Translations under genes and position numbers: made by a program
IMG/VR virus record: IMGVR_UViG_3300048591_000147
Location: 1 to 64,000 of that record
DNA: 64,000 nucleotides
Direction: 5' to 3' (one strand)
DNA from: a virus
In this document: positions 1 to 64,000 of the stretch, in pieces
Layout of the letters: every line of letters begins with the position of its first letter
Position numbering within the stretch: the first letter of the stretch is position 1
The notes under the pieces: model-generated
What the model was told of the DNA's origin: nothing
Databases searched by the model: none
The model's input: the letters and a program-made list of their open reading frames with translations, nothing else

Positions 1-130
1 TTACTCCAACAGTTACTCCAACAGTTACTCCAACAGTTACTCCAACAGTTACTCCAACAGTTACTCCAACAGTTACTCCAACAGTTACTCCAACAGTTAC
101 TCCAACAGTTACTCCAACAGTTACTCCAAC
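1..130 (+). repeat. Perfect tandem repeat of a 12-bp unit ('ttactccaacag', ~10.8 copies), in frame as (TPTV)n inside the fibre gene
   Basis: Exact 12-nt periodicity over lines 1-130. Frame 3 reads TPTVTPTV. The repeat runs off the window start. Confidence 0.9.
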
Positions 131-773
131 TATATCGATTACGCCTACAATTACGCCTACAGAGACTGTGACACCTACAGTAACTCCAACCACTTCGTCT
201 ACGTCCAATGACATTATATTTGATATTGTCCAAACGGTTGGATTAGATTTAAGCAACGCAAACAGAACCGCAACAGTGTCAAATCCGGCATGGTGGGAAT
301 GTCTTTCATATTGTAATAAATTAGTGGATGCGACTGATAGTAATTATATTGAAATAGAATGCACAGTGGTGGATGCAGCGGCGGGTCATATCATGGTGGG
401 CATTGGCAGTGATTACACGTTGGCGTTTCCACACAACTCACCAAATTCATATATGTATTACGCGCATGGGTCTATATGGAATGGGGGTAGTTCATCGTCA
501 TATGGTAGTTCATGGTTATCCGTGGGAACTCACAACATAGGCATATTACTGAAAAATGGTAAATTGTATTTTAGGGTGGATGGGGTTTGGCAAAATAGTG
601 CTGATGTAGACTCTGAAACCGGGTTCGCATTCTCTGGTTTGACTGGTTCGTTTAACGTATTGTTTAGCGTATCTGGAGACACAGATCCAAATGCATATGG
701 TACATTGAATAATACGTCAGGTCTTCTGGTTTATTCATTACCTACTGGCGCTTCCGTCTGGGGGCAGCTATAA
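1..773 (+). CDS. Tail fibre / receptor-binding protein, 5'-truncated by the window edge: (TPTV)n linker plus a C-terminal lectin-like globular domain
   Basis: The open frame from position 3 is continuous with ORF 168..773. The PT-repeat linker resembles those in fibres 12884..13894 and 13973..14908. The C-terminal ~190 aa are non-repetitive and aromatic/Gly-rich. Confidence 0.6.
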   Translation, partial: TPTVTPTVTPTVTPTVTPTVTPTVTPTVTPTVTPTVTPTVTPTISITPTITPTETVTPTVTPTTSSTSNDIIFDIVQTVGLDLSNANRTATVSNPAWWECLSYCNKLVDATDSNYIEIECTVVDAAAGHIMVGIGSDYTLAFPHNSPNSYMYYAHGSIWNGGSSSSYGSSWLSVGTHNIGILLKNGKLYFRVDGVWQNSADVDSETGFAFSGLTGSFNVLFSVSGDTDPNAYGTLNNTSGLLVYSLPTGASVWGQL

Positions 774-833
774 ACTATCTTCTCATATGTTATGGCATAA
801 ATAGTATGAATAATATTTTTATAGGATTAAAAA

Positions 834-1370
834 ATGGCTGACAGTAAAATCTCTGATTTACCATTAAGGGATGCATTAACAGGCGCGGAACAGTTCCCGC
901 TCGATCAGGGCTTAGTGACTGTGAAAGCATCGTTGGATGATGTTAAACAGTATTGTAATACTATACTAACTTTAACTGATGGTACTTGGTCTGGGATATT
1001 CTCAGAATATGGAATTCTAGGCGAAGCAGTGGCATTCGGTGAATTAATTTATCTAAGTGCTGCTGATAGTAAATGGTATAAAGCTGATGCAACAACAGCC
1101 GCTACATCTGGTGATGTAAAAGTTGGTGTATGTGTTGTAGGTGGGGTTTTGGATGCGGTTACAACGATATTATATATTGGTAGTATACGCGCAGACGCAC
1201 TGTTCCCAACATTTACCATTTCTGGCCCAGTAATGATATCAGAAACTCCGGGTGAAATGACACAAACCGCGCCAGTCACGAGCAATTCTGTGACAAGACG
1301 AATAGGATTCGCTAGCACCGCTAATGAAGTCCTGATAAATATCAGTAACGATTATTACACGCACATATAA
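834..1370 (+). CDS. Hypothetical virion/fibre-associated protein (178 aa)
   Basis: ORF with SD 'aaaaatggct'. Lies in the fibre operon. No motif recognised. Confidence 0.45.
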   Translation: MADSKISDLPLRDALTGAEQFPLDQGLVTVKASLDDVKQYCNTILTLTDGTWSGIFSEYGILGEAVAFGELIYLSAADSKWYKADATTAATSGDVKVGVCVVGGVLDAVTTILYIGSIRADALFPTFTISGPVMISETPGEMTQTAPVTSNSVTRRIGFASTANEVLINISNDYYTHI

Positions 1371-1387
1371 CAGGATATAAATTAATA

Positions 1388-2299
1388 ATGACTACACAAA
1401 CGTGGACGACTGCGCTAAATCATGCCAACACCGCTGGTTGGAGAGCAACACATTCTGAATTATCAACACATTTAACAACAGTGGGCGCGCCTAAGTCTGC
1501 CGATACTGGTCAAGTTGATTGGACAACGAATAACATACCAACAACGGCTGGTACACCTAGATATGAAATACGATATCTAAATGATTCATTGCACGCCACT
1601 TCTCCGATTTACTTTAAATTAGAGTGGGATAATGAAACCGCAGGCGGAACAATTCCATATATGTTCCTAACTGTTGGCACTGGGAGTGACGGTGCTGGCA
1701 CTTTAACTGGTGATGTGACTGCTAGAGTTGCAATATCTATTGGTGAATTATTATCATCAAACGTAACTGCAAGGGCTTCATATCTATGTGGAATTTCAGG
1801 TTATTTGGGTTTATCTTATAAAAGATACGCACAACATAACGGTGGCAGCGCCCCAATGGGATTTTCATTTTTTGCTATAAGCAGATTTAGGGATGCTTCG
1901 GGTACGCCTATTGATGGTGGATTTTATGTTTATTATTCATCTGGCGCAAATCATAATGTGTATAGGTATACTGTGAACACAACACTTAACACGGTTTCAG
2001 ACGATGGAAATGCTATTTGTTTCTTCCCCGGCGCAGTTGGAGCGCCCACTTTGGTGGGTGGTGAGGCACAGGTAATGCGCCATTTCGGCATGCAGCCTAC
2101 TGTTACATGTGTACCAGACTTTTTGAGTTACCTAAGTACAGAAATCGGAACTACAAGCACTTTTACGGCTACTCCAGTCGGCGTAACACCAATAACATAT
2201 TTGGCACTTGGTCCTGATGGTAGTGGTAATATAGCAGCACCCGGAATAGCATCTGTGCATGCAAGCCCTTATCACATGCTAGCCATGCGGTGGGAGTAA
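1388..2299 (+). CDS. Fibre-module protein (303 aa), paralog of 11950..12843(-)
   Basis: The N-terminal ~80 aa align with 11950..12843 ('SADTGQ(V/I)(D/N)W', 'YEIRYLNDSLH(A/G)T(S/A)PIY'). Confidence 0.6.
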   Translation: MTTQTWTTALNHANTAGWRATHSELSTHLTTVGAPKSADTGQVDWTTNNIPTTAGTPRYEIRYLNDSLHATSPIYFKLEWDNETAGGTIPYMFLTVGTGSDGAGTLTGDVTARVAISIGELLSSNVTARASYLCGISGYLGLSYKRYAQHNGGSAPMGFSFFAISRFRDASGTPIDGGFYVYYSSGANHNVYRYTVNTTLNTVSDDGNAICFFPGAVGAPTLVGGEAQVMRHFGMQPTVTCVPDFLSYLSTEIGTTSTFTATPVGVTPITYLALGPDGSGNIAAPGIASVHASPYHMLAMRWE

Positions 2300-2300
2300 A

Positions 2301-2648
2301 ATGCCTCATTATAATGCCACACCTGATATATTAGTTGGAGAAGGCGTTCCACTAGTCACGATTAATATCGTGCCAATTTATCAGTTCCCCCTATTTAATA
2401 CTGTGCCTCCCGGTGACAAAAGGATTGCTGCTGATAATCCGGCACGAGTAATTCTGGGTAGTGCTCCAGTGTCTAGAATAATAGACATATTCGATAAAGA
2501 AACTAATGTACATGTAGCTCGCACCACATCATCCGCTATTGACGGTACTTATAGCTTTGGCCAATTACCTAACAGAGAATATTTTGTTATATGTAGAGGG
2601 ATTAATGGAGAAAATGATACAATACACACAAGAGTGGCCCCAGTATGA
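2301..2648 (+). CDS. Fibre-module protein (115 aa), paralog of 11587..11946(-)
   Basis: Shared motifs 'VPPG(D/E)(K/L)R(I/V)A(A/G)D(N/S)P', 'APxSR(I/V)(I/V)D(I/V)FD(K/R)E', 'TTS(S/A)..DGTY.F'. Confidence 0.6.
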   Translation: MPHYNATPDILVGEGVPLVTINIVPIYQFPLFNTVPPGDKRIAADNPARVILGSAPVSRIIDIFDKETNVHVARTTSSAIDGTYSFGQLPNREYFVICRGINGENDTIHTRVAPV

Positions 2649-2884
2649 GTTATACGCCACCATCCGGTGATAGTGTCGGTTTTTTAGTATATCCTGACAT
2701 AGTATTACCAGAAATAAAGAAACAGATAAATGCACAAACTATAGTGGACGGTGAACCGCCCCCACCATATGGTGCTTACGATGCACCATTAGGCGATTCT
2801 GTCGGATTTGTAATAGATCCAGCACCAGTGGTCATAACCATTAGAAAGATAAATGGAATTGATATAGACCAGTTAATAGCATAA
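2645..2884 (+). CDS. Small fibre-module protein with a duplicated 'YTPPSGDSVGF / PLGDSVGF' motif
   Basis: The same 'YTPP(S/N)GDDVGGN' motif occurs twice at the C-terminus of fibre 12884..13894. Confidence 0.5.
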   Translation: MSYTPPSGDSVGFLVYPDIVLPEIKKQINAQTIVDGEPPPPYGAYDAPLGDSVGFVIDPAPVVITIRKINGIDIDQLIA

Positions 2885-2909
2885 ATATATTACTAATGCA
2901 GGAATTGAT

Positions 2910-3179
2910 ATGAAACTAATTGATCTGATACAAGAACATAAAGACGAGAATAAAGACATAAGCAAGGCGCCACCACCAGATTCGGAGTGGATAACAACTG
3001 CGCAAGCCGCGAAGATGTTAGGTGTTACCATGTCTAGAATCAGACAAATGATAATGGATGGTCAGATTTCTTCAAAATCACCGATAAAGGGTAGACGAGA
3101 TAATCTAGTTTCTAGAAAAACCATAACAGCATTATCAAAGAAAGAAAGAAAACCAACCGGACGTCCAGAAGGCACCTAA
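2910..3179 (+). CDS. HTH DNA-binding protein (excisionase/MerR-like helix 'AQAAKMLGVTMSRIRQMIMDGQI')
   Basis: Helix-turn-helix pattern followed by a basic C-terminal tail. Confidence 0.45.
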   Translation: MKLIDLIQEHKDENKDISKAPPPDSEWITTAQAAKMLGVTMSRIRQMIMDGQISSKSPIKGRRDNLVSRKTITALSKKERKPTGRPEGT

Positions 3180-3401
3180 ATGATTAAAATACGTAGTGAT
3201 TTTGGAAATTTAAGTATTGACGAAGACACAATTGCATATTACAGTGTGTATGCTGATTTATCTGCCAAGAAATATACAATAACCTTTTATTTTAAGGAGA
3301 CTGGCAGTTCTATCAACACCACATTATCAACAGTAGATGAACTGGTAAAGATAATAAAAGCTATAGATTTTCAATCAACATTTAAAAGGAAAACATTATG
3401 A
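3180..3401 (+). CDS. Hypothetical protein (73 aa)
   Basis: ORF abutting the neighbouring genes. ATGA overlap with the downstream gene. Confidence 0.4.
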   Translation: MIKIRSDFGNLSIDEDTIAYYSVYADLSAKKYTITFYFKETGSSINTTLSTVDELVKIIKAIDFQSTFKRKTL

Positions 3402-3625
3402 TAGTTGAGGTATATTCAAAAGATGGTTGCTCATATTGTGTCAGAGCAAAGCAGTTGTTAACCAATAAGAAAATTTCGTACAAAGAATACAAGTTGGGTG
3501 AGGATGGTATTGACAGAGCCTTCATACAGGAGAAAGTTGGAAAGCCTATAAGTACGGTGCCACAGATTTTCATTGACGGTAACCACATTGGCGGTTACAC
3601 TGAATTAGAAAAATATCTAAGATAA
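3398..3625 (+). CDS. nrdC: Glutaredoxin-like redoxin (T4 NrdC-like)
   Basis: Active site 'CSYC'. C-terminal 'TVPQIFIDGNHIGGY..L..YL' is typical of Grx/NrdC/NrdH. Confidence 0.7.
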   Translation: MIVEVYSKDGCSYCVRAKQLLTNKKISYKEYKLGEDGIDRAFIQEKVGKPISTVPQIFIDGNHIGGYTELEKYLR

Positions 3626-3633
3626 ATACTGAT

Positions 3634-3679
3634 AAAACCCTCGTAATGGATAAATAATTATAAATTACGAGGGTTTTTG
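3634..3679. terminator. Rho-independent terminator (bidirectional hairpin)
   Basis: 'aaaaccctcgtaat...attacgagggtttttg': 14-bp stem with an A-run on one side and a T-run on the other. Confidence 0.7.
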
Positions 3680-3680
3680 T

Positions 3681-3992
3681 ATGTTCGATATGACAATTTT
3701 ATTACTAATCATCTTTGCGGTCCTATCTTTTGTGGTGTATCACACCATTAAGACTAAGCTCACGTACAAGCCTTCTGAAGTCATTATTGGTAAACAGGTA
3801 TACATCCATCCTGAAACACGCTTGTGCGTCGATGTAGTGGACTTTGATGGCACTTCAGTGTACTTCCGCCTTAGCATCGAATCAGAAATCGCACCAATTA
3901 GTGTCTTACCCAAAAAAGAATTCCTATTACACTATAGTAAAGTGTTAAGACCGTCTACGATAAAATCAGACTACTCTGAAATAGACGATTAA
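3681..3992 (+). CDS. Membrane protein (N-terminal TM), 103 aa
   Basis: Hydrophobic N-terminus 'ILLLIIFAVLSFVVY'. Confidence 0.4.
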   Translation: MFDMTILLLIIFAVLSFVVYHTIKTKLTYKPSEVIIGKQVYIHPETRLCVDVVDFDGTSVYFRLSIESEIAPISVLPKKEFLLHYSKVLRPSTIKSDYSEIDD

Positions 3993-5258
3993 TCACTCAA
4001 AATTTGTGAGCACAAATTTCTTTGATTTAACATCTATGTATCGGTAATAGGGCTCGGTAAGAAACCAATACCAACGTGCTGGCATTTTAGGGTTTACCGC
4101 GTTTCCATACCCGTCAGTAACAATAAATACTGCGCCGGGATATTTCTTGAACTCTTTTAATACGCTAGTCTCTATGATGGAGAAACTTGTACCATATCCA
4201 GAAGGAAGTCTTGCGTCTTTCAAATCAATTTCTTCAACGTATGTAGAGAATCCAAAGAATCGCACATTGAATCTGTCCAATGGCACTGATTTTGCCGCGT
4301 TAAAAAACCGCTGTGTATAGTTTCTACAAGATGGTGAAGTGTCTATGTAGAATGCCACATCTATCTTTTCTGGTTTGATCTTAATAAATTCGTCATCAGT
4401 GGGCAATATAAGCGACTTGTCCAAAGTGGTGAACCGCCTATTAAGCTTCACCCATTGTTGATTCTGATGTTCTGTTTCTTTTAGTTTATTATTGACCCAT
4501 CGGTGTATAATAGTTTCCCATTTCTTCTTCTTTCTGATTTTCTTGTTCTGTAAGTACTGTGATATTTTACCAGAACAATCACCAGCATTTAATCCAGTCT
4601 CTTCACTTACGTCTTTTTGAATCTTGTTAAGAAGCTCAAGCTCTTGCACGGACATATTGTCCAGAATATCGTCTACTAGTTTGTCTGATGCGTCTGTTTG
4701 CTCCCATTGTGCATGATCATCCGCTAGACTTGGAAGTGCCTGATCCGTACTTGTCGAACCATCGGATGACTGACCATCTAGTTTATTGTTGAGCATTTCA
4801 AAATAATATTCAAAATTGTGGTTTGGTTGTAAATCGGGATCGTTTGGAAATACATTTTTTAACCAACATAATTCAGTGTTGGGATCTATTTCTTGCCTCA
4901 CAAAGTTATAGTATTTTACTAGGGATTCATTAATAGTTAGATCCATAGCGATGTTGGCAACGTGCATGGTACTCTTACTCATGCCGTTATTCACCATATA
5001 AATATATCGTGTAATATGGTTAAGCATGACATGCAGACATTCATGTGCGATATAAAATGTTTTTTGGTTTAAATCCAGAGTGTTCCAAAACTTCTCGTTC
5101 AATAATAATTTGAAATTGTTGTTCAACGGGTCGAAGCTGATAGCACAACGCTCAATCTCTTCGGTAAAGTATGGTTGACCCAGATTGAAAAACGTATGGT
5201 ACATATTGCCATACAACTGTAAATTATTTAAGATGTCTTGCTTTTCGTTGTTATCCAT
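3993..5258 (-). CDS. vWA-domain protein with an N-terminal HExxH metallopeptidase-like domain (CobT/DUF2201-like)
   Basis: 'IAHECLHVMLNH' zinc-peptidase motif. C-terminal MIDAS 'IDTSPS' ... 'TDGYG'. Divergent from the MoxR ATPase gene. Confidence 0.7.
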   Translation of the reverse strand: MDNNEKQDILNNLQLYGNMYHTFFNLGQPYFTEEIERCAISFDPLNNNFKLLLNEKFWNTLDLNQKTFYIAHECLHVMLNHITRYIYMVNNGMSKSTMHVANIAMDLTINESLVKYYNFVRQEIDPNTELCWLKNVFPNDPDLQPNHNFEYYFEMLNNKLDGQSSDGSTSTDQALPSLADDHAQWEQTDASDKLVDDILDNMSVQELELLNKIQKDVSEETGLNAGDCSGKISQYLQNKKIRKKKKWETIIHRWVNNKLKETEHQNQQWVKLNRRFTTLDKSLILPTDDEFIKIKPEKIDVAFYIDTSPSCRNYTQRFFNAAKSVPLDRFNVRFFGFSTYVEEIDLKDARLPSGYGTSFSIIETSVLKEFKKYPGAVFIVTDGYGNAVNPKMPARWYWFLTEPYYRYIDVKSKKFVLTNFE

Positions 5259-5320
5259 TTATAACCTTGATTTTTAGAGATTTCTACACATACATATGAA
5301 GACGATGGAATATTTATTGA

Positions 5321-6328
5321 ATGAATAAAAACATAATGAACCAATTGGAGTTTGCGGTCAAGAACAATTATAACGTTCTGCTGATTGGTGATGCTGGAGT
5401 TGGTAAAACAGCAGTCATAAAACAAGTGTTCGAATCGATGAACTTCAGTTATATGTATTTCTCAGCAGCGACCATGGACCCTTGGGTGGATTTCGTTGGA
5501 GTTCCAAAGGAAGTAGAAGATGCTGATGGTAATAAGTATCTGGACCTAATCAGACCTAAACAGTTTGCATTTGATACGGTAGATGCCATCTTCATGGACG
5601 AGTATAATAGGGCAGCGCCAAAGGTAAGAAATTCTACCATGGAGTTGATACAGTTCAAGAGTATCAATGGAAAGAAATATAATAGGCTCAAAATGGTGTG
5701 GGCTGCTATAAATCCATACTCAGAAGATGATAACAAGTATAATGTTGAGGAACTAGACCCAGCACAATTGGATCGATTTGATTTTCATATTGAGATACCG
5801 TACAAAATCAATATGGAATATTTTACATTGAAGTATCCGACAATCGCTAGACCTAGCGCGGAGTGGTGGAACGCTCTACCAGCAGAACAAAAGAAAATAG
5901 TCTCACCAAGACGATTGGATAAAGCATTACAAACATTTACTGAAGGTGGGGACTTATCGTGGGTGATTCCTAAAGGCGTCAATGTATCGCAATTAGCTAT
6001 TAGCCTAAAGTACGGCTGTTACCAAGACAGACTGAAGGAAGTGTTTGAAAGTAAGAATGAGGCTGATATTAAAAAATTGGTCAATGATAAGAATACTCTA
6101 AGTGACTTTGTCAAACATATCGTAAAGAACAAAGATTATTGTAATTTCTTCCTACCGTTTGTGTCAGACGAGCGACTGTCGTCCTTATTGGAACATGAAC
6201 AGATAATAGATTATTTGATGCAGCCAGAAGTTGTCATCATGCGAAAAAATTTGATCCGTAGCATTGTAAACACTAAATCGGTTAAATCAAATATATTGGA
6301 TAAGTTTACTAGTCTGCTGGCACGCTAA
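5321..6328 (+). CDS. MoxR-family AAA+ ATPase (CobS-like)
   Basis: Walker A 'GDAGVGKT', Walker B 'IFMDEYNRA'. 335 aa. Sits beside the vWA partner. Confidence 0.75.
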   Translation: MNKNIMNQLEFAVKNNYNVLLIGDAGVGKTAVIKQVFESMNFSYMYFSAATMDPWVDFVGVPKEVEDADGNKYLDLIRPKQFAFDTVDAIFMDEYNRAAPKVRNSTMELIQFKSINGKKYNRLKMVWAAINPYSEDDNKYNVEELDPAQLDRFDFHIEIPYKINMEYFTLKYPTIARPSAEWWNALPAEQKKIVSPRRLDKALQTFTEGGDLSWVIPKGVNVSQLAISLKYGCYQDRLKEVFESKNEADIKKLVNDKNTLSDFVKHIVKNKDYCNFFLPFVSDERLSSLLEHEQIIDYLMQPEVVIMRKNLIRSIVNTKSVKSNILDKFTSLLAR

Positions 6329-6922
6329 TTATTTTGTTATCAATTTGGCTGGTGTGCCAACGTAAGTGCCAGATTCGGTGATGTGCTTTACGACACCAGA
6401 GTTCAAACCAATAGTAACATCATCACAAATGTTTATTTTCTCTTTAACGCAGGCGTTAGTTCCAAAATATACCCGATTACCAATGTTACAGTTTCCAGAT
6501 ATTTTTGCGCCGGGTGCAGTTGTGAAGAAGTCTCCGATTCGACAGTCATGTCCTATGGTGGTCTGTAGGTTTAGATGACAGTGGTCCCCAATTACTATAT
6601 TGGTGGTTAGAATCGATCCAGCACATATTACAGAACCTTTTCCAACCTTGATAAACTCATCCAACACAATAGCTGAAGAATGTACGAAAGAAAAGAACTT
6701 TGTGGCATCTGGTAACGAATTCAATATCTTTTGGCGGTGATGTGGACTACCCACAGCTATCAACACTTCGTATTCATTAATATCTAGTGTACTCAGAGCG
6801 GCGGACGTTTCATCGGCGTATTCATCATTGACGAAGAATTTTATTTCTGCATCTATGTCACTTAATATGTGGTGATAAACTTCTCTCCCAAATCCACCAG
6901 ACCCTATAATAGCTTTCTTCAT
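6329..6922 (-). CDS. Sugar N-/O-acetyltransferase, NeuD/PglD family (left-handed beta-helix)
   Basis: N-terminal 'IIGSGGFGREV'. Hexapeptide repeats '(I/V)G.....I....(I/V)G'. Confidence 0.7.
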   Translation of the reverse strand: MKKAIIGSGGFGREVYHHILSDIDAEIKFFVNDEYADETSAALSTLDINEYEVLIAVGSPHHRQKILNSLPDATKFFSFVHSSAIVLDEFIKVGKGSVICAGSILTTNIVIGDHCHLNLQTTIGHDCRIGDFFTTAPGAKISGNCNIGNRVYFGTNACVKEKINICDDVTIGLNSGVVKHITESGTYVGTPAKLITK

Positions 6923-6931
6923 ATCGTTTCC

Positions 6932-7816
6932 TTATAATGGTGCGTATTGGCTGTAACTTCTAACGAATGCGTCTGAGTAGGGACACACAGCCGATCCCAT
7001 ATCAATTTGTGTAATATTCTTATACTCGTGATAAAAATCATCTATTAGCTTCTTCGCCACATATGAACAAGCGTATATCAAGACCGTGTTTTCGTTTCTA
7101 TCAAATTTATCTAATAGGTTTTTTATTTCGTCTTGGACTCTATCGCTTTCTTTCCAAACGTCATTATTGTTCAGCGTTTGTACATGAGAAAATGAAAAAT
7201 ATTTACGCATATTTATACAGTAATCTGGCCCAATCACGATCACATTACGTTTCTTGAATTGGTCAAAATACTTCTGCATTTCACCAGTTATACTAAGCCG
7301 CACGAATAGGAATCCATCACAGAGCTTCATCCCATTTAAATGTGGGTATATCTGCTCACTCATATAAGGTTTTTTGTATACTTGTGAAGATATACCAATA
7401 AAATATGGGGGGACTTTCTTTATGATAGGCATAAGATAATCGTCAACATATTTCTGTCCAGATTCGCCCCAGACCCAGTTATTACAATTGTACTCAGTTG
7501 GGGGGCGTGTTATTACACTGTTACCAGTATACGCTATTCGTAGCATAGGAATCCACTCACCGTCATTATATCTGGCAACCGAGAATGGCTTATGGTCTTG
7601 TAATTGGTTTAAAAAATGTGTGTTGATATTTGCTTGTAACACATTTACATTATAATTCTCCGTTAGTGGGAACTGTAATTTTTTAAATGAGAAAATCATA
7701 TCTTGGCAATAAAACTTTGGAGCCAGCGTATAAAGTCTTTGTAGACCTTGTGCCATTTTATTTTTGAATTGTTTGGAGTCTTCTATTGTTATTGATTTAT
7801 ACTGTTCATCTATCAT
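6932..7816 (-). CDS. Putative glycosyltransferase (single-domain, 294 aa)
   Basis: ~55% identical over ~220 aa to the C-terminal half of 7813..9777 ('ARYNDGEW.PML', 'KYFDQFKKRN(V/I)I(V/I)(I/V)GP', 'CSYVAKK(L/M)ID'). The domain class (GT-D/DUF1792-like?) is unverified. Confidence 0.45.
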   Translation of the reverse strand: MIDEQYKSITIEDSKQFKNKMAQGLQRLYTLAPKFYCQDMIFSFKKLQFPLTENYNVNVLQANINTHFLNQLQDHKPFSVARYNDGEWIPMLRIAYTGNSVITRPPTEYNCNNWVWGESGQKYVDDYLMPIIKKVPPYFIGISSQVYKKPYMSEQIYPHLNGMKLCDGFLFVRLSITGEMQKYFDQFKKRNVIVIGPDYCINMRKYFSFSHVQTLNNNDVWKESDRVQDEIKNLLDKFDRNENTVLIYACSYVAKKLIDDFYHEYKNITQIDMGSAVCPYSDAFVRSYSQYAPL

Positions 7817-9777
7817 AGTGGGGTAAATTTATGCCAAGGTCTTATATTTATGCCACAATATGCGCATAGTGCGGCACCTATATCGATCTGGGTGATCATT
7901 TTATACTCATGGTATAAAGCGTCGATCATTGTTTTGGCAACATACGAGCAGCAGTATAATACCACAGGACTGTCTATTTTATTTACATTGTTCTTAAGTT
8001 CATTATAGATTCTATCATGCTCATCCCATACGTTGTTGTTGGTAACAATATGAGTGAATTTAAAATATTTTGTCATCTTGCTCAGGTATTGAGGTCCAAC
8101 TATTATTATATTTCTTTTCTTGAATTGATCGAAATACTTAATCAGTTCACCATTGATACTTAACTTAGCCCACAACCCACCATCAACCAATTGTAAGTCC
8201 TTCAGATATGGCGTTATGAAACTCATCATATAAGGTTTTTGTAATACTTGGGACGCTATACCAATATAATATTTTGGCTTGCTCTTTATCACTGGTAACA
8301 TCCGCTCTTCGGCATATTTTTGCCCGGATTCATTTAATGTCCAATCTTTAAAATTGTATGGTGGGTGATTGGGTGGAACGCTGCTTGAAATGCCGGAATA
8401 TGATATTTTTAACATTGGTGACCACTCACCGTCATTATATCTGGCAAATGAAAATGGTATATTATTCTCTAAGTTATTGAGAAATAATTGATTAACATCA
8501 TTCTCCAGTGTTGTTATATTTGATGGTGTTATTAAAGGAAATTTGACCGTGCAATCATTGATAGTATACACACTATCTTCCGTGAAGAACTCAGGACATA
8601 CCAAGCGATATGCTTGTAAACCATCCTTTATCTGTTTCTTAATTTGATATGCTTTAGGATCTGCTCTTGATTCTAGATAATCAAATATTTTTTGTTGCTG
8701 CACGCCATAATCGAAACGCATAAATGAATGCGATTGAATGTTGGTAGACATTTGATGTAGCAGTTTACGATCAGCTTCTAACTTTTTAATTATATTGCAT
8801 GCTCTATCGACCTCATTATTCTTTATGATGAACATCATATCAGTAGTGTATTTGAACTGATTGTTACTGTTATGGATATCAGTTGTGATTAGCACTACAC
8901 CCTGCAATGCTGCTTCTATACCAAGAGGCCAGCCGTTGAATGCATCACCAGTCTCGGCGTTTATTAGAATGTCAACATGCTTATTATAGAATTCATCGAG
9001 TTCTACTTGTGCCTTCGGACTATAATTTGTTATATTGGCATCTGGGATACAATTACCAATGGATATAAATCTCACATTTAATGATGGAAAGGTCTTTTTA
9101 AATGTCGAGGCTATTTGACGATAACTATCACTTCCCTTACTGGCATTGTGCCCCATGTTAGAGAAGCAAACCGTCAGAGTCGATCTATTTAACTTTTTTT
9201 GTTGTGGCTTTTCATCTTTGTTTAAACATGTACTACCATAGCATGAGATATAGTTAGTGAAGCCATAATTACTCAACCATTTATCAGTCTTTTCTTGTGT
9301 GGAGATTATGTTGGCTTTTTTGTTTATTTTCAATATGTCTTCTTTGCCACCTAGCCCACCACCGGGATACAGATGAATGAACTGTTTTTCGTGCGGTACT
9401 TTAGTATATTCTTTGTTAAATTTTATGTAGTTTGACAAGAAAATGTGATATATTGTCTTATATGAATCTACGTTGAATTCGGTGCCAGTGGTGAAGAGAT
9501 AACTGAATGAACTTAGCCCATTGAATTTAGTACCATCTACCATTGTATTATACTTGTTCAAATGATTATATTGTGGATCAAATATTAGAATGTTGAAACT
9601 AGACAAATTGAAATACTTGGACATCTGTTCATAATCAACGTCATATGATATGTTGGCATAGGACTGTATCTTATTGACTAATATATCACAGTTACCACGA
9701 TCTATGAATGCTTTAGTCTCAGCAATGCGCCACTTTGCGTATTTTGATGGAAACAAAATATCTACTAATAGGTTCAT
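7813..9777 (-). CDS. Two-domain glycosyltransferase: GT-B/GT1-like N-terminal half plus the duplicated C-terminal domain shared with 6932..7816
   Basis: GT1-like 'ETGDAFNGWPLGIEAALQGVVLITTD' (E-x7-E region). The C-terminal 'ARYNDGEWSPML...' domain is paralogous to the neighbouring gene. Confidence 0.55.
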   Translation of the reverse strand: MNLLVDILFPSKYAKWRIAETKAFIDRGNCDILVNKIQSYANISYDVDYEQMSKYFNLSSFNILIFDPQYNHLNKYNTMVDGTKFNGLSSFSYLFTTGTEFNVDSYKTIYHIFLSNYIKFNKEYTKVPHEKQFIHLYPGGGLGGKEDILKINKKANIISTQEKTDKWLSNYGFTNYISCYGSTCLNKDEKPQQKKLNRSTLTVCFSNMGHNASKGSDSYRQIASTFKKTFPSLNVRFISIGNCIPDANITNYSPKAQVELDEFYNKHVDILINAETGDAFNGWPLGIEAALQGVVLITTDIHNSNNQFKYTTDMMFIIKNNEVDRACNIIKKLEADRKLLHQMSTNIQSHSFMRFDYGVQQQKIFDYLESRADPKAYQIKKQIKDGLQAYRLVCPEFFTEDSVYTINDCTVKFPLITPSNITTLENDVNQLFLNNLENNIPFSFARYNDGEWSPMLKISYSGISSSVPPNHPPYNFKDWTLNESGQKYAEERMLPVIKSKPKYYIGIASQVLQKPYMMSFITPYLKDLQLVDGGLWAKLSINGELIKYFDQFKKRNIIIVGPQYLSKMTKYFKFTHIVTNNNVWDEHDRIYNELKNNVNKIDSPVVLYCCSYVAKTMIDALYHEYKMITQIDIGAALCAYCGINIRPWHKFTPL

Positions 9778-10790
9778 GATTTAAATTTTTTGATGGCCGC
9801 ACAGATATAATTAATCTCAAAATCAGTTACATTACAGTGTAATGGAAAATTGATTATTCTGTCATATAAGTATGTGGCGTTATCATGGCCGTCAGCTATA
9901 GGTTTGTAATACTTGTTCGCCTCTATACCTATATCCCTAAATGCGTTTGGTGAGATGGGATTCTCGAATACTACTGGTAGATTACCATAGAAATTTCTGT
10001 CATTGAAATTGAATATTTTGACGTCTTTGTTATCGGTCAAGACCTCACAGTATTTTTTCTGCGCATTAAGATGCTTGTCAATGTCATAATTATCTATATG
10101 TTGTAAGATGAATGCGGCAGATACTTCGGATATCTTGAAGTTTGACGATTTTGGTTTGTGTATTCGGTTATAGTGAAAACCAAATCCACATATAGCCTGT
10201 AGTACTTCATACTCATCGGTGTCAACAACTAAAAATCCACCTTCTCCAAATCCAAATGTTTTAGTGTGATGTAGCGAACCAAATGATGCGTCACCCAATA
10301 AGCAAATGTTGACACCATCTTTATTACATGTTAGAAATGAAGATGCATTGTCATAGATTATGATTTTATCTTTGAATGTATTAATGTCAAAGTCCACTAC
10401 AGTACCAAATAGATTGGTTATTATGATACCATCGGCATCACCAACATCTTCTGGTCTAAGCGTGTATGTATTCAAATCTATATCGACAAGCCTAGTATTA
10501 GTTTCGTTTACTACACAACTTGGAAATGTAAACGATGGACTAACCCATTTCAATTTTCGTTTGTGTTTTGTTTCATAGTGGAATATTAGAGCGTGTAGCG
10601 CAGTGGTCCCATTCGATACGCACAATACCCTCTTGTTAGAAGGGCAATTAATCATTCTTTCTATTTGCTTTTCTAATAGGTCTTTGACTGGACCGTTATT
10701 TGTGAATTGGTTGTGGTCAGTGGATATCTTTAAATATTTCTGTACCAACTCGGAATCGATTGTTTTATGTTGAATATAGCTAATTTTCAT
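9774..10790 (-). CDS. DegT/DnrJ/EryC1/StrS-family PLP-dependent sugar aminotransferase
   Basis: 'GD..SFGSLHHTK...GEGG' (Schiff-base Lys region). 338 aa. Stop/start overlap with the GT gene. Confidence 0.65.
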   Translation of the reverse strand: MKISYIQHKTIDSELVQKYLKISTDHNQFTNNGPVKDLLEKQIERMINCPSNKRVLCVSNGTTALHALIFHYETKHKRKLKWVSPSFTFPSCVVNETNTRLVDIDLNTYTLRPEDVGDADGIIITNLFGTVVDFDINTFKDKIIIYDNASSFLTCNKDGVNICLLGDASFGSLHHTKTFGFGEGGFLVVDTDEYEVLQAICGFGFHYNRIHKPKSSNFKISEVSAAFILQHIDNYDIDKHLNAQKKYCEVLTDNKDVKIFNFNDRNFYGNLPVVFENPISPNAFRDIGIEANKYYKPIADGHDNATYLYDRIINFPLHCNVTDFEINYICAAIKKFKS

Positions 10791-10801
10791 TTACGTTCTC
10801 G

Positions 10802-11587
10802 TCAATTTGGTGGAATATCCATTGTGTCTGCGTCAAACAATGTTTTATATGGTGGATCTTCTCTTGTAACGTCAGTCACTTTTTCCCAAATATCGTCTTG
10901 AGTTCGTATAGTATCCAATCGCAGTTTGATGGATTTTATGAAATTCTGTTTGATGTTGACTGGTGGGCTTAAATAAAACTGCACTCTGAAATTTAATGAT
11001 GTAACTATGACCCGCTTATCAGCGAGTTTTGGGTAATTTTTGTTAAAATCTACATTAACTAGCTCTACGCTAGTGATTTTCGTCAAGTCGTGAAAGTCGT
11101 CAGAAGTTTGAATTTGTAATACAGGATCAAAGATCATTAATATCTGTTCTAATATCTGTAAATGTTGGTCTTCATTACTACAATACATTGAAAGCTCAAA
11201 TAATCCGTCATATGGTATTGGTTGAGCTTGATAGACTACTTTTATGTCATCTGGTAACGATCCGCCCGCTGGTAGCACGCTATGGCGCATGAAAGTTCCG
11301 ACACCTTTTCTTCTAGATGGTACTTGTTCCATTCCGGCAAAATCAGCCGCGAACATGGGCAATCGTATAGGTTTATTTTGTGTATTCTCAGAAAGAATTG
11401 CATCCACTATTCGACTAGAATTACCATACCGGATAGGCACATACATTAGATTCTTAGTAGAATTGAAATTGTTTTTTCCAACAGATACTTGCAGCCCGGA
11501 AAATATGGCCATGAATTGTATTATATAGCTTCTGATTTGTTCGTCATAGAAATAGGTATCTAAGTCTTTCTTGAAATCATTATCCAT
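10802..11587 (-). CDS. Hypothetical protein (261 aa), minus-strand fibre operon
   Basis: ORF with start/stop abutting neighbours. No counterpart in the plus-strand module. Confidence 0.45.
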   Translation of the reverse strand: MDNDFKKDLDTYFYDEQIRSYIIQFMAIFSGLQVSVGKNNFNSTKNLMYVPIRYGNSSRIVDAILSENTQNKPIRLPMFAADFAGMEQVPSRRKGVGTFMRHSVLPAGGSLPDDIKVVYQAQPIPYDGLFELSMYCSNEDQHLQILEQILMIFDPVLQIQTSDDFHDLTKITSVELVNVDFNKNYPKLADKRVIVTSLNFRVQFYLSPPVNIKQNFIKSIKLRLDTIRTQDDIWEKVTDVTREDPPYKTLFDADTMDIPPN

Positions 11588-11946
11588 TAGACTGGGTGAA
11601 CTCCGGGTATAATAACATCCCTTTCATTACTAGCAATAACGCCTCTAATAATTACATCATATCCTTGTGTACGGGCAGACAAATTGGTAAATTCATATGT
11701 ACCATCACCCGCTGATGTAGTTGAAGCGACTAGAACCTTAAACTCTCTGTCAAAGACATCCACAACCCGAGATGCTGGCGCCATTCCAACTAGTACTAAA
11801 CCAGTGGGAGAGTCGCCAGCAACTCTTAACTCGCCGGGAGGTACATATTCATTCACAATAAATGAGGGTGTGAATGTTAATATATTAGATAGCGGGGCTA
11901 CAGGAAATAATACAGTATCTAAATACGCATCAATAATAAGAGCCAT
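11587..11946 (-). CDS. Fibre-module protein, paralog of 2301..2648
   Basis: See 2301..2648. Confidence 0.6.
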   Translation of the reverse strand: MALIIDAYLDTVLFPVAPLSNILTFTPSFIVNEYVPPGELRVAGDSPTGLVLVGMAPASRVVDVFDREFKVLVASTTSAGDGTYEFTNLSARTQGYDVIIRGVIASNERDVIIPGVHPV

Positions 11947-11949
11947 AGG

Positions 11950-12843
11950 TTACTCCCAGATTAACCCGAAATAATCGCGCCATGACATATTATTTTCAAG
12001 CACAATAAATGTTTTTGGTGTAACACCAAGAGTAGTGCAGGTAAATGTTGTTCCTAGTGTTAAACCATCAGTTGATGACAATGATACTACGTTAGATAAC
12101 GGCTGTATTAGTGGCATTGCACAATAATGTCGTGCCACCTGATAATCACCCGGAACACCAGCATGAATAGTCCCTGACGTACCGAGAAGACCGGGCATGA
12201 ATGCATATGCGTTACATCCAAAAATCCCAACATCAGTAGATGACCAAGTGTATCCAGTGGTAAATTCATATGTTGTGACTGAGGGACACACAGTGACAGT
12301 AGCTACATAAACGACAACGCCCTGTGCGGTAGGTGTTCCAGAACTGTCTACTGTACGATGTATTACAAGCCCAGAAACAGCTCCAGATGTAAAAACTACA
12401 TTACACTTTAATGCAAACCATACACACCCTTCTACCATACACGCATAAGTTTGTTTGGCCAGAACTGTAGAATCAAGAACGAATTGAGAAGAATAACATT
12501 GAACACGCGCCACGAATATACCTGTGATGGTGCCGCTTCCATTAGAACCAGTACCCACAGTTATCCATATTGATGGATATGTATGAACAACACCATTACC
12601 ATATTCTATTTTAACATAAATTGGTGCAGTGCCGTGTAATGAATCATTTAAATATCTTATTTCATATCCAGCAGCGGTATCAGTCGATCCTGATTTGTTT
12701 ACAGACGCCCAGTTTATTTGACCAGTGTCTGCGGATTTAATGAATCCTACCGCTGTTAAAGCATTTGAAAACGCCAACCCCCATGCTCTGAAGTTAGCAG
12801 TTGCTGCATGTGAAATTAATGTTGTATAATTATTTGTTGCCAT
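11950..12843 (-). CDS. Fibre-module protein, paralog of 1388..2299
   Basis: See 1388..2299. Confidence 0.6.
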   Translation of the reverse strand: MATNNYTTLISHAATANFRAWGLAFSNALTAVGFIKSADTGQINWASVNKSGSTDTAAGYEIRYLNDSLHGTAPIYVKIEYGNGVVHTYPSIWITVGTGSNGSGTITGIFVARVQCYSSQFVLDSTVLAKQTYACMVEGCVWFALKCNVVFTSGAVSGLVIHRTVDSSGTPTAQGVVVYVATVTVCPSVTTYEFTTGYTWSSTDVGIFGCNAYAFMPGLLGTSGTIHAGVPGDYQVARHYCAMPLIQPLSNVVSLSSTDGLTLGTTFTCTTLGVTPKTFIVLENNMSWRDYFGLIWE

Positions 12844-12873
12844 TTTTATAATACCTTTAGTAGTTCGTTACAT

Positions 12874-12881
12874 TATTTATA
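12874..12881 (-). promoter_or_regulatory. T4-type late promoter motif TATAAATA (reverse strand) upstream of 11950..12843
   Basis: The plus strand reads 'tatttata', ~30 nt upstream of the gene's start codon. Confidence 0.4.
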
Positions 12882-12883
12882 CG

Positions 12884-13894
12884 TTAGGCGCACAAATTAC
12901 CGCCTACGTCATCGCCGCTTGGTGGTGTATATCCAGTGACTATATTTCCACCCACATCATCACCATTCGGTGGCGTGTAAGTGCAACCTACTACATATGA
13001 CGGGCTAGGAGTCACGGTTGGCGTAACTGTTGGTGTTACCGACTCTGTAGGAGTAATAGTTGGAGTGATTGAAGGCGTCACCGTTGGCGTCACGGTTGGT
13101 GTAACAGTCGGCATTACTGACTCTGTAGGAGTAATAGTTGGTGTTACAGTCGGTGTAATTGTAGGCGTCACAGTCGGTGTTACAGACTCTGTCGGTGTAA
13201 TGGTTGGTGTAACAGTCGGTGTTACAGTTGGTGTAATCGTAGGCGTAATTGTAGGCGTTACCGTAGGCGTCACAGTTGGTGTAATTGTAGGCGTCACAGT
13301 TGGTGTAATTGTAGGCGTCACAGTTGGTGTTACCGTTGGAGTGACCGAAGCGGTTGGTGTAACAGTCGGTGTAACACTAATCGTTGGTGTAACAGTCGGT
13401 GTAACTGACATCGTTGGTGTCACTGTTGGTGTTGGTGTTGGAGTTCTAGTTGTTGTAGGTGTAATGGTCACCGTGGGTGTTATTGTAGGTGTTACTGTAG
13501 GCGTCACAGTCGGTGTAATGGTTGGAGTAATAGTAGGTGTGACTGTTGTTGTAGGCGTCACAGTCGGTGTTGGAGTTGGAGTTGGCGTGACGTTTATTAC
13601 ACCATCGTTTAACGGTTTTATGAACAATACATTACAAAAGCCAGAAACGCTTTCTGAAAAATATATGTTAATCGACGAATCAGTTGCTTCGACATAATCT
13701 GGATATATTAATTTGTTATCAGTGTCAAAAACTTGAATTAATAGATTATCGGTATTGAATGTGTGTGAAATGTTCCAAACGCTAGTAGCTACAACTTGTG
13801 TGTTGGTCGCAACAGCAGGATTACTAGAAACGTCGACTGTTTCTAGTTCATTTGTCTTTGTGTTTATATAAATTTTCTTAAAACTAGAATTCAT
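12884..13894 (-). CDS. Tail fibre protein with ~200-aa (TPTV/TPTI)n linker and C-terminal 'YTPP(N/S)GDDVGGN' x2
   Basis: Unique N-terminal ~100 aa, then PT repeats, then a C-terminal motif shared with 2645..2884. Confidence 0.65.
12990..13590 (-). repeat. Imperfect PT-linker coding repeat (codon-diversified)
   Basis: Translates to [11 protein letters not shown]... This produces the spurious antisense ORF 12981..13697. Confidence 0.8.
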
Positions 13895-13972
13895 GGGTCA
13901 TTCACCACTCACTAGTTCTAGTCCACAATATGATTTCATTTTATCACTCTTTAAGATATTTATTAATACCAA

Positions 13973-14908
13973 TTAAATTGGCGTTACAGATGGGGTAACT
14001 GTTGGAGTCACAGATAACGTAGGAGTAACTGTTTCCGTAGGTGTAATCGTTGGGGTCACAGATATTGTAGGGGTTATCGTAGGCGTCACAGATATTGTTG
14101 GTGTGACTGTTGGAGTGATAGTTGGAGTAGGGGTTATCGTCACTGGTACACAAGTAATTAATGGAGATCCAGCCTCCATTTCTATATCTGAATCATCTTC
14201 CATTGTTATCGGGCTGCAATTCTCCATCAACATCGCCTTAATCACATCTGTCGTAGTTGGTGTAATTGTAGGTGTAATAGTTGGCGTAACGGTGACAGTT
14301 GGGGTCACAGTTTCTGTAGGAGTAATGGTTGGTGTTAAACTAATAGTTGGTGTAATAGTTGGCGTGACGGTGACAGTTGGAGTAATAGTCGGAGTAACCG
14401 TAGGTGTCGGTGTAGGTGTTCTAGTTGTCGTAGGTGTCGGTGTAGGTGTTCTAGTTGTCGTTACAGTTGGTGTGACAGTCGCAGTTGTAGTTATTGTAGG
14501 AGTAATAGTCACAGTCGGCGTAATAGTTGGTGTTACGGTCGGCGTAATTGTAGGTGTAATGGTTGGAGTTATTGTAGGTGTAATGGTTGGTGTCACCGTT
14601 GGAGTAGGCGAATTTGTCACCTGTACCAAGGTTACATTAGGAATTGAAAAATGTATTGCTACCGTCCCAGTAACTATATCAGAAAAGTTGAATACTAAGT
14701 GGCTACCAGTGTCTATTACACTATTGGGTATGATGATTTCATTATTAGCGATAACTACGAATGAATAATCAGAAGAGTGTTTCTTGATGGTAACTTGGGC
14801 GGCATTGAATTCATAGATTACATCATTTATGTCGTCTGGTAGCGGACCGTTGAATAAAACGGTATTCCCTGTTTCTATGTCTAATGTGTATCGATACAAG
14901 ATATTCAT
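13973..14908 (-). CDS. Tail fibre protein with two PT-repeat linkers separated by an acidic Cys-containing insert
   Basis: Unique N-terminal domain, then PT repeats ~14263..14596 and 13976..14158. Confidence 0.65.
   Translation of the reverse strand: MNILYRYTLDIETGNTVLFNGPLPDDINDVIYEFNAAQVTIKKHSSDYSFVVIANNEIIIPNSVIDTGSHLVFNFSDIVTGTVAIHFSIPNVTLVQVTNSPTPTVTPTITPTITPTITPTITPTVTPTITPTVTITPTITTTATVTPTVTTTRTPTPTPTTTRTPTPTPTVTPTITPTVTVTPTITPTISLTPTITPTETVTPTVTVTPTITPTITPTTTDVIKAMLMENCSPITMEDDSDIEMEAGSPLITCVPVTITPTPTITPTVTPTISVTPTITPTISVTPTITPTETVTPTLSVTPTVTPSVTPI
14263..14596 (-). repeat. PT-linker coding repeat
   Basis: TPTxTPT periodicity. Produces antisense ORF 14103..14768. Confidence 0.8.
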
Positions 14909-15858
14909 CTGTTTATCAATACTTGGTCAGTGATGTCAACGAATATGCTATTACTGTCTACTATAAAACCTATTCTCTGCATCGAGTACTCATTTGGTAC
15001 GGTAGTGGTTATTTCACCATTTTTCCCAACGAAAACTGTGGTCATTGGCGGTTCACTCCAATTCCAAGAGTTCGGATTTGATATCTTACCAAATTTTATA
15101 AATCTTACTACTTCACCGTTTGAATATGGTGCCAGTGAAACGCCTACACATTGTCGTGTGATATCCGTGCTGGATGCTACACCTAATTTGTTATAGTCCT
15201 TATAACATACACAATAATTTGCTGGGATCGTTTCTATAGCCTTAGCAGTGATTGCATGGCCCTCGGCTTTAGTGGATTGATCTAAAGCGTTCTGGTAGCT
15301 AATAAATGATTCAGTAGTTAAGAACGCACCACTACCAAATTTGTCTAATCTTTTAACAGGTTTTCCAGCATCATCAAATAAGATCTGGCCAGAGTAATTA
15401 CTTTGATTCAGTCCAACTGTAGAGCCGACAGAATATGCATTAACAATCGAACCGCTTTGTAAGTATCCTACAAATAAACGAACCTTATCTACCCAGCGAT
15501 TTCCAACCCTAACCTGCATGACTTTAGTCTTTAAATTAAAGAAGTGCTGGTCAGCGACTGGCGAAGCTGGTATTGTTGACCCGTATGTTGGTGCTACTGT
15601 CGTGTAACCAAAAGTTCTAACTCCAGTAGGAATGTCAATATCTATATAAAGATAATAGTTGTTGCTGCTTGGGAATGACCCAGTCCATGCGGTTAGGTTG
15701 GTTTCTGATTCTACTAATAGGTAATTATGGTTACCGTGGGCAAAAGTTCCGATGAATGGGGTAGAATCACAAATCAAACGAACATTATTACCAACTTTTG
15801 ATAAAAAAGATGGACTTGTTTGGACTTGAACTAGACCTTGGCGAAAAGATAATAACAT
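14905..15858 (-). CDS. Tail fibre / receptor-binding protein (317 aa)
   Basis: First gene of the minus-strand fibre operon. Ser/Thr/Asn/Gly/Tyr-rich, fibre-like composition. Confidence 0.5.
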   Translation of the reverse strand: MLLSFRQGLVQVQTSPSFLSKVGNNVRLICDSTPFIGTFAHGNHNYLLVESETNLTAWTGSFPSSNNYYLYIDIDIPTGVRTFGYTTVAPTYGSTIPASPVADQHFFNLKTKVMQVRVGNRWVDKVRLFVGYLQSGSIVNAYSVGSTVGLNQSNYSGQILFDDAGKPVKRLDKFGSGAFLTTESFISYQNALDQSTKAEGHAITAKAIETIPANYCVCYKDYNKLGVASSTDITRQCVGVSLAPYSNGEVVRFIKFGKISNPNSWNWSEPPMTTVFVGKNGEITTTVPNEYSMQRIGFIVDSNSIFVDITDQVLINR

Positions 15859-15887
15859 TAAGATTCCCTGTTTTGTATATTTATTTT

Positions 15888-16187
15888 TTAATCATTTAAA
15901 ACCGAATTAACCTGTTCATTTGATGTAACTGGTACACAGATATAATTATCTAACTCAAATTCGTTAAGCATTCTCTTATGATTGAAAATGTCAACGAAGG
16001 TTATCTGCATCACTCCAGTGGATTGTGAAAGATATTCTGATTTTTTAGAGTCGTAAAAGACTATGTCATCTTTTACATCATACTTATTAGTGCATGCGGT
16101 AACTGTACCAATAGTGAAGTCTACGGATGGTGAGTCTTTACAACCATATAAGCTAATTGCTAGAATTAATAAAACTATAAACCTCAT
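15888..16187 (-). CDS. Small lipoprotein (lipobox 'LAISLYGC')
   Basis: Signal peptide plus Cys at +16. 99 aa. Confidence 0.55.
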   Translation of the reverse strand: MRFIVLLILAISLYGCKDSPSVDFTIGTVTACTNKYDVKDDIVFYDSKKSEYLSQSTGVMQITFVDIFNHKRMLNEFELDNYICVPVTSNEQVNSVLND

Positions 16188-16226
16188 GATTGCACCAACC
16201 TTTCAAATAATATGTCTATTTATCGT

Positions 16227-16234
16227 TATAAATA
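16227..16234 (+). promoter_or_regulatory. Late promoter motif TATAAATA
   Basis: Exact octamer ~25 nt upstream of the 16259 ATG. Confidence 0.4.
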
Positions 16235-16258
16235 GTTGAAAATAGATAGGTAAAATAC

Positions 16259-16753
16259 ATGATGACACAAGCCAAAAGAAATAATGCTATATTAGGGGCT
16301 TCATGGTTAGCTTTGGGAGTGTTATTGATATTGTATGTGGCTGCGATAACGCTTTCTGGTTTGGGACAATCAGATGAATCTGCCCCAATGGCATCATCTC
16401 CAGCGCCCATGGAGTACACCGAAAGTATTTCTAATGTGTTAGTGAGTAGAGAATCATCACCTAGAGTTATATTAGAACCCCAGTTGATGATAAGTCAATC
16501 CAATTTGGCTTTTAAACTGGATGAGAGTTACATGGTCGCTTATGAAATGTTTAAATCAAAGACCATCGTGAGTGAAAATTCCACCAACACGAAAAAACAG
16601 TTTGAAAATTTTCTAGAACTGTATGGTATAAAATTGGATGACAATGGAATGTTGGTGGATGTTAGGGGGAGTATCGTACCCAGCAAATTAATCGAATGTC
16701 ATATAATGGGCTATTTTCCAGACAAGCCTTATATAAAATCTAATTGCGTATGA
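16259..16753 (+). CDS. Membrane-anchored periplasmic protein (N-terminal TM), 164 aa
   Basis: 'ILGASWLALGVLLILYVAAITL' TM followed by a soluble domain. An i-spanin-like topology is possible. Confidence 0.5.
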   Translation: MMTQAKRNNAILGASWLALGVLLILYVAAITLSGLGQSDESAPMASSPAPMEYTESISNVLVSRESSPRVILEPQLMISQSNLAFKLDESYMVAYEMFKSKTIVSENSTNTKKQFENFLELYGIKLDDNGMLVDVRGSIVPSKLIECHIMGYFPDKPYIKSNCV

Positions 16754-16940
16754 GCTTGTATATTTCTCTTAATTGAGCCGCCATAATCCCTGCTAGCAAT
16801 AAACAAAACACGATAAAAACGCTGTCCACCAAAAAATTGGTGGCAACAAATCCCATTATGGAATAAATCAAAATATAACCAGTTCCGCAAAAAAATAGGG
16901 ATAGTACAAAAACTAGTAACACTTTCATATTATTCTGCAT
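16740..16940 (-). CDS. Small 2-TM membrane protein (~66 aa)
   Basis: Internal start 'MQNNMKVLLVF...'. The longer ORF 16740..17060 overlaps 16930..17181. Confidence 0.35.
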   Translation of the reverse strand: MQNNMKVLLVFVLSLFFCGTGYILIYSIMGFVATNFLVDSVFIVFCLLLAGIMAAQLREIYKLIRN

Positions 16941-17181
16941 CACATTGCCTTTCTCTATAAGCCAACAATTCTGCATCATCCATATATGTGTATGTATATG
17001 CGATATTGTTACTATCCAAATGGCCAAAACACTCATCAAGGAAACCATTGAAGTCTGCATATGCAGAACTGTCGATGACTATAGCACCCTCATGCTCAAC
17101 ATTAATTAATATATATTTTTTAATCATACCGCCTCCGGGATTATGGTATTTATTGACCATATTGTGCGGTGATGATATCAT
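16930..17181 (-). CDS. Hypothetical protein (83 aa)
   Basis: ORF. Acidic C-terminus. Confidence 0.35.
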   Translation of the reverse strand: MISSPHNMVNKYHNPGGGMIKKYILINVEHEGAIVIDSSAYADFNGFLDECFGHLDSNNIAYTYTYMDDAELLAYRERQCDAE

Positions 17182-17216
17182 AAGCCGGATAGTAAAAGAA
17201 TATAGGGTGTTACTTT

Positions 17217-17741
17217 ATGAAATTTAAATTATATGGTGGACAATCTGAAGATGGTAGAGGCGCAGCCAGATACCTAAGAACTACGACCGATGTCAATGTA
17301 GCTAAAAAGCATTATGACAAAGTTTATAACGACCCATATTCTACGGGTAAAGTAGTTGTGCAGTATGATGACAAAGAAGATGATGAAATTGGCCAGTGGA
17401 CTGATTGGGAATCTCTGGGTTTAGTTATCGAAAAGGAAAAGGAAATGCGATATTGGCTTTATAAGGAAGGTACTGATAGATTAGTTCGTGGAAGTCACGG
17501 GGATTCTGGTGGGATGTCGCGTTTCGTGTATTTTGATGCTCTTACAAAAACTTATAAAGTAGAAGAAAACGCTAAGCCGAGAGTCGGTGGTGCCATTCAA
17601 GTAGGTTCGCCATATCCTAGACAATTTTGTGAGCAAGATTTTTGGCAAACTACTTTGATTGTAGAAATTTTGGAAGATTCCGAAAATTATGTTAAATTCT
17701 TAACTGAAAATGGTTCGATCTATGAATGGAAAATTTTATGA
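17217..17741 (+). CDS. Hypothetical protein (174 aa)
   Basis: ORF with SD. No recognised motif. Confidence 0.5.
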   Translation: MKFKLYGGQSEDGRGAARYLRTTTDVNVAKKHYDKVYNDPYSTGKVVVQYDDKEDDEIGQWTDWESLGLVIEKEKEMRYWLYKEGTDRLVRGSHGDSGGMSRFVYFDALTKTYKVEENAKPRVGGAIQVGSPYPRQFCEQDFWQTTLIVEILEDSENYVKFLTENGSIYEWKIL

Positions 17742-17917
17742 AATTTGAAATGCACCAAGGTTTGGTTATATTCTCAGCAGTTATGTTGGTGTTATCAACG
17801 ATAATGTCAGCTTATTTTGTTTATAATCATGGATTTATTGCACCATACTCAACTTTAGCGGGTATGACGGTGTTAGGCCATGTATTCATGGCATATATAC
17901 TCTTAACCGAGAGTTGA
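17726..17917 (+). CDS. Small 2-TM membrane protein (63 aa)
   Basis: Two hydrophobic segments. Confidence 0.4.
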   Translation: MENFMKFEMHQGLVIFSAVMLVLSTIMSAYFVYNHGFIAPYSTLAGMTVLGHVFMAYILLTES

Positions 17918-17967
17918 CGCTCGGGATAAAAGCTGTATAGTAGATGACACAACCAGAAGGAAACAAA

Positions 17968-18069
17968 ATGCCACACGAAAAAATCGAAATGAATAAATCC
18001 AACGATCTGACCGAAATGGCTAAATTGTATACTCAATTGTCATCGGCATTGTCCTCCGCAACGGAGTGA
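17968..18069 (+). CDS. Small ORF (33 aa) preceding the terminator
   Basis: SD 'ggaaacaaaatg'. Ends 10 nt before the hairpin. Confidence 0.25.
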   Translation: MPHEKIEMNKSNDLTEMAKLYTQLSSALSSATE

Positions 18070-18076
18070 ACAAAGA

Positions 18077-18100
18077 GGGGGGGCGCAAGGCCCCCTTTTT
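18077..18100 (+). terminator. Rho-independent terminator (GC-rich hairpin plus T5)
   Basis: 'gggggc gcaag gccccc ttttt'. Confidence 0.8.
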
Positions 18101-18151
18101 CATTGGTAAAATAAAACTCTCCAACATTTATTGTAATTAAAATTACAAGCG

Positions 18152-18159
18152 TATAAATA
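18152..18159 (+). promoter_or_regulatory. Late promoter motif TATAAATA
   Basis: Exact octamer ~24 nt upstream of the 18183 start. Confidence 0.4.
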
Positions 18160-18182
18160 CTCTTAATACTGGAGAGTTTTAT

Positions 18183-19016
18183 ATGAACATATATTACACA
18201 TACATTTACTTAGATCCAAGAATAACTGGCATATGGGAAACAACGTTTGGAGTATTTAACTATGAACCATTCTACGTTGGTAAAGGAAAAGGGCAGCGAT
18301 ATTTAGTCCACCTTAAAGGTTGGGCATATAAGTATAAAAACCCACATTTATATAATAGAATAAGTAATATCAAGTCTGATGGGTTTGAGCCAATTGTAAT
18401 GATATTAAAAAACAACATATTACAAGAGGACGCATTAGCTATTGAGGCTAAATTAATAAATGAATTGGGCACTAGAAAGAATATATCACAAATAAAACTA
18501 GGACCGTTAGTAAATCTAAAATTGGACGGGAAGGTTCAGCGATTTTCAGATGAAACCAAACAAAAAATTAGTGAATCCGCACGAACAAGAAAGAGGAAAT
18601 CACATTCAGATGAAACCAAACAAAAAATGAGACTCGCGTCTGCGAATTTCACCGAAGAACAAAGAAAACAAAAATCAGAAAGAATAAGTAAGAAAATAAA
18701 AGGTAAAAAATTGTCAGAACAGCAATGTGAGCGCTTATCCCTATTACATAAAGGTAAAAAATTATCTGATGAACAAAAAGAGAAATTACGGATAACGTCT
18801 ACTGGCCGAAAACATTCTCCCGAATCGTTATTAAAGATGTCATTATGGCAAATTAAAAAATGGAAAATAGAAAATATAAATACTGGGATTTTTATAACGG
18901 ATAATCTAGCAGATTGGTGTAAATCTAACAATATAAATTATCATACACTCTATAATACATTAAAATCTCAAAAGTTTCACAAATTACATCGGTTGGTAGA
19001 AAAAGTGGCTGATTAG
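18183..19016 (+). CDS. GIY-YIG homing endonuclease with NUMOD3 repeats (I-TevI/SegA-like)
   Basis: 'IYYTYIYLDP...FYVGKGKGQRY' (GIY-YIG motif). Repeated 'SDETKQK(I/M)' and 'LHKGKKLSDEQKEKL' (NUMOD3). Basic C-terminal DNA-binding region. Confidence 0.7.
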   Translation: MNIYYTYIYLDPRITGIWETTFGVFNYEPFYVGKGKGQRYLVHLKGWAYKYKNPHLYNRISNIKSDGFEPIVMILKNNILQEDALAIEAKLINELGTRKNISQIKLGPLVNLKLDGKVQRFSDETKQKISESARTRKRKSHSDETKQKMRLASANFTEEQRKQKSERISKKIKGKKLSEQQCERLSLLHKGKKLSDEQKEKLRITSTGRKHSPESLLKMSLWQIKKWKIENINTGIFITDNLADWCKSNNINYHTLYNTLKSQKFHKLHRLVEKVAD

Positions 19017-19030
19017 GGTATACGAATTTA

Positions 19031-19062
19031 ACCACCCTTCAATCAGAAGGGTGGTAGTTTTT
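19031..19062. terminator. Rho-independent terminator, overlapping the 3' end of the convergent ATP-grasp gene
   Basis: 'accaccctt caatcag aagggtggt agtttttt'. Confidence 0.7.
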
Positions 19063-19954
19063 TCAATAATTCTATATAATTGTCTTTTTGAGGGTCATTA
19101 TTTTTAACCCCATCAATCCACATAGTTACCATTTCTGGAGTTGGTGGCTCAGGTTCTGGTAATTTTTCTACAGGTTCCGCAAATGGATTATATGGACAGT
19201 AGAATGCACCAGCATCTGTTTCTATTTGACATTTATACATAATTGGACCATCAATATTTTTTCTAGGTTCTTTTCTACTGAACTTCTGTTCTAGTGCCAT
19301 AATCAGATCTGTCATGTTGGCTGCGTATAGGCCCGCCGCGTTGAGCGTGTTAATTTCGACGATCTTAATACCGTCTGGCGTTTCGCAAACATCTATCACG
19401 TATGCCTCATGTGGTTGCCAGTCTCTACGATAAGAACAGCACAGGTTGTAAACGAAATTGTCAAATCGTTTATCAACGTCAGATGAGTAATGCACCGTGC
19501 CTCCACGTTTATACATGGATTTCGTTACAATTTTTCTATCTACTATCCAGTACCTATACTCCGCGTAGATTTCTTTAACAGGGCATACTTGGATTAATGT
19601 ATCACCGTTCATAGAAGAACCATAGTCATCACCCATCGTGAGAATACTATGTTGCCAATCTGTAAGCTCTTGATCCGTAAAGACTTTTCCAGCAAATACC
19701 TTGGAATCTTCAATTGGACGAAGGAATGCCGTTCCTGTTACAATCTTGGCATCAGCAAATCTCGACACAACAGCATCAGCATTGAGCATATATGAGCCCC
19801 AATGCTTCATCTGCTCATTGAAATTGACTGGCTCTAGATCGAACACACCGGGATACCAACCTTTCTTTCTTGCAATATGACGCATGGAATAAGATCCCAT
19901 GCATATTACATTAAGTAATAAATAAGAAAAAAGATTCAGTCGAATGACAATCAT
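19043..19954 (-). CDS. ATP-grasp domain protein (DUF4343-like)
   Basis: 'EYRYWIVDRKIVTKSMY' and 'YVIDVCETPDGIKIVEINTLNAAGLY' resemble the ATP-grasp C-terminal lobe. Confidence 0.45.
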   Translation of the reverse strand: MIVIRLNLFSYLLLNVICMGSYSMRHIARKKGWYPGVFDLEPVNFNEQMKHWGSYMLNADAVVSRFADAKIVTGTAFLRPIEDSKVFAGKVFTDQELTDWQHSILTMGDDYGSSMNGDTLIQVCPVKEIYAEYRYWIVDRKIVTKSMYKRGGTVHYSSDVDKRFDNFVYNLCCSYRRDWQPHEAYVIDVCETPDGIKIVEINTLNAAGLYAANMTDLIMALEQKFSRKEPRKNIDGPIMYKCQIETDAGAFYCPYNPFAEPVEKLPEPEPPTPEMVTMWIDGVKNNDPQKDNYIELLKKLPPF

Positions 19955-20007
19955 GGGTTATCTCCTTATACGATAAAACCCCCATAACCGTCGATAAACT
20001 TACTGAA

Positions 20008-20736
20008 TTATATGTGTCTAGGTGCCAGAATGGTATTGGGTTGCGCTGCAAACGCAAATTGCGGGGGTTCGATTCCCTCCCTAGACTCCAAATCTTTAAC
20101 CTTGGCAATCCAGTTTTTAACTTTTTGCCTTTTCATACCCAAAAGGTTGGCGACTTTGGTCACCCAACCATATTTTGTAAAATCTATACCAGATTCGTTT
20201 AGTAATGTTATACGTTCTTGCTGTGATTTAAACCACTCGTTTAAGTGAGTCGCCAACCATTCTTTTCTTTCTTTCTTCTGCGGTTTGATTAATGCCGTTT
20301 TTTTATTTTTAGAACAGTAGTTGGTAGTCTGAGTATGACAATTTGGACACAGCAATCTAAGATTTTCAAATCTGTTATCATCATTTAGACCGTTGATATG
20401 ATCTAATTGTAAAGTTAATGGTAAATTATTATGCGTTCCGGTATTTGCGCATAATGCACACGAGTAATTTGTTAATTCAATAAACCTAGCTTTGACCCTT
20501 TTTCTAGGGACTTCGCAACCTGTAGTAAATAATTCATCATCTGTGTAGTATCTCTTTAAGGCGGTCATATCTCTGCATTTAAAATGTGAAATATCTAAAT
20601 TATATTGTTTTATATATTTGGATAAGGTTCTATAACCTCCACCAGACGTTGAGTTGCAACCCATTTTTGCAATTGCTTCTCTTTTACTTAAACTATTTTG
20701 AATTATTGATTTAATTTCTTCTGCTTTTGTTTCCAT
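20008..20736 (-). CDS. HNH homing endonuclease (Mob-like) with a C-terminal HTH. The 3' end overlaps tRNA-Cys on the opposite strand.
   Basis: 'LQLDHINGLNDDNRFENLRLLCPNCH' HNH motif. Paralog of 48862..49767. Confidence 0.65.
   Translation of the reverse strand: METKAEEIKSIIQNSLSKREAIAKMGCNSTSGGGYRTLSKYIKQYNLDISHFKCRDMTALKRYYTDDELFTTGCEVPRKRVKARFIELTNYSCALCANTGTHNNLPLTLQLDHINGLNDDNRFENLRLLCPNCHTQTTNYCSKNKKTALIKPQKKERKEWLATHLNEWFKSQQERITLLNESGIDFTKYGWVTKVANLLGMKRQKVKNWIAKVKDLESREGIEPPQFAFAAQPNTILAPRHI
20016..20090 (+). tRNA. tRNA-Cys (anticodon GCA)
   Basis: Cloverleaf by eye: acceptor gtctagg/cctagac perfect, D stem ccag/ttgg, anticodon stem ttgcg/cgcaa with loop ctGCAaa, T arm ggggg-ttcgatt-ccctc, encoded CCA. 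Confidence 0.7.
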
Positions 20737-20799
20737 GATTAGATGAACCCCTGTTGTTAATTGTATTTATAATAACTGTAGTTCATCCTCAAATTTGAC

Positions 20800-20960
20800 A
20801 GATACGAATTGGTGTGTTAACATGCTTCACATGAGATCAGGGGAGTTCGACTCTCTCACGAGACTCCAAATAGAATTACTAGTCGAATTGTAAAGGGTTA
20901 TCGCATTCGGAGCGGCTGATATTGGTTCGATTCCAGTGTGTTCCATACAGAGGGACACTA
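20800..20960 (+). other. tRNA-like 3' fragments (T-arm plus acceptor 3' strand plus CCA) lacking 5' partners
   Basis: 'gggagttcgactctctcacgagactcca' and 'attggttcgattccagtgtgttcca'. No complementary 5' acceptor strand lies within 150 nt. Confidence 0.4.
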
Positions 20961-21040
20961 GCTTAATGGATAAAAGCAGCTAAAACATCCTTTCTTAATA
21001 CTTACTAGTATATTAATTTATGTCATAATGAGGAAGCAGC

Positions 21041-21210
21041 ATGGAATGTTACATGGTAGCAAGAAATCCATCAGGTGGAGATTATCTAGTCATGGATTAT
21101 TCATCCTTCGTTAGACAAGGTGGTAACGACCAATCATGGGGTAAGTGTTGGGTAACAATTTACGCTCGCTCCGCGAGTGAAGCTAGAGCTAAGGCATATC
21201 AATACTTATG
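21041..21210 (+). CDS. Small hypothetical protein (56 aa)
   Basis: Strong SD 'gaggaagcagcatg'. ATGA overlap with the next gene. Confidence 0.4.
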
Positions 21211-21468
21211 AAAGTTAATATCAAATTAGAAATTGTCCCATTTACGGTGCCGGATGACGTTGCTTTAAAAGGACCACCAGCACTTAGACAAGATGGATTT
21301 AAACCATTGCAAAGATATCCGCTATCAGCCTTAGACTATGATAGTTTGTCAGAATTATGTTCTAACTTTAGAAAAGAAATTTTCAAAAAGGCTGGAATCA
21401 TTGATCAACAAAATCATAATCCGTATCGCAGTTATGATTCGAATGGTGATCTTGAGGGTGGAAAATGA
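21208..21468 (+). CDS. Hypothetical protein (86 aa)
   Basis: ORF, translationally coupled to neighbours. Confidence 0.45.
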   Translation: MKVNIKLEIVPFTVPDDVALKGPPALRQDGFKPLQRYPLSALDYDSLSELCSNFRKEIFKKAGIIDQQNHNPYRSYDSNGDLEGGK

Positions 21469-21665
21469 CAGACAGATTTCATAGTTTTACAGTGGTTTTA
21501 AAAGAACCGATTCGCGAAGATGACGCAGAAGCATTGATGAATGCCATTAAATGCTTGAAAGGTGTAATTGATGTAGCTGGTAATGTTGCGGATGCTAACG
21601 CATATGTGGCATACTCCAGAGCACGCAGCGAGCTTCGTGATAAATTATGGGATGCACTGAAATGA
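21465..21665 (+). CDS. Hypothetical protein (66 aa)
   Basis: ORF. Confidence 0.4.
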   Translation: MTDRFHSFTVVLKEPIREDDAEALMNAIKCLKGVIDVAGNVADANAYVAYSRARSELRDKLWDALK

Positions 21666-21988
21666 CATCCACAATGGAAAGATTAAAAAAACATCTGGTA
21701 GCGGACAGGCAGAAGAGATTAGATGATCTAAGTGAACAAGATAATACGTTCTTTGATTTGACGAAAACTTCGGCTGAAAGATTTTTAAACAGAGTTAATG
21801 CGCAATTAGATCAAAGATGTCAAGTGATGGAAGCTATATTGCTTAGTCCAACATTTTCCAATGATGACAACAATCAGGAATATATTAACTGTAGCTTGTT
21901 GTTGGATAAGTATGAGAGTTTAATAAAACTTCTTCAACGAGATGATCTACTTGACATACTGGAAAAATGCGGTACAATAGAAGAATAA
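21647..21988 (+). CDS. Hypothetical protein (113 aa; true start possibly at 21662)
   Basis: ORF. Confidence 0.4.
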   Translation: MGCTEMTSTMERLKKHLVADRQKRLDDLSEQDNTFFDLTKTSAERFLNRVNAQLDQRCQVMEAILLSPTFSNDDNNQEYINCSLLLDKYESLIKLLQRDDLLDILEKCGTIEE

Positions 21989-22168
21989 AGAATATTGGTC
22001 GAACGATAAAAGGTTATCTCATTATCAGGGGCTGTAGGAAAGGTTCGAGTCCTTTCTCTTTTCACCAGAATGTAATTTGTGAAGATTATATCCATGTGAA
22101 AAGATGCGCTAGCGGCTGGCGGGCAAAAACATCTTTTTCATTAACTTACCAATTAATTAACAAAGTAG

Positions 22169-22197
22169 TTGACAGCAAGAATAATACGCAGTAGAAT
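22169..22197 (+). promoter_or_regulatory. Sigma70-type promoter TTGACA-N17-TAGAAT
   Basis: Exact -35 hexamer, 17-nt spacer, -10 TAGAAT. Lies inside repeat unit 1. Confidence 0.5.
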
Positions 22198-22380
22198 GTA
22201 CTAAATAAAGAGAACATTGGTCGAACTATAAAAGGTTACCACGTAAAGGGGATGTAGGAATGGTTTAAGTCCATTCGCTTTCCACCAAAATGTAATTTGA
22301 GAAGATTGCATTTCTATGGAAAGCTAGGCGAGGGTCCAGCCGTCCAAAAAAGTCTTTTGTAATAAACTTACCAATTAATG

Positions 22381-22388
22381 TATAAATA
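22381..22388 (+). promoter_or_regulatory. Late promoter motif TATAAATA
   Basis: Exact octamer at the unit 2/3 junction. Confidence 0.35.
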
Positions 22389-22788
22389 GAATAAAAATGT
22401 TGGTCGTTGATAGAAGTTTATCCGATAATCGTCCTAAGTAGAATGAAATAGTTCTGGATCTGGTAGATCTGATGATAAGAAAAATTACTTTTATTGTTAC
22501 ACCTTACCAACGAAAATTAAAATTGTTTAAGTCGAAAATGTAAAGGTTATCACAAACAGTCGTATGTGGGTTCGAGTCCCACCATTGCTGGAAGCAGTAA
22601 TAGTAGGCAAATTGGTTTAGCCAACCGTCAAAAACATCTTTCATTATTACTTACTTGAACATATAATTAGAATAAAATTGTCAGTCGATTTGTAGAAGAT
22701 TATCTTTCGTGAAAAAGGAAATATGGGTTCGACTCCCATCTCGGGCTTGGTGCTATCAAACTCTTTTACTATAACTTATTGACAAACA

Positions 22789-22796
22789 TATAAATA
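22789..22796 (+). promoter_or_regulatory. Late promoter motif TATAAATA
   Basis: Exact octamer before unit 6. Confidence 0.35.
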
Positions 22797-23010
22797 GAAT
22801 TTGTAGTCGATCTGCTAAGAATTATCTTTCAAATGGTGAAGTGGGCTAGGCCCATAATTTCTTGCTAATAACTTACTACAATAATTTTGAATTTATCAGT
22901 CGATAAATGATCATTATCACTCCGCCAAAACTTGGAGATTAGATGGTTCGAATCCATCACTAGCGTCGGTTCGCACTTGGTCGTTGACAACTTACTGGTA
23001 ATATATATTT

Positions 23011-23102
23011 GGATAGGTGTTCGAGCGGTTTAAGAAACTTGCCTTGAAAGCAAGAGATCCACCTAAAAACTGGGTCCGTGGGTTCGAATCCCACTCTATC
23101 CT
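23011..23102 (+). tRNA. tRNA-Ser (anticodon TGA), type II with a long variable arm
   Basis: Acceptor ggatagg/tctatcc (one G.U), D stem ttc/gaa, anticodon stem cttgc/gcaag with loop ctTGAaa, variable stem gatcca/tgggtc, T arm gtggg-ttcgaat-cccac. Confidence 0.6.
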
Positions 23103-23157
23103 CAGTTTTGTGTCCCCACATAAATAGATAAAGACTATTTAATGTGGGAACATAAGC

Positions 23158-23778
23158 ATGTATTATACGATATATCTAGTAACTAATACTATTAATGGTA
23201 ATGTTTACATAGGTAAACATCAAACGAATGATTTAAACGATGGCTATATGGGATCTGGTAAGATCCTTAAAAATGCCATTAAAAAATATGGACTTTGTAG
23301 TTTTCAAAAAACAATTTTACACATATTTGAAAACGAACAAGAGATGAATAAAAAAGAAGCAGAATTAGTAAATGAAGAGTTTATAGTACGAAAGGATACT
23401 TATAATATCTGTGTCGGTGGTTGTGGTGGATTTGGTTATATAAATAAAAATTTACCGAATGGTATGCTTGGTAAAAAGCAAACCGATTTCCAGAAACAAA
23501 GAGTGTCAGAGTGGCATGAGAAAAACAAACATCTTGTTGATAAAAACAAACACTCTGAAATGATTAAAAATGGATTGAAAAAAATGCTCAAACCTTCCGA
23601 TGGCTTTACAGGAAGGACACATACAGAAGATACCAAAAATAAAATGTGCAAGCCTAAAAATATTGGTGAAAGTAATTCACAGTTTGGTAGTATGTGGATA
23701 ACAGATGGTATAAATAGTATTAAAATAAAGAAGACAGATCTTATTCCAGAAGGATGGTATAAAGGTCGTAAAACGTGA
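23158..23778 (+). CDS. GIY-YIG homing endonuclease (Seg-like)
   Basis: 'MYYTIYLVTNTINGNVYIGKH' ... 'YNICVGGCGG'. Paralogous to 33438 and 47537. Confidence 0.7.
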   Translation: MYYTIYLVTNTINGNVYIGKHQTNDLNDGYMGSGKILKNAIKKYGLCSFQKTILHIFENEQEMNKKEAELVNEEFIVRKDTYNICVGGCGGFGYINKNLPNGMLGKKQTDFQKQRVSEWHEKNKHLVDKNKHSEMIKNGLKKMLKPSDGFTGRTHTEDTKNKMCKPKNIGESNSQFGSMWITDGINSIKIKKTDLIPEGWYKGRKT

Positions 23779-24103
23779 AAATGTTTTCTTTTTGGCGTGT
23801 CGTGTTACTGTTTAGTTGGGCTAAAGATGGACTTTGGTTCACTAGACGAAAAGATGGTGACAATGAGAAGCACTTAATAAGTTTTTGTTTTGTAGATAGA
23901 AAAGAAGGTCGCGTGTATACATTCATATGTTGGCGCTTCATGATTAAATTAGGTATTGTATAATTTTCACAGTCGATTAATCTGGTTTACCTTGGAGAAA
24001 CGTCCGACCTAAAAATCGGGTGCGAGTCTGGTTCAAACCCGGACAAAATAGCGAAAGCTATGCTGTATAAAACCATTTTAGCAACTTATTGTGATTTATA
24101 AGA

Positions 24104-24131
24104 AAAGGCCAGCGAAAGCTGGCCTTTTTGT
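24104..24131 (+). terminator. Rho-independent terminator
   Basis: 'aaaggccagc gaaa gctggccttt ttgtttg'. Confidence 0.75.
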
Positions 24132-24194
24132 TTGCGCTTGACAGTGGATCACTGTGACGCTATCATTGCTTCATAGATCAAGAGCCATCATATT

Positions 24195-24344
24195 ATGGAT
24201 GTTAAAAAACAGATAGAAGATGCTAAAGCTGAGATAGCATCTTGGCCGCAATGGATGCAGGATGCGGCGGTGACAGCGTCAGCGACATTCCCAAAAGTTC
24301 CAGAAAGTCTTTCCAAGCCTGATGAAGACGAGTGGATTATATGA
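24195..24344 (+). CDS. Small hypothetical protein (49 aa)
   Basis: ORF with SD. Overlaps the start of the next gene. Confidence 0.3.
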   Translation: MDVKKQIEDAKAEIASWPQWMQDAAVTASATFPKVPESLSKPDEDEWII

Positions 24345-24529
24345 AAATTATCAAACGTGGTACGGTCCCAACCCCAGAAGGTGAAAAGGTACACAAAGCC
24401 ACATGCCGTAATTGTAAAACAAAAATAGAATTCCAACAGAAAGAAGCAAATGTTGATGGGCGTGATGGTGATCGTTCCTTGTCCATTGCTTGTCCAGTCT
24501 GTAATACCTCAATTTATAAGAATCTTTAA
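24341..24529 (+). CDS. Zinc-ribbon protein (CxxC...CxxC)
   Basis: 'CRNCKTK...CPVCNTS'. Confidence 0.45.
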   Translation: MKIIKRGTVPTPEGEKVHKATCRNCKTKIEFQQKEANVDGRDGDRSLSIACPVCNTSIYKNL

Positions 24530-24531
24530 CC

Positions 24532-24876
24532 ATGCTTGATGCATTAAAACAGAAAGCGCTGGAGGCGTTCAAACACAATTGCCATAGCGGCATTCAAGCA
24601 TATGCAATGGTTGAAGAGTTCAAAGGCGACTATAGCGTTGAACGTGCAATGGTGGTCATTGCCCATACTTATTTTAATGTAGCGCAGGCATTCGCAAATA
24701 ATTATGTACTGAGTGATAGCTGTGATGATTTCTTTCCATATGTGGTATTGCGGACATTGGATCAAAGAGGGCAGAAACCAATTCCTGATTGGATTCTAAA
24801 AGTCATTGAAGATAATGATGGAATCATTCCAGACGCAATAGACTGGGTTGATGGTGTGGCAGTAGTTCGCGAGTGA
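24532..24876 (+). CDS. Hypothetical protein (114 aa)
   Basis: ORF. Confidence 0.45.
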   Translation: MLDALKQKALEAFKHNCHSGIQAYAMVEEFKGDYSVERAMVVIAHTYFNVAQAFANNYVLSDSCDDFFPYVVLRTLDQRGQKPIPDWILKVIEDNDGIIPDAIDWVDGVAVVRE

Positions 24877-25202
24877 AACTAATATGGCACCGAGGTAGAC
24901 AAGATTCAGGTTACTTTAAACTGAAATTGTTTGAGATACGCTGGCCGATTGGCATCGATTGCTATCTGTTAAAATTTGAAGACGGAGTGTCAGTACCATC
25001 CCACACCGATCTGGTTGATGATAAAAAACATTATAGAATGAATGTGACAATACGTAAGCCAGTGGATGGTGGCGAATTCATTTGTGAGAAATATGTGTTC
25101 AAATTTTGGCGTGTGTGTCTGTTCAGACCGGATATCAATAAACATAGCTTGACAACCGTTCGCGGAAAACTTATCATGTTTTCACTAGGAGTGGCAGTAT
25201 GA
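24873..25202 (+). CDS. Hypothetical protein (109 aa)
   Basis: ORF, overlapping start/stop. Confidence 0.45.
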   Translation: MKLIWHRGRQDSGYFKLKLFEIRWPIGIDCYLLKFEDGVSVPSHTDLVDDKKHYRMNVTIRKPVDGGEFICEKYVFKFWRVCLFRPDINKHSLTTVRGKLIMFSLGVAV

Positions 25203-25375
25203 TCAAAATTATATTAACAATCGTTGCATTCTTCTGTATCTTCTTCTTCGGTATTGACTATGTCGTCAAGCATGCGTATCATGTAAAACTCAAGAAGAGT
25301 CAGAGACTGACATATGCGGTAATCTGTACCACATTGACAAGCGTTGCACTATATCTCTTCGTTACTCTATTCTAA
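25199..25375 (+). CDS. Small 2-TM membrane protein (58 aa, below the ORF-track cutoff)
   Basis: ATGA overlap with the upstream stop. 'MIKIILTIVAFFCIFFFGIDYVV...LTYAVICTTLTSVALYLFVTLF'. Confidence 0.4.
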   Translation: MIKIILTIVAFFCIFFFGIDYVVKHAYHVKLKKSQRLTYAVICTTLTSVALYLFVTLF

Positions 25376-25393
25376 CCATTTAAGGAAAACAAA

Positions 25394-26200
25394 ATGACCA
25401 AATTTACCAAGTTGTCCCTAGCTATTGCCATTTCAGCTTTTGCTGTCGGTTGTACCCGTATTGAAACGGGTGAAGTGGGAGTGCGCGTTGACTATTTTAA
25501 GCAAGTTCAAAATGAAGAACTGATGGCAGGATCAGTAAACCAGACGCTAATTGGTGACGTACTTACCTTTCCGGTGAAAGACGTTCAGATCGATGTTGTG
25601 GACATGAATCCAGTTGCATCTGATAATAGCACCATGAAAGATTTTGACATGGTTGTCATTTACAGCATCAATGTTGACCAGATTGCTGACATCTATATCG
25701 ATAAGAATAAAAAGTTTCATTTTGTAGATGCAGATGGTGACATTCTACTGATGTATAACTACATCTATCAGGTAGCGCGTAATGCTGCCTATAAGTCTGC
25801 GCGCAAATACGAAGCATTGAAGATGGGTGACAATCGCGAAAGTATTGAGCAAGAAGTTAAAGAAATTATGGTAGCTTCGCTTGAAGCGGAAGGATTATCT
25901 GAGTCCATTTTAATTCAGCAGGTATTGGTCAGAAATATTCTACCAGCAGATGAGATTGTTGATTCTGCAAATGCTCTCGTAGAATCTAAGAACCGTTACC
26001 TCCAGAAGGAAGTGGAAGTACAGACAGCACGCAAGGAAGCGGAGCGTATTGCAGTTTTGAATGCGAATGCTGGGGCAGTAGGCTATATGGAAGCGTCTGC
26101 CACTGTGATGATTGCAGAGGCTGTACGTGATGGTAAGGTCAACACCATTATTATTCCATATGACTTCAAAGGCATCGTTGATACGAGAAAGCCTCAATAA
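25394..26200 (+). CDS. SPFH/band-7 (flotillin/YqiK-like) domain lipoprotein
   Basis: Lipobox 'ISAFAVGC'. SPFH start 'IETGEVGVRV'. C-terminal coiled-coil 'QKEVEVQTARKEAERIAVLNANA'. Confidence 0.55.
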   Translation: MTKFTKLSLAIAISAFAVGCTRIETGEVGVRVDYFKQVQNEELMAGSVNQTLIGDVLTFPVKDVQIDVVDMNPVASDNSTMKDFDMVVIYSINVDQIADIYIDKNKKFHFVDADGDILLMYNYIYQVARNAAYKSARKYEALKMGDNRESIEQEVKEIMVASLEAEGLSESILIQQVLVRNILPADEIVDSANALVESKNRYLQKEVEVQTARKEAERIAVLNANAGAVGYMEASATVMIAEAVRDGKVNTIIIPYDFKGIVDTRKPQ

Positions 26201-26293
26201 GTTATAAAACATACATCATGGATGTTGAGTAAGCTTGACATCCATGATGTAACGTTGTATTGTTACTACATCAACCACCACTGAGATAAAACC

Positions 26294-27382
26294 ATGTCCA
26301 ATACCAAATTAAACATCGCAAAGACCTTAAAGGTCGGCTTCAACACGCGAACTGACACCTATACTGGGATGCTCGCATATATCATCTATTATGATGAAAA
26401 GAATGTGCTGCGAAAAGAAAAAAGTTGGGAATCGTGGCGCGATAAGAAGATTGAAGCACAGGAATATCCGAATGAGCCAACTTCTGGGTTCGTTCTGAAC
26501 AAGAAAGTTGGCGATTATAGAAGTGATTGGAATCACCGATCTGCTGCTGTTCGCGTATACGATCCTCGCGGGTTTGAATTTGAGATTTCCGTAGAAAATC
26601 TCTTGTATATTCTCCAAGAATGTACTTCTACCAAGGGCAAGGGTCTGGAAGGTGACTTTGTATACGCATGGGATGGTTCCAACTTGGTTTTACTCCCTAC
26701 ATCCTCAGTAGAATATCAAGCATCCAAAGTTTTCACTGATCATAAACTGTCAAAGGTTTCGAAGAGTGAAATGGTTCCCGGATGTGTCTACATGAATAAG
26801 GACATGGAAAATGTTCTATATCTGGGCAGAGAGGACTATTACGAGTTCGAAACTAATTATAACGATGGTGGTTTTTACTCTCGTTATTATGCGAACAAGG
26901 GTAAGAAACACATATTCGTCTATATTGATAATGGTAAGACAGGATATTGGGTTCAATCCGGTTTCACCAAGATCGCATCTAAGATTTCTGATGTAATCTC
27001 TACAGATTTCCCAGAACAATACGAGAAGTTTAAACAATCGTTTAACGGGTCACCAGTAACCAAAATCACATTTGAAGAATGTGAACCAGTAATTTGTAAC
27101 CAATATGGATATGCACGTCTAGCAAATAACTATGAGACGGTTATAATGAAGGGTGGTAAATACTACAACTATAACGCTGATAGAATTACAAGCGATTCTG
27201 TAACTATACACGCTAGCGAAGAATGTACTATTGTCGGTGATAAGTTGATGGTCGCTGCTCGAAATTATAATAATTCCTATTATTATGGGCGTAACTTGGG
27301 CGATACTGTACGAATTCAAGATTTAAAGCTGTATGTTCCAACCATTCATAATGAATATGGCAACACCCACAAAATTCGATAA
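26294..27382 (+). CDS. Hypothetical protein (362 aa)
   Basis: ORF. Tyr/Asn-rich. No motif recognised. Confidence 0.5.
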   Translation: MSNTKLNIAKTLKVGFNTRTDTYTGMLAYIIYYDEKNVLRKEKSWESWRDKKIEAQEYPNEPTSGFVLNKKVGDYRSDWNHRSAAVRVYDPRGFEFEISVENLLYILQECTSTKGKGLEGDFVYAWDGSNLVLLPTSSVEYQASKVFTDHKLSKVSKSEMVPGCVYMNKDMENVLYLGREDYYEFETNYNDGGFYSRYYANKGKKHIFVYIDNGKTGYWVQSGFTKIASKISDVISTDFPEQYEKFKQSFNGSPVTKITFEECEPVICNQYGYARLANNYETVIMKGGKYYNYNADRITSDSVTIHASEECTIVGDKLMVAARNYNNSYYYGRNLGDTVRIQDLKLYVPTIHNEYGNTHKIR

Positions 27383-27393
27383 GGAATAAGAAA

Positions 27394-27822
27394 ATGTCAA
27401 ACAATGATACTAAGATTAAAGCCCTGTTAGAAACTATCGCTGTCAAGAAAGAGGCACTAGGCCAAAAGCCTCGAATTAGCTACAAGACCAATGGCGTGTT
27501 TAAGTATGAGAATAATGAGTTTTTCAATATTAACACCATTGTAGATCCACAGAAACTAGTTGACGCGCTATCGTATCTTCTGATCAAACAGAACTTTAAT
27601 GATGTTGCGGCAAATCTTCTATCAGTACCACATAAAGTATTACAGTGGAATGGATATACTCTAGACGAATGGTGTGATGATTTCAAAACCCGTCTAAGCG
27701 TAGTATCTTGGGAATCCAAGAAGAAGGAATTGGAAGCCGCTGAACTGAAACTTAAGAAGTTGGTCAGTGAAGACACCAGAACTGCGATGGAAATTGATGA
27801 AATCGCCAGCCTGTTTAAATAA
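27394..27822 (+). CDS. Hypothetical protein (142 aa)
   Basis: ORF with SD 'aggaataagaaaatg'. Confidence 0.5.
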   Translation: MSNNDTKIKALLETIAVKKEALGQKPRISYKTNGVFKYENNEFFNINTIVDPQKLVDALSYLLIKQNFNDVAANLLSVPHKVLQWNGYTLDEWCDDFKTRLSVVSWESKKKELEAAELKLKKLVSEDTRTAMEIDEIASLFK

Positions 27823-27840
27823 GATCAAGGAAAATCCATA

Positions 27841-28254
27841 ATGAACTTTAGTAGATTTGATTTTTTAGATAATGGCAGTATTTTAGTAATAGATGAAAAC
27901 GGCTCTGCCATTGTACACGGGCCTGATAGCTTGTTTAAAAATTGGAATTGTCCCGAAAAGAGCTTTTCTGTAAGAGTAAAGCAACTATATGATGCGTATA
28001 TCACTCTGCGTGATCAAGCACAAAATACTAAATCAGAAACCATTCAAAAACCAAAACAGTTTCTGATATTCGATTACGAAGATGAAAATGTGGTCGAAGT
28101 AAACGTCGGGGAGAATGAAATCCAGAATGTTATTCGGCGTTATGCTGAAGAAGATTGTGAAGGTTTCGAAGAGGACTTCAGACTTGGAGTTTATGAGTTG
28201 AAGGATAATTACCTTATCTCTCAGGTACAAAAAATCAATATAACCAAGCTATAA
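27841..28254 (+). CDS. Hypothetical protein (137 aa)
   Basis: ORF. Confidence 0.5.
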   Translation: MNFSRFDFLDNGSILVIDENGSAIVHGPDSLFKNWNCPEKSFSVRVKQLYDAYITLRDQAQNTKSETIQKPKQFLIFDYEDENVVEVNVGENEIQNVIRRYAEEDCEGFEEDFRLGVYELKDNYLISQVQKINITKL

Positions 28255-28257
28255 ATC

Positions 28258-28461
28258 ATGAACTTAACCGATCTCAAAGAGAAGAAGCAGAGAGAAGTCC
28301 TCAAGCTAATAGGCGAGAAATTTATAGAAGTTTCTAGAGATGGGTCGGAGGTTGACATTGATATCATTTTAGGATATCTTCAGGATAACTTCCTTGATCC
28401 ATTAGGGAATGATGATTTCTTCGGTACTGAAGGATGGGAACACTGGTTAGGTTTAGACTAA
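28258..28461 (+). CDS. Hypothetical protein (67 aa)
   Basis: ORF. Confidence 0.4.
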   Translation: MNLTDLKEKKQREVLKLIGEKFIEVSRDGSEVDIDIILGYLQDNFLDPLGNDDFFGTEGWEHWLGLD

Positions 28462-28476
28462 AATAAAGGAAAAGCA

Positions 28477-28827
28477 ATGCAGCTATTTATCCCGCCATTA
28501 GGCACTGTACTAAGATTGACAGCTAAATGGGAGTTCAGTTATTATGACGAATATCGAAACACCCAGTTGCGAGAATATCTTGGTCTTCCAAGACCTAGCT
28601 ATTATGAGCCAGATAAAGTTACACAATGTCAGCTACCTAGAGATGCGCTATTAAAAATTGATAGGATCTATATTAAGAAGGGATCACCAGCATATGATAG
28701 CGTTACATTCCTGTGGTTAAAGGAATCAGTTCCGGTGATCAATAACAAAAAGATTACAAAAAGCATCAGGTTTTGGGTAAAATTGCGTGACGCCAACCAA
28801 ATAGAGTGTGAAATTCATGAAAAATAA
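28477..28827 (+). CDS. Hypothetical protein (116 aa)
   Basis: ORF with SD 'aggaaaagcaatg'. Confidence 0.5.
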   Translation: MQLFIPPLGTVLRLTAKWEFSYYDEYRNTQLREYLGLPRPSYYEPDKVTQCQLPRDALLKIDRIYIKKGSPAYDSVTFLWLKESVPVINNKKITKSIRFWVKLRDANQIECEIHEK

Positions 28828-29050
28828 AGTTGAGTTGGTGATTAACGAGGACAATTTTAAGCCATTCTATAAAGTAGAACTGTATGTATCCGTAGAAGGG
28901 TTACAGGACTTGAGGCATTCTAAAATTGCACGTTATACCACGGAAGCATTAGGTACAACAGTTCTCGAAGAAATTGAAAAATTCACTATTCAATTCGAAG
29001 AACATATGAAGGCCCAGATAGCGCGGGAATTAAAGCCGGTTACACCATAA
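28808..29050 (+). CDS. Hypothetical protein (80 aa)
   Basis: ORF. Confidence 0.4.
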   Translation: MKFMKNKVELVINEDNFKPFYKVELYVSVEGLQDLRHSKIARYTTEALGTTVLEEIEKFTIQFEEHMKAQIARELKPVTP

Positions 29051-29080
29051 ATAGTTTTAAGTTCATATAGGAGAAGCACC

Positions 29081-29440
29081 ATGAACAAATTTTTAATGGT
29101 TTTGGTATTGATCACATCACTGTTTACAACTAGTGTTAATGCTGGTAGTGATGTAAGATTGATCTACGATAATGGTAATTTCGCTGTAGCCGTAGATCGA
29201 TATGATGATAGCGGATACTATAATAGAGGAAATTACTATTATGGTGATAGATATGTACCGCCCCAGTACCGCCCATATGATCCTTACGGAAGATATGTAC
29301 CGCCTCAGTATCGCCCATATGGTTATTATGGTATTACTAGATATAATCACCGCTACTATCGTCATGATCGTCGATTTGACAATCGTAGAGAATATAGGCG
29401 TGATAGATATAATAGACGTTATGATAGGTGGGATCGTTAA
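29081..29440 (+). CDS. Secreted Tyr/Arg-rich low-complexity protein with a duplicated 'RYVPPQYRPY' motif
   Basis: Signal peptide 'MNKFLMVLVLITSLFTTSVNA'. The mature part is ~30% Tyr+Arg. Confidence 0.5.
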   Translation: MNKFLMVLVLITSLFTTSVNAGSDVRLIYDNGNFAVAVDRYDDSGYYNRGNYYYGDRYVPPQYRPYDPYGRYVPPQYRPYGYYGITRYNHRYYRHDRRFDNRREYRRDRYNRRYDRWDR

Positions 29441-29616
29441 TTGAGAGAGTTGTATATCGCGCTAAGATATGGCGAGTGGCAATTCGGTTATAGTAACGAA
29501 CAGGAATGGTCGAACAAGAAGTTGTTCGGCTATTTTTCGATGTATTATAATGGGCATCACAAAGTTCTCCATGTGTGGAGATTCTATATCGCTGTTTATT
29601 ACTAAGGATTTGGTCA

Positions 29617-29784
29617 ATGAAGACTATCAATGAAATACTCTCAGGAGGTTGTAAACCCGGTGAGTTAGTGGTACTATTTGCGAATCCTAGCACTGGTAAG
29701 TCAATTTGGAAAGAATTACAAATGGCGAAGTGCTTGGCTGAAGCTGACTCACAACAACCCTCAAATGAGAATGACGATGGATAA
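29617..29784 (+). CDS. Small hypothetical protein (55 aa)
   Basis: Internal start of ORF 29575..29784, with SD. Confidence 0.3.
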   Translation: MKTINEILSGGCKPGELVVLFANPSTGKSIWKELQMAKCLAEADSQQPSNENDDG

Positions 29785-29974
29785 TAATGTGCTAGCTGGT
29801 GGTTTACTTGGCGCATTCATGTTGAAGCATTTGTATGATGAAAACGTCAAACGTGACGAGTTAAACAATCAGCGAATTGTTAACGCAGTCCTCAGTATCA
29901 AGCCGATTGAAGACGTAGTGACTCCAGCAGAGGAAATTTACGAAGCTCCTAAATCTGTCTGGCCATTCGTATAA
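29777..29974 (+). CDS. Small hypothetical protein (~65 aa, one TM)
   Basis: Internal start of ORF 29678..29974. Confidence 0.3.
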   Translation: MDNNVLAGGLLGAFMLKHLYDENVKRDELNNQRIVNAVLSIKPIEDVVTPAEEIYEAPKSVWPFV

Positions 29975-29994
29975 ACCATAAAAGGATAAATGCT

Positions 29995-30267
29995 ATGAGA
30001 GTTTATGAGAAAGACCCGGAATTTCACTATACGGTGTTTGGTAACTCCGTACAGATTAAAGAACAGTGCGAGCATTGGAAAATGGTAGAGCATAAAGAAA
30101 GGCTAGAAGCGGCATGCGAACAAGCATACCAAGTCGTTGGGTTAATTGCGTTGGAAGATAGTGAGCGTTTTAAGAGTTTAAAAACACTACTTGACAATCT
30201 TCTTGCAGCGATGAATAATAGACCACTACCACATTCGGATGTACTACCATGGTCCAAGAAGTCATAA
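29995..30267 (+). CDS. Hypothetical protein (90 aa)
   Basis: ORF. Confidence 0.45.
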   Translation: MRVYEKDPEFHYTVFGNSVQIKEQCEHWKMVEHKERLEAACEQAYQVVGLIALEDSERFKSLKTLLDNLLAAMNNRPLPHSDVLPWSKKS

Positions 30268-30647
30268 CGATACAAAATTTTGAGAAATTCACGGGGCAGG
30301 AAGTCTTTGATTACGTGGTTTCGAAAATCTTTGGACAGGGTGAGCCAGCTTTCGATAACGAACGTGGAATATGTTGTTATCGATTAGGTGATCTGAAATG
30401 CGCCGCTGGACATCTAATACCAGACTCAATGTATAGTCTACATCTAGAAAGTTTTGATTGGCTTAAATTGGTAGCTCTTAAGAGAGTACCTGATGCTCAT
30501 TGCCAACTGATTAAACAGTTACAATCAACGCATGATACGGTTGCCATAAATTTCTCAGGCGAATTATTTTTGAAAAAATTTGATTACTGGTGTGGTGATC
30601 TCGCAAGAGACAATAATTTAACGTATGTGAGAAAATATGAAGACTAA
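30249..30647 (+). CDS. 'KCAAGHLIPD'-family protein, copy 1 (132 aa)
   Basis: Paralog family: 'E(V/I)FDYVV', 'L(K/R)CAAGHLI', 'H....LI.QLQ..HD', C-terminal 'LTY(V/E)RKYED'. Confidence 0.55.
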   Translation: MVQEVITIQNFEKFTGQEVFDYVVSKIFGQGEPAFDNERGICCYRLGDLKCAAGHLIPDSMYSLHLESFDWLKLVALKRVPDAHCQLIKQLQSTHDTVAINFSGELFLKKFDYWCGDLARDNNLTYVRKYED

Positions 30648-31029
30648 AACTATAACAATAAATAATTTACACGAATTCACAGAACAAGAAGTTTTTGATT
30701 ATGTGGTTGAAAAGACCTTTCAACAAGGTGTACCGTCTTATAACGCGAAAGAACATCGTTGTTATTATAGACTTAATGGACTTAAATGTGCTGCTGGCCA
30801 TTTAATACCAGACGATTTTGATGTCGGATTGCTTTCCAATAGCACTTGGACTACACTAGTCCAAGACGGTTATGTTCCAGTCGTTCATAGTTGTTTGATA
30901 CAGCAATTACAAATCGCACACGATAGTGCCGCGATCAGGTCCGTACCATTTTTGCGTGGAATTGATGCCCGTTTGGCACAAGTAGCCGAAGATTTTAACC
31001 TCACCTATGAGCGAAAATATGAAGACTAA
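30637..31029 (+). CDS. 'KCAAGHLIPD'-family protein, copy 2 (130 aa)
   Basis: As copy 1. Confidence 0.55.
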   Translation: MKTKTITINNLHEFTEQEVFDYVVEKTFQQGVPSYNAKEHRCYYRLNGLKCAAGHLIPDDFDVGLLSNSTWTTLVQDGYVPVVHSCLIQQLQIAHDSAAIRSVPFLRGIDARLAQVAEDFNLTYERKYED

Positions 31030-31288
31030 AATTATAACAACAGAAAATCTTGATGAAGTTACGGCTCAGGAAGTTTTTGATTATGTCACAGGTAAGGTTA
31101 TAGAACAGGGTAAGCCTTCTATAGATTTAGAACGTGATACATGCGTGTATAATGACGGCAAATTACGGTGTGCTGCCGGTCATCTTATCCCAAGTTCAGT
31201 GAATACCAAGAAATGGGACTCTCATATGTATACATGGCTTCAACTTATTGAACAGGATCTAGTACCTGACAATCATTGTGATCTGTAA
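31007..31288 (+). pseudogene. 'KCAAGHLIPD'-family copy 3, truncated at 93 aa (frameshift or premature stop)
   Basis: The conserved N-terminal 2/3 is present. The ORF stops at 'DNHCDL*' where the paralogs continue ~40 aa. A +1 frame stays open to ~31444. Confidence 0.4.
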
Positions 31289-31335
31289 AATGTTGAAGGA
31301 AAAGTTCAATATTGATGCTCAAATCATCAGCTTAG

Positions 31336-31599
31336 ATGATGGGGAAGATTCGACTAGATTTGAAGATTACACAAAATTTAAACTGCGTGGTAATTGGCAG
31401 ATCAAAGAGGCACAACTCGCACGAGCATCTATTGATGACTGAACCATGCCCATATTGTTCTCGGGCAATTCTAATCGGGGACGGTTGGAGTATACATGCT
31501 CGCATCATAAAGTGCCCGCATTGTAGGAAAAAGATTTCATTACTGTGGGATGAAGATGGCTCTGGAGAAGGTTGGTTCTATTTTGAAAAGGAAGAGTAA
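31336..31599 (+). CDS. Zinc-ribbon protein (CPYC...CPHC)
   Basis: Two CxxC pairs. 87 aa. Confidence 0.45.
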   Translation: MMGKIRLDLKITQNLNCVVIGRSKRHNSHEHLLMTEPCPYCSRAILIGDGWSIHARIIKCPHCRKKISLLWDEDGSGEGWFYFEKEE

Positions 31600-32093
31600 T
31601 GAGATTAAATGAAGTGCATGATGAAGATGCCAAGGTCATATGCGGGTTTCCCGGAGTAGGAAAGACAACACTATATAAAGAATTGAAAGATACTAAAGCT
31701 AAAGTATTGGATTCTGATAGCAGTCAGTTCGACAAAAAAGAATTCCCCGACAATTATATAAAGCATATAAAAGAGTCTACCAAAAAGGGATACACTGTGT
31801 TAGCATCATCTCACGATGTTGTGAGAGATGCGTTAATACAGAACAAAATACCGTTTATTCTGGTTTACCCTTCGGCAGAATTGAAAGAAGAATACCTGAA
31901 ACGTTACGCTGATCGTGGAAGTCCTACCCCATTCATTACCTTATTAGAAAAGAATTGGGATAAATGGATTGGAGAGTGTGATTCAATTAAAAACGATTTA
32001 GTTAAAAAGATAAAGTTAAAAGCTGGCGAGTATATTTCACTGGACAAGATCAACGAAAAAGGTGATAATGATGGACGATCAAGCAAAAATTAA
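31599..32093 (+). CDS. P-loop NTPase / nucleotide kinase-like protein
   Basis: Walker A 'GFPGVGKTT'. 164 aa. Confidence 0.5.
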   Translation: MRLNEVHDEDAKVICGFPGVGKTTLYKELKDTKAKVLDSDSSQFDKKEFPDNYIKHIKESTKKGYTVLASSHDVVRDALIQNKIPFILVYPSAELKEEYLKRYADRGSPTPFITLLEKNWDKWIGECDSIKNDLVKKIKLKAGEYISLDKINEKGDNDGRSSKN

Positions 32094-32355
32094 ACAATTT
32101 CTTGACTTGTTTGAGAAGCGCACTAAGACCTCTGATAGCTATGCTTCTAGGGCTTTGTATAAATTGCTTAGAGAATATGAATCAAAGCTACCAAATATTG
32201 ATGACTACTTCCATAAAGCATTCCGCCAGATAGATGTTACCGACAGTGGCAATATCGACATGGCTATTTGGCTACTGATCAATGAATCGGATGATTTCTG
32301 GTATTGTTATGGTGTTGTTAATAAAGATAAACCAGAAGAGGATGCAATAGTATGA
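32071..32355 (+). CDS. Hypothetical protein (~94 aa)
   Basis: ORF 32062..32355. ATG at 32071. Confidence 0.4.
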   Translation: MDDQAKIKQFLDLFEKRTKTSDSYASRALYKLLREYESKLPNIDDYFHKAFRQIDVTDSGNIDMAIWLLINESDDFWYCYGVVNKDKPEEDAIV

Positions 32356-32627
32356 GTATGTCAATGCGTGTTGTGGGATTAATCCCAGTAGATGGTAGAT
32401 GGCGAGCAATGAAGGCTGTTTGGGATTCTTGTCTACAATTAAAAATCGAACCACCAGTTGAAGTTGTAAATTTTTTTGAGGGGGAATACCCCGAAGAAGA
32501 AGAGTCCACAGTCACATCATTGGATTATGTCAGAAAATATAATTCTGAGATGCGCGAGGGTCTAGAAGTAGACTTAAAGCATGTGCCAAAAGATGTACAG
32601 ACGATCAGATTCTATTGCTCATGGTAA
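32352..32627 (+). CDS. Hypothetical protein (91 aa)
   Basis: ORF. Confidence 0.4.
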   Translation: MSMSMRVVGLIPVDGRWRAMKAVWDSCLQLKIEPPVEVVNFFEGEYPEEEESTVTSLDYVRKYNSEMREGLEVDLKHVPKDVQTIRFYCSW

Positions 32628-32634
32628 AACAATT

Positions 32635-33021
32635 ATGAATATAACAACAAAAAACTTACACGAATACACAGAGCAGCAAATTTTTGATTATGTGGTAGAT
32701 AAACTATTTACTCAAAATAGAGCTAGTATTAATGAAGATGATCATTGCCAATATCGTGGTGAGAACGGTATTAAATGTGCTGCCGGTCATTTAATAGCAG
32801 ATGAGGATTATGATCGCTCGTTTGAAGGTGCTATCTGGAGTGAATTGGTTGATAATGGTGATGTACCAAAGGAACATTTCAATTTGATTGGAAAATTACA
32901 ACAGATGCATGATTCTGTTGCATTTAACAATAGTGGGTGGTTCGCTAGCATGTTGGATTACGCTGCTGACGAATTGGCTTCAGAACTACATCTGAAATAT
33001 ACCAGAAAAAATTTCAGTTGA
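32635..33021 (+). CDS. 'KCAAGHLIPD'-family protein, copy 4 (128 aa)
   Basis: 'MNITTKNLHEYTEQQIFDYVVDK' aligns with the copy 1-3 N-termini. 'IKCAAGHLIADED'. Confidence 0.55.
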   Translation: MNITTKNLHEYTEQQIFDYVVDKLFTQNRASINEDDHCQYRGENGIKCAAGHLIADEDYDRSFEGAIWSELVDNGDVPKEHFNLIGKLQQMHDSVAFNNSGWFASMLDYAADELASELHLKYTRKNFS

Positions 33022-33046
33022 CAGCAGCACTAAATAGATGTAAGAT
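33018..33046 (+). promoter_or_regulatory. Sigma70-type promoter TTGACA-N17-TAAGAT in front of the tRNA cluster
   Basis: Exact -35 hexamer. 17-nt spacer. Confidence 0.5.
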
Positions 33047-33055
33047 ACACAAACT

Positions 33056-33146
33056 AACTCGTTGTAACATTCAACTGGAAAGAATAAATCGCTACGAACG
33101 ATTTACGTGCAGGTTCGACTCCTGTCAACGGGGCCAGAATTAAGAA
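33056..33146 (+). tRNA. tRNA-Arg(ACG)-like with an atypical 5' region
   Basis: Acceptor ctcgttg/caacggg. Perfect anticodon stem aatcg/cgatt with loop ctACGaa. T arm gcagg-ttcgact-cctgt. Has 4 nt instead of 2 between acceptor and D stem. ~91 nt. Confidence 0.35.
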
Positions 33147-33151
33147 TATGT

Positions 33152-33226
33152 AGCGGTGAAGCTAAATGGTCAAGCACGGTCCTTTGAAGTCCGTATTAGA
33201 AAGTTCGATTCTTTCCACCGTTGCCA
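33152..33226 (+). tRNA. tRNA-Gln (anticodon TTG)
   Basis: Acceptor agcggtg/caccgtt. Anticodon stem cggtc/gtccg (one U.U) with loop ctTTGaa. T arm gaaag-ttcgatt-ctttc. CCA encoded. Confidence 0.55.
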
Positions 33227-33240
33227 AAATTAGAAGTAAT

Positions 33241-33316
33241 GCCACTGTAGCTCAATTGCTAGAGCTTCTGAGTGAAGATCAGAGAGTTGGAGGTTGGAGT
33301 CCTCTCGGTGGCACCA
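33241..33316 (+). tRNA. tRNA-Phe (anticodon GAA)
   Basis: Acceptor gccactg/cggtggc. D stem gctc/gagc. Anticodon stem tctga/tcaga with loop gtGAAga. T arm ggagg-ttggagt-cctct (unusual T loop). CCA encoded. 76 nt. Confidence 0.55.
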
Positions 33317-33325
33317 AAATTCAAT

Positions 33326-33396
33326 GCGGGTATGGTATAGTGGTTGTGCCGTAGCCTTCCAAGCTTCAGACGCGGTTTCGATTACCGCTACCCGCT
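33326..33396 (+). tRNA. tRNA-like gene (perfect acceptor gcgggta/tacccgc and T arm; anticodon arm not resolvable)
   Basis: 71 nt. T arm gcggt-ttcgatt-accgc. Confidence 0.3.
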
Positions 33397-33409
33397 AGTT
33401 TTCAAAACG

Positions 33410-33417
33410 TATAAATA
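33410..33417 (+). promoter_or_regulatory. Late promoter motif TATAAATA upstream of the GIY-YIG gene
   Basis: Exact octamer ~20 nt upstream of the 33438 ATG. Confidence 0.4.
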
Positions 33418-33437
33418 CATAGAAATGAGAATTTTCT

Positions 33438-34313
33438 ATGAAAGTTTATACCGTATATAAAACCACAAACATCGTAAATAACAAATATTATATCGGCGTA
33501 CATAAGACTGCCAATCCAAATGATGATTATCTTGGTTCTGGCACCGTCTTCAAGTTAGCAATCAAAAAATACGGAAAACAAAACTTCAAAAAAGAAGTTT
33601 TGTTTGTATTTGATGATTTAAAAGACGCATATGAAAAAGAATATGAATTAGTTAATGAAGCATTTGTAAAATGTGAAGATAATTATAACTTGCACATTGG
33701 TGGGTCTGGTGGATTAGCTTTTGAATACATCAACAATGATGTTGAATTTAGAAAAGCAAAGAATAGAAAAGCCCAAGCCGCCATGATAGCTACTGGATAT
33801 TATAAAACACCAGAACATAAAGCTAAAATGTCTGAGTTAAGGAAACAAGAATATAAAGAAGGTAAAAGAGTAGTTAATCCAGAATTTCCAAATGCTTTTA
33901 AAGGAAAGAAACATTCTGAAGAAACTTTAAGAAAAATGAGTGAGTCATCGAAAGGTGTAACTGCGGGGGAGAAAAATTCGCAGTTTGGCACTAGATGGTG
34001 TAATGATGGCGTGAATAATATCAAAATATCCAAGGGTGGGGAAATTCCAGAAGGCTACCACTTGGGTAAAGTTAAACTGGCTAAAGAGCAGCGCAAGCCG
34101 CGTATAGTAAAGTCACAAAAGAAACATGATAATTATGATTTTGGTGCACCAAGAAGAAAAGCTACAATAGAAGATATTAAAATTGCATTATTAAAACATG
34201 ATAAAAACATAAACGATGCGATGGTTAGTTTAGGATATAAAGCGAATAGTTCAGGCAACTCTAGATATAGATTTGAAAAGGTGTTAAAAGCACTTGACAT
34301 CAGCACTAAATAG
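33438..34313 (+). CDS. GIY-YIG homing endonuclease (Seg-like) with a C-terminal DNA-binding extension
   Basis: 'KVYTVYKTTNIVNNKYYIGVHKT' ... 'YNLHIGGSGG'. Confidence 0.7.
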   Translation: MKVYTVYKTTNIVNNKYYIGVHKTANPNDDYLGSGTVFKLAIKKYGKQNFKKEVLFVFDDLKDAYEKEYELVNEAFVKCEDNYNLHIGGSGGLAFEYINNDVEFRKAKNRKAQAAMIATGYYKTPEHKAKMSELRKQEYKEGKRVVNPEFPNAFKGKKHSEETLRKMSESSKGVTAGEKNSQFGTRWCNDGVNNIKISKGGEIPEGYHLGKVKLAKEQRKPRIVKSQKKHDNYDFGAPRRKATIEDIKIALLKHDKNINDAMVSLGYKANSSGNSRYRFEKVLKALDISTK

Positions 34314-34336
34314 AAGTATCATAGCAACATATCAAT

Positions 34337-34423
34337 TGGATCGTCACCCAGTGGACGAAGGTAGCGGGCTTTTAACCCGATTGCGAAAGCACAACGTGGG
34401 TTCGAATCCCACCGATCCAACCA
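34337..34423 (+). tRNA. Type-II-like tRNA gene (anticodon loop cuuuuaa; identity uncertain), copy 1
   Basis: Perfect acceptor tggatcg/cgatcca, T arm gtggg-ttcgaat-cccac, CCA encoded. Anticodon stem cggg/cccg. 15-nt variable arm. Confidence 0.5.
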
Positions 34424-34450
34424 TTTTATCCCTCCAAAAATAAAGCCGCC

Positions 34451-34843
34451 ATGCGCATAGTCATCGAAATTCCTGACGACCAAGTTCCACCATCCTTTAT
34501 TACGCCACTATACCCTTCCGGTTATGCCGAGGATAATTTACACGATCTATTAATAAATAATTCCGCATTACACATATTTGATAATAAGATGTTGATGACG
34601 ATATCACAGGATGTCGCAGACGATCATAAATTAGCATATAAAGATGCATGTGATGCTCATTTAGCATTCCTAAAACTCTTACAACAAAACATGAGAATAG
34701 AGTCAGGCGACTCTAAAGAGAAAGTTCTGATTGACGGCTTGACTGAGGTAGCGAAGGATTGGTATGATGGTTGTCCTAAGTCGATGAACTTTGTTTCAAG
34801 AACCCTTAAACTCCTTAAAACATATATGGGAAACCCAAAATGA
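34451..34843 (+). CDS. Hypothetical protein (130 aa)
   Basis: ORF with SD. Confidence 0.45.
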   Translation: MRIVIEIPDDQVPPSFITPLYPSGYAEDNLHDLLINNSALHIFDNKMLMTISQDVADDHKLAYKDACDAHLAFLKLLQQNMRIESGDSKEKVLIDGLTEVAKDWYDGCPKSMNFVSRTLKLLKTYMGNPK

Positions 34844-35034
34844 GTGCTGCATTACAAGTTGGAAAAGCCATTGATATTCTTTCAAAATATGAAGAAATCT
34901 CTATTGCTGCTGATCATGATGAAATTTATTTAGGTGTTGGGTATGAGAATACCGTTTCATTGGAAGATGAAACCGCTTTGAAAGAACTCGGTTTTCGAGA
35001 GAATAGTCACAATTATTGGCGCAAGTACATTTGA
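34840..35034 (+). CDS. Hypothetical protein (64 aa)
   Basis: ORF, overlapping start. Confidence 0.4.
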   Translation: MSAALQVGKAIDILSKYEEISIAADHDEIYLGVGYENTVSLEDETALKELGFRENSHNYWRKYI

Positions 35035-35085
35035 CAGTGGCCGAATGGTCAGGTAAGATACATCCACACTAAATAGGATACACCA

Positions 35086-35361
35086 ATGTTTTTCTTATCA
35101 GCGTTTTTGATATTCTTGACTGTAGTGTTTTTTATAGCGACTCTGAACTCGTACAAATACGATCTTGTCTATATGATATTAACAGTCGTCTTGCTAATAT
35201 CAAGTCTGATGGCTCTAGACATCGCTATGACAGAGCGGTCGTGCACAGTAACGTGGAATATGTCAAATACACCATCACAGTATACAATTCTAACGGGTTG
35301 TATGATTAAAGTAGATGGTAAATGGATTCCTGCTAGAAATTACAGGGCATTCACAGATTAA
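35086..35361 (+). CDS. 2-TM membrane protein with C-terminal 'KVDGKWIPARNY' domain, paralog of 35687..35977
   Basis: Two TM helices. The C-terminus aligns with 'KVNGVWMPDKHY'. Confidence 0.5.
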   Translation: MFFLSAFLIFLTVVFFIATLNSYKYDLVYMILTVVLLISSLMALDIAMTERSCTVTWNMSNTPSQYTILTGCMIKVDGKWIPARNYRAFTD

Positions 35362-35366
35362 TTTAA

Positions 35367-35479
35367 TGGATCGTCACCCAGTGGACGAAGGTAGCGGGCT
35401 CTTAAAATACTTTTACGAGAGTATTTTGAAACCCGATTGCGAAAGCACAACGTGGGTTCGAATCCCACCGATCCAACCA
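35367..35479 (+). tRNA. Copy 2 of the 34337 tRNA-like gene, carrying a 31-nt hairpin insertion in the anticodon loop
   Basis: Identical to copy 1 except that 'ctcttaaaatacttttacgagagtattttgaaa' replaces 'cttttaa'. The insert forms a 7-bp hairpin aaaatac/gtatttt. Confidence 0.45.
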
Positions 35480-35494
35480 ACTTACGAGTGATTT

Positions 35495-35683
35495 ATGAAG
35501 ATCGCACTAGTTCTCATGTTATACTTAGGCACTCAAAATCCTAAAATAGAAGTCATCCACGGGTTTAAACGCATGGATGTGTGTAATACGGCAGGCGAAA
35601 GAATCTTGGCCAAAAGAAATCCAGCACTAAATGATTTCGCCTGTATTATCATCGACAATAACAACCTTGTAGAACAGGAATAA
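35495..35683 (+). CDS. Small secreted or membrane protein (62 aa)
   Basis: Hydrophobic N-terminus 'MKIALVLMLYLG'. Confidence 0.35.
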   Translation: MKIALVLMLYLGTQNPKIEVIHGFKRMDVCNTAGERILAKRNPALNDFACIIIDNNNLVEQE

Positions 35684-35686
35684 GAC

Positions 35687-35977
35687 ATGTTAATCTTGGG
35701 TTTAATTTGTATCATCGTTGGTGGTTATTTATTTCTATATAACGTTAATAACGAGTATAATAGCAGCATTCTCCCAGAGGTAATGGGCATAATTATGGTA
35801 TTTCTTGGAATGCTTTTTACCACTATTGGTGCTGATAAACAGCGCTGTTATGATAAATGGGAAGAGAGTAATATCGAATTTAAATACCAAGGTATGTGTA
35901 AAGTGAAAGTTAATGGTGTCTGGATGCCTGACAAACACTATCACGTATATGATAACAACCAGATTGAGGCAAAGTAA
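35687..35977 (+). CDS. 2-TM membrane protein, paralog of 35086..35361
   Basis: See 35086. Confidence 0.5.
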   Translation: MLILGLICIIVGGYLFLYNVNNEYNSSILPEVMGIIMVFLGMLFTTIGADKQRCYDKWEESNIEFKYQGMCKVKVNGVWMPDKHYHVYDNNQIEAK

Positions 35978-36363
35978 TGAAAGTCATCATGGCATGGATT
36001 TTTTTATTTATTGTAGGTTTTGGACTCTATTACAAAGATCTAGGGTATTTCCAAGAAACTAACAGGGCTTGTATCGTCCTAGACAAGTTAGAATCGACTC
36101 ACATTGGAAAGTACACCGCAACCAATGAGTTCATTTTAGTATTAAGACTACCAGACAATACCGTGACAGACCTTGAGGTTCGCCCTCACGTCTGGTCCCA
36201 GACTAAGGAAGGTGACACATTATACTTCTTATTGTCAGATTTCGAACTACACCGCGATGGGTGGAAGTTCTTCCCCCATTTTTTCGGAATATGTTTGATG
36301 CTGATAAGTGGTATTATGACCTTGTCTCACATCGCTGTAAATAGTTATAGGAAGTTCTCCTGA
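35977..36363 (+). CDS. Membrane protein (N- and C-terminal TM), 128 aa
   Basis: Hydrophobic termini. Confidence 0.45.
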   Translation: MKVIMAWIFLFIVGFGLYYKDLGYFQETNRACIVLDKLESTHIGKYTATNEFILVLRLPDNTVTDLEVRPHVWSQTKEGDTLYFLLSDFELHRDGWKFFPHFFGICLMLISGIMTLSHIAVNSYRKFS

Positions 36364-36364
36364 A

Positions 36365-36682
36365 ATGGCGACAGCACAAAACATGGTCGGATATAAACTT
36401 TTTAGAAAGCGTGTTGACGGCACCTACGGTCCTCTTTTTATCAATAAAAAATTGCAGATGGTGAAAGATGTTGTATATCATGCAGAAGAGCACAGAACAA
36501 AGGGATACGCTTATCGTCCCGGCTGGCATATATGTAGAACTCCTGACGCGCCACACCTATCGACAAAAGGTAGAGTGTGGTGTATGGTAGAGTTTGAGCA
36601 TAAGCAGACACTGAATAGACCAGCACATCAAGGTGGAATTTGGTATCTCGGCAACACGATTAAAATTATAAAGGAAGTATGA
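36365..36682 (+). CDS. Hypothetical protein (105 aa)
   Basis: ORF. Confidence 0.45.
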   Translation: MATAQNMVGYKLFRKRVDGTYGPLFINKKLQMVKDVVYHAEEHRTKGYAYRPGWHICRTPDAPHLSTKGRVWCMVEFEHKQTLNRPAHQGGIWYLGNTIKIIKEV

Positions 36683-36685
36683 TTC

Positions 36686-37036
36686 GTGAAATACAATATT
36701 AAAGAAATGGTAAAGGATAACAAGAGAGTTAAATTCTGTTATTACAGAAGCGGTGAACTCTTTTATAAAACTGAATGCGGCTTCATGTTTCCAGTCCCAG
36801 TAAGTGATACCGGCAACGGAGTCTTTCTGGATGAAGACAAAGCAATGTTCTTTATGCGATATATCCGCAAACAGGTCCAAGCTATTAAAGATGACAACAA
36901 CGAGTTTGAATCGATCAAAGATGCTACACCATTGACACAAGATGAAAGCTTAAAGGTTTTGAGGTCTGCTGGCGTCATCAATGATAAAAACGAATTGACC
37001 GAAACATTCGGTGGTGTTGGAATGGTCACGGAATAA
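36686..37036 (+). CDS. Hypothetical protein (116 aa; GTG start, or ATG at 36707)
   Basis: ORF. SD 'aaggaag' is 8 nt upstream of the GTG. Confidence 0.4.
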   Translation: MKYNIKEMVKDNKRVKFCYYRSGELFYKTECGFMFPVPVSDTGNGVFLDEDKAMFFMRYIRKQVQAIKDDNNEFESIKDATPLTQDESLKVLRSAGVINDKNELTETFGGVGMVTE

Positions 37037-37050
37037 ACTGGAGAAATAAG

Positions 37051-37242
37051 ATGAGTAGAAATATTTGGATTGTTATGTCTGTCGTGATGTTAGTGTGTGG
37101 TATAATTCAAGCTCTTAGTTATTTCACCGGAAACTCCCTTGCGCTTGTCCAAGCATTTGCATCCTTTACATTTTCTTATGCGATGAATATTCAAGTTCAA
37201 GTATATGATCTGCGTGAAAAACTCGCAAAATTAAGTTTGTAA
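37051..37242 (+). CDS. Small membrane protein (63 aa)
   Basis: TM 'IWIVMSVVMLVCGIIQAL'. Confidence 0.4.
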   Translation: MSRNIWIVMSVVMLVCGIIQALSYFTGNSLALVQAFASFTFSYAMNIQVQVYDLREKLAKLSL

Positions 37243-37263
37243 ATATTTGGAGATATAATAATC

Positions 37264-37476
37264 ATGTTTAGAGGCGTAGACGGTATAGGTTATAGCAACG
37301 AAAAGAAGAAATGGTTTATTTACAACACTTCTGTTGACTATGACGCAATTGAAAGAAATGAAAATTACTTTCCGAAACTCCGCAGAGAGATGGAATATAC
37401 CGTATATTTCGATAAGTTTGAAGACGCATCCATTGAGCTTGGTATTATTCAAGAAAAATATAAGGGTAGCCTATAA
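37264..37476 (+). CDS. Hypothetical protein (70 aa)
   Basis: ORF. Confidence 0.4.
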   Translation: MFRGVDGIGYSNEKKKWFIYNTSVDYDAIERNENYFPKLRREMEYTVYFDKFEDASIELGIIQEKYKGSL

Positions 37477-37478
37477 AG

Positions 37479-37745
37479 ATGCGTAATTTGGTTATCTCTC
37501 CAAAGGAACTATCCATCTTAGGTGTGATTGCAATGAAGCCTAAAGTTGATCCCGATATTATAGAAAAAGAGATAGGACAAATCGAGTTAGGCACTGATGC
37601 CACTATAGTTGCTAATATAATGATTCAACAAATGCGTAAAGTTCCAGTAGCCGCTGATAGAAAATATATAAACCTTGCAAATGCTATTAGGGCTTGGGCC
37701 GAAGCAATGCGTAACATGAAAAATAGGAGAGAATATTATGGGTGA
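37479..37745 (+). CDS. Hypothetical protein (88 aa)
   Basis: ORF. Confidence 0.4.
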   Translation: MRNLVISPKELSILGVIAMKPKVDPDIIEKEIGQIELGTDATIVANIMIQQMRKVPVAADRKYINLANAIRAWAEAMRNMKNRREYYG

Positions 37746-37950
37746 TATGTTAGTAATACATGCGTACAATCCAGAAAAACGGGCTGGAGAGGTTCTAATC
37801 GACGATTTTGAAGTAGCGTCTACCGATTACGATGCAACAGGGTGGGCGGGATTAGCTTTGCTCGAAGAATTGGCCAATAATCTTGCAACCTATTTCGGTG
37901 TGACAGTCACTGATCGCGACACGGGTGGATGTGAAGAAGAAAGTGAATAG
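37738..37950 (+). CDS. Hypothetical acidic protein (70 aa)
   Basis: ORF. Confidence 0.4.
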   Translation: MGDMLVIHAYNPEKRAGEVLIDDFEVASTDYDATGWAGLALLEELANNLATYFGVTVTDRDTGGCEEESE

Positions 37951-38009
37951 TTGAAGTAGTCAATCATAGCTGGTATGATTCCCACCACACAATCAAAAAG
38001 GATATAACC

Positions 38010-38525
38010 ATGTCACTCATTTATACTCTATTCATCATATTCGTCATCGGTTGTCTGATCTATTATTTCTTTTCTCTCAGAAATCAAAAGAGTGATTTGG
38101 ACAAGTATAAAATTGCATTGGATGAATATGACAGGCATCTAGAAGAATGCTCAAGAGCTATGGCGCAGCAATACAAGCATACGGTGACAACAATCACCAC
38201 GACTGCGGAACAACCTGCTAATACGCCTGCGAAGAAGGCTAAAAAAGCACCTACGAAGGTGTATGCGGCTAAAAGTGCTCCATACTCGTATGATCGTTCA
38301 AAATCTAATGCAAATAGCAACAACAACGCTGACAATAATATTATTCAATTCCCATATGTGCATCATGCGGTAGTTGATGACGATTCGTGCAAGACTTCAA
38401 ATTCCTCTAGACAATCCTGTGAGTCTCCTGTAGAATCATATTCTGGTTCCAGTTACTCAAGCGATAGTTCAAGTTCATCGTCTTGCGATTCTGGTGGTTC
38501 CTCATGTGGTGGCGGTGGAGATTGA
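38010..38525 (+). CDS. N-terminal TM protein with a Ser/Cys/Gly-rich low-complexity C-terminus
   Basis: TM 'LIYTLFIIFVIGCLIYYFF'. C-terminal 'SSYSSDSSSSSSCDSGGSSCGGGGD'. Confidence 0.45.
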   Translation: MSLIYTLFIIFVIGCLIYYFFSLRNQKSDLDKYKIALDEYDRHLEECSRAMAQQYKHTVTTITTTAEQPANTPAKKAKKAPTKVYAAKSAPYSYDRSKSNANSNNNADNNIIQFPYVHHAVVDDDSCKTSNSSRQSCESPVESYSGSSYSSDSSSSSSCDSGGSSCGGGGD

Positions 38526-38526
38526 A

Positions 38527-39180
38527 ATGTTTGACTTCGACCCCAGTGTTCGTCATTTCTTAAGCATAAGAAAGCGTCTTGGAGATGGTGGACCAGAATT
38601 TATCGCTTACCGTTATGGTAGCAGAGTTTATGGGACTGAATCATATGACTCAGACTATGATTATATCGTAGTCTCTGAAAAAGCAGAGGATGGTAAAGAA
38701 GAATATTTCTACGCTCAGCAGGATCAACTGAACGTTCATTATCATACGCCAGCACATTGGCAACAGATGGTGGACGATCATAAAATTTTCGCTTTGGAGA
38801 GTATCTTTCAATGTGAGCAATCACACCAATATAGAAAGAATTTTAAACTTGATCTAACCAAACTGCGCAAAGAGATTTCTGAAAAGTCAAATCATAGTTG
38901 GGTGAAGGCTAAGAAAAAATTACTGGTCGAACATGACTATAAGATCGGCTTGAAAAGCTTCTTCCATTCCTTTAGAATCATCATGTTCGGCTGTCAAATT
39001 GCAAGGGACGGTCACATTTATGATTATAAGATCGGGCATACCATATGGGAGCCTATCAAAGCCCTTATGCTTGAAATTAACGCGGATAACGTAGAAGAAA
39101 TCTACGCGAAATTGGTTATAGATTATAAGTGGTATCACAATAACCTCATGACAGAATTTAGGAAGTTGGCACCAAAATGA
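38527..39180 (+). CDS. Pol-beta-superfamily nucleotidyltransferase (NTase) with a helical C-terminal domain
   Basis: 'AYRYGSRVYGTESYDSDYDYIVV' matches G[SG]x9-13Dx[DE]. Start taken at the internal ATG after the upstream gene's stop. Confidence 0.55.
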   Translation: MFDFDPSVRHFLSIRKRLGDGGPEFIAYRYGSRVYGTESYDSDYDYIVVSEKAEDGKEEYFYAQQDQLNVHYHTPAHWQQMVDDHKIFALESIFQCEQSHQYRKNFKLDLTKLRKEISEKSNHSWVKAKKKLLVEHDYKIGLKSFFHSFRIIMFGCQIARDGHIYDYKIGHTIWEPIKALMLEINADNVEEIYAKLVIDYKWYHNNLMTEFRKLAPK

Positions 39181-39401
39181 ACAAAGATGATATCAGATTA
39201 GGTATTTACTTAGTTCTCGGATTGCTATGTGGCAATCTACTTGCAGAATTCTTCATATACAAATTGAAAAAATCTCATGAGTATTGTAACGAGGACGGTT
39301 ATTGGGTTAAAACAGGTATGACAGGCAATCCAATTGGTATCGCCATAGACAAGAATGGTAAACAAATTACTTGCGAGTATAAAGTAGAGCGGTCCAATTG
39401 A
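39177..39401 (+). CDS. Small membrane protein (74 aa)
   Basis: TM 'IYLVLGLLCGNLLAEFFIY'. Confidence 0.4.
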   Translation: MNKDDIRLGIYLVLGLLCGNLLAEFFIYKLKKSHEYCNEDGYWVKTGMTGNPIGIAIDKNGKQITCEYKVERSN

Positions 39402-39583
39402 AAACGTATTATACATTAAGCGATGATGGTAGTTGCATCAGAATACGTATAGATGATAATATAGTGGCAATTGTTGAAGACTACCACTATGGCGGTCATG
39501 TCCATGCGGCCATACTTCAGCTATTAGAAGAGCTAGAAGAAATGCACGAAACAGTTAAAATATACGAAGACAAGGAAATGTAA
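39398..39583 (+). CDS. Hypothetical protein (61 aa)
   Basis: ORF. Confidence 0.35.
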   Translation: MKTYYTLSDDGSCIRIRIDDNIVAIVEDYHYGGHVHAAILQLLEELEEMHETVKIYEDKEM

Positions 39584-39584
39584 G

Positions 39585-39929
39585 ATGGAACTTTTCAACA
39601 CAGTATTTACGGATGTATCATCCATTGCATTCTGGATGTATTGGACATCCGTAGTCCTATGCTTATACCATGCAGCAACACACTGGGCGTATTATTACAA
39701 AACGGATTTGGAACGATGTTACAGTTCTAACTATAGACCACGCTTGACCGTTGGATCAATCGTCGGAAAGACATTCGTGGCATTGATTCCTTTCGTTAAT
39801 AGTATATTAGCGGTGTTTGTAACCCTTGACCTCATATCTCTTGTGACGGCTAGATTAGATAGAGTATGGTCTTATGGTCTTATAAAAAAGAAACAACCAA
39901 TTACGAAGGACGCAGCACCGAATGCTTAA
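39585..39929 (+). CDS. Membrane protein (114 aa)
   Basis: Two hydrophobic segments. Confidence 0.4.
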   Translation: MELFNTVFTDVSSIAFWMYWTSVVLCLYHAATHWAYYYKTDLERCYSSNYRPRLTVGSIVGKTFVALIPFVNSILAVFVTLDLISLVTARLDRVWSYGLIKKKQPITKDAAPNA

Positions 39930-40263
39930 TATAAAGAATTTGATTGCAATATATGATAAGATGCTTGATGGTTACGGCACAAAGACCAAAGCAGACCTTA
40001 ATAGTAAATATTTAACAGATCACGAGCGGTTGTCACATCTTATTTTCATGCTCGATAGTATGAAAACTGAGACTGACGAGGGAAAACTGAATCGATGGAT
40101 TGGCTTTATTCAGGGTGTGCTCTGGGCCAATAGCTGGTGTACCATTGATGATTTGCGCAAGCATGTCATTTCATGTACAATCCAACCAGAAACTAAATCA
40201 GCATTAGAGCAATGCTGGTTGGTAGAGCCACAGACTCCGGTTATTGACCTAGAAATGGATTAA
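39922..40263 (+). CDS. Hypothetical protein (113 aa)
   Basis: ORF. Confidence 0.45.
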   Translation: MLNIKNLIAIYDKMLDGYGTKTKADLNSKYLTDHERLSHLIFMLDSMKTETDEGKLNRWIGFIQGVLWANSWCTIDDLRKHVISCTIQPETKSALEQCWLVEPQTPVIDLEMD

Positions 40264-40268
40264 ATTTT

Positions 40269-40562
40269 ATGAGCACAGAAGATAGAATTATGGTAATTCG
40301 CAACATCGAATTGGACGAAGGTGACAACTTGTTAGATATTTTAACAAAGTTGCCCAAGAATGTGTCGTATACGGACTTAAAATTAAAGACGTATGCTGAT
40401 AAGTATGGCGATTCAGATCGTGCGCAGGTTTGGTTTGAATATAAGAGTCTAGAAACAGACGAAGAATATGATACTAGAATCAGATTACAAAAGTTGCGTG
40501 CTACGCAGGAAGAAGAACGTGAAAAGCGTCAGCTAGAATATCTTAAATCTAAGTACGGGTAA
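40269..40562 (+). CDS. Hypothetical protein (97 aa), paralog of 40567..40845
   Basis: Shared 'LETD.E...RI.....E.R..R..Q.(E/K)YL.S.(Y/H)G'. Confidence 0.45.
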   Translation: MSTEDRIMVIRNIELDEGDNLLDILTKLPKNVSYTDLKLKTYADKYGDSDRAQVWFEYKSLETDEEYDTRIRLQKLRATQEEEREKRQLEYLKSKYG

Positions 40563-40566
40563 TGTC

Positions 40567-40845
40567 ATGAGCGAAAAAGTAATGTTTAAGGATAGTATCA
40601 CATTAAATTATGGTGATACTATTGCTGATATTATGGAACGGATTCCGTCTGGCGTTGCTCCGCATGAAATTTATATAGAGTATGATCATGAAGAACGATT
40701 CGTAGCGCTTTCTTACACAAGACTAGAAACAGACGCAGAGATGCAGAAACGAATCGAACAGGAGACACGATTTAAGGAAACACGAAAAAATCGTGAAATC
40801 CAGCAATTAAAATACTTGATTTCTATACATGGAATACCAGAATGA
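40567..40845 (+). CDS. Hypothetical protein (92 aa), paralog of 40269..40562
   Basis: See above. Confidence 0.45.
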   Translation: MSEKVMFKDSITLNYGDTIADIMERIPSGVAPHEIYIEYDHEERFVALSYTRLETDAEMQKRIEQETRFKETRKNREIQQLKYLISIHGIPE

Positions 40846-41078
40846 GCACTGAGGGTAAAATCTACAAAGATATGTTCAATGATCCACCGGAACATGGTGA
40901 AGTAATTGCATACTACTTTGAGCCTTTTGAAAGTTGGCATATTGGAACATACCATGCACCAGAAGTCGGTGATAAGTATAGCGCCTGTGTCTCTGGTAAA
41001 AGTGGGTTTACAACAGTATATCATGAAGTGCCGTATTGGATTAGATTACCTAAATTTGATTTGACTGAGGAAGAATAA
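40842..41078 (+). CDS. Hypothetical protein (78 aa)
   Basis: ORF. Confidence 0.4.
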   Translation: MSTEGKIYKDMFNDPPEHGEVIAYYFEPFESWHIGTYHAPEVGDKYSACVSGKSGFTTVYHEVPYWIRLPKFDLTEEE

Positions 41079-41079
41079 T

Positions 41080-41547
41080 ATGAACACAGTAAAAACGTCC
41101 ACAGTAAGGACCACTAAGGAATTATCAGTTATACAGCAGTATTTTGGAGATAAGATAGTTTCTGAAACATATCGTTATGATAACAAAACTCATAATGATG
41201 TTGGTCCAGCATTTCGTGGTTGGCATCCTAATGGTACTATTTCTCGTGAAGAATATTATCAATACGGAGTTAAAAATCGTGAGGGCGGTCCAGCTATTAC
41301 ACACTATAATGAGGATGGGTCAGTAATTCTCCAATCTTACTATAAAGATAATATGCTACATCGTCTGGACGGTCCCGCATTTGTTCGCTGGTATTCTGAT
41401 TCAGGTGAACTCGCACTCAAGGAATTCTATATTAATGGTAGGGAAATTTCTGAAGAAGATCTTCATAAAAGAAATGCCGTAAAACCATTAGAAGGAAAGA
41501 CGATGGTGATTGATGGTGTTGAATATAAGTTGGTGAGGGTTGATTAG
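41080..41547 (+). CDS. MORN-variant repeat protein (YwqK-like repeats)
   Basis: Repeated 'GPA.R.W..NG....E.YY..G..H(R)..GPA' units. Paralogous repeats occur in 63293..63910(-). Confidence 0.5.
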   Translation: MNTVKTSTVRTTKELSVIQQYFGDKIVSETYRYDNKTHNDVGPAFRGWHPNGTISREEYYQYGVKNREGGPAITHYNEDGSVILQSYYKDNMLHRLDGPAFVRWYSDSGELALKEFYINGREISEEDLHKRNAVKPLEGKTMVIDGVEYKLVRVD

Positions 41548-41778
41548 CAATCATAAATAATAGTGATGTTGGGTAGCACCCAACTGATTTTAGGGAATCG
41601 CAAGTTAGCCTAAAAAAGAATGACAAAAATCTTGCCCAGAATTACCCACTCGGGGTAAACAGTCCTTATACCACGACTATAAACTGGATGCCAGCTATGG
41701 CGGAAATAGTATGGTAACCAGATCAATCCATTGACATTAAGGATGTCAAAAGAGTTTGAGCGATTCTGATCTATAATT

Positions 41779-41806
41779 AAGCCACTGTAACAGGTGGCTT
41801 TTTTAT
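41779..41806 (+). terminator. Rho-independent terminator
   Basis: 'aagccac tgtaacag gtggctt ttttatt'. Confidence 0.75.
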
Positions 41807-41835
41807 TGACCAATATTTTGTGCATGTGGTATGAT
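41806..41835 (+). promoter_or_regulatory. Sigma70-type (early) promoter TTGACC-N18-TATGAT
   Basis: Immediately follows the terminator. Drives 41857 onward. Confidence 0.5.
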
Positions 41836-41856
41836 ACACGTAACGAGGATAATAAA

Positions 41857-42030
41857 ATGACAACACAAGAACTGCTAGAAAATCCGAACCTTACATTAGA
41901 AATGTTAGAACAAAATCTAAAAATTGTAACCCGCGAAGATGCTATTTTAGTTGCTAAATTTATAAAAATGCATTTCGAAAAAATTGGTGCAATTTTTGGC
42001 AAGGCATTTGCAGAACTCGAAAAAGAATGA
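41857..42030 (+). CDS. Small hypothetical protein (57 aa)
   Basis: ATG with SD 'gagga', downstream of the promoter. The longer ORF-track start would read through the terminator and promoter. Confidence 0.4.
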   Translation: MTTQELLENPNLTLEMLEQNLKIVTREDAILVAKFIKMHFEKIGAIFGKAFAELEKE

Positions 42031-42212
42031 GCGTATATAAAGTCGGTGATTTAAGACTTGAAGACAAGTTTCTATGGTGGCCAATGCGTTACAATGGTCG
42101 CTGGCATTGGTGGAAGAAAGTCTGTATCATGAAGCAACTAACCTTGATAACCGTTAACGGTGGTCCCGGTACTATTTGGGTCACTATTAAAGTAATGGAA
42201 TTTCCGAAATAA
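42027..42212 (+). CDS. 'F..P...YW(L)E'-family mini-protein, member 1 (61 aa)
   Basis: 'FLWWPMRYNGRWHWWKKV'. Confidence 0.45.
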   Translation: MSVYKVGDLRLEDKFLWWPMRYNGRWHWWKKVCIMKQLTLITVNGGPGTIWVTIKVMEFPK

Positions 42213-42229
42213 CACATAGGTCAAAGCAG

Positions 42230-42463
42230 ATGGTCTTTAACATAAAACGAAAGCCTGAAGTAACACCAGATATCAATACAAAGCGATTTTATATCAAATT
42301 CGCTTGGTTCCCATTGCTATGGGATGACAAGATATATTGGCTGGAAACGTTATGCATCTCTGAAATATATAAATGTCGCAAAAAGATCAACGTGTATGGC
42401 GGCTATGACTATTATGTTAATGAATGGGAACGAATTAGCGTTTCCATATTGGAACCGAAATGA
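42230..42463 (+). CDS. 'F..P...YWLE'-family mini-protein, member 2 (77 aa)
   Basis: 'FAWFPLLWDDKIYWLETL'. Confidence 0.45.
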   Translation: MVFNIKRKPEVTPDINTKRFYIKFAWFPLLWDDKIYWLETLCISEIYKCRKKINVYGGYDYYVNEWERISVSILEPK

Positions 42464-42939
42464 AAATTGAAAAACGTAATTTATATGAAATGTTGAAAAG
42501 AGCAATGTCCTATGAAATTCTAGGAACAATTGAAATTTTTGACGCTGGTCCATGTGCTGGCATCGCCATTCCCTATGATGATGAGTCTTATAAAGAATTT
42601 CTTAGCGATAATAGCGCTGAAGAGACTTGCTTGGGCCTTAAATTCATGATGGTTGTTAGACAATTTATTGAAAATCCAGCTAATGATATTTGTATAGTTC
42701 CCACACAGTGGCCTTGCACTTCATTGATTCCGCCAGAAGATTACAATACCTACATAAAGATTAATTGTATTGAATATGCACTGGACGAGGATCAAGCTGA
42801 TGAGTATCATAGGCTGATTCGTGAAACGAACGCCATTAAGGCTGGACAGTATCTTGTACAGGTGCTTTCAATTCCATTAGTAACAGCGGTCGCCTTTGCA
42901 AAGAACAATAGATATTTACCGTATAGAGGACTAAAATGA
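42460..42939 (+). CDS. Hypothetical protein (159 aa), paralog of 43153..43587
   Basis: Shared 'EY(H/R)RL(I/M).E(T/S)NAI.A..YL....S(I/L)PL......FAKNN'. Confidence 0.5.
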   Translation: MKIEKRNLYEMLKRAMSYEILGTIEIFDAGPCAGIAIPYDDESYKEFLSDNSAEETCLGLKFMMVVRQFIENPANDICIVPTQWPCTSLIPPEDYNTYIKINCIEYALDEDQADEYHRLIRETNAIKAGQYLVQVLSIPLVTAVAFAKNNRYLPYRGLK

Positions 42940-43152
42940 CCGAAATTCTTACAAGAGTTGACAGATACTGTGTAGAAAAATTATGCGCCAATTGTTATGT
43001 TGGTACTATGATTTTTACTGGGCATATTGTTGGAGAGGTTTTTCGGAGAACCGCGTGACATATATCAACACGCCTGTGTCGAGTGTAGTTATTGCGAGAT
43101 GTATCCGACAAAGTATCCAACCTTCAAAGACATTAAGATACAGTGACCCATA

Positions 43153-43587
43153 ATGAAACTCCGTAAAGAATATTTACATCGCATATTAAGTGACGCATTA
43201 TCTTATGAAATTATAAGATATGTTGACATGACATGTGGGGGCGCGCATTCTGGTGGCATACACGGCTATGATGTTCGGATCAAATTTGATGATTTAGAGG
43301 CTAGACTAGCCCGCAAATTTATAGGGAATATTCGCGAATTTTTGAAAGATAATGAACTGAGTCTGATCGAACCAGAAAGAACTGATTATAACTATAACGA
43401 ACGTGTTGAAATAGATGACGTCCCATATGTTATAACAGAAGACCAGTTATACGAGTATCGCAGACTTATGCAGGAATCAAATGCTATTAATGCGGCGAAA
43501 TACCTATCTAAAATATTTTCATTACCGTTATCAGTAACATATCCGTTTGCAAAAAATAATACACAACTGAAAACGTTATACGAATAA
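43153..43587 (+). CDS. Hypothetical protein (144 aa), paralog of 42460..42939
   Basis: See above. Confidence 0.5.
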   Translation: MKLRKEYLHRILSDALSYEIIRYVDMTCGGAHSGGIHGYDVRIKFDDLEARLARKFIGNIREFLKDNELSLIEPERTDYNYNERVEIDDVPYVITEDQLYEYRRLMQESNAINAAKYLSKIFSLPLSVTYPFAKNNTQLKTLYE

Positions 43588-43595
43588 GAGCAGTC

Positions 43596-43820
43596 ATGAA
43601 ATTCAATATACCAAAACGTGGTGACAAACGAGTTATAAAACATTTTTGTTTATTGCCCAGAACGGTGAACAACGTGAGATATTGGCTAAAATATATTAAT
43701 ATCTCGCAGACCTATGAAATTTGTTATGATTTGATATATGATTATGTCATATTTGATTCTGTGCCAGTGTGTTATGATGGTTGGGTTGATAAAGAAGTCA
43801 TAGAAAATGAAACAGTGTAA
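43596..43820 (+). CDS. 'F..P...YWLE'-family mini-protein, member 3 (74 aa)
   Basis: 'FCLLPRTVNNVRYWLKYI'. Confidence 0.45.
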   Translation: MKFNIPKRGDKRVIKHFCLLPRTVNNVRYWLKYINISQTYEICYDLIYDYVIFDSVPVCYDGWVDKEVIENETV

Positions 43821-44142
43821 ATGTAAACATTGCCAAGCGAAGCTGACAATGGAAGAAGTGAACACATTAAGTGTGATATTTCTGCATCGGGAAAGTATTC
43901 CAGCGGACTACGCTTTACACTATATCAAAAAATATAATCTGAGTGACTATGTTAGAGAACTGTGTACCTTAGCTGCAAAGAAAGAATACCCTAAAGGCAA
44001 ATGCGGCTTAGATTTCTTCAAATTTTATGAAGCATGGGTCGCTAACTGTCGTAGGATTGCGGATGAAAATGCGTTGACTGCAAAGATCAATGACAAGATT
44101 GACAAGATGAAAGAAGCTCACTATAATAGTCGAAAGAATTAA
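43807..44142 (+). CDS. Hypothetical protein (111 aa), Cys-rich N-terminus
   Basis: 'MKQCKCKHCQAKL'. Confidence 0.45.
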   Translation: MKQCKCKHCQAKLTMEEVNTLSVIFLHRESIPADYALHYIKKYNLSDYVRELCTLAAKKEYPKGKCGLDFFKFYEAWVANCRRIADENALTAKINDKIDKMKEAHYNSRKN

Positions 44143-44308
44143 AGAGCGCCGTTGTGGAAAGTACGATGTTATGACGTACACGACCAAGAGGGGTTACAGT
44201 AGGTGTGTCTTGGCCTCAATCATTCGTGGGAATGGTGAAGGGGACTGTAACAGATGGAGAAAGCTAGAACTATCCACCACAACGTTAAATTATAACTAAG
44301 AGAAAAAT

Positions 44309-44854
44309 ATGAATAATTACTTCAAGATCCATAAGCTTACAGATGACAGAAAAGAAATGTTAAAGTCGTTCGGAACGTTGTCGCATATTAATGCGGAGTT
44401 TGTTAAAAACGTGAATAAGTATGATGAATATGTCGATCCGAAATCAGTTGTAGATTTTATCGCACAGATGAAACTTGAAGGTAAGTATTGTGTCTTCGTA
44501 GCGTCAAAGAAAACTGGCACAGAGCGTTTTCTTTCGTGGGAAGAGATCGAAGAGAAAGTAATTAGTAAGCGTGATTCTATCTTAGAAGAAGGTAGAATCA
44601 AATTGGACAAGATTGTGCTTGATCTCAATCAACAGATAATGAACCTTGATGAAAATTATGTACATGCCAATAAGACGTCCCTGTCTTGGAAGCTAGTTTA
44701 TGAGGCTCAGGCGGAAGCGGAGTTCTTACAGGTACATAAGAAGCTTGTACAGCATCAAAAAGAATATGCGAATGGTGATTTCCACCTACATGTGGATGGA
44801 TTTCATAATAATAGGGTCTACCATTACGTTTCGGCGGATGATTTTGTGCTATGA
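44309..44854 (+). CDS. Hypothetical protein (181 aa)
   Basis: ORF with SD 'aagagaaaaatatg'. Confidence 0.5.
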   Translation: MNNYFKIHKLTDDRKEMLKSFGTLSHINAEFVKNVNKYDEYVDPKSVVDFIAQMKLEGKYCVFVASKKTGTERFLSWEEIEEKVISKRDSILEEGRIKLDKIVLDLNQQIMNLDENYVHANKTSLSWKLVYEAQAEAEFLQVHKKLVQHQKEYANGDFHLHVDGFHNNRVYHYVSADDFVL

Positions 44855-45810
44855 AATTAATTCTAAACGATAAACTAACCAAAGCTGAAAAGATATACGA
44901 ATATTCGTTGGGAGATATCATTCGGTCAAATATGACCAAGGTATTGAAACCTGATGAAAAATATCAATTCTTCTATCAGTTTCCTAAAACAAAATTACAT
45001 AATGCGGGGTTTTTGGGCTTTTTGAGCCATGCCTATTCGAATCATGTGAATGTATCTATCTCACCATACGATATCTGGATTGTGATTATTAGTGAAGTGT
45101 CCAAATTTATTGTAGATAAGCCGGAACCATTTAGAGGTTTGTTCACTGATTCTGCCGAAAAGAAAGAAATTTTAGTTCCAACGGATAGTGAATATGAGAT
45201 GCCGATGGATTTATTATCAGAGGCTTTATCGAAGAGCATTAATTTTGATGCGTCTATCCTCTTTCCAGAATTATCAATTGAGAGCGACGAAGCTGTTGGA
45301 ATGATTCAGGCTTTATTTTGTGAAATGGCGTCACCGTATTATTCGTACTCAATGTTTATGTGTGGTCTGCCAGAGATAAAAGTTCTAGGCACCGTAGACG
45401 ATTGGAAAAATATTAGCACGAACTTTGATAAGCTTTTCGAATTACTTGGCAAGTGCTATAATTTTAAGAATTATCCGGTAAGAGTTAAAATAATTCTAGA
45501 CAATATAGTTAACTCATTTGAATCTAGTATGGCGGATAGAATTTCTTTTTGGAAGGACATTTTCACACAAAAGAACGTTGGATCTGGTGGTCAATTAGAG
45601 GTAAACGGTTGGATTACTCATTTCCTAATTGTACAGGAAAAGCCACTAAAGCTTGAAAACTTTACCAACACCATTGGTTATGTCAGATATAAAAATGTGT
45701 CATCTGGTAATAGCTATATAAGTGTTCACGGCGGGTTCGATTACGATCTTGACGAGGAAGACTTTGCGGTGCTAAGATACTCTAAGTACATAGCGATGAA
45801 GCAGCCATGA
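44851..45810 (+). CDS. Hypothetical protein (319 aa)
   Basis: ORF, coupled to the upstream gene. Confidence 0.5.
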   Translation: MKLILNDKLTKAEKIYEYSLGDIIRSNMTKVLKPDEKYQFFYQFPKTKLHNAGFLGFLSHAYSNHVNVSISPYDIWIVIISEVSKFIVDKPEPFRGLFTDSAEKKEILVPTDSEYEMPMDLLSEALSKSINFDASILFPELSIESDEAVGMIQALFCEMASPYYSYSMFMCGLPEIKVLGTVDDWKNISTNFDKLFELLGKCYNFKNYPVRVKIILDNIVNSFESSMADRISFWKDIFTQKNVGSGGQLEVNGWITHFLIVQEKPLKLENFTNTIGYVRYKNVSSGNSYISVHGGFDYDLDEEDFAVLRYSKYIAMKQP

Positions 45811-45983
45811 AAGAAGTATTTGTTGTAACAACTGAAATTGCGACCGATGACGGATACAAATATAAAGTTGAAGGCGTAAGATCAACAATGCAATTGGCCA
45901 GAGAACTTAAAAAGTTAGCTGGTCGCAAACGCCAAGTTACAGATGTAATGATAGAATGTTTCCAAGTTGATGAAGAGTCTTGA
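45807..45983 (+). CDS. Small hypothetical protein (58 aa)
   Basis: ATGA overlap with the upstream stop. Confidence 0.35.
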   Translation: MKEVFVVTTEIATDDGYKYKVEGVRSTMQLARELKKLAGRKRQVTDVMIECFQVDEES

Positions 45984-46008
45984 CAAGAAGTTGGGTGCCA
46001 GTTACCAT
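45980..46008 (+). promoter_or_regulatory. Promoter-like element TTGACA-N17-TACCAT, copy A of a ~45-bp direct repeat
   Basis: 'ttgacaagaagttgggtgccagttaccatagtacaactta'. A near-identical copy lies at 46232. Confidence 0.45.
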
Positions 46009-46044
46009 AGTACAACTTAAAACAGACAGTATCGGAGCATTCAG

Positions 46045-46227
46045 ATGCAATGGAAGCGACCAAAACCACCAGCAGTAGGCGAAGAAAGAAACATATACAA
46101 ATTCTGCTTTTTTCCTACAACGATTGATGATACAACTTATTGGTTGGAGTGGATTAGAGTAGTACAAAAATTTACTAGTTGTAAATTCAGCGAACCAAGA
46201 TGGGTAATTGTGCGAGTCCTGCGATAA
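46045..46227 (+). CDS. 'F..P...YWLE'-family mini-protein, member 4 (60 aa)
   Basis: 'FCFFPTTIDDTTYWLEWI'. Confidence 0.45.
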   Translation: MQWKRPKPPAVGEERNIYKFCFFPTTIDDTTYWLEWIRVVQKFTSCKFSEPRWVIVRVLR

Positions 46228-46231
46228 AGTG

Positions 46232-46260
46232 TTGACAAGAGTTAGTGCATCAGTTACCAT
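46232..46260 (+). promoter_or_regulatory. Promoter-like element, copy B of the direct repeat
   Basis: 'ttgacaagagttagtgcatcagttaccatagcacaactta'. Confidence 0.45.
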
Positions 46261-46398
46261 AGCACAACTTAGAAATTCGGTGATCTCACACCGAACCCCG
46301 GTCAAGGGGTGAATTGACCAGTCTATTTTGGGTGACTTAAAACGACCCGATCACGTCAGGCACATTATGACTTAATAGATGCCATAGCTTGAGCAACT

Positions 46399-46650
46399 AT
46401 GTGGACCTCGAAATCCACGAAGGAATTGAGAAATCCTGCTCAAAAATTATTAGGATCTGGCATGACTAAAGATGCGACCGAAGTTAGATGGATTGTTAAA
46501 TATGGTCCAGAATTAGAATGTGACAGAGAACAGAAGGTGGTGTATGATGAAAAATCCGCCATGGCACTATTTAAGAAGTACCAAGACAAGAATTTTCACG
46601 TAGATGTTTACAAACAATCTACAAAGATTGTAACAGAAAAGTTAACATAA
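46399..46650 (+). CDS. Hypothetical protein (83 aa)
   Basis: ORF. Confidence 0.45.
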   Translation: MWTSKSTKELRNPAQKLLGSGMTKDATEVRWIVKYGPELECDREQKVVYDEKSAMALFKKYQDKNFHVDVYKQSTKIVTEKLT

Positions 46651-46668
46651 TACAGAGATAATATAAAA

Positions 46669-46944
46669 ATGTACCCAGATAAGTTCGTTAGTAAGCCGGA
46701 AGAAATTCCATTAGAAGAACACTTTGCAATTTTTGAAGCTGCGTCTTACTACACTGAAGGGTATGATAAGGGCGATTCGGGAACAAATACGCCGTTTGTG
46801 CAGTATAGAGCGTATTTGACCAAAGAAACTCTTCTTGAGGGTATCAGACAAAGTGAATCTAGTGGATACGGTAAGAAATCTTATAAGGTGTGTAAAATCA
46901 TTCCAATGAGAATTGAAATCAGTATTGATGTTGCTGTACGATAA
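46669..46944 (+). CDS. Hypothetical protein (91 aa)
   Basis: ORF. Confidence 0.45.
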   Translation: MYPDKFVSKPEEIPLEEHFAIFEAASYYTEGYDKGDSGTNTPFVQYRAYLTKETLLEGIRQSESSGYGKKSYKVCKIIPMRIEISIDVAVR

Positions 46945-46959
46945 ACGGAGTTACATGCA

Positions 46960-47364
46960 ATGCAAAAGAAGAAACCGCATGAATTAAAAGAGACTGACAT
47001 CATTATTTACATTCAGGCTGCTATGGGTGTAAAGATATATAAAATCCTATCAATTGATAGGGTGTGGATGCAGATAAAGAATCAGTTTAATGCGTATCCG
47101 AAGGTGAGTAAGGCTATAGACTGGAATGGTTTACCACCATCCGCGAGAGCCAGATCAAAGACATTGTATAGGGATGAATACATCACTATTAATGATGAAT
47201 ACGCAGCGTTATGTGAGTTGAACAAGTTGAATGTCGATAACAATGAAAATGTGGCTCGACAAAACTTGCAGAACATGATACAATCGGTTAAAAGAGAATT
47301 ATACCCTGACGGATGGATTGAAGATTACGCAGAGTATAAAGCTAAAAGAGATGGTGCGCGATAA
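46960..47364 (+). CDS. Hypothetical protein (134 aa)
   Basis: ORF. Confidence 0.45.
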   Translation: MQKKKPHELKETDIIIYIQAAMGVKIYKILSIDRVWMQIKNQFNAYPKVSKAIDWNGLPPSARARSKTLYRDEYITINDEYAALCELNKLNVDNNENVARQNLQNMIQSVKRELYPDGWIEDYAEYKAKRDGAR

Positions 47365-47439
47365 AAACATGTTGCAGATTCTTTGAGTGTGTGATACCAT
47401 ATATACAAGATGTAGGAAATAAAAATTACGGGACTGTCT

Positions 47440-47513
47440 TCTAACTGGCGAAGAATCCTCACTGTCGATGAGTATAATGTGGGTTCGAATCCCATCAGTC
47501 CCGCATAAATAGA
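47440..47513 (+). tRNA. tRNA-Asp (anticodon GTC)
   Basis: Perfect acceptor gggactg/cagtccc. D stem ttct/agaa. Anticodon stem ctca/tgag with loop ctGTCga. T arm gtggg-ttcgaat-cccat. Confidence 0.6.
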
Positions 47514-47536
47514 GAATATCAATATGAGAATTCTCT

Positions 47537-48187
47537 ATGTTTTATACGGTTTATAAAATAACAAACATAAAAAATAATATGGTTTATGTAGGTGTCCATA
47601 AAACACTTGATTTAAATGATAATTATTTTGGGTCTGGACAGTATCTACGTGCCGCTATCAAAAAGTATGGAATATCAATCTTCACAAAGAAGATATTAGC
47701 AGTATTTGATACTCCCGAAGAAATGTTTAACATGGAGCGAAAAATAGTAACTGAGGAATTTGTAAAATCTAAAAATACGTATAACCTTGGAATAGGTGGG
47801 TCTGGTGGTAATAGAGTAGGTAAAGATCATCATACCCATTCGCTCTCCAATATGACAAGCATGTCAGAAAAAGCAAAGGCATCTTGGAATGATGTGACTT
47901 CAAGGGGGGAGAGGGTGAAAAAGTTAGCTACCAGAAATAGTAAGCTACATAAAATTGGCATACTTAAAAGACCTGATTGGACAGGCAGAAAACATAAAGA
48001 AAGTACAAAGCAGAAAATTTCTGAGAAAAATTCTAAAAATAGAACTGGTGAAGCAAACCATAGATTTGGTAAATGCTGGATAACAGATGGTACGATAAAT
48101 CGATCCGTATGTAAGGAAGCGGAATTACCAGATGGTTGGAGATATGGTAGAGTAATGAAAACGAACATAGTTGACAACACTAAATAA
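47537..48187 (+). CDS. GIY-YIG homing endonuclease (Seg-like)
   Basis: 'MFYTVYKITNIKNNMVYVGVHKT' ... 'YNLGIGGSGG'. Confidence 0.7.
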   Translation: MFYTVYKITNIKNNMVYVGVHKTLDLNDNYFGSGQYLRAAIKKYGISIFTKKILAVFDTPEEMFNMERKIVTEEFVKSKNTYNLGIGGSGGNRVGKDHHTHSLSNMTSMSEKAKASWNDVTSRGERVKKLATRNSKLHKIGILKRPDWTGRKHKESTKQKISEKNSKNRTGEANHRFGKCWITDGTINRSVCKEAELPDGWRYGRVMKTNIVDNTK

Positions 48188-48212
48188 GTTGTGTATGATA
48201 CAAAATAAAAAT

Positions 48213-48315
48213 GGGAACCTCGTATAAAGTGTGAGCAAGTGCATTAACCTCACATTTGGAATTATGGACAGCGTAATAACTGTCAGATTATGGTTCGAAT
48301 CCATGGGTCCCGCCA
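48213..48315 (+). tRNA. Over-length tRNA-like gene (100 nt)
   Basis: Acceptor gggaacc/gggtccc (1 mismatch) plus G plus CCA. T arm tatgg-ttcgaat-ccatg. Internal hairpins gtgag/ctcac and gacag/ctgtc (8-nt loop). Confidence 0.3.
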
Positions 48316-48318
48316 AAG

Positions 48319-48326
48319 TATAAATA
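48319..48326 (+). promoter_or_regulatory. Late promoter motif TATAAATA upstream of tRNA-Trp
   Basis: Exact octamer. Confidence 0.35.
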
Positions 48327-48335
48327 AAGTAATAT

Positions 48336-48411
48336 GGGTTATTAGTGTAATCAGGCCGCACGCGAGTCTCCAAAACTCTTAGTCTGGGTTCAAATCCTAG
48401 ATAGCCCGCCA
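48336..48411 (+). tRNA. tRNA-Trp (anticodon CCA)
   Basis: Acceptor gggttat/atagccc. D stem gtgt/gcac. Anticodon stem gagt/actc with loop ctCCAaa. T arm ctggg-ttcaaat-cctag. CCA encoded. 76 nt. Confidence 0.7.
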
Positions 48412-48433
48412 TATAATGTAATAAAAGATAAGT

Positions 48434-48512
48434 GAGCGGTTGGCGGAACGGTAGACGCAGATGGCCTAAAAAACTGTCTCCTTAGTGGTTCGAATCCACT
48501 ACAGGCTCACCA
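48434..48512 (+). tRNA. tRNA-Leu-like gene (Leu-type D arm 'GGCGGAACGGTAGACGC'); acceptor and anticodon arms imperfect
   Basis: T arm agtgg-ttcgaat-ccact. The 5' acceptor gagcggt pairs only 4/7 with the 3' strand. Possibly chimeric or a pseudogene. Confidence 0.3.
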
Positions 48513-48534
48513 GAATAATGTAATAGTATAATGG

Positions 48535-48653
48535 CATGTAGCTTAGAGGCAGAGCGAGTGACTGTGGAAGGAAACGTCAAGGCGTTGATCAGTTCGAATC
48601 TGATAACTTCAAAAGTAATCACTAGGTCGTAGGTTCGATCCCTACCTTGCCAG
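48535..48653 (+). tRNA. Over-length tRNA-like gene (119 nt) containing an internal extra T-arm-like hairpin
   Basis: Outer acceptor tggcatg/cttgcca (1 U.U). Terminal T arm gtagg-ttcgatc-cctac. Internal 'atcag-ttcgaat-ctgat'. Confidence 0.3.
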
Positions 48654-48667
48654 CATAAAATTTAAAT

Positions 48668-48806
48668 GTCTCTTTGGCCGAGTGGACTATGGCAACAGGC
48701 TGTGGGTGTAAGAGTAAAGGCTCTGATCAGTTCGAATCTGAAATCACCGAAAGTAACCTGTCAGATGAAAATCTAATCACTGGTTCGAATCCAGTAGGGG
48801 ACTCCA
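48668..48806 (+). tRNA. Over-length tRNA-like gene (139 nt), Ser-type D loop 'GGCCGAGTGG', containing an internal extra T-arm-like hairpin
   Basis: Outer acceptor gtctctt/aggggac (two G.U) plus T plus CCA. Terminal T arm actgg-ttcgaat-ccagt. 'acagg' and 'cctgt' sit ~70 nt apart. The internal 'tgatcagttcgaatctga' duplicates the one in 48535..48653. Confidence 0.3.
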
Positions 48807-48861
48807 ATATTTTTTAGGACACGACATACATAAATAACATGTATATACAGAGTGTCCTAAA

Positions 48862-49767
48862 ATGAAAAATAACATAACAAACGATATTGAGCTTTTCAAG
48901 CAGATAGTTCTTAAAAGTAAGAGCATAAGACAGGTTTTAAAATTTTTTAACATCTCATCAAATTCTGCTAGATATTTTACAGCCTTCCATGATCTCGTTA
49001 AATTATATGACATTGATATAAATCATTTCATTGCTTATAAAAGACTAATTGTACCAACAGACTTCGATTGGGGGCGGGTTAACTCTATAAAAGATGCCGC
49101 AGAACAATTAAAATTGATCGAACCGGAAGCCAAGCTATGTTCAACGTGGTATGGAAAAATTAAACAATACATTAACAATAATAATGTTGATGTGTCACAC
49201 TTCAACTACAATGGCAGATATAGAAATTTAAATAGAAGATATAATCATGATGATATCTTCATAGAAGACTCCATGGTATCTAAACAAACATTAAAGGCAA
49301 GATATTCAGCGCTGCGTTCAGACAATATCAGATGTGATATGAGCGATTGCATCATATCCGATAATTGGTTAGGTCGTCAGATCACATTACATCTGGACCA
49401 TATTGATGGTAATAATAGAAATAATTGTTTAACAAATTTACGCTTCTTGTGCCCGAACTGTCACAGCCAAACGTCCACATATGCTGGAAGAAACTTAAAG
49501 TTACACTCTAAAAAGCCAGAATATAAAAGAAAATACGTACCAAAACCAAAAAAGCAAAAAACTGAAAATATTATACCGCGTGAGAAGTACAAAAGGCCAG
49601 AACAGTTCACCGTAGATAAAGATGCGTTACAATCATTGATCATGACTAATTCCATGGTGGAGGTTGCAAAACTCTTCAAAGTGTCGGATAATGCGATTAG
49701 AAAGAGATGCAAGAAATTGGGCATTGATTTGTCGCTTTCTAAAAATAAAAGGACTTCAAAAATATGA
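48862..49767 (+). CDS. HNH homing endonuclease (Mob-like) with a C-terminal HTH
   Basis: 'HLDHIDGNNRNNCLTNLRFLCPNCH'. Paralog of 20008..20736. Confidence 0.65.
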   Translation: MKNNITNDIELFKQIVLKSKSIRQVLKFFNISSNSARYFTAFHDLVKLYDIDINHFIAYKRLIVPTDFDWGRVNSIKDAAEQLKLIEPEAKLCSTWYGKIKQYINNNNVDVSHFNYNGRYRNLNRRYNHDDIFIEDSMVSKQTLKARYSALRSDNIRCDMSDCIISDNWLGRQITLHLDHIDGNNRNNCLTNLRFLCPNCHSQTSTYAGRNLKLHSKKPEYKRKYVPKPKKQKTENIIPREKYKRPEQFTVDKDALQSLIMTNSMVEVAKLFKVSDNAIRKRCKKLGIDLSLSKNKRTSKI

Positions 49768-50027
49768 AATTCCCACCGTGGCAATCTATGGAAAACGCTC
49801 CCAAGGATAGAGATATTCTTATGGTGTGGCAATTTACTCACTCTACCGATCCGCGCCACAATTGTAAGCAAATTGGCATAAGTTGGTTCAACGGTGTCTT
49901 TGAAGAGCATCATCCGGGTAGTGGATTCTGGAATGGTTATGTTGTCGGTGGACATATTACAACCAGATCAAATAACTATAAACCAATCGCATGGATGGAA
50001 CTTCCACCAATTGATATAGAACAATGA
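49764..50027 (+). CDS. DUF551-like protein
   Basis: 'NAPKDRDILMVWQ...' and the C-terminal 'PIAWMELPPI' resemble the DUF551 'THWMPLPEPP' motif. Confidence 0.45.
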   Translation: MKFPPWQSMENAPKDRDILMVWQFTHSTDPRHNCKQIGISWFNGVFEEHHPGSGFWNGYVVGGHITTRSNNYKPIAWMELPPIDIEQ

Positions 50028-50236
50028 AAACCCGTAGAGATATTGGCGTTGGTCAAAAATATAACAAACATCAATGCACTTGTTATGTATGTGTGGGTGA
50101 TATCATAGCCTATAGAGACAAAAAATCCCTTGCAGAATACGAAGACTCCGTGTTAGAATATGATCTAACAAAGGATGAAGAACATGAAAGTATTTTGGGT
50201 GTTGGGCTGGGATCAGTATTATCCACGCAGAGATAA
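50024..50236 (+). CDS. Hypothetical protein (70 aa), Cys pairs 'CTCYVC'
   Basis: ORF. Confidence 0.4.
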   Translation: MKTRRDIGVGQKYNKHQCTCYVCVGDIIAYRDKKSLAEYEDSVLEYDLTKDEEHESILGVGLGSVLSTQR

Positions 50237-50354
50237 TTTCTTAGCATCATTTGATAATGAAAAGGATGCGCGACAGTTTATCTACGAGCAAGGCGACTAT
50301 TGGGATAATTATGAAGTCATAAACATCTCCCATAGACTATAGAGTATAATAATC

Positions 50355-50663
50355 ATGATGGTAAATCCTAAAGATACCGTAGTACTAATTGTGCAACATC
50401 TAATAACCAACAAATATAGATTAATCGAATTGGAATCACCAATTGCTAACAAATTGGATGAAGATGAATGCATAGTCGATTCAATTGAAATTGGAAAAAG
50501 TGAACCGTCGCATTTCGTCGCATTCATTACCACTATTCGCTTACAGTATGGTGTTGACTGTAGAATTAGCATTTGTTCTGGAGAACTTGGTTCATATGGT
50601 GAGATACTCTATTTTGAGATTAGAGATGGTAAAAGAAATAAAAATTTCAATCATATCCAATAA
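50355..50663 (+). CDS. Hypothetical protein (102 aa)
   Basis: ORF. Confidence 0.4.
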   Translation: MMVNPKDTVVLIVQHLITNKYRLIELESPIANKLDEDECIVDSIEIGKSEPSHFVAFITTIRLQYGVDCRISICSGELGSYGEILYFEIRDGKRNKNFNHIQ

Positions 50664-50677
50664 ATTGAGAACTGTTA

Positions 50678-50878
50678 ATGAATATTAAGATCGGTATGAT
50701 CGTAGAGTTTGTGGACAAGGTCTATGAGCCGCCATTCTACCCTTATTATGAAGCCTACAAGGGCCATAAATTTAAAGTTGATCACATCTATCACGGTGAC
50801 CATCTTGCGTTAACCTGCACCACTGGGGACGTTCTGGTGAACGGTTACGTGCATGACTTTGATGTGAGGGTTGTATGA
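50678..50878 (+). CDS. Hypothetical protein (66 aa)
   Basis: ORF. Confidence 0.4.
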   Translation: MNIKIGMIVEFVDKVYEPPFYPYYEAYKGHKFKVDHIYHGDHLALTCTTGDVLVNGYVHDFDVRVV

Positions 50879-51261
50879 GCTACGAATTAGACTATTTTCC
50901 ACCAAAACCCTTTAATAGTAACGGGTGGAGTTCAAAGACATTAAATTATAGTCCTTGGCGGAAATCACTATACTTAGGCTCCCCAGCGCAAATTTCATTA
51001 GAAGTCGATCTATTTGATGGCGTATATAAATGGGTCGTGAATGTTACCGATTGGAATTATAAGCATACCCGATATGTTGGAAGAGCTAAGACGGCAAAAG
51101 AAGCATGTCAAAAAGCAGAAGATATGGGCGAAACACAATTATATGTCTTAACTCCCGATTGGATTAAAACAGCGCTACAACATAAATGGCGCCCACCTTT
51201 TATAGAAGGTAATCGTTCTGGGTATTTGGGTGTAGCTGTAGAAATTATTGAGATGGATTAA
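50875..51261 (+). CDS. Hypothetical protein (128 aa)
   Basis: ORF. Confidence 0.45.
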   Translation: MSYELDYFPPKPFNSNGWSSKTLNYSPWRKSLYLGSPAQISLEVDLFDGVYKWVVNVTDWNYKHTRYVGRAKTAKEACQKAEDMGETQLYVLTPDWIKTALQHKWRPPFIEGNRSGYLGVAVEIIEMD

Positions 51262-51266
51262 TACAA

Positions 51267-51551
51267 ATGAATGATGTAACGCTACTACCATGCCCATTTT
51301 GTGGGATGGAACCAGAAGATGATTTAATAGACACGTTATATCGATCTGGAATAATGTGGAGAGATCATCCACATCCAGATGGGTCTACCATGCGTTCTTA
51401 TCACGGTAGAGATAAAGCTCAACCGGGAGATGGTTGGTGTTGGACCATGCATTGCACCGAAAATATTGGTGGATGCGGTGCAGAAATAAGTGCTGATAGC
51501 AGAGAAGAAGCTATCGCACGTTGGAATAGACGACCAAGTCAGGAAACTTGA
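51267..51551 (+). CDS. Lar-family restriction-alleviation protein
   Basis: N-terminal 'LLPCPFCG' and C-terminal 'EEAIARWNRRP', flanking a Cys-rich core ('CWTMHCTENIGGCGAE'). This matches the Lar/RalR family signature. Confidence 0.6.
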   Translation: MNDVTLLPCPFCGMEPEDDLIDTLYRSGIMWRDHPHPDGSTMRSYHGRDKAQPGDGWCWTMHCTENIGGCGAEISADSREEAIARWNRRPSQET

Positions 51552-52012
51552 TTATGAAAATTATAAGATTTGATACACCTAACCATACCGCTGAGCAAGT
51601 CAAAACAGTGCTATCAACCATCGGATGCGGGTTTGAGTCACATGATGAATCGGCTTGGTTGGTTGGTATAGAAGAAGATAATAAAAATAGCTGTCTTACA
51701 GACTTCTTTGAGGCTATTGGCTTCAAGTATGTCATGGTAGTTTCGATTGACGATGTTAAATCTCTCTTCGTTAATTCTCAAGATGATAATACTATTACAT
51801 TAACAAAATATGTATTAGTTTATCGCATGTACGATAATAAGACTTTTTGCTTTTCTGCAATTAACCCCACCTTCAAGGCTAAGGTGAATGCTGATTATAT
51901 CTTTGCTCCGGGAGTTTATCCAATTCCTATGAAAGATAGATATGGCATATTCTCTAATTCTCATCCTCAGATTCCAAGTGATAGTGAACTTATGCGTTTG
52001 ATGGGGCGATGA
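51548..52012 (+). CDS. Hypothetical protein (154 aa)
   Basis: ORF. Confidence 0.45.
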   Translation: MIMKIIRFDTPNHTAEQVKTVLSTIGCGFESHDESAWLVGIEEDNKNSCLTDFFEAIGFKYVMVVSIDDVKSLFVNSQDDNTITLTKYVLVYRMYDNKTFCFSAINPTFKAKVNADYIFAPGVYPIPMKDRYGIFSNSHPQIPSDSELMRLMGR

Positions 52013-52015
52013 GAC

Positions 52016-52270
52016 ATGGAAGAAATAACCAAAGAAACATACGGGGACTTTGTCCGCAAGTATTGGTCACAAGACTTGACTGACGAAGAGTGTGATTTCG
52101 TATTATGGAATTTAACAGGATTTCCTATGGTGCCTATTGAAACCATGAAAGAACAACTCCAAACACAGTATAAAGAAAGTGGTGGAAATATCGATCTTGC
52201 TATGAAGACTTATGATGACTATGTCCGTAGAGAGCTTAAACGATTACGGGAAGAAGAAAATGGATTATGA
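52016..52270 (+). CDS. Hypothetical protein (84 aa)
   Basis: ORF. Confidence 0.4.
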   Translation: MEEITKETYGDFVRKYWSQDLTDEECDFVLWNLTGFPMVPIETMKEQLQTQYKESGGNIDLAMKTYDDYVRRELKRLREEENGL

Positions 52271-52463
52271 TGATATCAGAGTTAAGACACGAGTTGCTTC
52301 AGATCAAGAAAGTGATGCTCTGGATGCTGCTTTAGGATTAAAGAAAGTTGAATTTAGAGTGTCAGAAGACACCTATGATTTGCTAAAACAATTAGCAATA
52401 CACAACGGAGTTAGCCTACCACATCTACTGCGCACGATTATCGAACAAAGGTTAAAGATATGA
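52260..52463 (+). CDS. Ribbon-helix-helix (CopG/Arc-like) DNA-binding protein
   Basis: C-terminal 'VEFRVSEDTYDLLKQLAIHNGVSLPHLLRTIIEQ' has a beta-strand plus two helices RHH pattern. ATG at 52260 inside ORF 52212..52463. Confidence 0.45.
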   Translation: MDYDDIRVKTRVASDQESDALDAALGLKKVEFRVSEDTYDLLKQLAIHNGVSLPHLLRTIIEQRLKI

Positions 52464-52747
52464 ATGATATAAAAGATTGTGCGGAGTTTTATGTATGGAA
52501 GCCATTTGACACTGCACCGAAAGATGGTAGACTAATAGTAATTCGCATGAAGAAATCAGCATTTCCGTTCGTTGCATATTGGTCGCCAGTATTCAAGGCA
52601 TGGGCCGCACCGTCCTTTGAGAAAGAAGAAATTATACAGGACGGAGAATTTACTAGGTTGCGATTTGTGGCTATTATGCCAGAAACTGGTATGGGCGGGT
52701 GGGCACCGATCCCACAAATTACGAGCAGGATGCCATTAGATGATTGA
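52460..52747 (+). CDS. DUF551-like protein (second copy)
   Basis: 'DTAPKDGRLIVIRM...AYW'. Confidence 0.35.
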   Translation: MNDIKDCAEFYVWKPFDTAPKDGRLIVIRMKKSAFPFVAYWSPVFKAWAAPSFEKEEIIQDGEFTRLRFVAIMPETGMGGWAPIPQITSRMPLDD

Positions 52748-53087
52748 ATTAGATAGAGAAGAATATTTTTCTGAAGAAGAATATCAAATCGACGTCCGTA
52801 GGGAACAGATCAAACAACTACAAGCCGAAATTAGAGGGTTGCAGAGTGACGTGCCATGGATTTGTCCGAACTGCGACTATCATAATTTGACGAAACACAG
52901 TACCCTTCATTTATATGAATATTATGTGCCACCATATTCATGCGCCGGTGGCGATTATTATACCCCAGAAAAATATGCAAGAATACAATGTGATAGTTGT
53001 GAACACTATATGCAATTCCTTAGAGCGGAATTAGATATTCCAACTGATTTATTTTTAAGAATTCTGACGCACAAGACAGGTGGATGA
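52740..53087 (+). CDS. Zinc-finger protein (CPNC...CDSCEH)
   Basis: Two Cys pairs. 115 aa. Confidence 0.45.
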   Translation: MIELDREEYFSEEEYQIDVRREQIKQLQAEIRGLQSDVPWICPNCDYHNLTKHSTLHLYEYYVPPYSCAGGDYYTPEKYARIQCDSCEHYMQFLRAELDIPTDLFLRILTHKTGG

Positions 53088-53794
53088 TGGGCTATATTCC
53101 ACCACCACGACCATTGTATTATCCTATGACCAGAAACTCTGTTCCGCCTCCACCGCCTCCAAAAAGAATTATCAGGGAGGATGCTCCGCTATTATTCAAA
53201 CCGAAAAAGAAAGCCAAAGAAATGAAATTAGAAGTCCTTTCCCATGCCCTTGAAGGTGATACTTTAATTATTAGATATGGCAATGCGGATGGATATCGCA
53301 CGATGAAAGTTGGTCGTCATGGGTCATTAACTGACGTTGACATAAATGAAGCGTTAGAGCAGATAGTTGAGCAAAAAGATTTGGCAGAGGTTAAAAAATT
53401 ATATAGCCCATATCTCAGTCCATCATATTCTTCTAAAGAAGAATGGTTTGGGAAAATAGTTGTTGACGAGAGTAAGAAATATTGTAATAGAGTTACTAAA
53501 TACGCGGATGCGGCAGACTACTATAAAAAATTGAGCACAAACCAAAAAGAGCAAATTGAAAAGCCTAAATTTCCGCCAAATATGTTGATTAATGAATCCA
53601 CTGGTAAAGTTACATATGATGTGGATGATCGCGTAATAGTGGAACAGGCACAAGCAGACCATCATGCTGAATGGGGTAATCATGCCCCATCAAAAAGCGA
53701 ATGGTATGATATTTTCCCAGAAAAAAGAAAAAAGAAATCATTGTGGGAAAGGATCATTGACAGAATTATCAAAAATATAGTATGGGGTAAGTGA
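53084..53794 (+). CDS. Hypothetical protein with a Pro-rich N-terminus (236 aa)
   Basis: 'PPPRPLYYPMTRNSVPPPPPPKR'. Confidence 0.45.
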   Translation: MMGYIPPPRPLYYPMTRNSVPPPPPPKRIIREDAPLLFKPKKKAKEMKLEVLSHALEGDTLIIRYGNADGYRTMKVGRHGSLTDVDINEALEQIVEQKDLAEVKKLYSPYLSPSYSSKEEWFGKIVVDESKKYCNRVTKYADAADYYKKLSTNQKEQIEKPKFPPNMLINESTGKVTYDVDDRVIVEQAQADHHAEWGNHAPSKSEWYDIFPEKRKKKSLWERIIDRIIKNIVWGK

Positions 53795-54004
53795 ATGCGT
53801 AAGCTAGAAGGTGAGTGGACAATAGAATATGAAAAGCCGGTTAGGCAATATCATAGTCGGGCATTACGAATGATGGTTAAACAGTTAAAACAAGAGATAG
53901 CCGATGATGCTAAAGTAATTGTTGACAAATATGCGACTGAAGCCGTCTTAAAACATCTGATTAAAGAGCTTCGTAAACAGACGAAAGAGAGATTTAAGAA
54001 ATGA
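53795..54004 (+). CDS. Hypothetical protein (69 aa)
   Basis: ORF. Confidence 0.4.
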   Translation: MRKLEGEWTIEYEKPVRQYHSRALRMMVKQLKQEIADDAKVIVDKYATEAVLKHLIKELRKQTKERFKK

Positions 54005-54333
54005 ATTATACAGTGAATGGCCCATTTATTATATTGGATGGAGTTAATAGGGGAGGTCCGAGCTATAAGCTTGATGCCAATTTTGATTTAGATATATCTT
54101 GGGAGAAAACTTCGAAGCGTAGATTGAATACCAATAGAATCCTACCAAAGAGTAAAAGAAATCATAATATTATTCAACCTTGGCAGTCATCATATAAGCG
54201 GTGGAATAGAAATCCCCATATTATCGAAAGACTTCTCGTTAAGAAATGCGCTAAAGAGATATGTGATGAAATTGATAAGGAGCTTATGGCAGATTTAGTA
54301 AAATTATTTAGAGGGCCATTATTTAATGTATAA
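54001..54333 (+). CDS. Hypothetical basic protein (110 aa)
   Basis: ORF. Confidence 0.4.
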   Translation: MNYTVNGPFIILDGVNRGGPSYKLDANFDLDISWEKTSKRRLNTNRILPKSKRNHNIIQPWQSSYKRWNRNPHIIERLLVKKCAKEICDEIDKELMADLVKLFRGPLFNV

Positions 54334-54730
54334 CATAGCAAACTTGACATATAACTGCAATTTCAAGATTGATTACACGAACTATAAGGGCGAACGTTCA
54401 GTAAGAACTATTCGCCCAATTTGCATATGGTTTGGATCAACAGAATATCACAAAGAGTCGCAATTTCTTTTAAACGCTTTGGATGTCGATAAAAATGAAG
54501 AGAGGGATTTCGCGATGAAGGATATCCACGATCTAGAGCTTGATAACCAAGACGGTTATTACAATCCACTATTGTTACAAGAAGATTACATTTTTCCATA
54601 TCCTTCCAATAGTGGGGCGACAGTTGAAGGTGATAATGTAATTATACTAGACAGAGAAGAATTGCTCAAACAGTTGACAAGGACTCTGCTACCAGATACT
54701 ATAGAGCCATCAAATGAGAAACAAGAATAA
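54326..54730 (+). CDS. Possible WYL-domain protein
   Basis: 'Y.NYKGERSVRTIRPICIWFGSTEYH..SQFLLNALDVD...ERDFAMKDI' resembles the WYL core. Weak. Confidence 0.3.
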   Translation: MYNIANLTYNCNFKIDYTNYKGERSVRTIRPICIWFGSTEYHKESQFLLNALDVDKNEERDFAMKDIHDLELDNQDGYYNPLLLQEDYIFPYPSNSGATVEGDNVIILDREELLKQLTRTLLPDTIEPSNEKQE

Positions 54731-54891
54731 CATATGTAACCGGAAACGGTGTCATTAAAGGCGGTTGAATACTACCCGGCTGAGATTAGACAGAGAGGTT
54801 CGAAACTCTCAAACTATCGAGAACTAAGGAATGGACCGGGTTCGTTATCACAATGTCAACCTGCATATGTTTTACTTATATGTAATAGTAC

Positions 54892-54963
54892 ACCCTGTTA
54901 GTAATAGCGGCTAGAATATCTATATTGATCTGGAAGAGGACGGTTCGATACCGTCACAGGGTG
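54892..54963 (+). tRNA. tRNA-like gene (perfect acceptor accctgt/acagggt and T arm gacgg-ttcgata-ccgtc; degenerate anticodon arm)
   Basis: 72 nt. Only a 3-bp / 6-nt-loop candidate anticodon hairpin. Confidence 0.3.
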
Positions 54964-54979
54964 TATGAAAAAGAATTAA

Positions 54980-55054
54980 GCCCATTTAGCTCAGAGAAAG
55001 AGCAGCGATAGCGTATAGCGGCGAGCGCGGGTTCAAGTCCCGTAGTGGGCTCCA
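54980..55054 (+). tRNA. tRNA-like gene (acceptor gcccatt/agtgggc, D arm gctc/gagc, T arm gcggg-ttcaagt-cccgt, CCA); anticodon arm not foldable by eye
   Basis: 75 nt. The region 'gcgatagcgtatagcgg' lacks complementarity. Confidence 0.35.
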
Positions 55055-55077
55055 AATTATACAGGAATATTGGCTTT

Positions 55078-55488
55078 ATGATGTCTGCAAATGGTTTAAC
55101 AAAATTGATGGAAGAATGTGGTGAACTAGTTCAGATATGCGCGAAGAAAATTGCCTATTATGATAGTGATGATCACCCGGATGGTAAAGGTTCCATGAGA
55201 ACCAGAATGACTGAAGAGATGGGTGATGTGCTTGCAGCAATAGCATTCGTTGTAAGAAAATTTGAGATCAATCAAGACACTCTTGACGCCAGAAAAAAGA
55301 AAAAGCTAGAACTATTTCTAGAATGGGATAACCGTGATTCCAACATTGCTGACGGTTGTGACTTTAATAATGTCAATTTGAAGAAAGTCCTTAAGACGTT
55401 GGAGTTCGAACGAGACAACATAAAACATATGAGTGTGATCAACGCAGAGCTTCGTAAGCGTATCAAAGAGCTTGAGACTGCTAGTTGA
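55078..55488 (+). CDS. mazG: MazG-like nucleoside triphosphate pyrophosphohydrolase
   Basis: 'EECGELVQI' and 'EEMGDVLAAIAF' EExxE/D motifs. ATG chosen downstream of the tRNA-like gene (the ORF-track GTG start lies inside the tRNA). Confidence 0.6.
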   Translation: MMSANGLTKLMEECGELVQICAKKIAYYDSDDHPDGKGSMRTRMTEEMGDVLAAIAFVVRKFEINQDTLDARKKKKLELFLEWDNRDSNIADGCDFNNVNLKKVLKTLEFERDNIKHMSVINAELRKRIKELETAS

Positions 55489-55539
55489 CAACCGCCCTGT
55501 ACGTCTCTATCATGTGTCAACACTTACGGAATCTTAGAA

Positions 55540-55794
55540 ATGTTTACATATTTTTTAATTTGGTACGTCGCACCAGCAATCTTACTATCGATTATCCATA
55601 ATTATGATGTTTTCATAAAAAAGGCAACGAATTATTCAATCAGAGAATACATTATAGGCGTAATTTGGTGTCTAGTACCAGTAGCAAATATTGTCTTTTT
55701 TCTTGGATGTATAATTTCGGATATTCATGCATTCCTCACGAATGGTAGATTTTCAGATTGGTTAGATAAATCTATTAATAACTATAGGAAGTAA
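55540..55794 (+). CDS. 2-TM small membrane protein, tandem family member 1 (84 aa)
   Basis: TM1, 'NY' loop, TM2 with 'PV.N(I/V)', C-terminal 'WLDK'. Five contiguous paralogs. Confidence 0.55.
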   Translation: MFTYFLIWYVAPAILLSIIHNYDVFIKKATNYSIREYIIGVIWCLVPVANIVFFLGCIISDIHAFLTNGRFSDWLDKSINNYRK

Positions 55795-55795
55795 G

Positions 55796-56065
55796 ATGAT
55801 GCTATTTTTTACTTTAATATACGTTATACCAACTGTGTTTATGCTCTGTTTCAACCACTATGAGATCGTATATAGCAGTTGTAGGGCTTACACGAATGCA
55901 GAATACTTGTTCGGTGTACTAATCTCTTTCGTACCAATCATCAATGCTGTAATGATGTTGTCATTACTGTCTATGTATGTAGAAAATTGGAATTTACTAA
56001 GTCGATTTACCAATAAAATAACCAAGTGGTTGGATACTCCAGTTAAAAAAGGAAAGTTGTCATGA
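55796..56065 (+). CDS. 2-TM small membrane protein, member 2 (89 aa)
   Basis: As above. 'WLDTPVKK'. Confidence 0.55.
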   Translation: MMLFFTLIYVIPTVFMLCFNHYEIVYSSCRAYTNAEYLFGVLISFVPIINAVMMLSLLSMYVENWNLLSRFTNKITKWLDTPVKKGKLS

Positions 56066-56325
56066 GTTCAATTGCAATATTTGTAGTAGTTTACCTAATA
56101 CCTTGCGTGATTATTTTATCAATCATGAATTATAGCGTTTTCATTAACAAAGAAGAAGTAACAATCGGCGGGTATATCGGTTTCACAGTATTAGCGCTGT
56201 TCCCAGTAATGAACGTTATTGTGTGTATGGCATTCATAATAATGTATATCGATGAATTTGCCATGAACTGTAAAGCAATAGACAGATTTAAAGCATGGCT
56301 GGATAAGCCGCTACTAAAACGATAG
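56062..56325 (+). CDS. 2-TM small membrane protein, member 3 (87 aa)
   Basis: As above. 'WLDKPLLKR'. Confidence 0.55.
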   Translation: MSSIAIFVVVYLIPCVIILSIMNYSVFINKEEVTIGGYIGFTVLALFPVMNVIVCMAFIIMYIDEFAMNCKAIDRFKAWLDKPLLKR

Positions 56326-56337
56326 GAATAATGTGTT

Positions 56338-56586
56338 ATGATGATGATTGTAGTATTTGGATATATTTTACCACTAATAGTTACACTGGCTTGTCTAAAC
56401 TATTACACATTCGTGTATAAGAAAGAGATCATTACGATAACCCAATACGCTTGTGTGACAGTTGCCGCACTGGCGCCCGTGCTGAATTTGATGGCCGCGA
56501 TTATAGGTACGGGGTTCATAGTTGAAGAGACAACATTGTTTGACGGTATTAAAAAAGTTTTAAGCAAACCAATCAACAGGGATTAA
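56338..56586 (+). CDS. 2-TM small membrane protein, member 4 (82 aa)
   Basis: As above. 'LSKPINRD'. Confidence 0.55.
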   Translation: MMMIVVFGYILPLIVTLACLNYYTFVYKKEIITITQYACVTVAALAPVLNLMAAIIGTGFIVEETTLFDGIKKVLSKPINRD

Positions 56587-56587
56587 T

Positions 56588-56851
56588 ATGATTTTACTTT
56601 CGATATGGCTAGTTCCAGCGATCATTAGCTTGATCTGCCTCTTCATTGCGATAGTCATTCAAAAGATGACAGGATTTAATAGGTTTAATGTAATCGTATT
56701 AGCTTTACTGTCATTTGCGCCTGTAATGAATATGTTTTTAGCTGCAATTGGAATGATTCAAGTTTTGATATCTAGTAGATTCTATCCAAAAATTGAAGAA
56801 TGGAGTGATTCGGCATCTAGTTGGTTGACTAAACCAATAAACAAGGATTGA
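56588..56851 (+). CDS. 2-TM small membrane protein, member 5 (87 aa)
   Basis: As above. 'WLTKPINKD'. Confidence 0.55.
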   Translation: MILLSIWLVPAIISLICLFIAIVIQKMTGFNRFNVIVLALLSFAPVMNMFLAAIGMIQVLISSRFYPKIEEWSDSASSWLTKPINKD

Positions 56852-56852
56852 C

Positions 56853-57023
56853 ATGGACGCAGAAGAGATTAAAGAATTGATAAGAGATTATATTAAAGAT
56901 AGTCTCAGCATAGAAATTAGAAGATCTTACGATTATGGGTTCGGTGGTGATACTGATGTGCGTCTGGAAGTCAAGCTATTTTTAGGTAGCGATCAGATAT
57001 CATCTGATTATATTACATTGTAG
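56853..57023 (+). CDS. Small acidic protein (56 aa), paralog of 57034..57189
   Basis: 'MDAEEIKELIRDYIKDSL' vs 'MDKEELKEYLRDNLKVRV'. Below the ORF-track cutoff. Confidence 0.35.
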   Translation: MDAEEIKELIRDYIKDSLSIEIRRSYDYGFGGDTDVRLEVKLFLGSDQISSDYITL

Positions 57024-57033
57024 TGAGAATACT

Positions 57034-57189
57034 ATGGACAAAGAAGAACTTAAAGAGTATCTTAGGGATAACCTTAAGGTGCGCGTAAAGGCCGAATACG
57101 GTGACTATGATGGCACACCGTCATCATTCTCTGTTAGACTCTTCTTAGAAGATGAAGAGATTTCCTACGATAATGATTCTCTACGCTAA
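57034..57189 (+). CDS. Small acidic protein (51 aa), paralog of 56853..57023
   Basis: See above. Confidence 0.35.
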   Translation: MDKEELKEYLRDNLKVRVKAEYGDYDGTPSSFSVRLFLEDEEISYDNDSLR

Positions 57190-57213
57190 TAATTCAATTA
57201 AGGATTAAGGTAA

Positions 57214-58206
57214 ATGGGCTGCTATAACAACACATGCGGAATCTCACAATTTCCCATCATTGCCGGTGATAAGACTGTAAACTTTATCATTGTATCTACA
57301 TCTTGGAAGACTGATCCTCGTCCTTCCTATATGAATACCGCTTGGAACGTAATTCCAATTCCATTTTATGGAGAGTATGACGATTATGGTTGGCAAAAAG
57401 ATGATAAGAAACAACAACTTAAATACAAGTTTTTGTCAAACTTTTATAAAGGTCAGTTAGTCTGCATGGACGCTGATAGGGCTAGCCGTGATAAGATCGA
57501 AGACCCGTTCAAAGATAATAAATCACTGGGTAGTTCCATCCATGGTAATGTTTGGCATATTAATAATCCATGGCATGAGCAAGACATCGCGAATGAGTCA
57601 CCCACCAGAACAATTTCCAATTTTATGGTGAGCCGTACAGTCCTTGATACCTTAACTGAATCGGTCGTGGAAACGTACCCAACAGAGAAAGTATATACAA
57701 AGGCTGATTTCATCGAAACGTTGGATGAATTTTTTAAGCTGTCTGCAAATAATCCAAACGAACGTAGGTTTCAAGAGCTTTCCGAAAAGAAGAAAGTGCG
57801 TGAACTAGATGAAACAGAAAACAAAGAGTTTTATGAATTGATAGTCGAAAAGCTTCACGGTTTAAAGAAACACAATTTAGTACAAGAATTTCTTACTAAA
57901 AAATATGGTGAGAGAAGTTATTTCAATACGATGGGTGGGCTGTTGCGTTGGGTGACTGAACGTTCCGGTTCAGAGTGGCGCGATGAAATCAGTATGACTG
58001 AATTGTTAGAGGCCAATGTATTATCTTCGGAAGATATTGTTAATATGTTCTTGATGAAGAGTTCCATGGATACTCTTCGTAAGAGTTTTCATCCGATGTC
58101 TGGCTATGGTTCGCAGGAAGGATTTGGTGCTGCACATAGCAAGTTGATTGTAGCCATGCAAAAGATGATAGACTATGATAACGTCAGGTATGCGGAGTAC
58201 GAGTGA
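57214..58206 (+). CDS. Hypothetical protein (330 aa)
   Basis: ORF with SD 'aaggattaaggtaaatg'. Confidence 0.5.
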   Translation: MGCYNNTCGISQFPIIAGDKTVNFIIVSTSWKTDPRPSYMNTAWNVIPIPFYGEYDDYGWQKDDKKQQLKYKFLSNFYKGQLVCMDADRASRDKIEDPFKDNKSLGSSIHGNVWHINNPWHEQDIANESPTRTISNFMVSRTVLDTLTESVVETYPTEKVYTKADFIETLDEFFKLSANNPNERRFQELSEKKKVRELDETENKEFYELIVEKLHGLKKHNLVQEFLTKKYGERSYFNTMGGLLRWVTERSGSEWRDEISMTELLEANVLSSEDIVNMFLMKSSMDTLRKSFHPMSGYGSQEGFGAAHSKLIVAMQKMIDYDNVRYAEYE

Positions 58207-58300
58207 ACATATTTGTAGTAGATTACAATCTAAATTTTTGCATGAACTCACCACATAAAGCATAAATACTCTTGAAGTTGTTCAAAATCAGGAGCATAAT

Positions 58301-58885
58301 ATGAACACATGTAAAGAATGCGGAAAAGAAAGAAGAGAAGGTCGTCAATTTTGTTCTGTTGTATGTTCGAATACACATAAAGGTAGAATAATATTTAAAA
58401 TTAATGATGAAAAAGGTATACACAAAACATGTGTGACTTGCAACAAGTCTAAATGTCTCAACGCTTTTTCTTTCAACATACGAAATAATTTTGAATCTGG
58501 GAAAAAAGACCAGTGTAAACGTTGTGGTGCTAATATCCGAGAAACTAAGAGAAGAGATAGAACTTGGAAAGATGATGCGACACTAATAATGTTGTCCAAT
58601 TCTAGACAACGCGCAAAAAATGCGGGTATGGAGAACACATTAAAAAGATCTGACATCCAAATCCCAGATCTTTGTCCAGTATTTAATGTCCCCCTAATGC
58701 GTGAAGATAAAAGTACATGGCTGTATTCCCCATCGATAGACAGAATAGATAATACAAAAGGGTATACACCCGATAACATAGTAATTGTTAGTAGAAGAGC
58801 GAATATTTTAAAGAAAGACGCTACAATTGACGAATTAAGAATGATGCACGAATTTTACCAAAAATTATGGAGGGATAAGAATTAA
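58301..58885 (+). CDS. HNH endonuclease (HNH_3 type) with an N-terminal zinc finger
   Basis: 'CKECGK...CSVVC'. 'SIDRIDNTKGYTPDNIVIVSRRAN' HNH_3 signature. Confidence 0.6.
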   Translation: MNTCKECGKERREGRQFCSVVCSNTHKGRIIFKINDEKGIHKTCVTCNKSKCLNAFSFNIRNNFESGKKDQCKRCGANIRETKRRDRTWKDDATLIMLSNSRQRAKNAGMENTLKRSDIQIPDLCPVFNVPLMREDKSTWLYSPSIDRIDNTKGYTPDNIVIVSRRANILKKDATIDELRMMHEFYQKLWRDKN

Positions 58886-58946
58886 CATATTCATTGTAAA
58901 CTATAATCCAATTTTAGCTGCGCAACAACTAAATGATAAACATGTC

Positions 58947-59345
58947 GTGCGCATGCCGTTAGAAGGTTCCCAAATGCTATCTACTGTAATGCATCGCTAT
59001 GGTGTTGTGTGTACTTACAAGCCAACGCATCGTAATCATCCCTGTACGCTCTGGGCTGGCAACAGTAAGCAGAATTTCATCTGGCTATGGATTCATACCA
59101 TGGAACTGTTTAAAGAGTATACGCGACGTTACGGAAAGATTCATAAGAGCGAACAGTATATGAAGGAATACACATGCCCTGTGGAGATTCCTAATATTGG
59201 TCTAACTCCGTTTGCGCAGGCTATGCCTGACCAGTATAGACATGAAGATGCGGTCACCGCATATCGTAGTTATTATATTGGTGATAAATCTGGTTTTTCA
59301 ACGTGGAAGCTTGGTAACACTCCAGAGTGGTTCTTGACACAGTAA
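58947..59345 (+). CDS. Hypothetical protein (132 aa)
   Basis: ORF. Confidence 0.4.
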   Translation: MRMPLEGSQMLSTVMHRYGVVCTYKPTHRNHPCTLWAGNSKQNFIWLWIHTMELFKEYTRRYGKIHKSEQYMKEYTCPVEIPNIGLTPFAQAMPDQYRHEDAVTAYRSYYIGDKSGFSTWKLGNTPEWFLTQ

Positions 59346-59389
59346 CCAAATTATCCTATGATTGAGACAAACTCCAAAAGGAATTCACT

Positions 59390-59635
59390 ATGTTTTTCGT
59401 TATATATTTAATACTCGTTATCTGTAGCTTGTTTGGCATTTACAGATTAGTATATTTTAGTGACACCACCTACTTTAATTGGATAGGTTTAATTGCATCT
59501 ATATTTCTCAGTTTCGTTCCGTTTGTTAACTTGGCCATAGCAATTGCTTTTTGCGGAATTGCCATTGGAGAGACAGACCGCTGGAAGCGAATAGCGGAAT
59601 TTCTTGAGTCGTCTGTTAAACTTAAAAAGGATTGA
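59390..59635 (+). CDS. 2-TM small membrane protein, dispersed family member (81 aa)
   Basis: '...FVPFVNLAIAIAF...' and C-terminal '...LKKD', as in 55540..56851. Confidence 0.5.
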   Translation: MFFVIYLILVICSLFGIYRLVYFSDTTYFNWIGLIASIFLSFVPFVNLAIAIAFCGIAIGETDRWKRIAEFLESSVKLKKD

Positions 59636-59847
59636 TCATGAAATTGTCAGTTTCAGAACAGAAAACTAGAGAATTAATACAACCTATGTTGGATTTATTT
59701 GGTGGTGCGGATGGTGGTGTTGGTTTCGTAAGGATGCGTGCATTTATAAATGACATTATCGAGAAGACCGATAAGTCAGCTCTAGAATCACACTTCTTAT
59801 CTGACTTGGAAAGAATGTCAAGATTATGTGAAGGTATGATGAAATGA
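59632..59847 (+). CDS. Hypothetical protein (71 aa)
   Basis: ORF. Confidence 0.4.
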   Translation: MIMKLSVSEQKTRELIQPMLDLFGGADGGVGFVRMRAFINDIIEKTDKSALESHFLSDLERMSRLCEGMMK

Positions 59848-60191
59848 AGGATGATGTCTGGACTTTAAATAATGCTGCGCTGTTTTGCACGCTGCTAGAG
59901 GCTATTGCACCTTCATATGGTTTTCATGTAGCATTGACTGGTGGTTGTCTATACAAAGACGGTCCCCGAAAGGACTGTGATGTTATTTTGTATAGAATTA
60001 GAACAGATGGGCAGCCATCAACTACTCCCGTAGAAGAGCTATTAAAAGCCTTCAAAACTAAGATCGGAATTTCCAGACTGACGGATCATGGATTCGTTGT
60101 CAAGGCCGAATACGAAGGTAGACAGGTAGATTTTTTGATTCCTGAAAGCGAGCCTACGGAAGTTGATTATGCTGGTAACCACGGTGGATGA
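59844..60191 (+). CDS. Possible minimal nucleotidyltransferase (MNT-like)
   Basis: 'FHVALTGGCLYKDGPRKDCDVILY' fits GGx9-13DxD. Weak. Confidence 0.3.
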   Translation: MKDDVWTLNNAALFCTLLEAIAPSYGFHVALTGGCLYKDGPRKDCDVILYRIRTDGQPSTTPVEELLKAFKTKIGISRLTDHGFVVKAEYEGRQVDFLIPESEPTEVDYAGNHGG

Positions 60192-60351
60192 TTTATGTTA
60201 GATTACTATCCAGAATTTTCATGGCGTAAGGCGTCAACTAGACAAAGATTAAGACATTGTGTAAGTCAAGCGTCTTGGTTGTGCCTGCTACCAGTATTAT
60301 ACGTAATTGGAATGACGCAAAAGAAACGTAAACAACGAAGGACACAGAACA

Positions 60352-60702
60352 ATGACTGACGAAATTACTAAAGAATTGGGCAAGATCAAAAACGTGAAGT
60401 TTGGGCATGTTGGCTATAATGACGCAGGGCTGGGAATCCAATTTGAGCTAGGTGGTGAATCATGGGGTGTCTGCGACACCAAATGGACTTGGGATTACAA
60501 TCTAATTAAGCGTGATTCGCATACGCGATGGACAGAAGAAGAACGAGAAAAGCTTCATATTGAAATGCTTAAATTTATCTCTAACCTTCTGAGAGATGCC
60601 AAGGTGGACAGTATCGAAAAATTAAAAGGCAAACCAATTGAAGTGACATTCAGGGGCTTCAATACGCTAGATAGCTGGCGAATTCTTTCGGAAGTGCTAT
60701 GA
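60352..60702 (+). CDS. Hypothetical protein (116 aa)
   Basis: ORF. Confidence 0.45.
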   Translation: MTDEITKELGKIKNVKFGHVGYNDAGLGIQFELGGESWGVCDTKWTWDYNLIKRDSHTRWTEEEREKLHIEMLKFISNLLRDAKVDSIEKLKGKPIEVTFRGFNTLDSWRILSEVL

Positions 60703-60860
60703 AAGCCAGTGAACTAATTGATCGTCTAAAGCTCATGATAGAAGAGCAGGGTGATTACGAGGTTTTCTATTCAGATTACTGGCGTGGTGCTGAAGTTGTA
60801 CATTTTATCAAGATTGAATCTAATATCAGAAATAACGACAAAGTTATTCTATTATCTTAA
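60699..60860 (+). CDS. Small hypothetical protein (53 aa)
   Basis: ATGA overlap with the upstream stop. Confidence 0.3.
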   Translation: MKASELIDRLKLMIEEQGDYEVFYSDYWRGAEVVHFIKIESNIRNNDKVILLS

Positions 60861-60871
60861 AGGAAAGGTAT

Positions 60872-61090
60872 ATGTTTCTATTTTATGTTCTACCAATGAT
60901 TATCGTTCTACTGTCATTGTATTATTTCACATTCGTAGTTGATCCTGTTAAGATTCACAATGGGATGGTGGTGCTTCTATTTGCATGTGCTTTTATGCCG
61001 TTAATGAATATCTTGGTTGTGGGTGGACTGATTATCTTTTGGCTTATAGAAAGTGATTGGTCTAATAGCACGTTCCGAAAGCCATGGTAA
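60872..61090 (+). CDS. 2-TM small membrane protein, dispersed family member (72 aa)
   Basis: 'FMPLMNILVVGGL'. Confidence 0.45.
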   Translation: MFLFYVLPMIIVLLSLYYFTFVVDPVKIHNGMVVLLFACAFMPLMNILVVGGLIIFWLIESDWSNSTFRKPW

Positions 61091-61269
61091 GCGTCTGGGC
61101 GACATCATACAAATGCGCTGCATGCAACGATCAACTGATCAATATAACACAACTACAATATTCAGACCGCCCCGTAGTCAAATCGTTGAACCCGTGTAGC
61201 AACTGTGATAGAATACAGCAGATAGATAAGGACGTTCAAAATGATCTGGGACTCACCGCGCAAGAGTAA
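61084..61269 (+). CDS. Small Cys-containing protein (61 aa)
   Basis: 'CAACND...CSNCD'. Confidence 0.35.
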   Translation: MVSVWATSYKCAACNDQLINITQLQYSDRPVVKSLNPCSNCDRIQQIDKDVQNDLGLTAQE

Positions 61270-61459
61270 TGGCGATATATTTTATAAAACACATTTCTGC
61301 ATCATGCCATTTCCATATAAAGATAAAACATATTGGTTCGAAAAGTTGTACCTGAAAATGGAATACAATAGAACCTGTGGACCGGATGGCGAATGTGGTG
61401 ACAATCACAAAATTCTGGAATTGCGATTATCCCCCGAAGAAGGTGTAATTTACGAATGA
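61241..61459 (+). CDS. 'F..P...YW(F)E'-family mini-protein, member 5 (72 aa)
   Basis: 'FCIMPFPYKDKTYWFEKL'. Confidence 0.45.
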   Translation: MIWDSPRKSNGDIFYKTHFCIMPFPYKDKTYWFEKLYLKMEYNRTCGPDGECGDNHKILELRLSPEEGVIYE

Positions 61460-61656
61460 GTATGACATTTGCGCTCTTACTTGCTCTACATTTCTTATAC
61501 CACCTAATTGCTACTATTACAGTGGTGTACTCACTGTATCACTCTAATACCGTACACAAACGCGCGTGGTGGAAGTTAGCCGCAGCCTTTGCGTGGACTG
61601 CACTATCTGTGTATCTTGCAGTAGAAGTGTTTCTAGGCGCACACAATCATGTCTAG
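61456..61656 (+). CDS. Small 2-TM membrane protein (66 aa)
   Basis: Two hydrophobic helices. Confidence 0.4.
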   Translation: MSMTFALLLALHFLYHLIATITVVYSLYHSNTVHKRAWWKLAAAFAWTALSVYLAVEVFLGAHNHV

Positions 61657-61846
61657 AAAGAACAAAGTCTATAAAGAAAAAGCTAAGAAATCACTAGCAG
61701 ATCATGCGGATATCAATTGTGAAAAATGCGGTGCCGTGGGGTCGGAACATTCTTGCCCATATTCGGAAGAAATGAGTGGTACTGACGAATATTTTGCGTG
61801 TACCTGTTGCAGGGCATGTACCAGACAATGTGCAGAGGATATTTAA
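61649..61846 (+). CDS. Small Cys-rich (putative zinc-binding) protein (65 aa)
   Basis: 'CEKCG...CPY...CTCCRACTRQC'. Confidence 0.4.
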   Translation: MSRKNKVYKEKAKKSLADHADINCEKCGAVGSEHSCPYSEEMSGTDEYFACTCCRACTRQCAEDI

Positions 61847-61847
61847 A

Positions 61848-62072
61848 ATGAAAGTCAAAAACGAAAAGACGATTACGCTATCTGCGAAACAGTTAGAAAT
61901 GATATTGAATAATATGTTTGTGGCTGAATTTGCTCCTAGCACGAAGTTACAAATCTCATTTTTGCTAGAGCCCTATGGCGATGATGAAGACCGATTCAGC
62001 AGATACAGGCTTGACCGTGTCACTGTATCTGGCGTCGAAGAACTCGAATGGAATAAAAATCATGAGCACTAA
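61848..62072 (+). CDS. Hypothetical protein (74 aa)
   Basis: ATG after the upstream stop (internal start of ORF 61776..62072). Confidence 0.4.
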   Translation: MKVKNEKTITLSAKQLEMILNNMFVAEFAPSTKLQISFLLEPYGDDEDRFSRYRLDRVTVSGVEELEWNKNHEH

Positions 62073-62253
62073 ATTCAAATATCTAATCAGAGATTATTCA
62101 AGAGTTAACTATAATAGTATGCTTATTGAACGCAACATCAATATCCTCGGAGATGATGGATGGGAATTAGTAAGTGTTAGATGGGAAGGCGATCTCACGC
62201 AGTGTTTCTTTAAGAAAACTATAAATATTATAGCAAACACTGGACCGAGATGA
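62062..62253 (+). CDS. Hypothetical protein (63 aa)
   Basis: Internal start of ORF 61975..62253. Confidence 0.35.
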   Translation: MSTKFKYLIRDYSRVNYNSMLIERNINILGDDGWELVSVRWEGDLTQCFFKKTINIIANTGPR

Positions 62254-62561
62254 AACGACCATTAAAATTGTCAATTAAATTAGATCTACCTTGCGGATGT
62301 GTGGAAGAACACACCTTTGATGAGGGAGAGATAGTATATTTTATTGAGCGCGAAGATAAATTATTAGATCAAGAACTATTTGGTTTCTGGATCAACCAGA
62401 AGATCAACAAACACCTGTGCGTTGCATCTACCGAAGATGTGGAAAGATATTTATTATTGGTTGTGAACGAAGCTTATAGAGACAGAACTGACTATGAAGA
62501 AGATGTAGTCAGATTTTTAGCCAACATGTACGCGAAGAAAGAGCGTAAGAAAATTGTATGA
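62250..62561 (+). CDS. Hypothetical protein (103 aa)
   Basis: ORF. Confidence 0.45.
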   Translation: MKRPLKLSIKLDLPCGCVEEHTFDEGEIVYFIEREDKLLDQELFGFWINQKINKHLCVASTEDVERYLLLVVNEAYRDRTDYEEDVVRFLANMYAKKERKKIV

Positions 62562-62734
62562 CTTTATTTTACATTCTCCCACTAATAGTATTAATCACAA
62601 TCGCCTGCTCAATTGACCATAGTTCTTTTGATGGTATAATTTTATTTGTTATAGCATTTGTCCCGATCATAAACATCCTTGTTCTGGTCTTCCTACTTTA
62701 TTTGTTTATAACTTCCTACAGAAATCCTAATTAA
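62558..62734 (+). CDS. 2-TM small membrane protein, short family member (58 aa, below the ORF-track cutoff)
   Basis: ATGA overlap. 'MTLFYILPLIVLITIACSIDHSSFDGIILFVIAFVPIINILVLVFLLYLFI'. Confidence 0.4.
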   Translation: MTLFYILPLIVLITIACSIDHSSFDGIILFVIAFVPIINILVLVFLLYLFITSYRNPN

Positions 62735-63258
62735 AAGAATTTCTTGAACCTATCCTTCCATGATGGAGGGGTTGTGCTAGGATCGGATGCTGTCTGAGCT
62801 TTAAGAGAGGCAGCAGCTTCTGGTGATGTATTACGAGGTCCAACATTCAATGGAGCCAATGAACCGACATTTCGCCCGTTGCTGTTCTGTTCCATTTCAT
62901 AATTATATCGGATATTATCTACGATATCATCGACAAGTTTGCCAGCGGTCTGTAGGTTGCTCATGATACGAGAGGTATTCTTTTTGACAGATTCCTTTCC
63001 AGCTTTGTATTTCTCTAGAGCTTCAGGGTCTTTGGCAAACTTTTCTTTATCCATTAAATAGAATTTGCTTAATTTCTTGACCAGTGCCATTCCACGTCTA
63101 GCGGCTTCCAATCGTGCGACAGCTAAATCAAACTGCTGATCTATGTCCATGCCTTCAGGAAGATCGCCTGTACCCTCGTTGATCTTCTCTAATTCATTCT
63201 GAAGGATTTCAACTTGAGTAGAACTCAAGTTGTCCTGTATCTCTTTAATTAAACTCAT
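62731..63258 (-). CDS. Hypothetical protein (175 aa), coiled-coil N-terminus
   Basis: ORF. Confidence 0.45.
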   Translation of the reverse strand: MSLIKEIQDNLSSTQVEILQNELEKINEGTGDLPEGMDIDQQFDLAVARLEAARRGMALVKKLSKFYLMDKEKFAKDPEALEKYKAGKESVKKNTSRIMSNLQTAGKLVDDIVDNIRYNYEMEQNSNGRNVGSLAPLNVGPRNTSPEAAASLKAQTASDPSTTPPSWKDRFKKFF

Positions 63259-63292
63259 TTATCGATTCCTTAGATTTAATATATTTATCACA

Positions 63293-63910
63293 TTATGGAC
63301 TTATTTCGTCTAGAATAACCTGAGTGCCACGAATCGAAGCGATTCTGTATTTCTTAAAATCGATGGTATAAATCTTGTCGTGGAGAAAGGTGTCGTATTC
63401 GTGAGGAAGGTATTTTTTCAAAAATTTGGCTTTTGACATCCTAACACCTTCAACATAATACAAATATTGTGGTTTCTTCTGATCTGGATACTGAGTTATG
63501 GAAGCTGGGCCAGATATATTATGCTGTTTATGTCTAATCCACCACTCCCGATGAACGATTGAACCATCTTCAGCATAATAAATCACAGCAGGACCGTTTT
63601 CTCTATGTAATTTTCCTGCACGGTGCCAACGCTCAACGTCTGGCTGACCATTTCGATGATATGTTATCATTGCGGGTAAATCATTGCCCCTATGAAGAGC
63701 ACCATCAATGTAATATTCTTCTATTATCTTAAAGTTGGGTGTTGTGTGTACACCAAATCGTTGGACGGCTGGACCTGTTTCACAATGAAATATTTCACGC
63801 TCCGCATCTTTATATTTGTTTGCTTCAGCTAATCGCATTGGGTTATCGTAATAAATGTGCCCAACGAAACAACCATCAATAAATCCAAGGTCTTTGTAAA
63901 TTCTAGCCAT
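63293..63910 (-). CDS. MORN-variant repeat protein (second copy)
   Basis: 'GPA...' repeats as in 41080..41547. Confidence 0.5.
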   Translation of the reverse strand: MARIYKDLGFIDGCFVGHIYYDNPMRLAEANKYKDAEREIFHCETGPAVQRFGVHTTPNFKIIEEYYIDGALHRGNDLPAMITYHRNGQPDVERWHRAGKLHRENGPAVIYYAEDGSIVHREWWIRHKQHNISGPASITQYPDQKKPQYLYYVEGVRMSKAKFLKKYLPHEYDTFLHDKIYTIDFKKYRIASIRGTQVILDEISP

Positions 63911-64000
63911 AATGTAATTCCAGTAGTCATTAGTGACGACGAGTCTAGCACAAGATCAAAAATTGCGCTACAATGTGCGTCACAAATCATACAAGGTAAT

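Follow-up and report, generated by a model that had tools for sequence, protein, structure and literature searches.

Optional 50-nt anticodon-loop inserts in tRNA-Asn genes of a jumbo T4-like phage, candidates for protein-spliced mini-introns

To our knowledge, the tRNA introns of Bacteria described so far are all self-splicing ribozymes, and splicing of tRNA by proteins is not known to occur in this domain; introns removed in that way are considered characteristic of Archaea and eukaryotes. Intervening sequences excised by RNase III were reportedly described in bacterial 23S rRNA (Salmonella and others) by Burgin and co-workers in 1990. Among phages, 'enigmatic' short introns were found in tRNA genes of the Lak megaphages (Devoto et al. 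2019, PMC6784885), and these are the closest precedent for the inserts described here. In Patescibacteria, group I introns are located at positions 35/36 of tRNA-Asn and tRNA-Asp (PMC13011429).

The window, which is the whole stretch of DNA analysed (64,000 nt of the IMG/VR virus record IMGVR_UViG_3300048591_000147), carries at 48171-48806 one cluster of five tRNA-type genes with a single promoter in front; all features given below are on the plus strand. The promoter-like site is of sigma-70 type (48171..48199, TTGACA-17-TATGAT, 11 of 12 matches), and by direct sequence reading the motif 'ttgaca..cactaaata' is also present ahead of other tRNA groups in the window. The cluster lies between ORFs of homing-endonuclease type, with a GIY-YIG (Seg-like) ORF directly upstream (47537..48187) and an HNH-type ORF (48862..49767, phrog_10822 at 3e-40) directly downstream of the gene designated B. 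An orthologue of the HNH ORF, with 90% identity, was detected in L017/L018 only, likewise immediately after gene B, and this is the other genome, besides the window, with introns in both genes A and B; the HNH ORF is a possible DNA-level partner of the 50-nt introns. The L-numbered loci are related metagenomic phages used for comparison. They are close relatives (74-91% identity over one protein), and therefore some of the conservation reported below may be mere recent ancestry. The phage is a jumbo T4-like myovirus and a distant relative of Xanthomonas phage XacN1, the nearest named phage (50% identity over a tail protein); the KVP40-type phages named for comparison in an earlier note on this DNA are not its relatives. 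Its host is bacterial, as judged from the sigma-70-type promoters and the XacN1-type relatives.

The tRNA-Trp(CCA) gene (48336..48411) was canonical and without intron (loop CTCCAAA); the ARAGORN call and an Rfam score of 50.8 bits agree with its previous description as textbook. Three over-long neighbours with acceptor and T arms, also reported in the earlier note, were confirmed, and no ordinary 72-90-nt tRNAs with other boundaries were found in their place. The length of 139 nt stood for 48668-48806 (gene B), while 48213-48315 (gene C) measures 103 and not 100 nt, and the remaining one (gene A) starts at 48532 and not at 48535, which gives 122 nt up to the discriminator. The 7-bp acceptor helices ascribed to them held only in part: gene B has seven pairs, two of them G:U, but gene A shows a T:T mismatch at 6:67 and gene C has one base missing.

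Default ARAGORN made no call for any of these three genes. When introns were allowed, A and B were each called tRNA-Asn(gtt) with a 50-nt intron. Gene A (48532-48653) scored 50.2 bits and gene B (48668-48806) 36.1 bits against the Rfam tRNA model RF00005 (gathering threshold 29 bits), and both reached the threshold only when the same gap of 53 unaligned nucleotides was allowed in the anticodon loop. Since both pass the tRNA model, a structured non-tRNA RNA, one of the explanations initially offered, was discarded for A and B. Gene A is a class I tRNA-Asn(GUU). Its exon 1 (48532..48565) ends with CTGT, positions 32-35, and exon 2 (48616..48653) starts with TAA, positions 36-38, and ends with the discriminator G, without an encoded CCA; U1-A72 and G73 agree with Escherichia coli tRNA-Asn. 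Gene B has a class II body with a long variable arm and anticodon GUU. Its exon 1 is located at 48668..48703, and exon 2 (48754..48806) comprises TAA, the anticodon stem, the variable-arm hairpin AGAT-GAAA-ATCT, the T arm, the acceptor strand, U73 and CCA.

In both genes the 50-nt insert is placed precisely between anticodon positions 35 and 36 (CUGU^UAA), as an A-type intron in gene A (48566..48615, 74.5 bits with the covariance model R1) and a B-type intron in gene B (48704..48753, 77.4 bits). The empty site CUGUUAA is the standard Asn anticodon loop, and in the interrupted loop CTGT + TAA is the sole prefix/suffix combination that gives CTGTTAA. Intron-free alleles of the same genes, with the loop CTGTTAA, are present in related metagenomic phages: L005A is an orthologue of gene A with the same exons as the intron-bearing L015A, and the intron-free L015b belongs to a gene lineage shared with L003 and L013, which bear the intron. 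The 50-nt insert is shown to be an optional, site-specific element, with and without which otherwise identical genes occur; the 'short intervening sequences' suggested before are thus borne out for the 122- and 139-nt genes as precise anticodon-loop inserts.

A 50-nt insert is present at this one common site in three tRNA(GUU) gene bodies that are unrelated to each other. The class I Asn 'third' gene of L003 and L013, with exons unrelated to those of the class II gene B, carries almost the same B-type intron, the two copies being about 94% identical (by-eye reading). All the Asn genes seen in the window and in L017 were intron-bearing. Model R1 recovered 14 copies (72-79 bits), all of them in tRNA(GUU) genes, and no other match in 236 kb; the boundaries were CTGT^GG...AAAG^TAA in 14 of 14. 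The same insert architecture is present in at least eight independent assemblies, so the 50-nt inserts are not assembly artefacts. By sequence reading, no target-site duplication and no transposon-like end were seen, the sole terminal repeat being the 4-bp helix P1 described below, and a transposon-type insertion was rejected on these grounds. Pattern scans for the intron gave one contig, of the same clade, in IMG/VR, two true loci plus three chance matches in coding DNA in the metagenome collection, and chance matches only in the GTDB genome collection. No match was obtained by blastn with the INPHARED phages.

The insert folds as a three-way junction with a 4-bp closing helix P1, a small hairpin P2 and a T-arm copy P3 (5-bp stem, UUCRAAY loop). 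The A-type intron is composed of G, P1 GAAG/CTTC, P2 (loop TCAAGG), P3 ATCAG TTCGAAT CTGAT and AAAAG, and the B-type has P1 GGTG/CACC, P2 loop TAAAGG and the same T-arm look-alike as the A-type. The internal T-arm-like hairpin that two of the over-long genes had been said to share is TGATCAGTTCGAATCTGA, a 5-bp stem with a TTCGAAT loop; this 18-mer occurs exactly twice in the 64 kb, at 48586 and 48724 (0.11 expected). As it forms part of the 50-nt three-way junction and not of a second tRNA, the proposed tandem tRNA fusions were dismissed. The P2 loop always ends with GG, which is invariant, as is UUC in the T loop. Modelled in this way, the insert looks like a miniature tRNA 'elbow', in which the D-loop GG would dock on the T loop.

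In the proposed fold 97.6% of cells pair, versus 27-39% with the partners slid by 1-3 columns. Ten pairs changed on both sides and none of 500 shuffles reached the observed score, a covariation that rests essentially on one divergence event (A-type versus B-type) and a few single changes. RNAalifold independently gave the same three helices. This pattern of changes indicates that the insert itself is under structural selection.

The Lak introns share several features with this locus. In both, the anticodon loop of a phage tRNA is interrupted by a short non-coding insert without Rfam match, and alleles with and without the insert exist. A T-arm-like or tRNA-like module is present in Lak too, since the Tyr intron contains AATTGG-TTCGAAT-CCAATT (our own reading of Table S6, PMC6784885). 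On the other hand, Lak introns have 79-114 nt, with a 5' hairpin, an A-rich linker AAATTAAA and a fuller tRNA-like module, whereas the insert has 50 nt and a 4-bp closing helix; compared by eye, the TTCGAAT loop was the only likeness, and the 5' hairpin and linker were not found here. Lak belongs to another phage lineage than the T4-like jumbo phage studied here, and its Thr intron is apparently at 36/37, while the Asn and Trp introns here are at 35/36. Covariation and multi-gene site specificity have not previously been described.

A genome-wide pattern of interrupted tRNA genes, as envisaged in the earlier note, was upheld by the gene at 35367-35479 and by the D-loop insertion of gene C. The former has a class II body and carries a 26-nt hairpin intron at 35404..35429 (loop CTCTT^AA), with a deduced junction that may shift by one or two A with the product unchanged; its intron-free paralogue at 34337-34423 has the loop CTTTTAA. 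ARAGORN calls 'tRNA-Stop (tta)' for relatives of this gene. A suppressor tRNA (cut at 35/36, giving CUA/UUA) was set aside as less likely, because the intron-free paralogue reads CTTTTAA. A hairpin of 28 nt interrupts the Trp gene at CTCC^AAA in L003, L005, L010, L017, L021 and L025. These hairpin introns are unrelated to the 50-nt class. They form a 14-bp helix from U33 on, capped by a tetraloop, and compensatory changes preserve their pairing as well as their length of 28 or 26 nt; the junction is unique in Trp and was picked among three equivalents in the Lys-type.

RNase III-type geometry (a continuous duplex of about one turn or more, staggered cuts, 2-nt 3' overhang) fits the hairpin introns: cut as deduced, they would be released as 10-11-bp hairpins whose 3' end overhangs by 2 nt, just as RNase III products do. 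It does not fit the 50-nt intron, with an irregular internal loop at its junctions. The 26-28-nt introns resemble the 23S rRNA intervening sequences, in which an optional extended hairpin replaces a loop of a stable RNA and is excised by a duplex-specific nuclease of the host. The 23S rRNA fragments are not re-ligated, while an anticodon-cut tRNA would need re-ligation; moreover, the 50-nt intron, with its three-way junction, differs from a simple duplex.

Gene C (48213..48315) has an acceptor stem, D-arm, anticodon-type arm GACAG/CTGTC, T arm and encoded CCA. The 3' strand of the acceptor is one base short in comparison with the L017 orthologue, and the gene had no Rfam match at E<=10. Homologues that align over the full length are present in L003, L005, L010, L013, L015, L017 and L021, and the D, anticodon and acceptor stems covary in this family. 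The D-loop bears a 25-nt hairpin (48230..48254, stem TGTGAG/CTCACA, loop with conserved GCATTAAC); its stem covaries across the family and the loop motif ATGCATTAA is conserved. The anticodon-type loop CGTAATAA (48272..48279) has 8 nt, one more than a normal tRNA loop, and the family loops mostly have 8 nt of variable sequence, some having 7 or 9. With the D-loop hairpin deleted in silico, ARAGORN calls several family members tRNAs, and the near-identical L017 orthologue without hairpin is given the 4-base anticodon 'taat'. On these alignments, 48213-48315 is assigned to a conserved tRNA family with a D-loop hairpin and an 8-nt anticodon loop. Rescue by single deletion was also applied to tRNA-like elements at 20.8-24 kb, where only a weakly called Arg(tcg) was recognised; in one further element of that region, single deletions gave five ARAGORN calls with a two-base anticodon.

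Gene D (48434..48512) is derived from tRNA-Leu, with D-arm and T-arm intact, no variable arm and an unpaired anticodon stem. The mismatched acceptor noticed before consists of four pairs followed by three mismatches, and the Rfam tRNA score was 16.7 bits, under the 29-bit threshold. It was present in the window, L010/L011, L013 and L021 only, and in L021 a bona fide tRNA-Leu(CAA) beside it shows the parts that gene D lost. Gene D is a decayed tRNA-Leu relic; the idea of chimeras or relics applies to this Leu-like gene only and not to the other genes.

The inserts of A and B, together with the hairpin inserts, are probably optional, protein-spliced mini-introns, for which we infer both the splicing and the enzymes from sequence. 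Two endonucleolytic cuts, at U35/G1 and G50/U36, would remove the 50-nt intron from the transcript, the tRNA body would hold the exon halves together after cutting, and a phage tRNA-repair-type RNA ligase (Rnl1, Rnl2 or RtcB) would seal them. The elbow mimic suggests that a tRNA-recognising enzyme could be recruited for cutting. As DNA, the inserts are probably maintained in this homing-endonuclease-rich region as elements that are selfish or protective. A more detailed version is proposed tentatively: phage mobile mini-introns of an elbow-mimic and a bare-hairpin class may split anticodons and be removed by RNA-processing nucleases and a phage tRNA-repair ligase. The nucleases would be RNase III-type for the hairpins and a tRNA-elbow-recognising nuclease for the 50-nt class.

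The 50-nt intron does not fit cleanly any known cleavage geometry, as the junction region is an irregular internal loop and not a duplex; MFE and consensus folds gave a 3-nt bulge, a 2-bp helix and a 3x3 internal loop at the junctions. As in archaeal and eukaryal protein-spliced introns, the inserts are short, structured and located in the anticodon loop, the intron pairs partly with the anticodon region, and an endonuclease and a ligase would be needed. The bulge-helix-bulge motif was rejected on geometry, because cuts at 35/36 leave no exon bases for a 4-bp central helix between 3-nt bulges. Excision of the 50-nt insert by RNase P/RNase Z was rejected by reasoning only, the P1/T-arm-mimic sites being 1-4 nt off the allele-fixed junctions.

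In a search that covered about a fifth of the genome, neither RNA ligase, polynucleotide kinase, RNase III nor splicing-endonuclease domains, EndA-type splicing endonuclease included, were among the Pfam families listed (25 of 34) for the 108 window ORFs. T4 RnlA, RnlB and PseT had no tblastn match in 248 kb (window plus related loci), and when T4 RnlB was used as tblastn query against the phage collection, the XacN1-group phages were not among the best 60 of 1,404 records. XacN1 has three Rnl2 paralogues (PMC7824862), and relatives of the phage lineage thus encode several RNA ligases.

The exons of the interrupted genes A and B look functional. The anticodon stems of the interrupted genes read TGC/GCA, GAC/GTC and TTC/GAA, acceptor pairs 2:71 and 3:70 covary among them, and the variable-arm stem of gene B is GTGC/GCAC in L010 and L017, with four of four pairs changed and pairing kept. 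Such compensatory changes argue against the interrupted genes being dead, an explanation that we consider unlikely and according to which the 50-nt and hairpin elements would be selfish DNA insertions, spread through gene conversion near the cuts of homing endonucleases, would knock out phage tRNA genes that are redundant and would remain in the RNA for good. The half-loops CTGT and TAA, unchanged in all 14 intron copies, the genomes in which only interrupted Asn genes occur in the region seen, the structural selection on the insert and the sequence reading of its ends, with neither target-site duplication nor transposon-like end, are also contrary to it. What speaks for dead genes is that no splicing machinery was identified in the window or related loci, that gene D (16.7 bits) and gene C (one-base acceptor deletion) are defective neighbours in the cluster, that tRNA-Asn is supplied by the host anyway, and that presence or absence of the insert differs among close relatives, as recent insertions would.

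Rather less probable still is that the inserts stay in the mature RNA, giving 122- and 139-nt tRNA-like RNAs in which a second 'elbow' replaces the anticodon, and which might serve as decoys for host anticodon nucleases or tRNA-binding factors. The comparison here is with T4 rnaC (species 1, 139 nt) and rnaD (species 2, 119 nt), over-long tRNA-like genes that end a T4-type cluster beside a GIY-YIG gene and encode stable RNAs of unknown function. A T-arm copy and a GG loop are protein and RNA recognition elements, and the evolution of phage tRNAs against tRNA-targeting defences is described in PMC10264068. However, the half-loops rebuild a perfect Asn loop, the intron-free alleles are ordinary tRNAs, and three different functional tRNA bodies would be needless for a decoy. 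Genes A and B have no sequence or structure similarity to rnaC or rnaD, which were without match to the tRNA model with an anticodon-loop insert; the sole tRNA-clan match over both was a weak tRNA-Sec match of rnaC (17.5 bits, E 0.83). Homology to the T4 genes had been prompted by the lengths of 139 and 119 nt; it was rejected, as MAFFT gave no meaningful register, and the equal lengths in the first reading are a coincidence.

The group I introns of Patescibacteria (PMC13011429) and the inserts described here interrupt the same tRNA at the same GU^U site, the 5' exon ends with U and the intron with G, and standard tRNA finders miss or mis-assign both. The former are full-size self-splicing ribozymes, detected by RF00028 or a tRNA-specific group I model, while the latter is 50 nt long and coreless; U/G boundaries and the 35/36 site alone do not make it a group I intron. 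With Rfam, only tRNA matches were obtained at E<=10 for 47300-49000 and no intron family at the gathering threshold for the whole window, and known ribozyme and intron families were rejected on this basis. Although the site and boundary nucleotides equal those of the patescibacterial introns and the fold is conserved, compact and tertiary-looking, it is highly improbable that the 50-nt element processes itself as a very small RNA, be it a new self-cleaving/self-ligating motif or a group I remnant whose splicing would be done in trans by a complete ribozyme from another part of the genome, as it has about a quarter of the length of the smallest group I introns known to us, no readable P3-P9 core, no internal guide sequence complementary to CUGU and no Rfam ribozyme match in these searches, and in Trp the base before the hairpin intron, inserted at this very position, is a C, which group I chemistry does not allow.

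The 50-nt intron is neither a group I intron nor of the bulge-helix-bulge type, yet it is kept in functional-looking tRNA genes of phages whose promoters are bacterial in type, and a bacterial route for cutting and rejoining tRNA that has not been described is therefore implied. It is the site-exact presence and absence of the insert in A and B that points to such a splicing route. Because standard annotation (default ARAGORN) misses such genes, counts of tRNA genes in large phages are too low. Additionally, the 'enigmatic' Lak introns become a testable problem, with short, defined substrates whose junctions are fixed by intron-free alleles; the covariation-supported fold and the two structurally different intron classes per genome are further assets for testing. 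If the proposed splicing is true, it would be the first non-ribozyme tRNA splicing pathway at work in bacterial cells, and the 'tRNA repair' enzymes of phages would have a routine housekeeping role.

Within 48213-48806, tRNA-Trp (48336-48411) was the sole default ARAGORN call. For this interval the earlier note had reported, by eye, a cluster of over-long tRNA-type genes. The cluster was borne out, with the corrections that gene A starts 3 nt away from the start read there and that the first element is 103 nt long, not 100. The Rfam tRNA model gave full-length matches to gene A (48532-48653; 50.2 bits) and to gene B (gene 48668-48806; match 48668-48803, 36.1 bits), leaving in both 53 nt unaligned after CUGU in the anticodon loop. 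With introns allowed, ARAGORN called each gene as tRNA-Asn(gtt) with a 50-nt intron. The 18-mer singled out in the earlier note occurs twice in the window, once per 50-nt insert (0.11 expected). The Leu-like gene at 48434-48512 scored 16.7 bits with the same model, and the Rfam search gave no match for the tRNA-like gene at 48213-48315. Immediately 5' of the first element, at 48171-48199, the sequence TTGACA-17-TATGAT strongly matches a sigma-70-type promoter, and thus the five genes appear to form a single transcription unit. TTGACA with CACTAAATA about 10 nt downstream recurs 5' of tRNA groups and of some ORFs (33019-33053, 34297-34330, 35033-35080 and 48172-48206) and looks like a phage-specific promoter class. 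A tRNA at 54980-55054 was missed by default ARAGORN; it scored 40.6 bits with Rfam and was called Arg(gcg) by ARAGORN at a lowered threshold.

Among the window's products is a T4-type tail sheath stabiliser; of its named relatives, the best is that of Xanthomonas jumbo phage XacN1 (50% identity). No close relative of the tRNA cluster was found among GenBank phages. Metagenomic close relatives were reached via a DUF4419 protein encoded 2.4 kb upstream of the cluster (74-91% protein identity), and loci L005 and L008 were added by pattern scans. The clade sample comprises at least 8 independent assemblies, and therefore the inserts are not assembly artefacts.

Sequence comparison showed that gene A, of class I, carries the insert in the window and in the related loci L015 and L017 and lacks it in L005. 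L005 and L015 carry identical exons, with CTGTTAA in the empty allele. Another class I Asn gene, starting GGxTCATTGGTATG and unrelated in sequence to gene A, is interrupted by the insert in L003 and L013 and is without it in L015, where it reads CTGTTAA. Gene B, whose class II body has a long variable arm, always contains the insert. Since CTGT plus TAA is the sole possible join by which CTGTGG...AAAGTAA gives CTGTTAA, the insert, as read from these alleles, sits inside the anticodon, between positions 35 and 36. Two sequence subtypes were distinguished, A-type in gene A only and B-type common to gene B and the unrelated class I Asn gene. A covariance model of the insert alone recovered 14 copies (72-79 bits) from tRNA(GUU) genes and none from elsewhere in the 236 kb of window and relatives.

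A three-way junction was predicted both by RNAfold, run on single sequences, and by RNAalifold, run on seven distinct copies. Helix P1 has 4 bp (GAAG/CTTC in A-type, GGTG/CACC in B-type), P2 has 4-5 bp and always GG at its loop end, and P3 is a copy of a T arm, with a 5-bp stem and a UUCRAAY loop. Standard pairs filled 97.6% of cells on the proposed fold and 27-39% with partners slid by 1-3 columns. Both sides changed at ten pairs, and none of 500 shuffles reached the observed covariation score; inside the intron this support is real but shallow, coming mainly from one divergence between A-type and B-type. In every tRNA, the elbow places a GG loop beside the T loop UUC. Because the insert has an invariant GG loop beside an invariant T-loop UUC, we infer that it is a miniature tRNA elbow.

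The anticodon stems around the insert are TGC/GCA, GAC/GTC and TTC/GAA among orthologues, fully compensated, acceptor pairs 2:71 and 3:70 covary, and gene B has AGAT/ATCT as its variable-arm stem in the window versus GTGC/GCAC in L010 and L017. Neither half-loop, CTGT or TAA, varies. In the window and L017, all Asn genes seen are interrupted. As far as comparison can show, the interrupted genes are still under selection as tRNAs, which favours excision of the insert from the RNA over dead genes. The inserts can securely be regarded as precise intervening sequences, whose exact site, optional nature, fold and exon selection were established by the comparison. Gene B combines a class II body and a covarying variable-arm hairpin, yet has the Asn anticodon GUU and U73, which is not expected for a bacterial tRNA-Asn.

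Splicing at the RNA level is likely. The transcript would be cut between U35 and G1 and between G50 and U36, the tRNA body would keep the two halves paired, and a ligase of the phage tRNA-repair set would seal the anticodon loop. Several tRNA-repair-type ligases are encoded by relatives, XacN1 among them (PMC7824862); none was found in the window or the collected relative loci by Pfam, among the families listed, and tblastn. The ORF at 38494-39180 has a weak Pol-beta-type nucleotidyltransferase match (NTP_transf_2, E 7e-4; phrog_388, 2e-7), which makes its product a possible CCA-adding enzyme or one associated with RNA repair.

If the P1/T-arm mimic followed the simple rules for RNase P or RNase Z, cleavage would be off the junctions by 1-4 nt; some other tRNA-binding enzyme may use the elbow mimic as its handle. 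In a bulge-helix-bulge, two 3-nt bulges enclose four exon-intron base pairs, for which the junctions, both at 35/36, leave no room; the fold predicted around them combines a 3-nt bulge (U36-A38) with two pairs (C32-G50, U33-A49) and a 3x3 internal loop. Self-splicing group I introns of Patescibacteria share with the insert the tRNA-Asn 35/36 site, a 5' exon ending in U and an intron ending in G (PMC13011429); a group I intron was rejected here, 50 nt being far too small and tRNA being the only Rfam match even at E<=10. Homology to T4 rnaC/rnaD was dismissed, nothing being in common with genes A and B in sequence or fold; the likeness lies in the lengths (rnaD 119 nt, rnaC 139 nt; T4 locus L001, 2909-3172), which are those given in the earlier note for the window genes, in the gene order and in an adjoining GIY-YIG gene.

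A GIY-YIG ORF and an HNH ORF border the tRNA cluster. The HNH gene (48862-49767), directly after gene B, has an orthologue only in L017/L018 (L017 9144-10034), the other genome with genes A and B both interrupted, and was absent from the available stretch of L005 and L015, the genomes with an empty Asn allele. This distribution fits, weakly, an intron that shields its site from the neighbouring homing endonuclease.

A second class consists of hairpin introns. The gene at 35367-35479 is a copy of 34337-34423 plus a 26-nt hairpin in the anticodon loop, found likewise in relatives, and tRNA-Trp carries a 28-nt hairpin at CTCC^AAA in many relatives and in the contig L025, the window Trp being intronless. 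In both, the pre-tRNA forms a 14-bp helix from U33 with a tetraloop cap, and compensatory changes keep length and pairing. The junction is unique for Trp; for 35367-35479 it is one of three equivalent positions, chosen via the intronless paralogue. With these junctions the excised hairpin has 10-11 bp and a 2-nt 3' overhang, a geometry that, by textbook enzymology, suggests an RNase III product. Such a cut would leave 3'-OH and 5'-P ends directly joinable by an ATP-dependent RNA ligase.

Class II tRNA bodies with Lys anticodons (3-bp D stem, long variable arm, U1-A72, A73) were present at 34337-34423 and 35367-35479 of the window, L010 3454-3566, L013 1335-1447 and L014 1897-2009. The anticodon is UUU, and CUU in the interrupted window copy; ARAGORN called the interrupted copies suppressors (tta). 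L013 also has ordinary 76-nt tRNA-Lys(UUU) and (CUU).

The family of 48213-48315 has 1-2 members per phage, with a 7-bp acceptor stem, a T arm, a D-loop containing a 24-30-nt hairpin with a conserved ATGCATTAA loop, and an anticodon-type arm whose loop is 7-9 nt, mostly 8, and variable in sequence. Its stems covary. After in silico deletion of the D-loop hairpin, ARAGORN recognised several members as tRNAs, for example as Leu(caa) and Tyr(gta), and the near-identical copy in L017 with a 4-base anticodon 'taat'. In the window copy, a base has been lost from the 3' strand of the acceptor. The gene at 48434-48512, found in some relatives only, retains a tRNA-Leu T arm and 5' third, with a broken acceptor stem and neither anticodon stem nor variable arm; a decaying relic or a chimera is the best reading.

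At least 8 further small genes lie at 20775-24055, and most of them are individually preceded by a TTGACA/-10 promoter-like site. A good T arm is present in each and a CCA end in some, and they share a box AGTCGA...(A)AAGGTTATC. The sole tRNA call was a weak Arg(tcg) at 20873-20945, and no single-segment deletion made recognisable tRNAs of these genes. An over-long tRNA-type gene starting GGGGTTTAGCTCAGTG (L017 8401-8550; L015 about 11470-11620) has about 73 nt inserted between the two strands of its anticodon stem, including a TAGTCGAAATT box as in the window elements at 20.8-24 kb.

A further tRNA-gene-rich IMG/VR phage contig, IMGVR_UViG_3300034065_000062 (L025; features at 2050-2151 and 2976-3103), contains, besides the 28-nt Trp hairpin intron, a tRNA-type gene of 128 nt, about 55 nt of which are insert. 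Interrupted tRNA genes therefore also occur outside the contigs collected via the DUF4419 protein.

Short tRNA introns of Lak megaphages were termed enigmatic (PMC6784885); the literature yielded no other earlier report of short phage tRNA introns and no described mechanism for them. By our reading of Table S6 of that paper, Lak introns also end in a T-arm-bearing, tRNA-like module. In contrast to them, the present insert is much smaller, has a defined three-way-junction fold and a site fixed by empty alleles, is common to three gene bodies and is accompanied by a separate hairpin class, and on these grounds is a new variant. The finding is real and unusual and, taken with the Lak module, the tRNA-mimicking intron seems to recur as a solution among large phages.

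What the first reader, a model, noticed from the sequence alone, without database searches (positions are those of the whole stretch)
55540..62734. Expanded family of ~85-aa two-TM membrane proteins: five tandem copies plus at least three dispersed copies
Paralogs share TM1, a short 'NY' loop, TM2 with a conserved P-(V/I)-x-N motif, and a charged tail (often WLDKP). Tandem members lie at 55540, 55796, 56062, 56338 and 56588, with ATGA or 1-nt spacing. Dispersed members lie at 59390, 60872 and 62558. 35086 and 35687 are related 2-TM proteins with a different C-terminal domain. Size and topology match phage superinfection-immunity or injection-blocking inner-membrane proteins (for example T4 Imm, 83 aa, 2 TM). 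An eight-member diversifying array would be a novel arrangement: either an expanded immunity repertoire against relatives, or a membrane-targeted anti-defence or holin-antiholin family.
Basis: partly seen in the sequence, partly recalled or inferred. Interest (0 to 1): 0.75.

Follow-up and report, generated by a model that had tools for sequence, protein, structure and literature searches.

The report
Expanded phage small membrane-protein family
An uncultured 315-kb phage carries eight (perhaps nine) old, diverged copies of a previously undescribed ~80-residue membrane protein placed behind early-type promoters; the family is real and occurs in many large phages, but its function is still unknown.

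Summary
Eight ORFs at the stated coordinates form one protein family. An HMM built only from the five tandem copies recovers the three dispersed ones, each beating all 500 layout-preserving shuffles. 35086 and 35687 are a separate pair. 39585-39929 may be a divergent ninth member. The family is not confined to this genome: a profile search found 126 small (68-97 aa) cluster representatives sharing Y-x-x-P in helix 1, a near-invariant P-x-x-N in helix 2 and a C-terminal W-L-x-K-P-x-K-K. No Pfam, PHROGs, NCBIfam, PADLOC or PDB family matches. It is not a T4 Imm relative (hhalign probability 1.6%; no PF14373 hit). Other large phages carry 1-3 copies, often in tandem, so eight to nine is the largest set seen. 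Close relatives have 5, 2 or 0 tandem copies at this site. The copies are old (20-38% identity between siblings, 40-75% to counterparts elsewhere) and under purifying selection (omega 0.15-0.23), so "diversifying" is not supported. Near-consensus sigma-70 promoters precede the array and 59390, and no lysis genes are nearby, which argues against holins. Function is unproven. My best guess (about 0.3) is an early inner-membrane protein acting in superinfection exclusion or membrane protection.

The parts
55485..55513 (+). Near-consensus sigma-70-type promoter (TTGACA-17-TATCAT, 11 of 12) 27 nt upstream of the first tandem gene
   Evidence: It is one of 12 such sites on the + strand between 21.9 and 62.6 kb, against about 1.4 expected from shuffles. 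All point with the genes.
55540..55794 (+). Family member 1 (84 aa), tandem array
   Evidence: ORF. Two hydrophobic helices. Family HMM E 7e-24. Ortholog in L001 at 6062-6307, 74% identity, omega 0.19. Not called by the JGI gene caller.
55796..56065 (+). Family member 2 (89 aa), tandem array
   Evidence: E 1.5e-23. Ortholog in L001 at 6323-6562, 48% identity, omega 0.23. AF2 model pLDDT 78.2.
56062..56325 (+). Family member 3 (87 aa), tandem array; its start overlaps the stop of member 2 (ATGA)
   Evidence: E 1.4e-24. AF2 model pLDDT 80.9. Closest counterpart is P0020, 40% identity.
56338..56586 (+). Family member 4 (82 aa), tandem array
   Evidence: E 4.4e-23. Closest counterpart is P0011, 43% identity.
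56588..56851 (+). Family member 5 (87 aa), last of the tandem array
   Evidence: E 9.8e-19.
59334..59362 (+). Near-consensus sigma-70-type promoter (TTGACA-17-TATGAT, 11 of 12) 27 nt upstream of member 59390
59390..59635 (+). Dispersed family member (81 aa)
   Evidence: Tandem-only HMM E 6e-9, 0 of 500 shuffles reach its score. Orthologs P0005 (60%) and P0007 (56%). Not called by the JGI gene caller.
60872..61090 (+). Dispersed family member (72 aa), variant tail ESDWSN..F[RK]KPW
   Evidence: Tandem-only HMM E 2e-8, 0 of 500 shuffles. Orthologs in L001 (75%, omega 0.15) and L014 (47%, omega 0.24). Kept in all three relatives.
62558..62734 (+). Dispersed family member (58 aa), short form without the W-L-x-K-P tail
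   Evidence: Tandem-only HMM E 2e-3, 0 of 500 shuffles. Orthologs in L001 (54%) and L014 (56%), omega 0.22-0.24. Kept in all three relatives.
39585..39929 (+). Possible ninth, divergent member (114 aa; longer N-terminus and loop; LIPFVN motif)
   Evidence: Broad family HMM E 5.9e-5 among 1436 ORFs. Borderline with the narrow HMM, where 10 of 500 shuffles reach its score.

Best explanation
The genes encode a previously undescribed family of small (58-97 aa) phage membrane proteins.

Shown here:
- The proteins have two hydrophobic helices.
- Helix 2 is broken at a near-invariant P-x-x-N.
- Helix 1 carries Y-x-x-P.
- A conserved T-x-G leads into helix 2.
- Most members end in W-L-x-K-P-x-K-K.
- The copies are old paralog lineages under purifying selection.
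- Copy number at this site differs between close relatives (5, 2 or 0).

Inferred:
- The genes are read early in infection by the host RNA polymerase from near-consensus sigma-70 promoters.
- The proteins insert into the host inner membrane.

Proposed mechanism (unproven, about 0.3):
- The conserved intramembrane core (Pro kink plus buried Asn) drives self-association or docking onto a membrane partner.
- The loop and tail specific to each lineage give each paralog its own target.
- The proteins alter the inner membrane soon after infection so that later invaders cannot deliver DNA, or so that membrane-acting attacks are blunted. This is a functional analogue of T4 Imm or P22 SieA, not a relative of either.

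The confidence given is for the functional claim. That this is a real new early membrane-protein family is about 0.9.
For: - Real family: (HMM and shuffle controls).
- Breadth: 128 profile hits at E <= 1e-3, of which 126 are 68-97 aa and match end to end.
- Signature: P-x-x-N in 122 of 128 small family sequences listed, always near residue 45. P in 99 of 99 and N in 98 of 99 aligned sequences; Y or W in 93 of 99.
- Coding and function: ortholog omega 0.15-0.23. Purine-rich, Shine-Dalgarno-like stretches upstream of most starts (my reading of the sequences printed).
- Early expression: 12 near-consensus sigma-70 promoters on the + strand against about 1.4 expected. One lies 27 nt before the array and one 27 nt before 59390.
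- Membrane location: two hydrophobic segments in every member. AF2 models show long helices, pLDDT 78-81.
- Accessory, fast-changing character: array of 5, 2 or 0 in three relatives, with a mosaic junction just upstream. dN is 3-7 times that of most adjacent genes.
- Multi-copy elsewhere: L012 has 3, L009 has 3, L013 has 2, and tandem pairs occur in L016, L025 and L033.
- Precedent for small inner-membrane exclusion proteins: the T4 imm annotation and P22 SieA (PMC10883804).
Against: - No homology to any exclusion protein.
- No experiment, no cultured phage and no known host.
- The conserved core is shared by phages that seem to infect different phyla. One subgroup is closest to Flavobacterium phages. 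That fits a generic membrane or host target better than recognition of particular rival phages.
- Ortholog differences are not concentrated in the exposed loop or tail, and omega is well below 1, so there is no arms-race signature.
- Topology is unresolved. Both AF2 models pair the Thr before helix 2 with the C-terminal Pro motif. That is impossible in a plain two-pass hairpin.
- In other lineages the gene abuts a Metallophos phosphoesterase. This hints at some other, unknown functional link.
Confidence: 0.3

Rival explanations
1. Host-takeover or anti-defence factors. Each paralog binds and neutralises a different host inner-membrane protein through helix-helix contacts mediated by the buried Asn and the Pro kink. 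Targets could be membrane-anchored abortive-infection effectors, proteases or transporters.
For: - Early-type promoters, and a location in a block of small early accessory genes.
- Old, separately maintained paralog lineages fit one target per lineage.
- The core is conserved across phages of apparently different hosts.
- Gene content varies between relatives.
Against: - No match to PADLOC or any anti-defence family.
- No target is known.
- There is no co-variation with any host system that could be examined here.
Confidence: 0.25
2. Viroporin-like channel. The hairpins oligomerise, and the invariant Asn forms a polar ring in a small pore that changes ion balance or membrane potential early in infection. 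Different paralogs might form mixed assemblies.
For: - Invariant polar Asn and helix-breaking Pro inside the second hydrophobic helix.
- An amphipathic C-terminal helix predicted to fold back along helix 2.
- Size and layout like two-helix viral channel proteins (my own knowledge: HCV p7, pinholin S21).
Against: - No oligomer model could be made.
- Early depolarisation would harm the phage's own replication.
Confidence: 0.12
3. Lysis control: holins, pinholins or antiholins of class II type (two helices, charged C-terminus).
For: - Two hydrophobic helices and a basic C-terminal end.
- In the T4-size subgroup a glucosaminidase gene lies about 2.3 kb upstream of the family gene.
Against: - Eight to nine copies.
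- Early-type host promoters directly upstream.
- No endolysin or spanin in the neighbourhood.
- No match to any Pfam or PHROGs holin family across 99 members.
- The related cultured Flavobacterium phage has its own annotated holin elsewhere, and no family member was found in the first 50 kb scanned.
Confidence: 0.08
4. Not real genes: chance hydrophobic ORFs in AT-rich DNA.
For: Gene callers skipped 4 of the 8 in the source contig.
Against: - Orthologs in two relatives with omega 0.15-0.24.
- 126 small related cluster representatives matched end to end.
- 0 of 500 shuffles reach the real scores.
- Tight operon packing and Shine-Dalgarno-like sequences (my reading of the sequences).
Confidence: 0.01

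Closest known systems
T4 Imm (superinfection immunity protein, Pfam PF14373)
   Same: About 83 aa with two hydrophobic helices, an early gene of a large lytic phage and a membrane location. A Y-x-L-P stretch in helix 1 aligns over 13 columns.
   Different: No detectable homology (hhalign probability 1.6%; no PF14373 hit; z about 0 against the family HMM). Imm lacks the P-x-x-N core and the W-L-x-K-P tail. The only imm gene seen in the 16-kb T4 stretch inspected here is a single copy. This family comes in sets of 1-9.
[quoted passage not shown]
   Same: A phage-encoded inner-membrane protein that acts alone at the DNA-entry step. It has divergent sequence types, less than 30% identical, with the same predicted helix layout (PMC10883804).
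   Different: SieA is 162-164 aa with three predicted helices, is prophage-expressed and is single copy. There is no sequence relationship.
Class II holins and pinholins (for example phage 21 S21; my own knowledge)
   Same: About 70 aa, two helices, a charged C-terminus, and function through oligomerisation in the inner membrane.
   Different: Holins are late genes, usually one or two per genome and often beside the endolysin. Here there are 8-9 copies behind early-type promoters, with no lysis genes nearby and no holin-family match.
Two-helix viroporins (for example HCV p7; my own knowledge)
   Same: A small helical hairpin with conserved polar residues inside the membrane.
   Different: These are eukaryotic-virus proteins with no sequence or fold match. 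Channel activity was not tested.

Membership tests
T4 Imm / Pfam PF14373 (Imm_superinfect) | Sequence or profile similarity to PF14373 | tested here: not met
   0 of 99 members hit PF14373, whereas all 16 Imm homologs do. hhalign of the family profile against the Imm profile gives probability 1.6%.
T4 Imm / Pfam PF14373 (Imm_superinfect) | About 80-aa protein with two hydrophobic helices | tested here: met
   Lengths are 58-89 aa with two hydrophobic segments each.
T4 Imm / Pfam PF14373 (Imm_superinfect) | Early expression | tested here: inconclusive
   Near-consensus sigma-70 promoters lie directly upstream of the array and of 59390, and such sites are about 8-fold enriched on the coding strand. 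There are no expression data.
T4 Imm / Pfam PF14373 (Imm_superinfect) | Blocks DNA entry of superinfecting phage | not testable with these tools
   This needs an exclusion assay. There is no cultured phage or host.
Class II holin / pinholin | Two helices and a charged C-terminal tail | tested here: met
   Mean K+R is 4.8 in the tail, and every member has two hydrophobic segments.
Class II holin / pinholin | Match to a described holin family | tested here: not met
   No holin family appears in Pfam, PHROGs or NCBIfam for any of the 99 members.
Class II holin / pinholin | Lysis-gene neighbourhood and late expression | tested here: not met
   The neighbours are a MazG-like gene, a homing endonuclease, a DNA-binding protein gene and genes of unknown function. 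The promoters upstream are early-type.
P22 SieA | About 160-aa protein with three helices, and sequence similarity | tested here: not met
   Members are 58-89 aa with two helices. SieA features are taken from PMC10883804. No direct alignment with SieA was run. None of the library scans returned a match to any named exclusion family.
New family defined here (P-x-x-N two-helix phage proteins) | P-x-x-N near residue 45 in the second hydrophobic helix, plus an end-to-end match to the family HMM | tested here: met
   All eight window ORFs match. 122 of 128 small database sequences carry the motif. 39585 is borderline.
New family defined here (P-x-x-N two-helix phage proteins) | C-terminal [WF]-L-x-x-P-[ILV]-x-K motif | tested here: inconclusive
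   The motif is present, with substitutions, in members 1-5. It is degenerate in 59390 (FLESS), takes a variant form in 60872 (FRKPW) and is absent in 62558. 51 of 128 database sequences carry the strict motif.

The most novel reading that the evidence does not exclude
The family is a new class of phage membrane effector built on a fixed intramembrane core (Pro kink plus buried Asn) with exchangeable loop and tail. Large phages would keep several old lineages of it as a repertoire, each aimed at a different invader or host membrane system. That would make it a membrane-level counterpart of multi-gene anti-defence sets. A related possibility is that the unusual predicted contact between the pre-helix-2 Thr and the C-terminal Pro motif reflects a re-entrant or channel-forming topology not seen before in phage proteins.
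Probability: 0.2. Interest if true: 0.75.

Novelty: new variant of a known kind. Interest (0 to 1): 0.5.

Why it matters
Small early membrane proteins are among the least understood phage genes, and very few (T4 Imm, P22 SieA and a handful of others) have a known role. This work defines a family with a sharp signature and at least 126 diverged clusters in public metagenomes. It has no entry in Pfam, PHROGs or NCBIfam and tends to occur in multiple copies. Gene callers often miss its members: 4 of 8 here and 2 of 5 in a relative. The family is therefore under-counted in protein databases. If the copies prove to be target-specific exclusion or anti-defence modules, the family would provide a compact, mutable scaffold for studying how phages act at the host membrane. 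The invariant Pro and Asn give an immediate mutational test.

Tried and rejected
- **Close relatives among sequenced phages.** Megablast of the region and tblastn of a 654-aa window protein found nothing. tblastn of three family members against 50,697 phage records found nothing at E <= 1. Short hydrophobic queries have low power here.
- **Known-family membership.** Pfam, PHROGs, PADLOC, NCBIfam and PDB sequences gave no consistent hit for the 8 window proteins or the 99 aligned members.
- **T4 Imm homology.** Rejected.
- **35086 and 35687 as relatives of the family.** Rejected.
- **Promoter/stem-loop cassettes as shuffling modules, as in T4-type phages.** The ten strong promoter regions aligned share nothing beyond the two hexamers.
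- **A cultured host system through the linked Metallophos gene.** The closest isolates are Flavobacterium phages vB_FspM_immuto. They have no family member at the syntenic site or in the first 50 kb. The remaining 110 kb was not scanned.
- **A Metallophos partner in the window.** None found.
- **Sample origin from accession numbers in the literature.** Nothing found.
- **The metagenome scan.** It returned only a duplicate of L014.


Full report
**What the window is.** The window is part of a 314,913-bp JGI metagenome contig (3300048590|Ga0498928_0000044). It has about 37% G+C, nine tRNA genes, and long one-directional runs of small ORFs. This is a jumbo phage. It has no close DNA or protein match among 50,697 sequenced phages. 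From about 16 to 62.7 kb the genes run on the + strand. In that block, near-consensus sigma-70 promoters (TTGACA-16 to 18-TATAAT, at least 11 of 12 positions) occur 12 times on the + strand, against about 1.4 expected and 3 on the other strand. I read this as an early region transcribed by the host polymerase. That is an inference from consensus matches, not from expression data.

**Check of the observation.**
Each has two strongly hydrophobic segments.
- An HMM built from the five tandem copies alone recovers 59390 (E 6e-9), 60872 (2e-8) and 62558 (2e-3) from 399 window ORFs. Nothing else scores below E 0.08.
- Hydrophobic proteins can match each other through composition alone. I therefore shuffled each candidate within its own hydrophobic and polar segments. 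None of 500 shuffles reaches the real score for the three dispersed copies (z 5.4-7.4).
- 35086, 35687, two other two-helix ORFs of the window and T4 Imm behave like their own shuffles. So 35086 and 35687 are a separate pair (BLAST E 1e-7 to each other), not relatives of the family.
- A broader HMM points to a possible ninth member at 39585-39929 (E 6e-5). It is borderline with the narrow HMM.
- The tandem genes are packed with a 1-nt gap, an ATGA overlap, a 12-nt gap and a 1-nt gap, and they run straight into the next gene.
- One strong promoter sits 27 nt before the first tandem gene, and another sits 27 nt before 59390.

**The family beyond this genome.**
- A word-indexed search of 5.8 billion proteins found only the window's own proteins plus two orthologs.
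- A full HMMER profile search of 1.84 billion cluster representatives found 128 hits at E <= 1e-3. Of these, 126 are 68-97 aa and match end to end. The other two are unrelated repeat proteins.
- The signature is sharp:
  - Y or W in 93 of 99 aligned sequences, followed by P three residues on, in helix 1.
  - A T-[RK]-G-[DE]-[YLF]-[IL] lead-in to helix 2.
  - P in 99 of 99 and N in 98 of 99 in helix 2.
  - A C-terminal [WF]-L-[DN]-K-P-[ILV]-x-K-K.
- Among the 128 small family sequences listed, P-x-x-N is present in 122 under a strict pattern, always near residue 45.
- No Pfam, PHROGs, NCBIfam, PADLOC or PDB-sequence family captures the group. Only scattered single-member noise appears.
- No source gives any member a name other than 'hypothetical protein'.
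- Gene callers missed 4 of the 8 copies in the source contig and 2 of 5 in a relative. Protein databases therefore under-count the family.

**Genomic contexts elsewhere.**
- Every context looks like the accessory or early region of a large lytic phage. Typical features are runs of small same-strand ORFs, homing endonucleases, a DenV-type Pyr_excise gene, and RNA-repair and NAD-salvage genes.
- Multiple copies are common: three in L012 (two in tandem), three in L009 and two in L013. There are one or two, in tandem when two, in 19 IMG/VR loci from AT-rich contigs of up to 173 kb.
- Eight to nine in one genome is the largest set I saw.
- That AT-rich subgroup is closest to the 160-kb Flavobacterium phages vB_FspM_immuto. 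Those isolates lack the gene at the syntenic site and in the first 50 kb.
- The window phage, by contrast, uses classical -35/-10 promoters and Shine-Dalgarno-like leaders. The family therefore seems to span phages of different host groups. This is an inference.

**Evolution of the array.** Three relatives can be compared.
- The window has five tandem copies between a MazG-like gene and a conserved pair of 56- and 51-aa genes.
- L001 has two, the orthologs of members 1 and 2.
- L014 (the same sequence as L035) has none. It carries unrelated soluble-protein genes there, while keeping the orthologs of 60872 and 62558.
- The genes just upstream (53795-54730) are about 100% identical to L014, and identity then falls to 86%. 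The array therefore sits at a mosaic junction.
- Siblings in the window are only 20-38% identical. Each is closer to a counterpart in another phage (40-75%). The duplications are old, and the lineages are kept apart.
- Orthologs diverge faster than most adjacent genes (dN 0.16-0.34 against 0.035-0.10 at similar dS). A few other genes in the region, such as 62250, diverge as fast. The family remains under purifying selection (omega 0.15-0.23; dS is near saturation, so these values are rough).
- Differences are spread over helices, loop and tail (0.40, 0.37, 0.52 and 0.30 per site). This is not the picture of an arms race focused on exposed parts.
- The window has many other paralog families. 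These include a four-member one, three GIY-YIG endonucleases and several pairs. Duplication is therefore a general habit of this genome, and this family is simply the largest.

**Structure and topology.**
- AF2 with the 99-sequence alignment gives confident models for two paralogs (pLDDT 80.9 and 78.2).
- Both models show a long first helix, a second helix broken at the Pro and restarting around the Asn, a low-confidence linker, and a short amphipathic C-terminal helix.
- K+R counts are 0.14 at the N-terminus, 2.35 in the loop and 4.82 in the tail. This favours N-in/C-in for a plain hairpin in 81% of members.
- Both models, however, show a single beta-bridge between the conserved Thr before helix 2 and the conserved Pro region of the tail. 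In a plain hairpin these lie on opposite sides of the membrane.
- Three readings are possible: helix 2 is re-entrant (N-out, loop and tail both inside, which fits the charge counts even better); the tail helix re-enters the membrane in an oligomer; or AF2 simply compacts the chain. I could not inspect the coordinates, so this stays unexplained.
- Fold searches gave nothing useful.

**What it most likely does.**
- Shown: a real, conserved, widespread family of small proteins with two hydrophobic helices, occurring in multi-copy sets whose size changes between relatives.
- Inferred: early expression and an inner-membrane location.
- A buried Asn is a classic driver of helix-helix association in membranes, and a Pro kink one turn before it would expose it. 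That is established biophysics cited from my own knowledge, not tested here. The conserved core is therefore best read as an association module, and the lineage-specific loop and tail as what sets each copy apart.
- Among early functions known for such proteins, blocking entry of later phage DNA is the best documented. Examples are T4 Imm (annotation) and P22 SieA (PMC10883804). I rank that first at about 0.3.
- Neutralising host membrane proteins or defence effectors comes next (0.25), then a viroporin-like channel (0.12), then lysis control (0.08).
- Lysis control is disfavoured by the early-type promoters, the copy number, the absence of lysis genes nearby and the absence of any holin-family match.

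**Comparison with known families.**
- The family works, at most, like Imm. It is not a member: hhalign probability is 1.6%, with only a 13-column Y-x-x-P stretch aligned, and there is no PF14373 hit.
- It is not SieA-like in size or helix count.

**Novelty.** It is a new family within the known broad kind 'small early phage membrane proteins', with an unusual copy number. I rate it a new variant of a known kind, with interest 0.5. The family and its signature are solid and new. The function is open, and there is no cultured system yet.

Noticed in passing
window 23158-23778, 33438-34313, 47537-48187: Three paralogous GIY-YIG / SegE-like homing endonuclease genes (BLAST E 2e-42 within the group). 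Each lies directly downstream of a tRNA gene: tRNA-Ser 23011-23103, tRNA-Gly 33326-33396 and tRNA-Asp 47430-47504.
   Followed up: partly
window 56853-57023 and 57034-57189: A paralogous pair of small acidic proteins (56 and 51 aa; the 56-aa one matches phrog_6906) immediately after the tandem array. Both are kept in L001, and a single copy is present in L014.
   Followed up: partly
window 35086-35361 and 35687-35977: A pair of two-helix membrane proteins with a shared Cys-containing C-terminal domain. They are unrelated to the family.
   Followed up: partly
L022 10231-10947; L009 4950-5603; L012 4487-5179; L013 5974-6621: A Metallophos phosphoesterase gene abuts or lies close to the family gene in 19 IMG/VR loci and in three other lineages, although the phosphoesterases are only 23-29% identical. 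None is present in the window. This may be a functional link or just old synteny.
   Followed up: partly
window 30249-30647, 30637-31029, 31007-31288, 32581-33021: A four-member paralog family (best E 5e-30). The three members scanned have no Pfam match.
   Followed up: no
window 61456-61656: A separate 66-aa two-helix protein that is 88-91% identical in both relatives, far more conserved than the family members around it.
   Followed up: no
window 21951-22020 and 22169-22240: Two adjacent near-consensus promoters, each followed by a shared element of about 25 nt, ATTGGTCGAACnATAAAAGGTTA. This may be a duplicated leader or small RNA.
   Followed up: no
window 34294-34443 and 35315-35491: Repeated sequence overlapping tRNA-Lys (34337-34423). 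A second tRNA-like copy near 35360-35450 may exist that ARAGORN did not call.
   Followed up: no
L001 3518-4729: A TnpB / IS605 OrfB element is inserted in the relative phage, right next to its family member at 3218-3454.
   Followed up: no
window 53795-54730 versus L014 8751-9686: Three genes are 98.5-100% identical in protein to the relative L014 (dS 0.06-0.11). The next genes drop to 86% identity and dS about 0.95. This marks a recent recombination junction just upstream of the array.
   Followed up: partly
window 55540, 59390, 60872, 62558; L001 6062, 8919: Public gene calls skipped 4 of 8 family members in the source contig and 2 of 5 in L001. Protein-database counts for this family are therefore lower bounds.
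   Followed up: yes
window 41080-41547 and 63293-63910 (-): Two paralogs (BLAST E 4e-13). The first has a weak MORN-variant repeat hit, below Pfam's cut-off. The second lies on the opposite strand at the end of the early block and had no Pfam hit.
   Followed up: no
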